Below, piece after piece: positions 1-28,398 of a stretch of DNA of 28,398 nt. The stretch is from a virus (Duplodnaviria; Caudoviricetes), in the IMG/VR virus record IMGVR_UViG_3300027917_000148, positions 1 to 28,398 of that record; one strand, given 5' to 3'. Below the pieces are notes generated by a model. The model saw only the letters and a list, made by a program, of their open reading frames with translations, ran no database searches and had not been told where the DNA came from. The translations under genes were made by a program, and so were the position numbers. Within the stretch, counting starts at the first letter, position 1. Each line of letters opens with the position of its first letter.

Positions 1-217
1 TTTGAGATTGCGGAGATATATACAAATCATATTGTCTTTCACATTTTACAAATATACTTCCATCTCCATGAGCATCATACTTAGGAATCATAAAGTCATC
101 TGGACTCGCTTTCTTTAATTTCTCATCTCCTGTCTCCGAAGTATCATAAACAGGTACATGATCCTCAGAAGCCATTTCGTCTATATCATTAAATTGGTTT
201 GTTTGTTTGTTAGCCAT
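1..217 (-). CDS. Partial gene running off the window edge; probable virion/fibre-type protein (MANKQTNQFNDIDEMASEDHVPVYDTSETGDEKLKKASPDDF...)
   Basis: Manual translation: ATG at 217, open to position 1, with GGAGGA Shine-Dalgarno (SD) upstream. Not in the ORF track because it is truncated. Function is inferred from context only. Confidence 0.75.
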   Translation of the reverse strand, partial: MANKQTNQFNDIDEMASEDHVPVYDTSETGDEKLKKASPDDFMIPKYDAHGDGSIFVKCERQYDLYISPQSQ

Positions 218-219
218 TG

Positions 220-873
220 TTATCCTCCAACTATGTATATATCTCCAGAGTCATTTATCTGATACAAGTCTCCAGAATCGTTTATCTGATACAAGATAGT
301 TGACTCTAATATATCATCTGCCGAGATTGTAAAATTACTTATCACAGAAGTTAAATCACTTCCTATATCGTTTCCAAATATAACTCTCATAAACAAAGGA
401 ACGGTAACGGTTTCCGCAAATTCAAATCCTTCCCATCCAGTACCATCCCAGTAGTAAACAGTAATTTTTCTTGGTGCTCCTCTTGATACTGTTCTAGTAA
501 TTCTTAACTTACCAGAGTCCATGCTCTTACTAAACTTTTGTTCGGCTTCTAAAGAACCAGCATAACCATATCCATCAATACCACTTTGCCAGTATCCTCT
601 TTTTATCCAGTAGAATCTTTTCCTGTCTCCGTATACTGTCGCTTTCCTTACTTCTATACCAAATCCAGTATGAGTATCATCTGGACGTGTCATGCCGCTT
701 AAATCAAAATCCACTTTGACATCAAAAGCACCAGACAATTCAAATAGACTTTTCAAGACTCCCCAGTTCCTACCGTCCTTTGGATGACTCCATGATACAC
801 TATTTGCTTCAACGGTCAATTTATCGTCATCGTTTTTTTGTATTTCAAAATCGCTTATGAAGTTATAAGCCAT
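220..873 (-). CDS. Hypothetical beta-rich protein, probably virion-associated; C-terminal tandem YQINDSGD repeat
   Basis: 217 aa ORF coupled to the upstream gene by a TAATG overlap at 873. Rich in aromatic residues and Gly. Confidence 0.7.
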   Translation of the reverse strand: MAYNFISDFEIQKNDDDKLTVEANSVSWSHPKDGRNWGVLKSLFELSGAFDVKVDFDLSGMTRPDDTHTGFGIEVRKATVYGDRKRFYWIKRGYWQSGIDGYGYAGSLEAEQKFSKSMDSGKLRITRTVSRGAPRKITVYYWDGTGWEGFEFAETVTVPLFMRVIFGNDIGSDLTSVISNFTISADDILESTILYQINDSGDLYQINDSGDIYIVGG

Positions 874-1679
874 TAGTTATTCCTCATCCTCTTGTAAGCG
901 TCTTCCCATGCTTTAGGTGGAGTAAGTCCACCACCTATGGCTTTTGTTTCTACGTCATCATTGAAGACAATGTACCTAGCCTTGTAAGGAACAAACTTAC
1001 ATTTAGCAGTAGGATGTATTTTCTGCACAAGTGCCTTTCTTGATTCGTTATCCTCTTCCTCATCTATTTTCCTTATTCTGAAATAGACACCCATCATGGA
1101 AGCGCAAAATATATTGGCTATTTGAACCAGAAAGCGGATTCCGAAAAGTAGTAAAATGTTTATCAAAGCTACTCTTCCAGTATCCGTTTTCACGTCTGAT
1201 TGTTTGAATAGATTTTTTAGATCCTCTACAATTTTCTTCCTTTCCATTGTAGAGATCGCTGTACGTGTCTTTTGCTTCTGTTTATCGAATATGGCTCTAT
1301 CTTCTTTTAAAGTCTCATATTCTTCTTTTAATATTTCTGCTAGTTCTTCCTTCTGGCTTATTTGAGCCAAACTTTCCAGGGTGGGATTAACCGCTTGCAT
1401 ACCAGCCGCAAAAATAATAGCAGAAAAAACACCTATCATAATAAACTTCTGAACGGCATGAAATACCTTTGATTTCCCTATCTTAATTACTGCTAGCACC
1501 AGTACAAACAGTTCCAGCAAAGCCGCTAAATACAATGGTTGCCAAGCACCTTGTTCATAGAAATGTACATAATACCTAGCAGACTCCGTTATCATAAAAA
1601 ATGAAGCAAAGGCAATGATAATAGATAAGATGCCGACAAATATAGATTTCTTCCAATTTATTTTTTTTAAAAAGTTCAT
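873..1679 (-). CDS. Multi-pass membrane protein with a coiled-coil segment
   Basis: 268 aa. Three N-terminal hydrophobic helices, a charged helical region, then a further hydrophobic helix. AGGAGAG SD. Confidence 0.75.
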   Translation of the reverse strand: MNFLKKINWKKSIFVGILSIIIAFASFFMITESARYYVHFYEQGAWQPLYLAALLELFVLVLAVIKIGKSKVFHAVQKFIMIGVFSAIIFAAGMQAVNPTLESLAQISQKEELAEILKEEYETLKEDRAIFDKQKQKTRTAISTMERKKIVEDLKNLFKQSDVKTDTGRVALINILLLFGIRFLVQIANIFCASMMGVYFRIRKIDEEEDNESRKALVQKIHPTAKCKFVPYKARYIVFNDDVETKAIGGGLTPPKAWEDAYKRMRNN

Positions 1680-1695
1680 GTTACTCTCCTCTTTA

Positions 1696-1703
1696 TATTT
1701 ATA
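1696..1703 (-). promoter_or_regulatory. T4-type late promoter TATAAATA (leftward)
   Basis: TATTTATA on the + strand in the divergent intergenic gap; exact gp55-type late consensus. Confidence 0.65.
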
Positions 1704-1709
1704 TTTTTT

Positions 1710-1717
1710 TATAAATA
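1710..1717 (+). promoter_or_regulatory. T4-type late promoter TATAAATA (rightward)
   Basis: Exact consensus in the intergenic gap. The same motif recurs in intergenic DNA at 4933 and 14070. Confidence 0.7.
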
Positions 1718-1754
1718 AAGATAGATGAAATATAAATTTGTGGGGGTATATCTC

Positions 1755-2762
1755 ATGGTAGCAACTAGTGATAGATTTACAGAAAACAATCCTCTATCGG
1801 ATTCAAATATGGCTATAATTGTCACGTCATTTGACGGACACATGATGTTTTTAAAAAATACCTTATTAGGGTATAAGTCTTCTGGTAAATACGTAATATG
1901 CTCATTTGACAGGCATCATGCAACTATTCCAGAGGACACTTTTAAGATTCCTCACTCATGGACATTTAAACATAAAACCTACGGAGCAGAGAAGAGAAAC
2001 GGCTGGTTATGGGATATCGTTTACGGTGCTGGAGTAATTAATCTTTTTGAAAATTTTGAGTATGTCTTCACGGTAAACGGAGATTGTGTATGGGATAAAC
2101 CGCAAGGAGTGGAAGACGTTATCAAATTACTAGGAGACAATGATATAATGTCTTCAAGTTCTAACGGAATAATTCATACGTGTAGTGTTATCTGGAAACG
2201 ACCAACCTTTTTAGGCTTTGTATCTTATATAAGAAAGATGCTAAAGAAAAACACACCAAAGTCTCACTCACCAGAAGTACTTCTTAGAGATTGGTCTATA
2301 AATAACAAGATAAAAGTTAAGGTTCCTCCAGTTCAAGCTAGGTATCCAAAAGGACATCTACACGCTGGAGCGATAGACCATTATAGCTCTTATCACCAAG
2401 ACAGCACATGGAAAAGACTTTTAGGATATAGGAATTTAGGTGGAGAACACAAGTGGTCATGTCTTGAACATCTTGAACCAGTTCCGAAAAGATATTTCGA
2501 TTTAAGGGAAAACGGAAAGTATTTGAGCAAGCATGAAAAAGACACACTCCTAAATTTCTATCTTACACAAGATAGAAGGTGGCTCTACATGTACTGGGAT
2601 CAAGGAGAAGATTCTTGGTACAATAGAAAGTATCATCCTCTTGAGCACTACGGAAATAAACCTTTACATGATGACTCAAGAAGGAAAGAACTTGGGCCAG
2701 ATTCAGAAAGAAAGGGATTGTTTGACAGGTTCAATTTGGACTTTGTTAACAAGGAGGACTAA
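1755..2762 (+). CDS. Putative GT-A fold glycosyltransferase-like protein (paralog 1)
   Basis: N-terminal strand AIIVTSF and FEYVFTVNGDCVW (DxD-like position). Clearly similar to 4004-4927. Start 1755 is preferred because of a GGGGG SD; 1725 is an alternative. Confidence 0.6.
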   Translation: MVATSDRFTENNPLSDSNMAIIVTSFDGHMMFLKNTLLGYKSSGKYVICSFDRHHATIPEDTFKIPHSWTFKHKTYGAEKRNGWLWDIVYGAGVINLFENFEYVFTVNGDCVWDKPQGVEDVIKLLGDNDIMSSSSNGIIHTCSVIWKRPTFLGFVSYIRKMLKKNTPKSHSPEVLLRDWSINNKIKVKVPPVQARYPKGHLHAGAIDHYSSYHQDSTWKRLLGYRNLGGEHKWSCLEHLEPVPKRYFDLRENGKYLSKHEKDTLLNFYLTQDRRWLYMYWDQGEDSWYNRKYHPLEHYGNKPLHDDSRRKELGPDSERKGLFDRFNLDFVNKED

Positions 2763-3634
2763 TGAAATACAAATTAGATTTATTGAAAGATGAGTATGAT
2801 GAAAGGGATTACATGTTAGAGGATTCAATATGTCCGAAGTGTGGATATCCTATGGGGTCTGATTTACATGAATTAGAATGTGAAGACAAAGTTAGAGTAA
2901 CAAGTGCTGATGTTAATGTAGTAGATTGGACTCCGTATATGAGTCCTGTGAAGGATCAAGGTGGACTTGGATCTTGTGTAGGCTTTGCTGTAGCGGCAAT
3001 GAAAGAATTTCAAGAACAGAAAGAACACTATGAAGAAGTAATGAACGGAAAGAAGTACAGAAGGGAACAGGATCATTATGACTTATCGGAAGCATGGGTT
3101 TACTGGAACTCAAAGAAGATAGATCCTTGGCCCGACTCAGAAGGAACAAGTATCAGATGTGCAATGAGAGTGCTTCATAAGATAGGAATTCCATGTGAAG
3201 CTGGATGGGAGTATGACGATAGATTTAAAGGAGAACCTAAGTCATGGGCGCATCTTGTAGCCAAATGGGGTCTAATTGATTCTTACTGGAGAGTAAATGG
3301 ATTAGATGACTTGAAACTTGCTTTGAATGATCAACCAGTAGTAATCGGAGTGGCTTGTTTCCGAGAAATATTTAGCCCTGTTAACGGAGTAGTTTCTTAT
3401 CCAGCTAATCCAAATGAATTACTAGGTGGTCATGCTATTTGTATAGTTGGATATAATGACGATAAACAACTAGTCAAGTTTAAAAATAGCTGGAGCACTT
3501 ACTGGGGAGAAGAGGGATATGGGTATCTCCCTTATGAATATATTAACGATTTTATGTGGGATGCTTGGGTTGCCAAGGATCTTAGAGTAACAAGAAAAAT
3601 TCTACAAGAAAGAGCAGGAGATGATTTAATATGA
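2762..3634 (+). CDS. Papain-family (C1A) cysteine peptidase
   Basis: Catalytic motifs VKDQGGLGSCVGFA (Gln/Cys), GGHAICIVGY (His) and KNSWSTYWGEEGYG (Asn). N-terminal CPKCG. Confidence 0.92.
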   Translation: MKYKLDLLKDEYDERDYMLEDSICPKCGYPMGSDLHELECEDKVRVTSADVNVVDWTPYMSPVKDQGGLGSCVGFAVAAMKEFQEQKEHYEEVMNGKKYRREQDHYDLSEAWVYWNSKKIDPWPDSEGTSIRCAMRVLHKIGIPCEAGWEYDDRFKGEPKSWAHLVAKWGLIDSYWRVNGLDDLKLALNDQPVVIGVACFREIFSPVNGVVSYPANPNELLGGHAICIVGYNDDKQLVKFKNSWSTYWGEEGYGYLPYEYINDFMWDAWVAKDLRVTRKILQERAGDDLI

Positions 3635-4029
3635 GCCAATTTACTACACCTTGCAGAGTGGAAGTAATTGGAAAAAATCTATTTAAAATAATAGAGCCGT
3701 TTGAATATCACGTAGGAACGTATCCATCGGAAGAAATAATATCAGTACCAGTAAATTTTATAACTGATTTTGCATCTGTACCAAGAATTTTTTGGCCCAT
3801 TATTTCTCCAATAGACGAACATGCTAAAGCGGCAGTAATACATGATTGGATGTATAAATACAACTATGCCAAAAAATCAAGATGTGAAGAGATATTTAAT
3901 GAAGCCATGAAAGTACTAGATGTTCCAGATTGGAAGAGAATCTGCATTTACTGGAGTGTCTATACTTTTGGATGGTACACATGGATACGATATAGGAGGA
4001 TGTATGATTACAAGAGAATATGTGTCTAA
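3631..4029 (+). CDS. DUF1353-family protein
   Basis: VPVNFITDFASVPR and AAVIHDWMY motifs are typical of this phage family. ATGA overlap with the peptidase gene. Confidence 0.85.
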   Translation: MSQFTTPCRVEVIGKNLFKIIEPFEYHVGTYPSEEIISVPVNFITDFASVPRIFWPIISPIDEHAKAAVIHDWMYKYNYAKKSRCEEIFNEAMKVLDVPDWKRICIYWSVYTFGWYTWIRYRRMYDYKRICV

Positions 4030-4927
4030 GTTAAATGAGGGGCCAGAAAAGGATTATGCGAGATATGTACTAAAAGGATATATGGACAATGATAAATGGG
4101 CTACTAAAGCATTGAAAAATGTAGGAGTGCTTTTGACTAGTCATCCAAGTAACAGACCATTTTTAAAGGCTTCTGTAGAGACTCATAAAAAATTGGGATT
4201 CTGGTTAACGGTAGTCTATGATAACTACTGGAATCCAGAACATAAAGATATCACTTACGATAAGTACATGCCAAGAAGAGAAGTATTCGATGAAATTGAT
4301 ACCTTTCTAATTTCTCACCATCAAACTTGGGGAGGAGTTTTATATCCCTATTTCTGGTGTCTGTCATTGGGTCTACAAACAATGGGAGGATTTGAGTATG
4401 TCTTTTGCTCTAACGGAGATTGTATCTTGGAGAAGCCAGAGGGATTTCCTAAGATCATGGAAATGCTAGGAGATGCTGATATCATGGGTTGTGGATGGGA
4501 GAATAATAATGGAAGAGAACTTTTCAATACCACGTCATGGATTGCAAAGACTAAAGCCGCTCAAGCAATGATGAAGCATTTTCAAGATCATTTAATTCCT
4601 ATAGACAATTATGAAAAATACGGAGAACGATTTGGGAATACTGAATCAAGATTTGCTATAGCAATTAAAGAGTTGGGATTGAAAGTAGTAAAAGTTCCTA
4701 AAAATCCTCCAAGTACTCAGGTGCATAAGCCTGGGGGTACGTGGAATGAGATCTTAGGATTCAGGCATATACACGGTGAATGGAACTATGCTCATCGGTA
4801 TAAAGACATTCCTCCTCCAGCAAAATACATAGATCCTACTTACTGGAAGAAGAAAAGAGAACTTGTAGAAAACTACTATAAGACTAAAGATAAGAAATTT
4901 TTGAATCAATGGTATAAAACTAGATAA
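4004..4927 (+). CDS. Putative GT-A fold glycosyltransferase-like protein (paralog 2)
   Basis: VGVLLTSH and FEYVFCSNGDCILEKPEG...LGDADIM align with FEYVFTVNGDCVWDKPQG...LGDNDIM of paralog 1. An AGGAGG SD precedes ATG 4004. Confidence 0.6.
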   Translation: MITREYVSKLNEGPEKDYARYVLKGYMDNDKWATKALKNVGVLLTSHPSNRPFLKASVETHKKLGFWLTVVYDNYWNPEHKDITYDKYMPRREVFDEIDTFLISHHQTWGGVLYPYFWCLSLGLQTMGGFEYVFCSNGDCILEKPEGFPKIMEMLGDADIMGCGWENNNGRELFNTTSWIAKTKAAQAMMKHFQDHLIPIDNYEKYGERFGNTESRFAIAIKELGLKVVKVPKNPPSTQVHKPGGTWNEILGFRHIHGEWNYAHRYKDIPPPAKYIDPTYWKKKRELVENYYKTKDKKFLNQWYKTR

Positions 4928-4932
4928 AATAT

Positions 4933-4940
4933 TATAAATA
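4933..4940 (+). promoter_or_regulatory. T4-type late promoter TATAAATA
   Basis: Exact consensus in the intergenic gap before the structural gene at 4979. Confidence 0.7.
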
Positions 4941-4978
4941 TAAAAGAATAGGAATACTTATATAAAGGAGGGGAGAAG

Positions 4979-5821
4979 ATGACAGGCATAGAAGTTACTT
5001 ATGTAAATGCTACTACATTTACTATAGATGGAAACTTAACAGATATCTTTGTCGCTGGCAAAAATATAAAGGCAGATTGCGGAGCAGATGGATTTAAATT
5101 CGGCAAGGTTGCATCCAGTTCATGGGCTAGTAATACTACTACTGTAATTCTAACTACGGAATCAGATGATTTGACTAGTAATTTAGACCAAGTATGGTAT
5201 GAAGCTGAACCACATATGGATGATGGTAGACCTATAGTTAGAGCGGATACACGTCCTATAGATACCGAGACATATTTCACTATGGCTGGTGATGGTGTTG
5301 GAATCGGTGACGGAAAACATCTTGAATGGGATTTCACAAATGACGATGACTTATATGATGGGCCAGAAGTTCCTAGTGGAATGAAATGCAAAAAAATAGA
5401 ACTTACCTTTCATTGTCCAGTATATTTGAAAGATGGTACGATTTACTTCTTCAATGCTCTATTTGGGTCTTATATTGATATGGATGTAGTGGTTCCATCT
5501 GGAGCTTACTACCCAAATCCTGCTGGCTCCATTCCAGCGGCTAATTTGGGTCTATCGGGAAACAAGATGTATGCTCAAGCAAACGGAGATGTAGTATATC
5601 AAAGATACGTAAACAAACATCATATGAAAGAAGATTGTCCAATGGGAGATGAGCTAAATGCAGAAGGAGCGGCAATTAGTCCAATCCCTCCAGGGTGGAA
5701 AATAAGAGGACTTATTATTGTTCCAGAAGATGACACTTCAAGCAAAGGATATGGATCTCTTGAAATGTATAGATGTCACACGGTTTTACTACCTGGAGAG
5801 ACTCTAGAAACTATTCATTAA
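4979..5821 (+). CDS. Putative virion structural protein
   Basis: 280 aa with a strong AAGGAGG SD and a late promoter. The N-terminus TYVNATTFTIDGNLT resembles phage fibre/attachment N-termini (inference). Confidence 0.6.
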   Translation: MTGIEVTYVNATTFTIDGNLTDIFVAGKNIKADCGADGFKFGKVASSSWASNTTTVILTTESDDLTSNLDQVWYEAEPHMDDGRPIVRADTRPIDTETYFTMAGDGVGIGDGKHLEWDFTNDDDLYDGPEVPSGMKCKKIELTFHCPVYLKDGTIYFFNALFGSYIDMDVVVPSGAYYPNPAGSIPAANLGLSGNKMYAQANGDVVYQRYVNKHHMKEDCPMGDELNAEGAAISPIPPGWKIRGLIIVPEDDTSSKGYGSLEMYRCHTVLLPGETLETIH

Positions 5822-5834
5822 GAGGTAACACACA

Positions 5835-6242
5835 ATGACTTGGAAAGGATACGAACAAGACAAATGGAGTGGTAAGACATCAGATAAAAAATGGTTTCCT
5901 CATACAGTTGATAGAAACGATATACAAAAAATAGAAGACACTCTTAACAATGAGAGTACTCTTGTGTACTTTGAATTCAATGATATCAACGGTAAAATAA
6001 ACAGGATTAGGAATTTAGGAAAAGCAACAAAAAAATATATAACAGTAAAAATAAGACACGAACAATCACTAGCTCCTAATTGGGTAAGAGTATATTACAT
6101 TACTCCAGACAAAGATGGTGTTGACAAGTCTACAATAGATTTCTTTGTAAATGTTAAAGATTTCTATCTAGTAAAAGATAAAGGAAAATGGATATTGGAT
6201 AGTAGAACTTCTATTAATATTACAGAAGATACCATTGAATAA
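5835..6242 (+). CDS. Hypothetical protein
   Basis: 135 aa ORF with GAGGT SD, within the operon. Confidence 0.7.
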   Translation: MTWKGYEQDKWSGKTSDKKWFPHTVDRNDIQKIEDTLNNESTLVYFEFNDINGKINRIRNLGKATKKYITVKIRHEQSLAPNWVRVYYITPDKDGVDKSTIDFFVNVKDFYLVKDKGKWILDSRTSINITEDTIE

Positions 6243-6245
6243 AAA

Positions 6246-7370
6246 ATGGCTATAAGTATATTAAATCAAACAGTTATCACTAGAAGCGCACCTCTAAGTA
6301 CTACTGAGACATATTCACATACTGTTAGTGCAGGAAGTGACACTTTACTTCTTGTTCAAATAACAGGGCAACCAGAAGAAACTGGTGTTACTTTTAGTTT
6401 AGTATGGGATGCCGCAGGAGCAAATGAAGCTCTTACGGAAATAGGTTCTGGTTTCCAAGATGAAAATGATGCTTTAGCTCATTCCTTTTATCTAGTTAAT
6501 CCAACCCCAGGTAATTCGTTAATTACCGTAACCATGAATACCACATGGAGTACTCCTGCTACTATAAGCGTAATTGCTTATACGTTAGAGGGTGTGGATC
6601 AGTCAAGTCCAATAAGAGATTCTGATGGAGATGCAGGAGATGACGATACCTTTTCTGGTACGGTAACTACCGTTTCTGGTGACTTTCTTGCTGTTGCCAC
6701 TATTCAAGAAAACACAGCTACTACTTTTACTTTAGATGACTCTACATTTACAGTTACCTATCTTCAAGATCAAGTTGAAATTGGGATAGATGCTACATAT
6801 TCTTCTGGTTATGGTACGGCAGATACCACTAGTGAAACAGGTACAGTTACTTCATCTGATACAGATCATACAGCTATATTTGTAGTTGCAGTTGCTCCTG
6901 CCGCTTCTAGTAGTTCATCCTCAAGCTCAAGCTCCGTAAGCTCTTCGTCAAGTTCAAGCTCAAGCTCCAGTTCTCTAAGCTCCAGTTCTCTAAGCTCTTC
7001 GTCAAGCTCCGCAACTCCAGCAACTAAAGTATGGGGTCAACAAACAGGAACAGAAGAAGATCATCAAAATACGTTTACAGGAAATTGGACTACTAGCGGA
7101 GGATGGTTTCCTTCTGGAAGCGGAGATACAGAGACTTTACAAACTTCGGCAGGATGCCTACAAGTCTCCATTTGCCAAGATTGGTACTTAGGAGCATTTG
7201 AAGCAATAATTTTTGTAGACAAATATCGTACAGGTAGCGGCCCTGCTCCGATAATTTACTATAAGACAGCCGCTCAAAGAACAGGTTTATCATCTGCAAC
7301 ATGGACTCTTTATAACGGAGTAAGTTTTACTAGTTTGGGATGGGTAAGATTAAAAATCATACATGCATAA
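6246..7370 (+). CDS. Putative virion surface protein: Thr/Ser-rich beta domain, ~35-residue poly-Ser linker, C-terminal WG..TG.EE...FTSLGWV domain
   Basis: 374 aa. The C-terminal domain is paralogous to an internal domain of 7381-14064. Confidence 0.7.
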   Translation: MAISILNQTVITRSAPLSTTETYSHTVSAGSDTLLLVQITGQPEETGVTFSLVWDAAGANEALTEIGSGFQDENDALAHSFYLVNPTPGNSLITVTMNTTWSTPATISVIAYTLEGVDQSSPIRDSDGDAGDDDTFSGTVTTVSGDFLAVATIQENTATTFTLDDSTFTVTYLQDQVEIGIDATYSSGYGTADTTSETGTVTSSDTDHTAIFVVAVAPAASSSSSSSSSSVSSSSSSSSSSSSLSSSSLSSSSSSATPATKVWGQQTGTEEDHQNTFTGNWTTSGGWFPSGSGDTETLQTSAGCLQVSICQDWYLGAFEAIIFVDKYRTGSGPAPIIYYKTAAQRTGLSSATWTLYNGVSFTSLGWVRLKIIHA

Positions 7371-7380
7371 GGAATAAGTA

Positions 7381-10300
7381 ATGCCAGTTTCACAAGCTAC
7401 AGCTACAGCAAGTACTACTACAACATCTGCAACATATGGATTGTTGTCTGGTATGACTCTGACTCCAGGTGCAGGAAACTACATCCTTTCATTTGATGCA
7501 TCTGCTCAATGTAGTGATGAATCCAGAGTATTCTTTCAAGTATTTGTTAATGGTGTGGCTGTAGGACATACCCAAAGAGTCTTCTTTATGGAAGGTTCTA
7601 TTGTCAATAGACAAACTAGTGTAAAGATTTATGCTTACCTTCCAAATGTTGGTGCTGGACAAGCAGTAGAAATTAGATGGTATAGGGATACCGCTGGAAC
7701 GGCTACTTGTTATGATAGAACATTAGTTTTACAAAAAGTTAATGCATCTGATATCAGTCAAGCAACCGCAACCGCTCTGACAAATACTACCAGCACTACA
7801 AACGTACAGATGAACAGCATGACTCTGACTCCAGGGGTTGCTGGTAATTACATAATTTACTTCTCCTCATCCATATACGGAACATCGGAAGCAGATAATT
7901 ATCTTTCTGTTTATATCAACGGAGTACAGGTTACTCATAGTATAAGAAGAAATTTTCAAGATGCTTCTACTCCTAATACTGAATATATTTTCGGTCTTGT
8001 CATTGGTGCATCCGTTGGGGCTAGTGATACAATAGAAATCCGCTGGAGAACTTCTTCTGGTGACACGGCATATGCACGTAGCAGAACTTTAATAGCTCAA
8101 AGAATAACTAGTTATAATCAAGTAACTGGCACATCCACGCTTCAAACTACTTCTGCTACCTATGGCTTAATGGGGTCAATGGCAATCACTCCTGCCGCTG
8201 GAAGCTACATTGCGTTCTTTACTACAAGTGTATATCTAAGTACATCAACCAATTCAGAGATACGGTATACCTTATATAGTGCAGGAGCGCAAATTGCTCA
8301 TACGGCACGTATATCTGAATATGATTCTTCATATGACCAGATAACTCCTCTTCCAGCCGCTACTCATGCGTATATAACAGGTCTTACTGGATCACAGCAA
8401 GTTGATGTTAGATGGAATAGGGAAACTGGTACTGCAAATGTGATTAACCGTACATTTGTTCTTGTTCCAGCGGAAGTAAGCTCTTCTTCAAGTTCTACTT
8501 CTTCGTCAAGTTCAAGCTTTAGTGGTTCAAGCTCATCTTCGTCAAGCTCCAGTTCTCTAAGCTCTTCGTCAAGTAGCTCATCTTCATCGTCCAGTTCGTC
8601 AAGCAGTTCCTCTTCGTCATCGTCAAGTTCCTCTTCGTCATCGTCAAGTTCCTCATCCTCAAGCTCTTCGTCAAGCTCTACAAGCTCTTCTTCAACTTCT
8701 TCTTCTTCTGCTTCAAAGGCTACGGTAACATGGGGTCACGATACAGGAGTAGAGGAAGATGTTGCCAGAGATTTTTCTGGAAACTGGGAACTATCTAACG
8801 TCACAGTAAGCGGTTCGGGTGATTCTGAAACATTAACCTTCTGGTGTCCTACAGCTACAGCTATTTCAGAGGAATGGCTTTTAGGAGCAATGTCTTCTGC
8901 TCAAATCGTTTTAGACAAATATGATGCCTTGGCAGAGGGGCCAGCAATCGGAGTAGAATATAAAACTTCTACAACAAAAATAGGATTAGGTAGTATAGGG
9001 TGGACTCCGTATAACGGAAATGAGTTTACTAGTTTAGGATGGGTGCAGATAAGAATTTTCAAAGGTCTTGACGTACATGCGGAAGCAGGAATACTGGGAA
9101 GTACTGCTACTGACTCTGTATCCGCTTCCATTTCAATACCTCCATCTGGTTACTATGCTGAACCTTGTGGATGTCCTTTAAATAGAGTAGTTGTGGCTGG
9201 TGTGTCATGGGAAGATGCATCCACAGGAAGTTATGTTGCTTCGTGTCAATTTAACGGCATAGACATGACTTTAATATCTGGTGCGGAAGCAGTAGCTCCT
9301 AATAGCAGAATAAGCAATATTCAGCTTTATGCAATTTATGAAAACCAGTTACCATCTGTAGGTGGAGAGTATACTATAACCGCTCAGATTTCTGGAGCTA
9401 ATGAACCAGATGTTCAACCATACTTAACTGCCGTAGTTCTACAGGATATTAAACAAAGAATACCAGAAGTAAGTAAAACGATAGAAATACAAAGAGCGGC
9501 TGGTTTACAAACATTTTCTCATTCTGTACCAGTAAGTGCTGGTGACTCATTTAGTCATATAATTCTACATCATTTGATCAATAGTGAAGGAATTGGAGAT
9601 TCCCCACCTAGTGGTGGTGTGTATTTATCTCATAGTAATAGTCAAATTGAAGTATTTAATGAAGCTAATGATAACAGTACAGTAGGATTAACTTATAAAA
9701 CAGTTCCATCTGGTGGTGGCACATATACATGGAGTCATACTTTAAGTAGTGGTGTAATAATTCAAAGACATATGATTTTCGCAAGTCTATGGGATAGGGA
9801 ACCATGCTTAAATCCCACTACTATAGATGACGTTACTCTGACAAGCTCATCTTCGTCAAGCTCAAGTGAATCATCTTCGTCAAGTTCTTCGTCAAGCTCC
9901 AGTTCTCTAAGCTCTTCAAGCTCTTCTCTTTCATCTTCATGTCCTCCTACTATTATAGAAGATATAGGTCTGCAATCCTCATCCTCAAGCTCCAGTTCAT
10001 CTAGTCAATCGTCTTCGTCAAGTTCGTCTTCGTCATCTAGTAGTTCGTCAAGTTCAAGCAGTTCGTCTTCGTCCAGTTCGTCCTCTTCAAGCTCAAGCTC
10101 CAGTTCCAGCGAATCTTCGTCCAGTTCGTCCTCAAGTTCTTCTTCTTCGTCCAGTTCCAGTTCGTCCAGTTCGTCCTCAAGTTCTTCTTCTTCGTCCAGT
10201 TCCAGTTCGTCCAGTTCGTCAAGTTCATCCTCATCGTCAAGCAGTTCAAGCTATAGCTCATCCTCATCGTCAAGTTCTTCTTCGTCCAGTTCCAGTTCGT

Positions 10301-13300
10301 CCAGTTCGTCCTCATCGTCAAGTAGCTCTTCTTCGTCATCTAGTAGTTCGTCTTCGTCTTCGTCAAGTTCAAGCGAGTCATCTTCAAGTGCTGTTCCGTT
10401 TGGTTGTCCTGTAGATGTTACAATGAACACATGTACAATAAGCGGAGGAGATCACATTTCTCTATGCAATTGTTTTGATGACGATGTGTTATGTATTAAT
10501 GAATGTACTGGTGCTCCAGGTTTTGATGCTGATTTTACTTTTGAAGGATTGAATCCTTCTTTTCAATATACAGTTACTATAAGATTTAGATATAATCCTG
10601 CCAATCCTGCTCATATTATAAAATTAAGAATATATAACTACAATACTCTTTCTTATGATAACGTAACGGCAGATTCTACAGATTTCCCACAAAATGCTAA
10701 CTACCAGACTAAGGTATTTAACTTACCTAGTACAATGACTAATTACGTTAGTGGTGGTGTGGCTGTACTTAAAACCATACATACGTCACCTGGAAATACA
10801 CTTCACAAATTTTGTATAGACTGTATGAATTTAGCTGTAGGGTCATCTTCGTCAAGTTCATCCTCATCGTCACTTAGCTCTTCGTCAAGTTCCAGTAGCT
10901 CTTCATCCTCAAGTAGTTCGTCCTCAAGCTCTAGCAGTTCGTCAAGTAGCTCAAGCAGTTCGTCCTCAAGTTCTAGTAGTTCGTCCTCATCGTCAAGTAG
11001 CTCCAGTAGCTCATCTTCATTTTCTAGTAGCTCATCCTCAAGTTCAAGTAGTTCGTCTTCGTCATCCTCAAGTTCAAGTAGCTCCAGTAGCTCATCCTCA
11101 AGTTCAAGTAGCTCCAGTAGCTCATCCTCATTTTCTAGTAGTTCGTCTTCGTCTTCATCGTCAAGTAGCTCATCCTCAAGTTCAAGTAGCTCATCCTCAT
11201 CCTCAAGTTCTTCTTCATTTTCTAGCAGTTCGTCCAGTTCGTCAAGTAGCTCATCGTCAAGTTCAAGTAGCTCATCGTCAAGTTCTAGTAGTTCATCCTC
11301 AAGCTCAAGCTCATCCAGTTCCAGCGAATCTTCGTCAAGTAGCTCAAGTAGCTCATCGTCAAGTTCTAGTAGTTCGTCAAGCTCAAGCTCCAGCGAATCT
11401 TCATCCAGTTCCAGCGAATCATCGTCAAGCAGTTCAAGTAGCTCATCGTCAAGTTCTAGTAGTTCGTCAAGTTCAAGCTCCAGCGAATCTTCGTCAAGTA
11501 GCTCAAGTAGCTCATCGTCAAGTTCAAGTAGTTCGTCAAGTTCAAGCTCCAGCGAATCTTCGTCAAGTAGCTCTTCATCGTCAAGTAGCTCATCGTCAAG
11601 TTCCAGTAGCTCATCGTCAAGTTCCAGTAGTTCGTCTTCGTCATCGGAAAGTTCAAGTAGCTCTTCATCGTCAAGTAGCTCTTCCTCAAGTTCTAGTAGT
11701 TCGTCCTCAAGTTCAAGTAGCTCATCGTCAAGTTCCAGTAGTTCGTCTTCGTCATCGTCAAGTTCCAGTAGTTCGTCTTCGTCATCGGAAAGTTCAAGTA
11801 GCTCTTCATCGTCAAGCAGTTCGTCCTCAAGTTCTAGTAGTTCGTCTTCGTCAAGCTCCAGCTTTAGTAGTTCGTCAAGTTCAAGTAGCTCATCTGAAAG
11901 TTCAAGTAGCTCAAGTAGTTCGTCTTCGTCATCCTCAAGCTCAAGTAGTTCGTCTTCATCGTCAAGCAGTTCAAGTAGCTCATCGTCAAGTTCAAGTAGC
12001 TCAAGCAGTTCAAGTTCTTCCTCTGAAAGTTCAAGTAGTTCGTCTTCGTCATCGTCAAGTTCCAGTAGTTCGTCTTCGTCATCGTCAAGTTCAAGTAGCT
12101 CATCGTCAAGCTCTAGTAGTTCATCTTCGTCAAGCTCCAGCTTTAGTAGTTCGTCAAGCTCTTCATCAGAATCATCTTCCTCAAGTAGCTCCAGCGAATC
12201 AAGTAGCTCATCCTCAAGTTCAAGCAGTTCGTCCTCAAGTTCTAGCAGTTCGTCTTCGTCAAGCTCCAGTAAATCAAGTTCAAGTAGCTCAAGTAGCTCA
12301 TCTGAAAGTTCATCTTCGTCAAGCAGTTCGTTCTCTTCGTCAAGTAGCTCAAGTAGCTCATCCAGTTCGTCAAGCAGTTCGTCCTCAAGCTCCAGCGAAT
12401 CAAGTAGTTCAAGCAGTTCGTCCTCAAGTTCTAGTAGTTCCTCCTCATCTTCTTTTAGCTCATCCTCATCCAGTTCATCAAGCAGTTCGTCCTCAAGTTC
12501 TAGTAGTTCGTCAAGCTCAAGCTCCAGTAAATCAAGTTCAAGTAGCTCCAGTAGCTCATCTGAAAGTTCATCTTCGTCAAGTAGCTCATCCAGTTCGTCA
12601 AGCAGTTCGTCCTCAAGTTCTAGTAGTTCGTCTTCGTCAAGCTCTTCAAGTAGCTCATCCTCAAGTTCAAGTAGCTCATCCTCAAGTTCAAGTAGTTCGT
12701 CTTCGTCAAGCTCCAGTTCTCTAAGCTCTTCAAGCTCTAGTAGTTCATCCAGCGAATCATCTTCGTCAAGCAGTTCGTCCTCAAGTTCTAGTAGTTCGTC
12801 TTCGTCAAGCAGTTCATCCTCATCCAGTTCTTCCTCATCTGAATCATCTTCAAGCTCAAGCGAATCAAGCTCAAGCTCCAGTATTAGTTCATCTTCAATT
12901 TCTTCTTCCTCATCATCAGTTAGCTCATCGTCAGTTAGCTCATCGTCATCTAGTAAATCTTCGTCAAGTGAATCTTCGTCAAGTTCGTCAAGTTCGTCTA
13001 GCGAATCAAGTTCTAGCAGTTCCAGTTCTGTTAGCTCAAGCAGTTCGTCACGGTCATCTTCGTCAAGCTCAAGTTCGTCAAGCTTTAGCAGTTCGTCAAG
13101 CTCAAGTTCGTCAAGCGTAAGCAGTTCTTCTTCTTCGTCCAGCGAATCAAGTTCAAGCAGTTCAAGTTCTTCCTCTGAAAGTTCATCCTCTTCATCAAGC
13201 TCCAGTTCGTCAAGCAGTTCTGAATCATCCTCTTCAAGCTCAAGTTCGTCAAGCAGTTCGTCCTCATCCAGTTCTTCCTCAAGTTCGTCAAGCAGTTCCA

Positions 13301-14064
13301 GCGTGAGCAGTTCCAGTAGTTCTGTATCTTCGTCAAGTTCCAGCGTGAGTTCTTCTTCAAGTAGTTCCTCATCTGTGAGTTCTTCTTCGTCAAGTGAAAG
13401 TTCATCTTCGTCTTCGTCCAGTTCGTCTTCGTCTTCGTCAAGCTCCAGTTCCGTAAGTTCCTCATCCAGTTCATCTTCGTCAAGTAGCTCATCGTCCTCA
13501 AGCTCAAGTTCTTCAAGTTCAAGTTCCTCAAGTAGTTCGGTTAGCTCATCTTCAAGCTCTGTATCATCTTCTTCTTCGTCATTTAGTTCATCCTCATTTA
13601 GCTTTAGTTCTTCAAGCTCCAGCTTGTCTTCAAGCTCTTCGTCTAAGTCATCGTCTTCCTCATCATTTAGAGAAGAAGGAGGAGGAGGATATCCTGTATA
13701 TCCTGTAGCACCAAGAAGACCAGAATTTATTTGGTTCGATATTTCTTCCTCTTCGTCAAGTAGCTCTTCGTCAATATCCAGTAGCTATAGCAGTAGTTCA
13801 TGGTCATCAACCTCAAGCTCTTCAAGTGTGAGCAGTTCTTCAAGCTCAAGTGCTATCAAAGTTACTGTACAGATACCAAAGAAATTTAATAAACAAATGA
13901 TAATAAAGGTAACGGAGCCTAAGAGGAAGAAACCAAAGAAAGAAATTAGAATCAATGTTACCTTGAAAGAAGAAGTAAAAGAAGATTTGATTAAAGCCAT
14001 ACCAGCAAAGGAGAAAACAAAACAAGCGATTGGAATAGATATAAAAACGATCAAATCTAGTTAA
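7381..14064 (+). CDS. Giant poly-serine modular protein, probably a virion appendage/fibre
   Basis: 2227 aa uninterrupted ORF. Three tandem ~120 aa N-terminal repeats, several globular domains separated by poly-Ser tracts, and a Lys-rich C-terminus. Confidence 0.8.
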   Translation: MPVSQATATASTTTTSATYGLLSGMTLTPGAGNYILSFDASAQCSDESRVFFQVFVNGVAVGHTQRVFFMEGSIVNRQTSVKIYAYLPNVGAGQAVEIRWYRDTAGTATCYDRTLVLQKVNASDISQATATALTNTTSTTNVQMNSMTLTPGVAGNYIIYFSSSIYGTSEADNYLSVYINGVQVTHSIRRNFQDASTPNTEYIFGLVIGASVGASDTIEIRWRTSSGDTAYARSRTLIAQRITSYNQVTGTSTLQTTSATYGLMGSMAITPAAGSYIAFFTTSVYLSTSTNSEIRYTLYSAGAQIAHTARISEYDSSYDQITPLPAATHAYITGLTGSQQVDVRWNRETGTANVINRTFVLVPAEVSSSSSSTSSSSSSFSGSSSSSSSSSSLSSSSSSSSSSSSSSSSSSSSSSSSSSSSSSSSSSSSSSSSTSSSSTSSSSASKATVTWGHDTGVEEDVARDFSGNWELSNVTVSGSGDSETLTFWCPTATAISEEWLLGAMSSAQIVLDKYDALAEGPAIGVEYKTSTTKIGLGSIGWTPYNGNEFTSLGWVQIRIFKGLDVHAEAGILGSTATDSVSASISIPPSGYYAEPCGCPLNRVVVAGVSWEDASTGSYVASCQFNGIDMTLISGAEAVAPNSRISNIQLYAIYENQLPSVGGEYTITAQISGANEPDVQPYLTAVVLQDIKQRIPEVSKTIEIQRAAGLQTFSHSVPVSAGDSFSHIILHHLINSEGIGDSPPSGGVYLSHSNSQIEVFNEANDNSTVGLTYKTVPSGGGTYTWSHTLSSGVIIQRHMIFASLWDREPCLNPTTIDDVTLTSSSSSSSSESSSSSSSSSSSSLSSSSSSLSSSCPPTIIEDIGLQSSSSSSSSSSQSSSSSSSSSSSSSSSSSSSSSSSSSSSSSSSSSSESSSSSSSSSSSSSSSSSSSSSSSSSSSSSSSSSSSSSSSSSSSSSSYSSSSSSSSSSSSSSSSSSSSSSSSSSSSSSSSSSSSSSSSESSSSAVPFGCPVDVTMNTCTISGGDHISLCNCFDDDVLCINECTGAPGFDADFTFEGLNPSFQYTVTIRFRYNPANPAHIIKLRIYNYNTLSYDNVTADSTDFPQNANYQTKVFNLPSTMTNYVSGGVAVLKTIHTSPGNTLHKFCIDCMNLAVGSSSSSSSSSSLSSSSSSSSSSSSSSSSSSSSSSSSSSSSSSSSSSSSSSSSSSSSSSSSFSSSSSSSSSSSSSSSSSSSSSSSSSSSSSSSSSSSSFSSSSSSSSSSSSSSSSSSSSSSSSSSSSFSSSSSSSSSSSSSSSSSSSSSSSSSSSSSSSSSSSESSSSSSSSSSSSSSSSSSSSSSESSSSSSESSSSSSSSSSSSSSSSSSSSSSESSSSSSSSSSSSSSSSSSSSSSESSSSSSSSSSSSSSSSSSSSSSSSSSSSSSESSSSSSSSSSSSSSSSSSSSSSSSSSSSSSSSSSSSSSSSSSSSSSESSSSSSSSSSSSSSSSSSSSSSSSFSSSSSSSSSSESSSSSSSSSSSSSSSSSSSSSSSSSSSSSSSSSSSSSSSSSSESSSSSSSSSSSSSSSSSSSSSSSSSSSSSSSSSSSSSSFSSSSSSSSESSSSSSSSESSSSSSSSSSSSSSSSSSSSSSSSKSSSSSSSSSSESSSSSSSSFSSSSSSSSSSSSSSSSSSSSSESSSSSSSSSSSSSSSSSSFSSSSSSSSSSSSSSSSSSSSSSSSKSSSSSSSSSSESSSSSSSSSSSSSSSSSSSSSSSSSSSSSSSSSSSSSSSSSSSSSSSSSSSSLSSSSSSSSSSESSSSSSSSSSSSSSSSSSSSSSSSSSSSESSSSSSESSSSSSISSSSISSSSSSVSSSSVSSSSSSKSSSSESSSSSSSSSSESSSSSSSSVSSSSSSRSSSSSSSSSSFSSSSSSSSSSVSSSSSSSSESSSSSSSSSSESSSSSSSSSSSSSSESSSSSSSSSSSSSSSSSSSSSSSSSSVSSSSSSVSSSSSSVSSSSSSSSSVSSSSSSESSSSSSSSSSSSSSSSSSVSSSSSSSSSSSSSSSSSSSSSSSSSSSSVSSSSSSVSSSSSSFSSSSFSFSSSSSSLSSSSSSKSSSSSSFREEGGGGYPVYPVAPRRPEFIWFDISSSSSSSSSSISSSYSSSSWSSTSSSSSVSSSSSSSAIKVTVQIPKKFNKQMIIKVTEPKRKKPKKEIRINVTLKEEVKEDLIKAIPAKEKTKQAIGIDIKTIKSS
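10843..13665 (+). repeat. Low-complexity poly-serine-coding tract (~941 codons)
   Basis: Mosaic of TCN and AGY codons with recurring blocks such as TCGTCAAGT and TCAAGTAGC. Shorter tracts lie at about 6904-7010, 8479-8715, 9844-9940, 9976-10389 and 13744-13851. Confidence 0.95.
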
Positions 14065-14069
14065 AATTT

Positions 14070-14077
14070 TATAAATA
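14070..14077 (+). promoter_or_regulatory. T4-type late promoter TATAAATA
   Basis: Exact consensus between the poly-Ser gene and 14113. Confidence 0.7.
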
Positions 14078-14112
14078 TTAATGAAAGCTTATACATTTTA
14101 GGAGAAGTAATT

Positions 14113-14724
14113 ATGAATATCAAAATAAATGAACCTAAAACATTAGAATTTAACGTAGATACAAAAGGATGTAAAGAAGAGGATCTTAAAGGATATTTAA
14201 GATTTGTCTTTGAAGATGTAGAGTATGGATTTCCTGCTACTTTTAAATCTGGCACTATTAGAGTAAAAGTTCCAGCTTTCCAAACTCTTTTAAGTAATCG
14301 TCTTACAGAATCTATTTCTAATCACAAAGAAGTTACTGTAAATGCTCGACTAGACATTGTGGCTAACAATGAAGCTTTCGTGACTCCTTGGGAAAATGAA
14401 ATAGACATTGAGGTTCCTGTAGACATTCAAGTTAAAGAAGAGAAGAAGTCTGTTATCACAGAGAAGAAAAAAATGAATGTCAACGATCCTAAGTTATTTG
14501 AAGCATTTGACGATGCCGTTAAAACCAGCAAGTTTAAAGATGCATTGGAAAAGGACATCAAACCAGAAGTGAAAGTGGATGAACCTAAAGAAGAAGACGT
14601 AGATGAGATGTGTGGAGCGGATCATAAGAAGAAGAAAAAGAAAGTTAAAGAAGATCCAGATCCAGTTCCAGTCAAATCTAGGTTAGCTCAATCACTAGCT
14701 GAAATTTACGTTAAGGAGAAATAA
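14113..14724 (+). CDS. Hypothetical late protein with a charged C-terminal tail
   Basis: 203 aa with AGGAG SD. Confidence 0.75.
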   Translation: MNIKINEPKTLEFNVDTKGCKEEDLKGYLRFVFEDVEYGFPATFKSGTIRVKVPAFQTLLSNRLTESISNHKEVTVNARLDIVANNEAFVTPWENEIDIEVPVDIQVKEEKKSVITEKKKMNVNDPKLFEAFDDAVKTSKFKDALEKDIKPEVKVDEPKEEDVDEMCGADHKKKKKKVKEDPDPVPVKSRLAQSLAEIYVKEK

Positions 14725-14726
14725 TT

Positions 14727-15038
14727 ATGCCAGTCAAACCAGAGAAAGGACAAAAGAGATGGCAGTATATGGATAAGTGTATGCATGAGATCACTCATAA
14801 ATCAAAAAAAGAAAGATCACATGAACAAAGACTAGCCATTTGTTTAGGACAATGGGCTGAATTCTCTAACGAAGATGCCATATTGAATAAATTTGATTTA
14901 CTTCTAATTGGAGAAGAGATGAAATGTCCAGAAGGACAAAAATACTGACCAGTTAAAGGTGAATGTGTACCAGTTGGTACAGGAAGAAAAATCAGACAAA
15001 GACAAAGACAAGGCAATGGAAAGGGAATGGGAGAATGA
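14727..15038 (+). CDS. Small Cys-motif protein with in-frame UGA at 14946-14948; candidate selenoprotein (103 aa, ...KCPEGQKY-U-PVKGECVPVGTG...)
   Basis: Reading through the TGA completes a CPxGQ-x8-CVP motif that is also present in 15474-15938. The extended frame ends in an ATGA overlap with the next start at 15035. A hairpin follows the UGA. Without recoding the gene ends at 14948. Confidence 0.65.
14946..14981 (+). promoter_or_regulatory. UGA plus candidate bacterial-type SECIS hairpin
   Basis: Stem TGTACC (14966-71) / GGTACA (14976-81) with loop AGTT. The loop starts 24 nt after the UGA and has G at loop position 2, followed by U. Confidence 0.55.
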
Positions 15039-15436
15039 CTCTAATTGATAAAATAGACAGATTACTAGTAGAACGCTATAGTGGGCCTACCGTTACTGTT
15101 ACATGGGAGTTATGTGATCCTAAAGACTGGGATGGAGACACATGTACAGAAGTAGACATTAATCTTGGATTCTATCACACACCAGAAGAAAAAGAAATGG
15201 GATATATAAGAGTTCCAGAAACCTTTGAATTAGAAACAGTAGAGTTCGCTGAAAATATTACATACATGGGAAAGAAATATCGCTATGGACAAGCATTTCC
15301 AAAGCAATTAAGAAAACATGTCATGCAGTTTAGAGATCCTGTAGGACGTGCTGGATTCAAAAAAGGAAACTGGGAGTCATTTGTTAATAGGCAATTGTAT
15401 GAAAAACTTGGTGTAGAACATAGATACATAGCGTAA
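15035..15436 (+). CDS. Hypothetical protein (MTLIDKIDRLLVE...), putative head-internal protein
   Basis: Start reassigned from 14963 to ATG 15035, where the shared IDKIDxLL N-terminal motif begins. Confidence 0.75.
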   Translation: MTLIDKIDRLLVERYSGPTVTVTWELCDPKDWDGDTCTEVDINLGFYHTPEEKEMGYIRVPETFELETVEFAENITYMGKKYRYGQAFPKQLRKHVMQFRDPVGRAGFKKGNWESFVNRQLYEKLGVEHRYIA

Positions 15437-15444
15437 ATAGTTTG

Positions 15445-15473
15445 TTTACATTTACTTCCGAGTGGGGTATAAT
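15445..15473 (+). promoter_or_regulatory. Sigma70/T4-early-like promoter (G)TTTACA-N17-TATAAT
   Basis: Near-consensus boxes with a 17 bp spacer. The -10 directly abuts ATG 15474, so the target gene is unclear. Confidence 0.45.
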
Positions 15474-15938
15474 ATGGACATCATTAATAAAATAGATAAA
15501 CTACTAGGAGATCAAACTTCTGGAGCCACCACTACAGGTAACGTAGCAACTAACCTAGCTAAAGGACATGTAGATGTTATAGGTGGTGTACGTAGAGGAG
15601 TGAGTAGTATAGGTTATCAATGTCCGAAAGGTCAAGTATGGGATAAGACTACAAGGAAATGTGTTCCTTCAAAGAATGAGTCAAGTGTTGTGGGAGGATC
15701 ATATATAGCTGGAAGTACAGTTAACATTGTGGGATCTGGACAAACCAGAGTTTGGGGAGACAGGCTCAGATGGATGATTGACCTTGATAGGAAAGAACCA
15801 GTAGAAGAAGAAATACCAGATAAAGCAGAACAAAATATTGAGATGAGGAAAGGATTAAAGTTTAACAACATATTAGGAGCCTACGTTCCGCAAGGAGATA
15901 CGGAGATTGAGCCAAGATATGTTGAAGGAGAAGTATGA
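15474..15938 (+). CDS. Hypothetical protein (MDIINKIDKLL...) with CPKGQVWDKTTRKCVP motif
   Basis: Shared N-terminal motif. The Cys motif is paralogous to the UGA-containing motif upstream. Confidence 0.75.
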   Translation: MDIINKIDKLLGDQTSGATTTGNVATNLAKGHVDVIGGVRRGVSSIGYQCPKGQVWDKTTRKCVPSKNESSVVGGSYIAGSTVNIVGSGQTRVWGDRLRWMIDLDRKEPVEEEIPDKAEQNIEMRKGLKFNNILGAYVPQGDTEIEPRYVEGEV

Positions 15939-16153
15939 TGAACTTAGTAGACAAATATTTGAAAGAAGACATGATTAGTGAAGCTAGTAAAATGTATAAA
16001 AGCTTTGCTGATAGAATAAAAAGAGCCAAATCTGCTAAAGACATAACTAAGGTTTTAGGAGATATCAAAAAAGCCGTTAATACTAAAGATATAGACCAGA
16101 AAGAAGCTATAAAATTAGCTGATATGGCAGATGATAGATTGGAGGAAGTATAA
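15935..16153 (+). CDS. Small helical protein (MMNLVDKYLKE...)
   Basis: 72 aa with ATGA overlap and GAAGGAG SD. Confidence 0.75.
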   Translation: MMNLVDKYLKEDMISEASKMYKSFADRIKRAKSAKDITKVLGDIKKAVNTKDIDQKEAIKLADMADDRLEEV

Positions 16154-16450
16154 ATGTCTGATATAGATATTCTAGACAAAATTGAAGTAGAACAGTTAAT
16201 CCAAGACACAAAAGAATTCATGGAAGATCCAGAGCTTGCAGAAGCCGCTGTTAAAACCGCTGGCTGGACAAAATCTTCTGTAGAAAAATTTGGGAAGACA
16301 ATCGGAAAAGAACCTGGGAAAAAAGGATTCTTTGATGCATGTGTTATGAAGATGAAGGGAAGGGTAAACGATCCAGAAGGATTTTGTGCAAGTCTTAAAG
16401 ACAAATACTACGGAAATACGGACTGGAGAGGAAAAGACAAAGAGAAGTGA
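16154..16450 (+). CDS. Small protein with a Cys pair (FFDACV...EGFCASLKD)
   Basis: 98 aa with GGAGG SD, directly abutting the previous stop. Confidence 0.75.
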   Translation: MSDIDILDKIEVEQLIQDTKEFMEDPELAEAAVKTAGWTKSSVEKFGKTIGKEPGKKGFFDACVMKMKGRVNDPEGFCASLKDKYYGNTDWRGKDKEK

Positions 16451-17181
16451 AGCTAAAGCAATTTCTTAAAGAAGGTCAATGACCGCTTCAAACCATGTAC
16501 GGTGAAATGCCTACAGGTGGTAGGTTTGGCCCTTATACAGAATATGAATTAGCCGCTCAAAACATGGCAGAAGCGGCACATTGCATACTTGGATCATTGG
16601 CTAAGTTAAATAGTAATACTCCTTTTTGGATGGAGAAAGGACACATTAAAGAAGAAATGGGTATTATAGAAAGAGCCATGAAAGAGTATACTAGAGATGT
16701 TTATCTTGGACGTGTCTTTAGACCTGAAAATGCTAAGAAAACAATAGAGTCTGTTAAGAAAGCCGCTCCTAGATTAGAAAAAGATGCAATGAGCGCAAGA
16801 CGTAGAGTAAGTAAAAATCTACCAAAGGAAATACAGGATCTAGCAAAATATGCATATGATTTTTTAGTTCTTTTAGCAAGAAAGCTTTTAGATAGTGTAG
16901 AGCAAATAGAAAAAGGAAATATGGTAAACGCTTATAGAAATACTATACTACAAGCTTCTGTTAAAAATCTAAGAAAAATGGTAGATAGGTTTTTGAAGTT
17001 ATCAGATGAAGGAACAATAGAAGATCCATATGTAAAACCACAACCCAAGCTAAAAGTTAAACGTGTTCCTAAAGGAACCATAGCAAAGATGACAAAGAAA
17101 CAAAAAGAAGAGCAAAAGAACAGAAGAAAAGAATTAGAAAAAATGGACATAATGGATCTGCTATTCAAAAAGGATATATGA
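16447..17181 (+). CDS. Protein with in-frame UGA at codon 12 (16480-16482); candidate selenoprotein (MKLKQFLKEGQ-U-PLQTMYGEMP..., 244 aa)
   Basis: A GTGA overlap start at 16447 gives MKLKQFLKE, in frame with the 228 aa ORF at 16495, which has no SD of its own. A hairpin follows the UGA. Confidence 0.6.
16480..16527 (+). promoter_or_regulatory. UGA plus candidate bacterial-type SECIS hairpin
   Basis: Stem GCCTAC (16509-14) / GTAGGT (16520-25) with loop AGGTG, extendable by two A-U pairs past a bulged U. The loop starts 33 nt after the UGA. Confidence 0.5.
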
Positions 17182-17654
17182 AGAAGAAGTTAAAAATAGA
17201 CGAAACAATTTGGTCTGCTTATAACTATCCAGATGACGGAAGAGGAATATCAACTGATGACGATAGACCACCAGGGAATATCCTCATAGGCACTAAGTTT
17301 AAGCCTACCGACTACTTCAACAAATTGACTACATTTGCTAGAAACTGGGATTACGATGATGGTGAATGGACATGGGATCATTTTGAAATGGCTGGAGGAA
17401 TGGAGGATTACGATAACTATTCTCAAACACTCCAAGCTATGAAATCATTGTTTCCAGAAGAAACATGGAAAAACATTTGGAAGCGAATGACTCAAGTAGG
17501 TGATAAAGAAACCACTAGAGATTTTGCGAAAGCTGGACAACCCCACAGAGATGCGAGTACTCAGTTAGGAAAAGACAAGGAGGATGTAGCTTTACCTCCA
17601 AAGGAGATTCAAGCAGAGGACTTGGTAAAGAGAATTGATAAACTCACCTTGTAA
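17178..17654 (+). CDS. Hypothetical acidic/aromatic protein ending in DLVKRIDKLTL
   Basis: 158 aa with ATGA overlap. Confidence 0.75.
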   Translation: MKKKLKIDETIWSAYNYPDDGRGISTDDDRPPGNILIGTKFKPTDYFNKLTTFARNWDYDDGEWTWDHFEMAGGMEDYDNYSQTLQAMKSLFPEETWKNIWKRMTQVGDKETTRDFAKAGQPHRDASTQLGKDKEDVALPPKEIQAEDLVKRIDKLTL

Positions 17655-17793
17655 TAGATGCAAGATGTATTGGGAAGATGTGAAATATTGCCCACATAAA
17701 AAAATATTTCTACCCAAAGAAAAATGTAAGGATTTTGAAGTGAAAGAAGAAGATCCAAATAAACATGTTATTAGGAGGTCACTATATGAATAA
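17635..17793 (+). CDS. Small four-Cys protein (MINSPCNRCKMYWEDVKYCPHKK...CKDFE..., 52 aa), possible Zn-binding
   Basis: Manual translation from TTG 17635. It fills the gap between its neighbours, has a CxxC...C...C pattern, and is not in the ORF track. Confidence 0.55.
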   Translation: MINSPCNRCKMYWEDVKYCPHKKIFLPKEKCKDFEVKEEDPNKHVIRRSLYE

Positions 17794-19117
17794 AAAACAA
17801 AGAATAGAAGAGGAATATTACAAAGATCCAGATTTTAATAGAAGAAATTTAGCCAAAGAACTAGATGTAGACGAAGCATATATAAGAAGCATAATTAGAC
17901 CATTAAAGAAAAACACAATTAGACAAGGACATAAACCTCCAGAGGAATTTAGGGAGTTCAATAGAACATCAGAAAACAGAGCAAAACTTGACCTTCAATC
18001 AATTACAATTACTACTTTAGAACAAGCCTTGGAAGTAGCAGAAGTAGATTTGACTCAATGGAAAGTAGACAGGTATCATATTGGTAGCTGGCAAGTAACT
18101 ATGAAACTCCGTAAAGAGACTGGGGAATATGATAAACAAGGAAGACCGATTTATGTAGATGAGCCTAAAACAGTAACCATGTATAAGATTCAAGTATGGC
18201 TAGTCAAACTCCATAACATGGAATGGGTAGAAGCCATTAGAAATCTTATTAAAGAAGTACCAAAGATGAGGACTCCGAAAGTAACACGTCCAGAAATTGA
18301 AGATCTTGGAAGATACCTTTTGGAAGTAGCTTTGATGGATGTTCATTTTGGTATGCTGGCATGGGGAAAAGAAACAATGCATGATTACGATATAGACATT
18401 GCTGAAAATCTTTTTCTATATGCAGTTGAGGACTTACTAAATAAATCGGCTGGATACAATCCGTCAAGAATTCTATTTCCATTTGGGAATGACTTCTTGC
18501 ATATTGATGATCCAACAAACTTAACTCCACAAAACCGCAATCCACTTGATACAGATTCACGTCTAATCAAAATCTACACCAGAGCCAAGAAAGCAGTAAT
18601 TAAAGCTATTGACTACTGTAGACAAGTAGCACCTGTAGATATTGTATGGATTCCAGGAAACCATGATCCGAATGTCTCATATTATCTATGTGACGTTATC
18701 TCTGAAATTTTTGCACATGATGAGTACGTAAACGTGGATGTCGGGCCTAAGTGGAGAAAGTTCTATCCTTGGGGAGAATCTTTAATTTGTTTTACTCATG
18801 GAGTAGAAGAACCTATCAGAGATCTTCCAAGTATTATAGCTACAGAGCAACCTAAACTTTGGGGAGATTCTAAATACAGAGAAATCCATATTGGACACAA
18901 GCATAAGAAACAAGAAATCAGATGGGTCAATGTGGACACTCATGCTGGAACAGTCGTTAGAATGATTCCCAGTATTGCTACAGAGGATTCATGGCACTAT
19001 AGAAAGGGATACATCAAAGGATATCATGCCGCTGAATCTTACATTTGGGATATGAGCTTTGGAATGATAGGTCAGTTCACTAGTTATATTGATTATGAGG
19101 AGATGGTGGATGATTAA
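17786..19117 (+). CDS. Calcineurin-like metallophosphoesterase with an N-terminal HTH-like segment
   Basis: Motifs MDVHFG, GNDFLH, PGNHD, FTHG and IGHKH. N-terminal RRNLAKELDVDEAYIRSI. AGGAGG SD before ATG 17786. Confidence 0.85.
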   Translation: MNKKQRIEEEYYKDPDFNRRNLAKELDVDEAYIRSIIRPLKKNTIRQGHKPPEEFREFNRTSENRAKLDLQSITITTLEQALEVAEVDLTQWKVDRYHIGSWQVTMKLRKETGEYDKQGRPIYVDEPKTVTMYKIQVWLVKLHNMEWVEAIRNLIKEVPKMRTPKVTRPEIEDLGRYLLEVALMDVHFGMLAWGKETMHDYDIDIAENLFLYAVEDLLNKSAGYNPSRILFPFGNDFLHIDDPTNLTPQNRNPLDTDSRLIKIYTRAKKAVIKAIDYCRQVAPVDIVWIPGNHDPNVSYYLCDVISEIFAHDEYVNVDVGPKWRKFYPWGESLICFTHGVEEPIRDLPSIIATEQPKLWGDSKYREIHIGHKHKKQEIRWVNVDTHAGTVVRMIPSIATEDSWHYRKGYIKGYHAAESYIWDMSFGMIGQFTSYIDYEEMVDD

Positions 19118-20580
19118 AGAGGTAACATTTTTTCTAAATCATAATTTTGCTCCATAGTGTTAAACGTAATTTGCTCAACATCGAAGCCTTCGTTTTCATA
19201 GAAGTACTCACGTTCTCTGGCATGTTTTGCTAGATATTTAACGTCATCTACTATATCGAAAACGAAGGCTCCTTTTTCTTTACTCTCATGTTGTCTCAAA
19301 GCACGTCCTATGCTCTGGATAACTCTTATCTTTGATTTAAACGGAGCAGTTAATACCAAGTATTTAAGATTGGGTATATTAATTCCTTGCTGGAAAATTC
19401 CATATGTAGCAATTAGAGCAATGTTCTTTTCGTGGATCATCTTCTGTCTCCAATCCTCTCTTAGATCAACGTCATCTTTACCAGATAAAAACACAACACT
19501 TCTTTTTGTGTAGTTCTCAAGATGGTATCTTAATAAATTTCCTTCCCTATGAAATCCAACTAGAAGTAAAACATTATCGTCTAAGTAATTCACAAGATCC
19601 TTTATTAATCCCAGTCTGAATCTATGCTCAAATGTTTCTCTTTTAACGTCATCGTAATACTCTGCTTCCAGTCCTAAGTGATATTCAACATTTAACATTT
19701 TCACATTACACTTTGCTATATATCCTTGTTCTCCTAAGAGTCCAGATGGATATTCTCTTAAAACTGGGCCAAGGAAAGCCTTTGTATTAAGCGTTTCCAG
19801 TTCATCGAAAGGCATTGTACCAGTAAATCCAAGTCTGTACCTTGCTTTGGATTTTGAGAATATCTTCTTTAGTTCATGGGCTTTTACTTGGTGACACTCA
19901 TCTCCAATTATAGCGTCATAGTCATCCAGTTTTTTCATATTGTTTTTCAAGGATTGCCATGTAGTAATTACAATTGTTTTAGCCCATTGAACAGGTTTGT
20001 TTTTTATCTTGTCATATATCCTGCCGATATACTTCTCCTTGATTCCATATTCCTGCATGTCTGTATAGAACTGCTCAACTAACTGCTTTGAGGGAACTAT
20101 AATCAAGGCTCTTCTAACTCTTGTGATTGGTCTATTATCAAGTAGTGTCTTTATTATATAGGAGATGACAAGTGATTTTCCAGAAGCGGTAGCACTCCTG
20201 ATAATTCCTTTGGTGTATCTTAAACAATATTCAATTGCTTCCTTCTGGTAGGGATGTGGGAATAGAGACAGATCATAGTTAATCTCTAACTCTTCTCCCT
20301 TGAATAAATTTTTTACTTCGTCATCTACTTCTAGCTGTACGTCTTTGTGTTTCTTGTGCTCTCTCAAATAGTCCAATAGCAGACCATATGGAAATGTACC
20401 AGCTTTAGTGATCAGGGATGTTTCACCATTCCAAACTCCAGCTTGATATGTCGGCATCCAATAGTAATCCTTTACCTTATGAGTAAAGGCTTTCTTCATT
20501 GCTTTCATATACTCTGGTGAATTGGTATGAATTTTTATTCGTATGTCTTTATATAATTCCAGTCTCGCTTTAGATGCCAT
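19114..20580 (-). CDS. uvsW: UvsW-like SF2 DNA helicase
   Basis: SATASGKS (Walker A), DECH, GFTGT and QSIGRALR. T4-like N-terminus, adjacent to uvsY. Confidence 0.9.
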   Translation of the reverse strand: MASKARLELYKDIRIKIHTNSPEYMKAMKKAFTHKVKDYYWMPTYQAGVWNGETSLITKAGTFPYGLLLDYLREHKKHKDVQLEVDDEVKNLFKGEELEINYDLSLFPHPYQKEAIEYCLRYTKGIIRSATASGKSLVISYIIKTLLDNRPITRVRRALIIVPSKQLVEQFYTDMQEYGIKEKYIGRIYDKIKNKPVQWAKTIVITTWQSLKNNMKKLDDYDAIIGDECHQVKAHELKKIFSKSKARYRLGFTGTMPFDELETLNTKAFLGPVLREYPSGLLGEQGYIAKCNVKMLNVEYHLGLEAEYYDDVKRETFEHRFRLGLIKDLVNYLDDNVLLLVGFHREGNLLRYHLENYTKRSVVFLSGKDDVDLREDWRQKMIHEKNIALIATYGIFQQGINIPNLKYLVLTAPFKSKIRVIQSIGRALRQHESKEKGAFVFDIVDDVKYLAKHAREREYFYENEGFDVEQITFNTMEQNYDLEKMLPL

Positions 20581-20983
20581 GTCTTTCTCTATCCGTATAT
20601 GTCTTCATTCTCCAGCCTTGCTGTTCAAAGGCTTTGTAGCACATTTCAAAAAATCTAACTCTTATTTTTTGTTTCTTCAATATCTTCTTCATTTGGATTA
20701 TTTTCTTATCGGCTGGTAGACAGTATTTCTCAATTTCTGGTTTGCTCCATTCTTCATCTTGGTTGAACCTGTAATGTTTATACTGATTCCCTGTTAAAGC
20801 TTCCATTTTTCTTTCAAGCTCCTCATATATGTCAAGCTCTTTGTAGTAAAGCTCTTTATATTTTATGACTTGAAAAGTATTATCCTGTAGCTTCTCTTGG
20901 ATATTAGTCTCATCGAACTTTACCATTTCTTCAATGGGATGTTCTTCTATCAGTCTTTCAAATATTTCTTTTTCACTAGGCAT
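20570..20983 (-). CDS. uvsY: UvsY-like recombination mediator
   Basis: ~137 aa helical protein with YKHYRF...EIEKY...D and GWRMK patterns. T4-like synteny with uvsW. An AGGAG SD favours ATG 20983. Confidence 0.7.
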   Translation of the reverse strand: MPSEKEIFERLIEEHPIEEMVKFDETNIQEKLQDNTFQVIKYKELYYKELDIYEELERKMEALTGNQYKHYRFNQDEEWSKPEIEKYCLPADKKIIQMKKILKKQKIRVRFFEMCYKAFEQQGWRMKTYTDRERHGI

Positions 20984-21020
20984 AGACACCACTCCTATTA
21001 TAAATATTTACATTATCAAC

Positions 21021-21049
21021 ATACTAACATAAGTAAAATAAAAAGTAAA
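21021..21049 (-). promoter_or_regulatory. Sigma70/T4-early-like promoter for uvsY-uvsW: (G)TTTACT-N17-TAGTAT with extended TG
   Basis: Read from the reverse complement; 17 bp spacer. Confidence 0.55.
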
Positions 21050-21067
21050 CTCACAAAATTTAATATG

Positions 21068-21095
21068 TTTACAATTGAGCCAATTCTGGTATAAT
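21068..21095 (+). promoter_or_regulatory. Sigma70/T4-early-like promoter (G)TTTACA-N16-TATAAT with extended -10 (TGG)
   Basis: The -10 ends 6 nt before ATG 21102. Confidence 0.65.
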
Positions 21096-21101
21096 ACCCA
21101 C

Positions 21102-22469
21102 ATGGAACGTGTAAATTCTGATTATCTAGAAAAAATTATTGTCAAAGGTATGACAAGTAATAAGGACTTCTTAGTTCTTGTGTCTTCTGTATTTGAAGCC
21201 AAGTATTTTGATGATCCTCACATTAGACATACCTTTGATTTCTGTAAGAACTATTTTGGTGAATACAATGAACTTCCCTCTAGAGACTCTATAATAAACT
21301 CTTCTGAGGAGGAAGTAGAAGGACTCAGAAACTTAATAGAAGAAGTAGAAACTTTGGAGTTTGATGTAGCGGAGGGATATCAGTTCTTATTGGAACAATC
21401 GAATGACTATTTAAAAGAGAAAGCCCTTAAAAGTGCAATCCTTGAATCTGTAGATGAAGTAGAAGATCCAGAAAGACGTAATAGAATACGTGACAGGATA
21501 GAAGATGCACTAGTCAAAGATCTAAAAATAAATTTGGGATTACATTATTTTAGACATCTACAAGACAGATTAAGAAGGATCTTTACTGCAAGCGAAAACA
21601 GAGTTCCCACCTTTTTCCCAATATTTGATGAGTTCATTAATAACGGCTTTCCTCCTTTTACTCTAAGTATTTTAACTGCAAAAATTCATGGTGGTAAGAG
21701 TAACACAATGGCTAATTTTGCCGCAAGACAAGCCATTAACGGCTTAAATCCAGTAGTAATTTCTCTGGAAATGGGTGAGGATGCTTTTGCTCAAAGGTTC
21801 GATGGTATCTATTCTTTGATGGATATAAACAGGATGTACCTTTCACGTCCTAACAAACAAAGATTGATAAGCAGACTAAATGAAATTGGAAGAAGAGAAG
21901 GAAGAGGAGAAGTATTCATCAAACAGTTTCCTACTGGAGAAGCTTCTGTAATAGATTTCAAGGTATTTTTGCGTGAATTGATAATGAGAGATATTACTCC
22001 GCATATACTTTATGTTGACTACATTAACTTAATGAAAACAGCTTACAAGGTTGAGAATAACATGTATTCAGTAGTCAAGAGAATAGCGGAAGAGCTTAGA
22101 GCATTGTCATTTGAATTTGAGATCCCTGTAGTATCTGTATCACAGCTAAATAGACAAGGAACATTTGTTAATTTTGAAGCCCTTGACTTTAACTACGTAG
22201 CAGAATCTCTAGGTGTTCCTGCTACCGCTGATTTCATGGCTATACTGGGAACAGACGAAGACCAGATGATTTATGAAAATGAAATTCTTTACAAGATAAC
22301 TAAAAATAGACTTGGAGGAAGAGTGGGGCAATTCGATAAATTTTATCTGGATGCTAAGAGTTTAAAAATGTATGATCGTAGTGAAATGGATGAATGGATT
22401 CAGGATGCTGAAATTTCAGGAGATGAAAGAAGATCAGTAGACCACGATAGTAGAGAAGGAAATGATTAA
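21102..22469 (+). CDS. Replicative DnaB-family helicase (T4 gp41-like)
   Basis: AKIHGGKS Walker A, ISLEM, YVDYINLM, SVSQLNR, AESLG and KNRLGG. The TTG start at 21075 overlaps the promoter, so ATG 21102 is preferred. Confidence 0.92.
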   Translation: MERVNSDYLEKIIVKGMTSNKDFLVLVSSVFEAKYFDDPHIRHTFDFCKNYFGEYNELPSRDSIINSSEEEVEGLRNLIEEVETLEFDVAEGYQFLLEQSNDYLKEKALKSAILESVDEVEDPERRNRIRDRIEDALVKDLKINLGLHYFRHLQDRLRRIFTASENRVPTFFPIFDEFINNGFPPFTLSILTAKIHGGKSNTMANFAARQAINGLNPVVISLEMGEDAFAQRFDGIYSLMDINRMYLSRPNKQRLISRLNEIGRREGRGEVFIKQFPTGEASVIDFKVFLRELIMRDITPHILYVDYINLMKTAYKVENNMYSVVKRIAEELRALSFEFEIPVVSVSQLNRQGTFVNFEALDFNYVAESLGVPATADFMAILGTDEDQMIYENEILYKITKNRLGGRVGQFDKFYLDAKSLKMYDRSEMDEWIQDAEISGDERRSVDHDSREGND

Positions 22470-22755
22470 TCAATTATTAGGGCTTTCTTTAGGAGCAATA
22501 ACTGGAGTTATTGGTAAATTTGTGGGAAATTTATCTGGAGAACATCAATTATATTCAGACTACCAAAGAAGAATATTGGATGAAATGGAGGACTATGAAC
22601 ATTCTTCTTCTATGTCTTGGTTTTCGTCTTCTGCTTCTTCAACTACTGATGACATGGAAAGTGAAGCTTTAGGAACTCCTTATTTTGCAAGTATTAAAAA
22701 GAGACTTGGGGAAGAAGAAGAGTTTTTCAAAAAGGAAGAATTCGATGTTGAGTAA
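22462..22755 (+). CDS. Hypothetical protein with C-terminal EEFFKKEEFDVE motif
   Basis: 97 aa, overlapping both neighbours. Confidence 0.65.
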   Translation: MINQLLGLSLGAITGVIGKFVGNLSGEHQLYSDYQRRILDEMEDYEHSSSMSWFSSSASSTTDDMESEALGTPYFASIKKRLGEEEEFFKKEEFDVE

Positions 22756-23380
22756 AAAGCAAATAAGACTTTTGCAATTACTAGATACTCAATTTGTCAA
22801 TTGCAAAAAATGTACGCTGTATCCTAACGGAATGGCAAAACCTCTATGGAATCCGTTCAATAGATTTGCGATTATAGGAGAAGCCCCTGGTTTCAATGAG
22901 GTAAGAGGAGGAGAACCATTTGTAGGAGAAGCAGGAAAGATATTAACTGATAATATACTAAAACTTGGATTTAAAAGGAGTGATTTTTTAATTATCAATT
23001 CTGTTAATTGCAGATGTGTTAAAGCTGGAACTAACGCTAATGGAAAACCTACCAGATCTCAGCTACATGCTTGCCAAGACTGGCTCAGAAAATATTTGAA
23101 AGTAGTGAATCCAGAGAAGATACTTTGTCTAGGAAACTTTGCTAAGTACTACTTTACAGAAAGTTGGGATGGAATAATGTCTCAAAGAGGAACATTCAGG
23201 CAGTATAAGCTTGACGAAACAAGTAGAGACTTTCCTGTTTTATTTACTATTCATCCTGCTTTCCTGATATACCAAGAAGAGAGGATTAAAGAGTTACAAG
23301 CAGATCTGGCACTATTCAAGGAGTTCAAAAATACAGTAGAAGAAAATTGGACTTTCAAAGAAGAGGAATTCGCTATATGA
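22745..23380 (+). CDS. Family-4 uracil-DNA glycosylase (Fe-S cluster type)
   Basis: CKKCTL, IIGEAPG..E...GEPFVGEAGK, NSVNCR, C and HPA motifs. AAGGA SD before ATG 22745. Confidence 0.9.
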   Translation: MLSKKQIRLLQLLDTQFVNCKKCTLYPNGMAKPLWNPFNRFAIIGEAPGFNEVRGGEPFVGEAGKILTDNILKLGFKRSDFLIINSVNCRCVKAGTNANGKPTRSQLHACQDWLRKYLKVVNPEKILCLGNFAKYYFTESWDGIMSQRGTFRQYKLDETSRDFPVLFTIHPAFLIYQEERIKELQADLALFKEFKNTVEENWTFKEEEFAI

Positions 23381-23625
23381 GCATAATAGATGATTATAGC
23401 AAGTTTGTATTTGCCAAGGGAAGACAGATGGGTAAAACTGAAATGACTAGAATGACTATTCCTCTTATACGAAAAGTGTTCCCTAAACTAATGGCAGAAG
23501 AACTGGTTGGTGTACAGCCAATGGAGGGGGTGAATTATGGAAAGATAATAGAAGCATTAAAAATAATAGACCAGACAAATAAATTTATAGAATTTTTTAA
23601 AGAAGAAGAATTTACCATAGAATAA
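23377..23625 (+). CDS. 82 aa protein with RQMGKT and a gp23-like IPLIRKVFPKLMAEELVGVQPM segment, ending in FFKEEEFTIE
   Basis: ATGA overlap with the UDG gene; motifs recognised by eye. Confidence 0.7.
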   Translation: MSIIDDYSKFVFAKGRQMGKTEMTRMTIPLIRKVFPKLMAEELVGVQPMEGVNYGKIIEALKIIDQTNKFIEFFKEEEFTIE

Positions 23626-23655
23626 GCCGATGGGATGAAGAAATCCATAACGCTT
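23624..23655 (+). promoter_or_regulatory. Hairpin immediately 5' of the DNA polymerase SD; possible translational operator
   Basis: AAGC..ATGG-GATGAAGAAAT-CCAT...GCTT, followed by GAGGAGG (23656-62) and ATG 23667. Confidence 0.45.
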
Positions 23656-23666
23656 GAGGAGGTATC

Positions 23667-26369
23667 ATGTTTAAAAATTGTTATTATGACACACAAACTT
23701 CAACTATCCATCTTTGGGAGCAATTAGAAGGAGAAGATCTAAAAACCGAAATTCCTTGGACACCTTATCTTTTCTTACCTTCCAGAAAATCAGACATCAA
23801 AACAATCTACGGAAAACCAGTACACAAGAAAGAATTTGAGAATTACTTTGACTACCATAAATTTCATAAAGCTAACAATGCCAGTCATCTTTATGAAAAC
23901 AATGTGAAGTTTGAGACTCAGTTTCTTGCAGAAAGATATCATGGGATACCAGACGAAGATATCTATGTTCCAATTTTGAGAACCTACTACATAGATATTG
24001 AAGTCTACTCTAAAGACGGAGGATTTCCAGATCATAGAAATCCAAAAGATCCCATAACCGCTATCTCCATAAGAGATAGTAGATCTTCAAAAGTGATGAC
24101 GTTTGGATTTAACTACGTCAATAATAGAGTCAAATATACTGGTAACAGAATAGAAGGATTAACGTATGTTCATTGTGAATCGGAAGAAGAACTTTTGAGA
24201 AGGTTTCTGAAATTTTTACATTACGAAGATGGTAAAAATGCACCAGACGTTTATAGCGGCTGGAATATTTGGGCTTTCGATTTACCTTACATAATCAATA
24301 GAACAAAGAATATTTGGGGAGATCAAGAAGGAGCGGAGATGTACAGTCTCATGTCTCCTATAAAGAAGGTCAGTATTTGGAAGCAAAAACTTTCCAATGA
24401 TATTAACATTGACATGGGAGGAGTTACTATTCTGGATTACTACAATGTGTATCGCTGGTATGGAAAGAAGCTTGAGAGATACACACTTGAGTATGTCTGC
24501 CAAAAAGAACTAGGCAAGGGAAAACTTGACTGGTCAGAATATAAGAACCTAAATGAGTTAATGGAGAATGACTGGAATACCTACATTGAATACAATGCCA
24601 TTGATACCATACGTGTGCATGACTTGGAAAACAAGCTAGGGTATATCCGAATGATCCAAGCTTTAAGTCTTCTTTGCAAAGCTCCTATGAAATTCTACAA
24701 CGCTCAAACCCAGTTGATTGACGGTTTGATGTTAACTCACTACAGGAGAAATAATCTTTGTGCTCCTCATTTCTATGGAGGAAATCAGGAACCATTTCAA
24801 GCGGCACATGTTAAAGATCCACACGTAGGATTGCACCAATGGGTAGTGGATGTTGATATCACAAGTAGCTATCCATCCCATATTATCACATTGAACATGT
24901 CTCTTGAAACCTTTGTTGGTAAAGTCTCTGGTATGCCTGAATATCAGGTAGTCAAAAATGTTGCCAGAAGAGAATTCGGTGAATTTAAAATGTTGAAAGA
25001 AGAAAAAGGAGAATGGAAAGTTGTAAAAGTTGACAAATTTAAATTGGAAAAATTTAACACCGCTCTGAAAAGAGGACTATTGGCTATTGCACCTAACGGA
25101 GCTATATTCTCCACTACTAAAGAAGGAGTTGTGGCACAAGTCGAGAAGAATGTGTTCTTTAAACGAAAAGAAGTAAAAGGCAAAAGAGATGAACATGGAC
25201 ACAAAGCAAATGAGACAGAAGGTAAAGAACAGCAAAGACACAAAGAGCGTGAAAGAGAACTTGACTCATTGCAAAGTGCTCTCAAAATTATGATGAACGC
25301 TTTCTTTGGTATTATGAGTGTTCCGTATTCCAGATACTTTAATGTTCATATTGCTTCTGCTATTACCGCTGGAGGAAGACACACCATCAAACAGGGAGAA
25401 GTATTTTGTAATGAGCTTCTAAATGATCCAAACGAAGATCTTATAGAGATCTTGAAGGACTTGGGATTTATTGGTGCTCCTCCAGTTCTAGATAAGGATT
25501 ACGTAAAGTACATTGATACTGATTCTCTATTTGTTGGATTGGGAGAATGGATTAAAGATTATGGACTAGGTGATGCATGGAGTAATTTTGATAGAGAAGA
25601 AAAAATAATGTGGATTAAGAAAATCTCTAGCATCATTGAAAAGTACATTGACGATAGGATCTTCAATGAAGTCCAGTTGAGAGATTACAATTCTCAAGTA
25701 CATGATTTTAAGATAGGATTCAAACAAGAGATTATCGCTCAATCCGCTCTATTCGTGAAGAAGAAGAAATACTCTTACTATCTTGTAGATAAAGAAGGAG
25801 TACCAAAGGATGAGCTAAAGACTACAGGATTAGAGATTGTTAGAAGCGATAGCTCAGAAGCCATTAGACCACGTTTGAAAAAAGTAATGGAGATGATTGT
25901 TAAACAGGAACCAGATAAAAACATAACCGCTACCATCCGTAAGTATCGCAAGGAACTAAGGGAGATGTCTCCAGAGGAGCTAGCCGCAAACGTAGGAATA
26001 AACAATATCCGCAAGTACATTAAACCAGCCGATGGACATCCTCATGGAAGACCAGTAAAGGGAACTCCTTGGCATGTCAAGGGAGTCTACAATTACAGGA
26101 CTCTTTTAGATCATTTGGATATCAAGGATAAGTATGAGGACATTCAAGAAGGTCTAAAAGCAAAGGTTATCTATGTCAAGAAGAATCCGTTTGAAGTTGA
26201 CACCATAACATTTCAAGAATGGCCCATTGAGTTTAATGACGTGCTCCAGTATGATCACGAAACCATGATTGAAAAATTTTTCGTCAACAAAATAAGGACG
26301 CTTCTTGAGCCGCTAGGCAAGGAGCATATCATTGACCATGACGAAGAAAAATTGAAGGTTTTTTTCTAA
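23667..26369 (+). CDS. Family B DNA polymerase (T4 gp43-like)
   Basis: Exonuclease motifs DIE, GWNIWAFDLPY and YNAID. Polymerase motifs DITSSYPS, KIMMNAFFG, YIDTDS and KKKY. C-terminal LKVFF resembles a clamp-binding peptide. Confidence 0.97.
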   Translation: MFKNCYYDTQTSTIHLWEQLEGEDLKTEIPWTPYLFLPSRKSDIKTIYGKPVHKKEFENYFDYHKFHKANNASHLYENNVKFETQFLAERYHGIPDEDIYVPILRTYYIDIEVYSKDGGFPDHRNPKDPITAISIRDSRSSKVMTFGFNYVNNRVKYTGNRIEGLTYVHCESEEELLRRFLKFLHYEDGKNAPDVYSGWNIWAFDLPYIINRTKNIWGDQEGAEMYSLMSPIKKVSIWKQKLSNDINIDMGGVTILDYYNVYRWYGKKLERYTLEYVCQKELGKGKLDWSEYKNLNELMENDWNTYIEYNAIDTIRVHDLENKLGYIRMIQALSLLCKAPMKFYNAQTQLIDGLMLTHYRRNNLCAPHFYGGNQEPFQAAHVKDPHVGLHQWVVDVDITSSYPSHIITLNMSLETFVGKVSGMPEYQVVKNVARREFGEFKMLKEEKGEWKVVKVDKFKLEKFNTALKRGLLAIAPNGAIFSTTKEGVVAQVEKNVFFKRKEVKGKRDEHGHKANETEGKEQQRHKERERELDSLQSALKIMMNAFFGIMSVPYSRYFNVHIASAITAGGRHTIKQGEVFCNELLNDPNEDLIEILKDLGFIGAPPVLDKDYVKYIDTDSLFVGLGEWIKDYGLGDAWSNFDREEKIMWIKKISSIIEKYIDDRIFNEVQLRDYNSQVHDFKIGFKQEIIAQSALFVKKKKYSYYLVDKEGVPKDELKTTGLEIVRSDSSEAIRPRLKKVMEMIVKQEPDKNITATIRKYRKELREMSPEELAANVGINNIRKYIKPADGHPHGRPVKGTPWHVKGVYNYRTLLDHLDIKDKYEDIQEGLKAKVIYVKKNPFEVDTITFQEWPIEFNDVLQYDHETMIEKFFVNKIRTLLEPLGKEHIIDHDEEKLKVFF

Positions 26370-26405
26370 TAGATTTCTAATAGATTTCTAATAGACGCTA
26401 ATAGA
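26363..26405 (+). repeat. Tandem 11-bp repeat TTTCTAATAGA x3 plus a partial fourth copy (CGCTAATAGA)
   Basis: Read directly; the first copy contains the polymerase stop codon. Confidence 0.9.
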
Positions 26406-26453
26406 AGGTGACGCAAATTGTTGTCAAAGTGACAATTTTTGTCACCTTTTTTT
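26405..26453 (+). terminator. Nested inverted repeat with T-run: probable intrinsic terminator and/or activator-binding palindromes
   Basis: AAGGTGAC...GTCACCTT followed by Ts. Inner palindromes are TTGTCA-AAG-TGACAA and GTGACA-N5-TGTCAC. Confidence 0.6.
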
Positions 26454-26467
26454 ATGGTATATCTCCG

Positions 26468-26480
26468 TAAGTATCTGATT
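26468..26480 (-). promoter_or_regulatory. IHF-binding site
   Basis: The minus strand reads AATCAGATACTTA, matching WATCARNNNNTTR. It lies between the palindromes and the sigma54 box. Confidence 0.6.
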
Positions 26481-26498
26481 TTATTACAAGTGGGTGTT

Positions 26499-26514
26499 TG
26501 GCACGAAACTTGCT
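26499..26514 (+). promoter_or_regulatory. Sigma54 (RpoN) -24/-12 promoter
   Basis: TGGCACGAAACTTGCT matches TGGCACG-N4-TTGCW exactly, with GG-N10-GC spacing. Confidence 0.8.
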
Positions 26515-26556
26515 TATATAATAGATTAGAATAAATAAATTAATTCTAAAAAAAGC

Positions 26557-26585
26557 TTGACAATGTACCTTATATAAGATAGAAT
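26557..26585 (+). promoter_or_regulatory. Strong sigma70 promoter TTGACA-N17-TAGAAT with A-rich UP element
   Basis: Consensus -35, 17 bp spacer and near-consensus -10. Confidence 0.8.
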
Positions 26586-26643
26586 GAAATTAGAAACGAT
26601 GGAAAAAAACCAAAACCACAAACCATTAAATAGGAGAAAAAAA

Positions 26644-27495
26644 ATGAGTAACAAAGTCTACGAAATTGTAACTCAGAGAATCCTTGAAAGTCTTGAAAAT
26701 GGTGAGATTCCCTGGCATAAACCTTGGAAAGCCGCATGGAATGTACGTATGCCGCATAACCTTGTTTCAAAAAAAGCCTACAGAGGAATCAACGTGTTCT
26801 TGCTGGCTTTCGCTCCGTTTGATTCACCTTACTGGTTGACCTTCAACCAATGCCGTAAGCTTGGTGGCAAAGTCAAGAAGGGTGAAAAATCCAGACTGGT
26901 TGTTTTCTGGAAAGTCTATGATAAAGAGGTAGAGACAGATGACGGTAGCGAAATGCAGAAACGCTTTGTGCTCCGCTACTACAATGTCTTCAATACGGAG
27001 CAATGTGAAGACTTGGATCTTAGCAAGGTTCAAAACGATACTGACCAGATTGACTTCAATCCGATTGAGGAATGTGAAGAGATCGTAAACAACATGCCTA
27101 ATCTACCGACCATCAGGCATCAGGGATCTTCCGCTTATTATCGGAGAAGTGAAGATTTGGTTAACATGCCGCCTAAAAATTCTTTCGATTCAGAAGAGAA
27201 TTACTACAATACCAAGTTTCACGAATTGGCTCATTCTACGCAACATGAAAGCCGCTTGAATCGTCCAGATGAAGAGGATCATGCTTACAGCAAGGAAGAG
27301 CTTGTAGCCGAAATGACAGCCGCTATGCTTTGTGGAATGGCAGGAATCGAAACTAAAGTAATTGATAACTCTGCCGCTTACATTCAGCATTGGAGCAAGG
27401 CTTTCAAAGACAATGTAAAGCTGGTTGTGGAAGCCGCTCAAAAAGCGCAAAAAGCCGCTGACTACATTCTTAACAAAAACGAAAACAATAGCTAG
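26644..27495 (+). CDS. ardC: ArdC-like ssDNA-binding/antirestriction protein (DUF1738 plus zincin-like domain)
   Basis: LENGEIPWHKPW, YRGIN, WLTFNQ...GGKVKKGEK, YNVFN.EQ, HELAH and YSKEELVAE motifs. TAGGAG SD before ATG 26644. Confidence 0.9.
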   Translation: MSNKVYEIVTQRILESLENGEIPWHKPWKAAWNVRMPHNLVSKKAYRGINVFLLAFAPFDSPYWLTFNQCRKLGGKVKKGEKSRLVVFWKVYDKEVETDDGSEMQKRFVLRYYNVFNTEQCEDLDLSKVQNDTDQIDFNPIEECEEIVNNMPNLPTIRHQGSSAYYRRSEDLVNMPPKNSFDSEENYYNTKFHELAHSTQHESRLNRPDEEDHAYSKEELVAEMTAAMLCGMAGIETKVIDNSAAYIQHWSKAFKDNVKLVVEAAQKAQKAADYILNKNENNS

Positions 27496-27564
27496 AGGAT
27501 GGGGAACAAGAAATCCATTTGGGAGAGATTCAGGGAACAAGAAATCTGAATCTCTCCCCCTCTA
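27493..27564 (+). ncRNA. Structured intergenic element: three-way junction with two identical loops
   Basis: Outer stem TAGAGG/CCTCTA. Hairpins ATGG/CCAT and GGGAGAGATTCAG/CTGAATCTCTCCC both carry the loop GGAACAAGAAAT. Confidence 0.6.
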
Positions 27565-27578
27565 CGAAAGGAAATAAA

Positions 27579-28025
27579 ATGAATTGCAAACATGAACATA
27601 AAAAAGACTTCTCCTGCTACTCATTCGGTGAACAGAAAAGAATTGAGCATGAATATTGTCCAGATTGCAAAGGACATTTTTTCAAGGGTGTCTTCTGGTC
27701 AAAAGAAGAGTGGGAGAAATGGATTAACGATGATCCTACCTTCGATACTGGAAGTCAAGACAAGGGATTCAATAACGTCAAGACTTTAGGAGAAGCCAAA
27801 GAGATCTTCGCTAAACACACCGCTCCGTATGTAGACATTGTACAGAATCGTTTCACCAAACAACGGAGATGGGGCCAGGAAGGTTATGACTTGGGTGTTC
27901 ATCAATACTTCATTGACAAGGACGGAGATGAGCTTGGCTACTACACTCCGATAATGCAGACCGTAATGATCTTTGCTGTTCCAAGGAAAGTAGGAATTAA
28001 GCAGGATCTAATCTCTATAGGATAG
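27579..28025 (+). CDS. Hypothetical protein with an N-terminal Zn-ribbon-like motif (CKH...CPDCKG)
   Basis: AAGGA SD before ATG 27579. The TTG start at 27519 lies inside the structured element. Confidence 0.7.
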   Translation: MNCKHEHKKDFSCYSFGEQKRIEHEYCPDCKGHFFKGVFWSKEEWEKWINDDPTFDTGSQDKGFNNVKTLGEAKEIFAKHTAPYVDIVQNRFTKQRRWGQEGYDLGVHQYFIDKDGDELGYYTPIMQTVMIFAVPRKVGIKQDLISIG

Positions 28026-28037
28026 AAAGGATAAAAA

Positions 28038-28398
28038 ATGAAAAAGCTAATAATAATTATATCAATTTTACTTTCATATGGATGCATGACAAAAGAATCA
28101 ATTAAAAGTGGAATAACCACAAACCATGATCCGTATATTAAATCTACTTGTATTACTGCTCCATCTATACCAGTTTCTCAAGCATTACAGGGGTATGAAG
28201 AAGTAAAGAAGATGTCAATAAAAGATCGCTTTGTCAAGGGCTGGAGTGCATCACACTCTCACACTTTGAGATTAGCTTATTTTACTAACTTTAAAAAATA
28301 TTCTTTATGGATTCATTTTTCAGATAAGAATTGGAAATTTTTTGATTCCGCTTATGATATTCATGGAAATAAGTTGGAATTGAGAGGAATAGATAGGG
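28038..28398 (+). CDS. Putative lipoprotein, truncated at the window end
   Basis: MKKLIIIISILLSYGC gives a basic N-terminus, a hydrophobic core and a lipobox-like Cys. The frame is open to the end of the window; AAGGA SD. Confidence 0.7.
   Translation, partial: MKKLIIIISILLSYGCMTKESIKSGITTNHDPYIKSTCITAPSIPVSQALQGYEEVKKMSIKDRFVKGWSASHSHTLRLAYFTNFKKYSLWIHFSDKNWKFFDSAYDIHGNKLELRGIDR

Follow-up and report, generated by a model that had tools for sequence, protein, structure and literature searches.

A candidate selenocysteine codon in a portable motif with its own SECIS-like hairpin in genes of T4-like phages

The read-through frame and its gene cluster

The window (the whole stretch of DNA analysed here, a 28.4-kb virus record of 37.5% GC) contains T4-like genes for a family B polymerase, a UvsW-like helicase, UvsY and DnaB, as identified by profile searches. 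A 34-kb relative is identical to the window and has a completeness rating of 19%, and a Gp23-type capsid gene is found in two of the five larger related records. Of the 17 sequencing runs listed, nine contain at least half of the window's sampled words, with seven runs flagged as a possible source; these nine are labelled marine sediment or seawater, and no RNA run was among those listed. Several other regions of the record were observed in passing. The Gp23 major capsid profile is matched over a short stretch of its N-terminal part (E 3.2e-7) by a small ORF at 23347–23625, with replication genes around it, and weakly by the ORF at 22462–22755. A papain-like peptidase and a DUF1353 gene lie between two ORFs of 335–345 aa (1725–2762 and ~3950–4927) that look alike and are without a library match. 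The 2227-aa ORF at 7381–14064 is composed of small domains separated by very long poly-serine tracts, and six related assemblies diverge from the window in loci that extend into it.

Small genes on the + strand form a cluster that begins at 14113, behind a late-promoter-like site, and the gene at 14727 is its second member. Matches of the type TATAAATA, which we take to be the T4 late-promoter consensus, occur seven times in the window, against 1.83 expected, and none of 100 shuffles reached seven. The features of the locus are as follows.

14070–14077, + strand: T4-type late-promoter-like site, TATAAATA, ahead of the cluster starting at 14113
14727–15038, + strand: read-through ORF of 103 aa, with ATG at 14727 and terminal TGA at 15036–15038; TGA retained in the orthologues L022, L027, L032, L042, L126 and L171
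14727–14870, + strand: N-terminal helical hairpin with conserved cysteines C18 and C39, from the alignment, matches to P0014, P0021 and P0023, and model helices
14925–14972, + strand: 16-codon motif C67-P-x-G-x-x-Y-U74-x5-C80-V-P, a predicted β-hairpin of modest confidence
14946–14948, + strand: in-frame UGA, codon 74, likely selenocysteine codon; TGA or TGY in family rows
14966–14981, + strand: bacterial-type SECIS-like hairpin with a 6-bp stem (arms 14966–14971 and 14976–14981) and loop AGUU (14972–14975)
15621–15668, + strand: paralogous motif within the ORF at 15474–15938; Asp occupies the UGA position, and such a hairpin is absent

A preliminary description of this DNA had pointed to an in-frame TGA at 14946 with an open frame beyond it, and both are present: the frame runs from the ATG to the terminal TGA, and the read-through product would hold C67-x6-U74-x5-C80. 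The protein collection annotates the gene as a 73-aa product that ends at the UGA. A sequencing or assembly error at this codon was considered and rejected, as the ORF, TGA included, is the same in each of the six other IMG/VR assemblies of this phage, and contigs from two of four sequencing runs span the codon with unchanged letters (one of these two runs is possibly the source of the window). The terminal TGA overlaps the ATG of the next gene at 15035, the coupling that had been noted earlier; this ATGA overlap stands for the window but not as a conserved trait, since several orthologues extend 85–96 codons past the UGA. The N-terminal helical-hairpin region occurs in other phage proteins too. 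The read-through protein produced no match in Pfam, PHROGs or NCBIfam, none was found among GenBank phages, and Rfam gave none within 14000–17500. With the Cys homologue P0016 as query, the Atlas yielded only unnamed viral clusters scoring <0.9.

The UGA codon and the hairpin across the motif family

The family motif was defined over 16 codons as C-P-x-G-x-x-[YW]-(TGA/Cys)-x5-C-[VI]-P. A viral scan for the motif with TGA returned 37 loci, comprising 25 of the family (six from this phage and 19 from others) and 12 chance matches, and the scan with TGC, TGT or TGG returned 47, comprising 44 with TGY and three with TGG. The control scan with TAA or TAG returned six loci, none of them in a family gene. 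The metagenome scan, in which the third base of the site codon was left free and Pro was required next, gave at least 122 matches in at least 120 loci (an estimated ~121 stretches); those listed comprised 55 TGA, 61 TGY and six TGG, and the listed matches of <45% GC (n = 90) comprised 52 TGA, 38 TGY and no TGG. Among the viral and the listed metagenome matches, the distinct family rows in related low-GC contigs numbered 54 with TGA and 25 with Cys (TGY), and no TGG, TAA or TAG row survived the family filter. Duplicates, loci of >41% GC, short frames, sequences with no K or R in the spacer and the chance row L013 were dropped before the hairpin counts, as were 27 viral loci in which Met replaces Val/Ile. 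These 27, among L050–L092, represent an all-Cys variant ending in C-M-P, often followed by Gly/Asn-rich repeats. A further Cys form, C-P-x-G-x-x-[YW]-C-P-x4-C-[VI]-P, was observed behind a basic leader in small Chryseobacterium genes (L267, L271, L273, L274, L280, L283, L293, L294 and L301).

Homologues with Cys or a conserved TGA at this codon, together with a conserved downstream frame, had been named in advance as support for recoding. Full-length orthologues at ~58–65% identity retain the TGA and the downstream peptide, and other homologues carry TGY. TAA, TAG or TGG, which had been named as evidence against it, were found at this codon in none of the family DNA, and Trp appears at the site in three database family proteins (P0013, P0018 and P0032). 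Loci near-identical to two of these three carry TGA (L165 and L038), and from the protein entries and these loci we read the Trp residues as code-4 gene calls.

If the UGA were a true stop, the frame beyond it would be a decaying remnant and the hairpin would serve RNA stability or the translation of the next gene. Gene callers do end the protein there, as in most of the database homologues (P0004, P0005, P0009–P0012 and P0015), and the tail past the UGA in the window is just 29 codons long. Set against this, TAA and TAG never occupy the site in the family although TAA terminates 728 of the 1176 ORFs in these related records, the second half of the motif, x5-C-[VI]-P, is conserved past the UGA, and many family rows continue for >100 codons after the UGA behind a leader of just 11–45 codons. 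A true stop is consequently regarded as highly improbable.

The genetic code of this phage is otherwise normal, in agreement with the earlier statement that UGA is not globally reassigned. Recoded phages exist (PMC12386605), and a code in which UGA signifies Trp, Gly or Cys, either in all genes or in the late ones, was considered on that basis. It is contradicted by 21 window genes (5661 codons, 110 of them TGG) that are intact under the standard code with no in-frame TGA, by 1367 Trp sites of the relatives that align to Trp with none of the 48 stops within alignments being TGA opposite Trp, and by 33 of 112 orthologue pairs in which an aligned gene end is TGA in one member and TAA or TAG in the other. 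Global recoding was rejected on these grounds, and a reassigned code confined in any of these ways is extremely improbable; one apparent alignment of TGA opposite Trp proved to be an antisense shadow ORF and was discarded. Neither a tRNA-Sec over the cut-off nor selD was found in five partial phage records (28–79% complete), which fits reliance on the host. As a separate observation, ARAGORN at a relaxed threshold called CUA-anticodon (amber-reading) tRNAs in four of the five larger relatives, yet TAG terminates genes there; the calls are these.

G001, 66784–66860: CUA-anticodon tRNA
G002, 23421–23496: CUA-anticodon tRNA
G003, 22983–23077 and 43166–43239: CUA-anticodon tRNAs
G004, 14299–14376: CUA-anticodon tRNA

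The hairpin 3' of the UGA is present as it had been described, with a 6-bp stem, an AGUU loop and a spacing of 23 nt between UGA 14946 and the loop. Hairpins were scored with an in-house script, not bSECISearch, on four SECIS criteria (PMC13188914): (i) a loop of 3–9 nt on a stem of 4–16 bp, (ii) a G in the first two loop positions, (iii) a distance of 16–37 nt from the UGA and (iv) a folding energy of -7.5 kcal/mol or lower. The window hairpin satisfies all four, with -7.5 kcal/mol locally and -9.5 over 45–65 nt. Alone it is weak: z-scores against dinucleotide shuffles are -0.86 to -2.05, varying with the length folded, and comparison with synonymous recodings gives p = 0.23, since the peptide CVPVGT itself favours a hairpin. 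The evidence is comparative, and the hairpin is judged to lie beyond chance at the family level only.

Across the family, whose rows are interrelated such that p-values are inflated, criteria i–iii were satisfied in 53/54 TGA rows versus 5/25 Cys rows. After the ordinary gene ends of nine related records the same criteria were satisfied at ~22% (TAA 151/689, TAG 35/153 and TGA 51/247), and the hairpin rate of the Cys rows is the same as that of these gene ends. Addition of a local energy of -4 kcal/mol or lower left 50/54 TGA rows versus 2/25 Cys rows. Four TGA rows (L033, L049, L144 and L212) fold above -4 kcal/mol, and after clustering at 75% DNA identity hairpins folding at -4 kcal/mol or better were found in 17/18 TGA versus 1/14 Cys representatives. 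An energy of -7.5 kcal/mol was reached by 25/54 TGA rows locally and by 41/54 over 60 nt. Two Cys rows that retain a good hairpin, L142 and L147, are possibly recent reversions from UGA or its precursors. Overall, the hairpin is retained with TGA and mostly lost with Cys.

The same association is visible at single bases. The codon whose third base closes the stem of the 3-nt-loop form is GAG, where it encodes Glu, in 15/15 TGA versus 3/7 Cys rows, and GCG, where it encodes Ala, in 8/8 versus 1/4; the Pro codon CCG occurs in 23/54 TGA versus 2/25 Cys rows. Two matched pairs of TGA and Cys rows with the same peptide (L170 with L111, and L122 with L129) differ solely at the stem-closing base. In the largest carrier family, picked by protein similarity, the 26 TGA rows gave a three-pair consensus stem in which one pair is changed on both sides in four rows, and the 12 Cys rows gave no consensus hairpin. 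A tree of 36 of these 38 rows needs two to three switches between TGA and Cys. RNAalifold on 27 TGA rows of mixed carriers produced no consensus structure, because the stem sits in two registers, with 3-nt and 4-nt loops. Synonymous codon choices and compensatory pairs follow the TGA, and selection is visible at synonymous sites.

Collectively, the UGA/Cys alternation, the open frame, the hairpin linked to the UGA and the normal use of UGA as a stop support the candidate phage selenoprotein that had been proposed, and UGA 14946 is most likely read as selenocysteine by the SelB/tRNA-Sec machinery of the host. The G-loop hairpin 23 nt downstream of the UGA would likely recruit host SelB and tRNA-Sec, and insertion of Sec at codon 74 would yield a phage protein of 103 aa containing the motif C-x6-U-x5-C. 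The host would be a Sec-using bacterium, and a hairpin within the ORF fits a bacterial one, since archaeal SECIS elements are mostly located in the 3' UTR (PMC13188914). A genome scan for the host returned 36 loci, six with TGA, all of these at ≥55% GC and outside the family, and comparison of window positions 14000–28398 with 401 genomes from the phylum to which G006 belongs returned eight short matches, none in a repeat array.

Two other decoding routes bear on this evidence. The SECIS could be real and the inserted residue mainly Cys, delivered by SelC*/CysRS*/SelB* as in some Desulfobacterales; Cys insertion at Sec UGA codons is described in PMC9437257, and this route would account equally well for the UGA/Cys alternation and the hairpin, so that sequence cannot separate it from Sec. 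The same source presents the system as coexisting with ordinary SelC/SelB in one subgroup, as a posited low-selenium back-up, and many lineages would have little cause to keep UGA over TGY were Cys what is normally inserted. We therefore consider it unlikely. In the second route the UGA would be read independently of SelB, as a leaky UGA-C decoded by tRNA-Trp or by an opal-suppressor tRNA of the phage, with insertion of Trp or another residue. A C does follow most TGA rows (in the viral scan; the metagenome pattern forced it), the three database homologues show Trp, opal suppression with Trp is reported for crAss-like phages (PMC12386605), and the window record is a fragment that could hide a tRNA. 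TGG is nonetheless absent from the 90 listed low-GC metagenome matches, and the three viral TGG loci are all of ≥55% GC and outside the family; no UCA-anticodon tRNA was found in the window or in five partial relatives (108 tRNA calls; records 28–79% complete), and a G-loop hairpin at fixed spacing after TGA, but not TGY, would be left unexplained. Such read-through is very unlikely.

Carrier proteins, a second candidate gene and predicted structures

The preliminary description had presented the locus as a candidate selenoprotein gene; the actual unit is a short portable motif on many carrier proteins. With the motif masked, the 79 rows fell into 16 rough groups, 11 of which have TGA members, and by this comparison the motif, with its putative built-in SECIS, is carried by about ten different proteins. 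Positions near the start account for 37 rows, internal ones for 27 and those near the end for 15. The unit is best described as a cassette of 16–19 codons in which the codons for the peptide would also form the SECIS, and this double role would allow it to be attached at either end of unrelated proteins or in their middle. The TGA motif has moved within this single gene cluster: the window has it in the 14727 gene, L034 and L038 apparently have it in their orthologue of 14113, and L014 and L047 have it in the orthologue of the 15474 gene, which carries Asp at this position in the window and Cys in L054 and L096. Each of ten records chosen for carrying the TGA motif (nine distinct phages, all partial) has exactly one TGA copy, and several carry an extra Asp or Cys copy. 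The paralogous motif reported earlier two genes downstream of 14727 is indeed present, although with Asp and not Cys at the UGA position.

A second, unrelated candidate selenoprotein gene lies downstream in the same window.

16447–17181, + strand: candidate selenoprotein of 244 aa, a helical bundle, with GTG start and in-frame TGA at 16480–16482 (codon 12)
16509–16525, + strand: SECIS-like hairpin belonging to it, with a stem of 6 bp and loop AGGUG, 32 nt beyond UGA 16480

At the UGA site, 18 of the 35 homologues of this protein have Cys, 14 are called from a downstream start, one has Trp and two are without the site. In DNA, the 14 non-self loci comprise one with TGA (L308, 72% identity), nine with TGY, three without the site and one that the script left unmatched. 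Both TGA sequences can fold into the hairpin, L308/G008 carrying changes on both sides of two pairs, and it is weak in the Cys form that was tested; competing folds exist, and the distinct TGA sequences number only two. The occurrence of a UGA/Cys pattern in a second, unrelated gene supports the selenocysteine reading, as judged from these alignments. The protein was modelled as a helical bundle (pLDDT 90.6), and a fold search with it gave no significant match, the best being VIA Z 9.7 to ZnT-type helical bundles, under the level that the tool treats as meaningful for helical bundles. As an observation on the model, invariant E42, H45, C46, H66, E69 and E70 lie in the bundle and could form a metal site.

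The model of the 14727 protein, built from a 23-row alignment, is weak (mean pLDDT 63.6, pTM 0.41). It consists of helices at residues 11–25 and 32–47, a β-hairpin with strands at 71–74 and 79–82 that holds U74 and C80, and a disordered basic tail; a fold search with it gave no significant match. That a single position is occupied by Sec, Cys or Asp suggests a residue that binds metal or forms a turn; for the Asp of the paralogues, either of these roles appears to fit better than a catalytic one. The Asp paralogue (ORF 15474–15938) itself has a weak CBM_14 match (E 0.00038, 21 bits versus a curated cut-off of 22.1). The tripeptide [ILF]-x-E is found ≤10 residues before the motif in 27/74 rows, against a background of 13%, and this modest excess, with the late-promoter-like site upstream, suggests head-packaged proteins. 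A small β-hairpin whose Cys, Sec and Cys would coordinate a metal or be joined in a selenenyl-sulfide link, placed on late proteins that are perhaps packaged in the head, is offered as a tentative model. The broader picture is similarly speculative: a lineage of large T4-like phages might have evolved selenoproteins of its own, in which a self-contained cassette of 16–19 codons (a Cys-Sec-Cys metal or redox hairpin with SECIS) moves between unrelated late proteins, with one Sec copy per genome, Sec in the phage head, and particle assembly or early infection tied to the selenium pathway of the host.

Relation to known systems

The preliminary description knew of no characterised phage selenoprotein of this type, and literature searches over open papers found no bacteriophage selenoprotein. 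The words phage, virus and viral are absent from the main text of a 2026 review of the prokaryotic selenoproteome (PMC13188914), and in the available text of bioRxiv 10.1101/2022.07.06.499078 both mentions of 'phage' concern housekeeping context. Calls of tRNA-Sec in three huge phages are reported in PMC10747093, whose accessible portion suggests from these calls that some huge phages may encode selenoproteins and names none. Decoding of this kind is already known, and the literature searched contains no description of a phage that employs it in a portable cassette carrying a SECIS of its own. If Sec is inserted, the 21st amino acid is used by phages in their own protein families, and gene callers cut such proteins short or translate them wrongly. 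A UGA with SECIS would also mark Sec-using hosts for uncultured phages, and a short cassette with its own SECIS, with UGA and Cys variants one synonymous hairpin base apart, makes for an easy reporter test.

The internal head proteins of T4 have capsid targeting sequences and are cleaved by gp21 after L/I-X-E (PMC9026906). The genes studied here resemble them as small genes behind a late-promoter-like site, with the [ILF]-x-E excess and a Gp23-type capsid in two of five related records, and differ in that no sequence homology is shown and that the cleavage-like signal is absent from most rows. The Asp paralogue resembles the C-terminal Cys hairpin of CBM_14/peritrophin-A (PF01607), matching profile positions 28–49; unlike that domain, it scores below the curated cut-off and covers part of the domain only, and the UGA form gives no match. 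Opal-recoded phages (Zeta crAss-like, PMC12386605) likewise have in-frame UGA in their genes, but there UGA denotes Trp across genes, whereas here it is confined to two Cys sites, and five partial relatives yielded no UCA tRNA.

Poxvirus selenoproteins (MC066L of molluscum contagiosum and fowlpox GPX4) were given as the only proven viral ones in PMC6769590 (2019). The present genes share with them a virus-encoded UGA and, presumably, the use of host machinery. Unlike those captured eukaryotic glutathione peroxidases, they have a bacterial-type SECIS-like element within the ORF and belong to a virus-type protein family.

E. coli fdhF is the prototype of SelB/SECIS-dependent genes. Sec insertion in bacteria, as outlined in PMC5029168, involves an in-frame UGA, a hairpin directly downstream, SelA, SelB, SelD and tRNA-Sec. 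The phage genes resemble such bacterial genes in having an in-frame UGA opposite Cys, an in-ORF hairpin directly 3' of it, a G among the first two loop positions and a spacing within 16–37 nt, and they resemble Sec/Cys hydrogenases (PMC13582414) in a Val/Ile exchange tied to the loop G. They differ from the bacterial genes in being phage-encoded, in belonging to no known enzyme family and in presenting the UGA within a 16-codon portable motif on many carriers, where SelB would probably be the factor used.

Follow-up and report, generated by a model that had tools for sequence, protein, structure and literature searches.

An open reading frame of the tailed-phage record IMGVR_UViG_3300027917_000148 (Caudoviricetes) contains an in-frame UGA at its twelfth codon, which raises the question of whether translation ends there after 11 residues or continues, and if it continues, which amino acid is inserted. 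The whole 28,398-nucleotide stretch analysed is referred to here as the window. A sequence-only reading had proposed this gene as a candidate phage selenoprotein with a hidden N-terminus. The parts of the gene on which the question turns are:

16447..17181, + strand: full gene, 244 codons plus stop, with a single internal UGA at codon 12; predicted to encode a helical-bundle selenoprotein
16447..16473, + strand: GTG start and leader MKLKQFLKE, with L-x-E at its end; the leader is predicted to be a propeptide for capsid targeting
16480..16482, + strand: in-frame UGA, aligned with a conserved Cys (C-P motif) and likely to be read as selenocysteine (Sec)

Source phage and its relatives

Judged from its sequence, the window represents part of a T4-like phage genome. 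Genes for a UvsW-like helicase, UvsY, a DnaB-like helicase and a family B polymerase lie directly 3' of the studied gene, and the polymerase shared only 28.8% identity with its best named matches (cyanophages). Related contigs had an estimated completeness of 11–21%. The best holders of related sequence among sequencing runs were marine sediment and seawater metagenomes, and no RNA run was among the matches listed for the runs carrying the sequence. None of 50,697 GenBank phages had a match to the studied gene. Three matches to the protein were obtained in prokaryote genomes; because all were distant (29–35%) and both translated ones were Cys forms, they indicated no host. Distant homologues lay on contigs filed under Halobacteriovorax and Gemmatimonadota MAGs (L115, L116 and L117), the contig of L115 probably being a binned phage contig. 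Elsewhere in the window, ORF 7381–14064 encodes 2,227 aa with very long poly-serine tracts, and similar serine-rich stretches were present in L013, L014, L028 and L029.

Reading frame and start of the gene

The proposed upstream start was confirmed in its details. GTG16447 overlaps the stop of the preceding ORF 16154–16450 (TGA 16448–16450) as GTGA, and the N-terminus MKLKQFLKEGQ-TGA-CCG CTT CAA ACC ATG is in frame with ORF 16495–17181 (228 aa). The ATG of that shorter ORF does lack a Shine-Dalgarno (SD) sequence, as had been remarked: the anti-SD duplex energy was +0.7 kcal/mol for ATG16495, −2.3 kcal/mol 5' of ATG16507 and −6.0 kcal/mol 5' of GTG16447. ATG16495 was not conserved: at this position L031 has ATT and the nearest Cys forms have CAA. 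L013/L027 differ by a 3-nt indel within the leader frame, and the PLQT codons between the TGA and ATG16495 showed synonymous changes across relatives. Together, the indel, the synonymous changes and the replaced ATG indicate that the conserved start is the upstream one; on this pattern of substitution, the frame on both sides of the TGA appears to evolve as coding sequence. Homologues beginning at MYGEMP, which the earlier reading had named as the finding that would count against it, were not what was observed: they began upstream, at an MKL/MKF...L-x-E leader.

The UGA codon and its cysteine counterparts

An alignment of 35 database homologues first placed the TGA on the Cys of a C-P motif. 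We then considered 90 loci (L012–L101), 67 of them distinct and 65 of these holding the region. Aligning homologues across codon 12 had been suggested as a check, and a conserved Cys or TGA was indeed present at that column: 42 of the 65 distinct loci had Cys, four had TGA and 19 had neither. The four TGA loci were those of the window's phage, of L013 and L027 (72% identity to it) and of L031 (52%). The absence of an N-terminal Cys from 19/65 loci indicated that this residue is not essential to the family.

Public databases presented the same column less clearly. Among 121 database proteins, 91 had Cys, 17 began just after the column, 1 had Trp, 7 had a different residue or a displaced Cys and 5 were left unparsed; the TGA loci L013, L027 and L031 corresponded to P0009, P0048 and P0041. 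Trp at the column was seen in three database proteins, P0007, P0038 and P0047. Since P0047 is the protein of L031 with W at its TGA, the Trp entries P0007 and P0038 are probably code-4 gene calls. Within one 90% cluster, public gene calls either give Trp or truncate the protein. Such Trp calls and truncations at this codon are probably an annotation artefact that hides such genes.

The codon was also stable among close relatives. That the TGA might be a read error or a strain-specific nonsense mutation, a caveat raised earlier, did not hold, as the same TGA was found in 6/6 near-identical viral contigs and in divergent relatives. Two further sediment strains, represented in four runs from two studies, kept 16480–16482 unchanged at approximately 89% and 92% DNA identity (20 and 14 differences in 185 nt, respectively), and their substitutions agreed with the peptides of P0004 and P0008.

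An earlier tree had been made by a quick method only. In a careful tree of 28 rows, TGA and truncated forms fell in two groups among Cys forms and the outer branches were all Cys; two changes were needed, and a single origin of the TGA was not rejected (p-AU 0.064). By this tree, the TGA would have been gained from Cys ancestors within one phage group.

Searches for comparable codons elsewhere were also made. A degenerate DNA pattern meant to detect TGA forms in further clades, which also misses the known TGA loci, matched 0 viral contigs. Two naive six-frame screens for other recoded TGAs returned mostly antisense or off-frame matches, with only the two known TGAs in real coding frames among the matches listed. 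Sec at the invariant Cys46 of the protein was considered and rejected, the sole viral EAAH-TGA-ILG match being an off-frame chance match in an unrelated gene.

A hairpin downstream of the UGA

Within the coding sequence, the UGA is followed by a SECIS-like element:

16509..16525, + strand: SECIS-like hairpin with a 6-bp stem and loop AGGUG (16515–16519), 32 nt after the UGA

The hairpin GCCTAC-AGGTG-GTAGGT with a bulged T below it was recovered as described in the sequence-only reading, with T16508 as the bulge and the pairs 16506–7/16526–7 beneath it in the local minimum free energy fold. In the bacterial SECIS model of PMC13188914, as given in its accessible text, the loop has 3–9 nt, the stem 4–16 bp and the spacing 16–37 nt, with a G within the first two loop positions and a minimum free energy of at most −7.5 kcal/mol. 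The window hairpin, with a loop of 5, a stem of 6, A-G-G and a spacing of 32, was within all the rules of geometry; its energy was −6.6 kcal/mol for the 17 nt alone and −11.8 kcal/mol with flanks, against the limit of −7.5. In L013 and L027 the hairpin energy was −7.9 kcal/mol, and in L013 it lost to a competing fold for two of the three window lengths. The full 68-nt region in the window was no more stable than shuffles (z 0.55), and no Rfam match was obtained in the window. When the TGA triplets on both strands of the window were scanned, with the Ser-rich stretch 8400–13800 left out, 7 of 872 had an equally stable SECIS-like hairpin, TGA 16480 among them. The likeness to the apex of the E. 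coli fdhF SECIS that had been pointed out stood in part: the CAGGU 5-mer is shared, but its position differs (+32 to +36 here vs. +17 to +21).

Conservation of the hairpin followed that of the codon. It was kept with compensatory changes in the TGA loci and was absent from the closest Cys loci, contrary to the possibility, allowed for earlier, that it might not be conserved. All five inner pairs were present in 4/4 TGA loci, 3/42 Cys loci and 0/19 others, and the core ACAGGTGGT in 4/4 TGA loci vs. 0/61 others, while under a synonymous-codon null the five pairs arose in 0.5–6% of random draws. The nearest Cys forms (L014, L015, L016 and L030) had a hairpin energy of only −0.2 to +0.1 kcal/mol. 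The stem varied as CCU/AGG in the window, UCC/GGA in L013 and L027 and CCC/GGG in L031, and these two-sided changes also alter amino acids. Over the TGA loci, 23/24 cells paired and 2/6 pairs were changed on both sides, compared to 21–67% paired at slid control positions; the covariation score, from four aligned loci of which two are near-identical, was reached by 21/500 shuffles, and the P-T-G-G-G peptide by itself favours such pairing. One strain from the sequencing runs had three further changes (16511, 16522 and 16525), with pairing kept at all of them. The loop third-position bases A, T and T did not vary among the TGA loci, a constancy that suggests sequence-specific recognition. Third positions were likewise fixed in all four TGA loci over 16492–16503 (ACC...GGT), a segment with the potential to fold into another small hairpin, after the UGA and ahead of the main stem.

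Genetic code and a second, probably recoded gene

Across 28 genes of the window (9,095 codons) there were 150 TGG and 88 TGT/TGC codons. Internal TGA occurred only at 14946 and 16480, plus 15036, which is read as the true stop of the gene beginning at 14727. Five of the 28 genes ended in TGA, and none of these stops had such a hairpin. The TGA at 14946 belongs to a gene of the same cluster:

14727..15038, + strand: second recoded gene, CPEGQKY-UGA(14946–14948)-PVKGEC, conserved in L013, L014 and L015
14966–14981, + strand: hairpin of the second gene, loop AGUU, 23 nt after the UGA, identical in relatives

The earlier suggestion that the cluster holds two recoded UGAs was thereby supported: the 14946 gene has the same design, with its TGA kept in relatives. 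The TGA and the 16-nt hairpin were identical at the DNA level in L013, L014 and L015, at 57–64% protein identity, and TGA 14946 ranked eighth in hairpin stability among the 872 triplets scanned. L014 and L015 had the TGA in this second gene, yet Cys and no hairpin in the studied gene, which indicates that the hairpin follows the codon gene by gene.

Several further observations were made in this part of the cluster. In the second gene, whose motif reads CPxGxxY-UGA-PxKxEC, the UGA comes after an internal FDL...EE stretch similar to a cleavage site. The relatives of this gene have 161–168 aa, and the window copy stops at 15036–15038. ORF 15035–15436 (133 aa) overlaps this stop, had no tblastn match in 88 related loci, and may have been inserted recently, shortening the gene before it. 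The following ORF 15474–15938 carries the same small motif in an all-Cys form, YQCPKGQVWDKTTRKCVP, and had a weak CBM_14 match (E 4e-4) below the cut-off.

Identity of the residue at codon 12

With the frame, the Cys column and the hairpin considered together, we regard UGA 16480 as almost certainly translated. Given its alignment with a conserved Cys and the co-varying hairpin inside the gene, codon 12 most likely specifies Sec, probably inserted by a host SelB. No tRNA genes were found in the window or in 10 related contigs and loci, and neither tRNA-Sec nor SelB was present in any of five phage fragments (11–21% complete); the machinery thus probably comes from the host, although the larger part of the phage genome is unseen.

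All the sequence evidence, including the Cys column and the hairpin, would fit equally well if the host inserted Cys in place of Sec by SECIS-dependent recoding through a SelC*/tRNA-ReC. This route is documented: according to the available text of PMC13582414, tRNA-ReC decodes UGA as Cys given a downstream SECIS in Desulfobacterota and other phyla, and the marine sediment source of the phage is in line with it. However, tRNA-ReC accompanies the canonical tRNA-Sec and occurs in a minority of genomes, about 13–17% (PMC13582414). Nor would inserting Cys give the phage an evident advantage over TGT/TGC codons, and still the TGA persists despite the amino-acid cost in the hairpin. Such insertion of Cys, the foremost competing reading, is unlikely in our judgement.

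Both recoded UGAs (14946 and 16480) have C as the next base, and UGA followed by C is a leaky context. The hairpin might accordingly stimulate readthrough of the codon by a near-cognate tRNA, that for Trp or that for Cys, and so set a low protein dose; the distance of the hairpin from the codon and the three database proteins with Trp at the column would suit this reading. Against it, both UGAs are at Cys positions and the third-position bases of the loop are fixed in all TGA loci, and to judge by P0047 the Trp entries would be code-4 gene calls. We consider near-cognate readthrough improbable to a marked degree.

Were the UGA a real stop, ribosomes would release an 11-residue leader peptide and resume at ATG16495 or ATG16507, and the resulting protein would lack the N-terminal Cys. 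The 17 of 121 database proteins in which gene callers begin there, and the 19 of 65 loci without N-terminal Cys, are compatible with such an arrangement. Neither ATG has an SD sequence, however (+0.7 and −2.3 kcal/mol); L031 has ATT in place of the first one, and substitutions in the PLQT codons that separate it from the UGA are synonymous. The hairpin, moreover, accompanies the TGA and is missing from the nearest Cys forms. Termination at this codon is therefore very improbable.

Alternative codes do occur in phages (PMC9523058, on code 15), but a phage-wide genetic code 4 (UGA as Trp), an assembly error or a strain-specific nonsense mutation is effectively refuted: 150 TGG stand against two internal TGA, several genes end in TGA, and the same TGA recurs in 6/6 near-identical contigs and in divergent relatives.

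Protein family and predicted site

The predicted full-length protein has two conserved segments:

16570..16596, + strand: motif E42-A-A-H45-C46-I-L-G-S50, 8/9 positions invariant in the 79-row alignment A2
16642..16656, + strand: H66-x-x-E69-E70 in the second helix, invariant

The residues E42, H45, C46, H66, E69, E70 and Y81 were invariant in the same 79 rows; as EAAHCILG also served as the search seed for loci, its conservation there is partly by selection. The E42–S50 motif together with H66, E69 and E70 is predicted to be an active or metal site. AlphaFold2 (79 sequences) gave a confident helical bundle (mean pLDDT 91, pTM 0.79), in which residues 11–30 were ordered.

No family for the window protein was found in Pfam, PHROG, NCBIfam or PADLOC, and a few homologues had sub-threshold matches to unrelated family models only. 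PDB sequences gave only weak helical-bundle matches, and Foldseek searches of PDB, BFVD and ESM Atlas gave no structural match at the cut-off of E ≤ 0.001. The best VIA match was SLC30A10, a CDF transporter (Z 9.4, rmsd 3.7, 156 aligned), and ferritin-like entries in VIA had Z 5.5–6.3, scores within the range common for helical bundles.

A partner for the N-terminal residue was suggested by the distribution of other cysteines. An additional Cys between the YGG motif and E42 was present in 8/25 homologues without N-terminal Cys, where it is new, compared to 1/125 of those with it (153 distinct homologues, 3 of them unanchored; kinship was not corrected and the 25 include two Trp entries). We infer that the N-terminal thiol or selenol may partner Cys46, the two acting either as a redox pair or as ligands of a shared metal, which is the weakest step of our proposal.

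Predicted head packaging

Two promoter-like elements near the gene bear on when it may be expressed:

14070..14077, + strand: T4-type late promoter motif TATAAATA, heading the gene cluster
15445..15473, + strand: sigma-70-like promoter match, 11/12, three genes upstream of the studied gene; consensus match only

The window contained seven copies of TATAAATA, which we take to be the T4-type late promoter consensus, vs. 1.83 expected, and 0/100 shuffles were as high. They form a divergent pair at 1696–1717 and single sites at 2297, 3853, 4933, 14070 and 20999. Sigma-70-like sites were not enriched overall (18 in the window vs. 16.2 expected), and the one at 15445–15473 could allow earlier expression as well.

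The leader of the studied protein ends in L-x-E. In T4, as described in the available parts of the sources, the cleavage motif of gp21 is L/I-X-E (PMC9026906) and the capsid-targeting propeptides have 10 residues (PMC9026906, PMC9958956). Among the Cys-type database homologues, 71/91 had [LIVF]-x-E at most 12 residues before the Cys, a count with no chance control. In longer homologues (n = 21) the domain was fused to MuF, portal, DdrB-ParB, Fic, NUDIX/GNAT, PAP2 and GGACT domains, and in other relatives to HD and CCA-adding domains; such multidomain fusions are the context of head-packaged polyvalent proteins in the accessible text of PMC5512222. In L024 (7326–9437), the domain and a CCA-adding/poly(A) polymerase with an HD domain were joined by another L-x-E stretch. 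No prohead protease was found among the 29 ORFs of the window and 75 ORFs of related fragments. The L-x-E leader, the late promoter motif and the MuF and portal fusions in relatives point to head packaging, and the studied protein is predicted to be packed into the phage head. Both this packaging and the thiol-pair chemistry are less certain than the translation of the UGA or the identity of Sec.

Proposed mechanism and implications

In the mechanism that we propose, translation would start at GTG16447, coupled to the upstream stop, and host SelB would bind the AGGUG hairpin and insert Sec via the host SelB/tRNA-Sec system to give a 244-residue phage selenoprotein. Where Sec insertion fails, an 11-residue peptide would be released, which would tie the yield of protein to the selenium of the host. 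Targeting to the prohead would be the task of the L-x-E leader, which a gp21-type protease would remove after LKE to leave Sec as residue 3, in line with the sequence-only reading; the protein would then be injected together with the DNA. Its N-terminal Sec (or Cys) would most likely act as the selenol/thiol partner of Cys46 at the E42/H45/H66/E69/E70 site. The protein would thereby be a host-takeover enzyme that depends on redox chemistry or on a metal and belongs to a new family.

The comprehensive form of this proposal is one that we advance tentatively, as somewhat short of an even prospect: that within a group of T4-like sediment phages the phages' own genes gave rise to selenoproteins, some genomes carrying two or more of them, with a SECIS tuned to the host SelB and Sec placed just behind a head-maturation cleavage site, and that the virion carries and injects selenium enzymes of a new E/H/C helical-bundle family, their production tied to host selenium.

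If true, a phage-borne selenoprotein family would extend the 21st amino acid to bacteriophages and would demonstrate that a change from Cys to Sec with a new SECIS is possible in phage genes. Gene callers would truncate or mistranslate such genes, as in the 17/121 database entries that begin after the column, and the host would be limited to Sec-using bacteria. The natural Sec and Cys versions in closely related phages offer a ready comparison for what selenium adds.

Comparison with known systems

The closest parallel is with bacterial SelB/SECIS selenoprotein genes, whose prototype is E. coli fdhF. These likewise have an in-frame UGA at a conserved Cys position, an in-ORF stem-loop with G at loop position 2 followed by G and a spacing within 16–37 nt, and Cys-type homologues that are far commoner. 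The studied gene differs in being phage-encoded and in having no CxxU/UxxC motif; compared to fdhF, its spacing is 32 nt instead of about 18, with CAGGU 15 nt further out. The protein had no match in the accessible table of described prokaryotic selenoprotein families (PMC13188914). The predicted selenoprotein gene works like a bacterial SECIS-dependent one and belongs to no described selenoprotein family.

In head packaging, the nearest likeness is to T4 IPI–IPIII and Alt, whose propeptide is cut by gp21 after L/I-X-E according to the available text of PMC9026906 and PMC9958956. The studied gene shares with them an approximately 10-residue basic N-terminal leader ending in L-x-E, a putative late-promoter context and T4-like replication genes nearby, whereas its mature part has no similarity to any known family and no protease gene was found in the fragments. 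With the phage polyvalent and MuF-associated head-packaged proteins, its relatives share MuF, portal, DdrB-ParB, NUDIX and GNAT fusions (PMC5512222, available text), but the studied domain stands alone and is without a Pfam model.

The literature on selenoproteins in phages and viruses, covered largely outside subscription papers and supplements, yielded no report of a phage selenoprotein. The word 'selenocysteine' is absent from the accessible text of PMC5512222, and phage, virus and viral are absent from the main text of PMC13188914 (2026; 119 prokaryotic selenoprotein families). In the available text of PMC9402790, the other families examined there lack viral sequences or have very few. The viral selenoproteins described in the accessible part of PMC8310308 are the glutathione peroxidases of two poxviruses, molluscum contagiosum and fowlpox. 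These are likewise viral genes that rely on the host Sec machinery, and the fowlpox SECIS is likewise inside the coding sequence. The poxvirus proteins are captured host enzymes of eukaryotic viruses, whereas the family described here appears to be phage-borne and to use a SECIS of the bacterial type.
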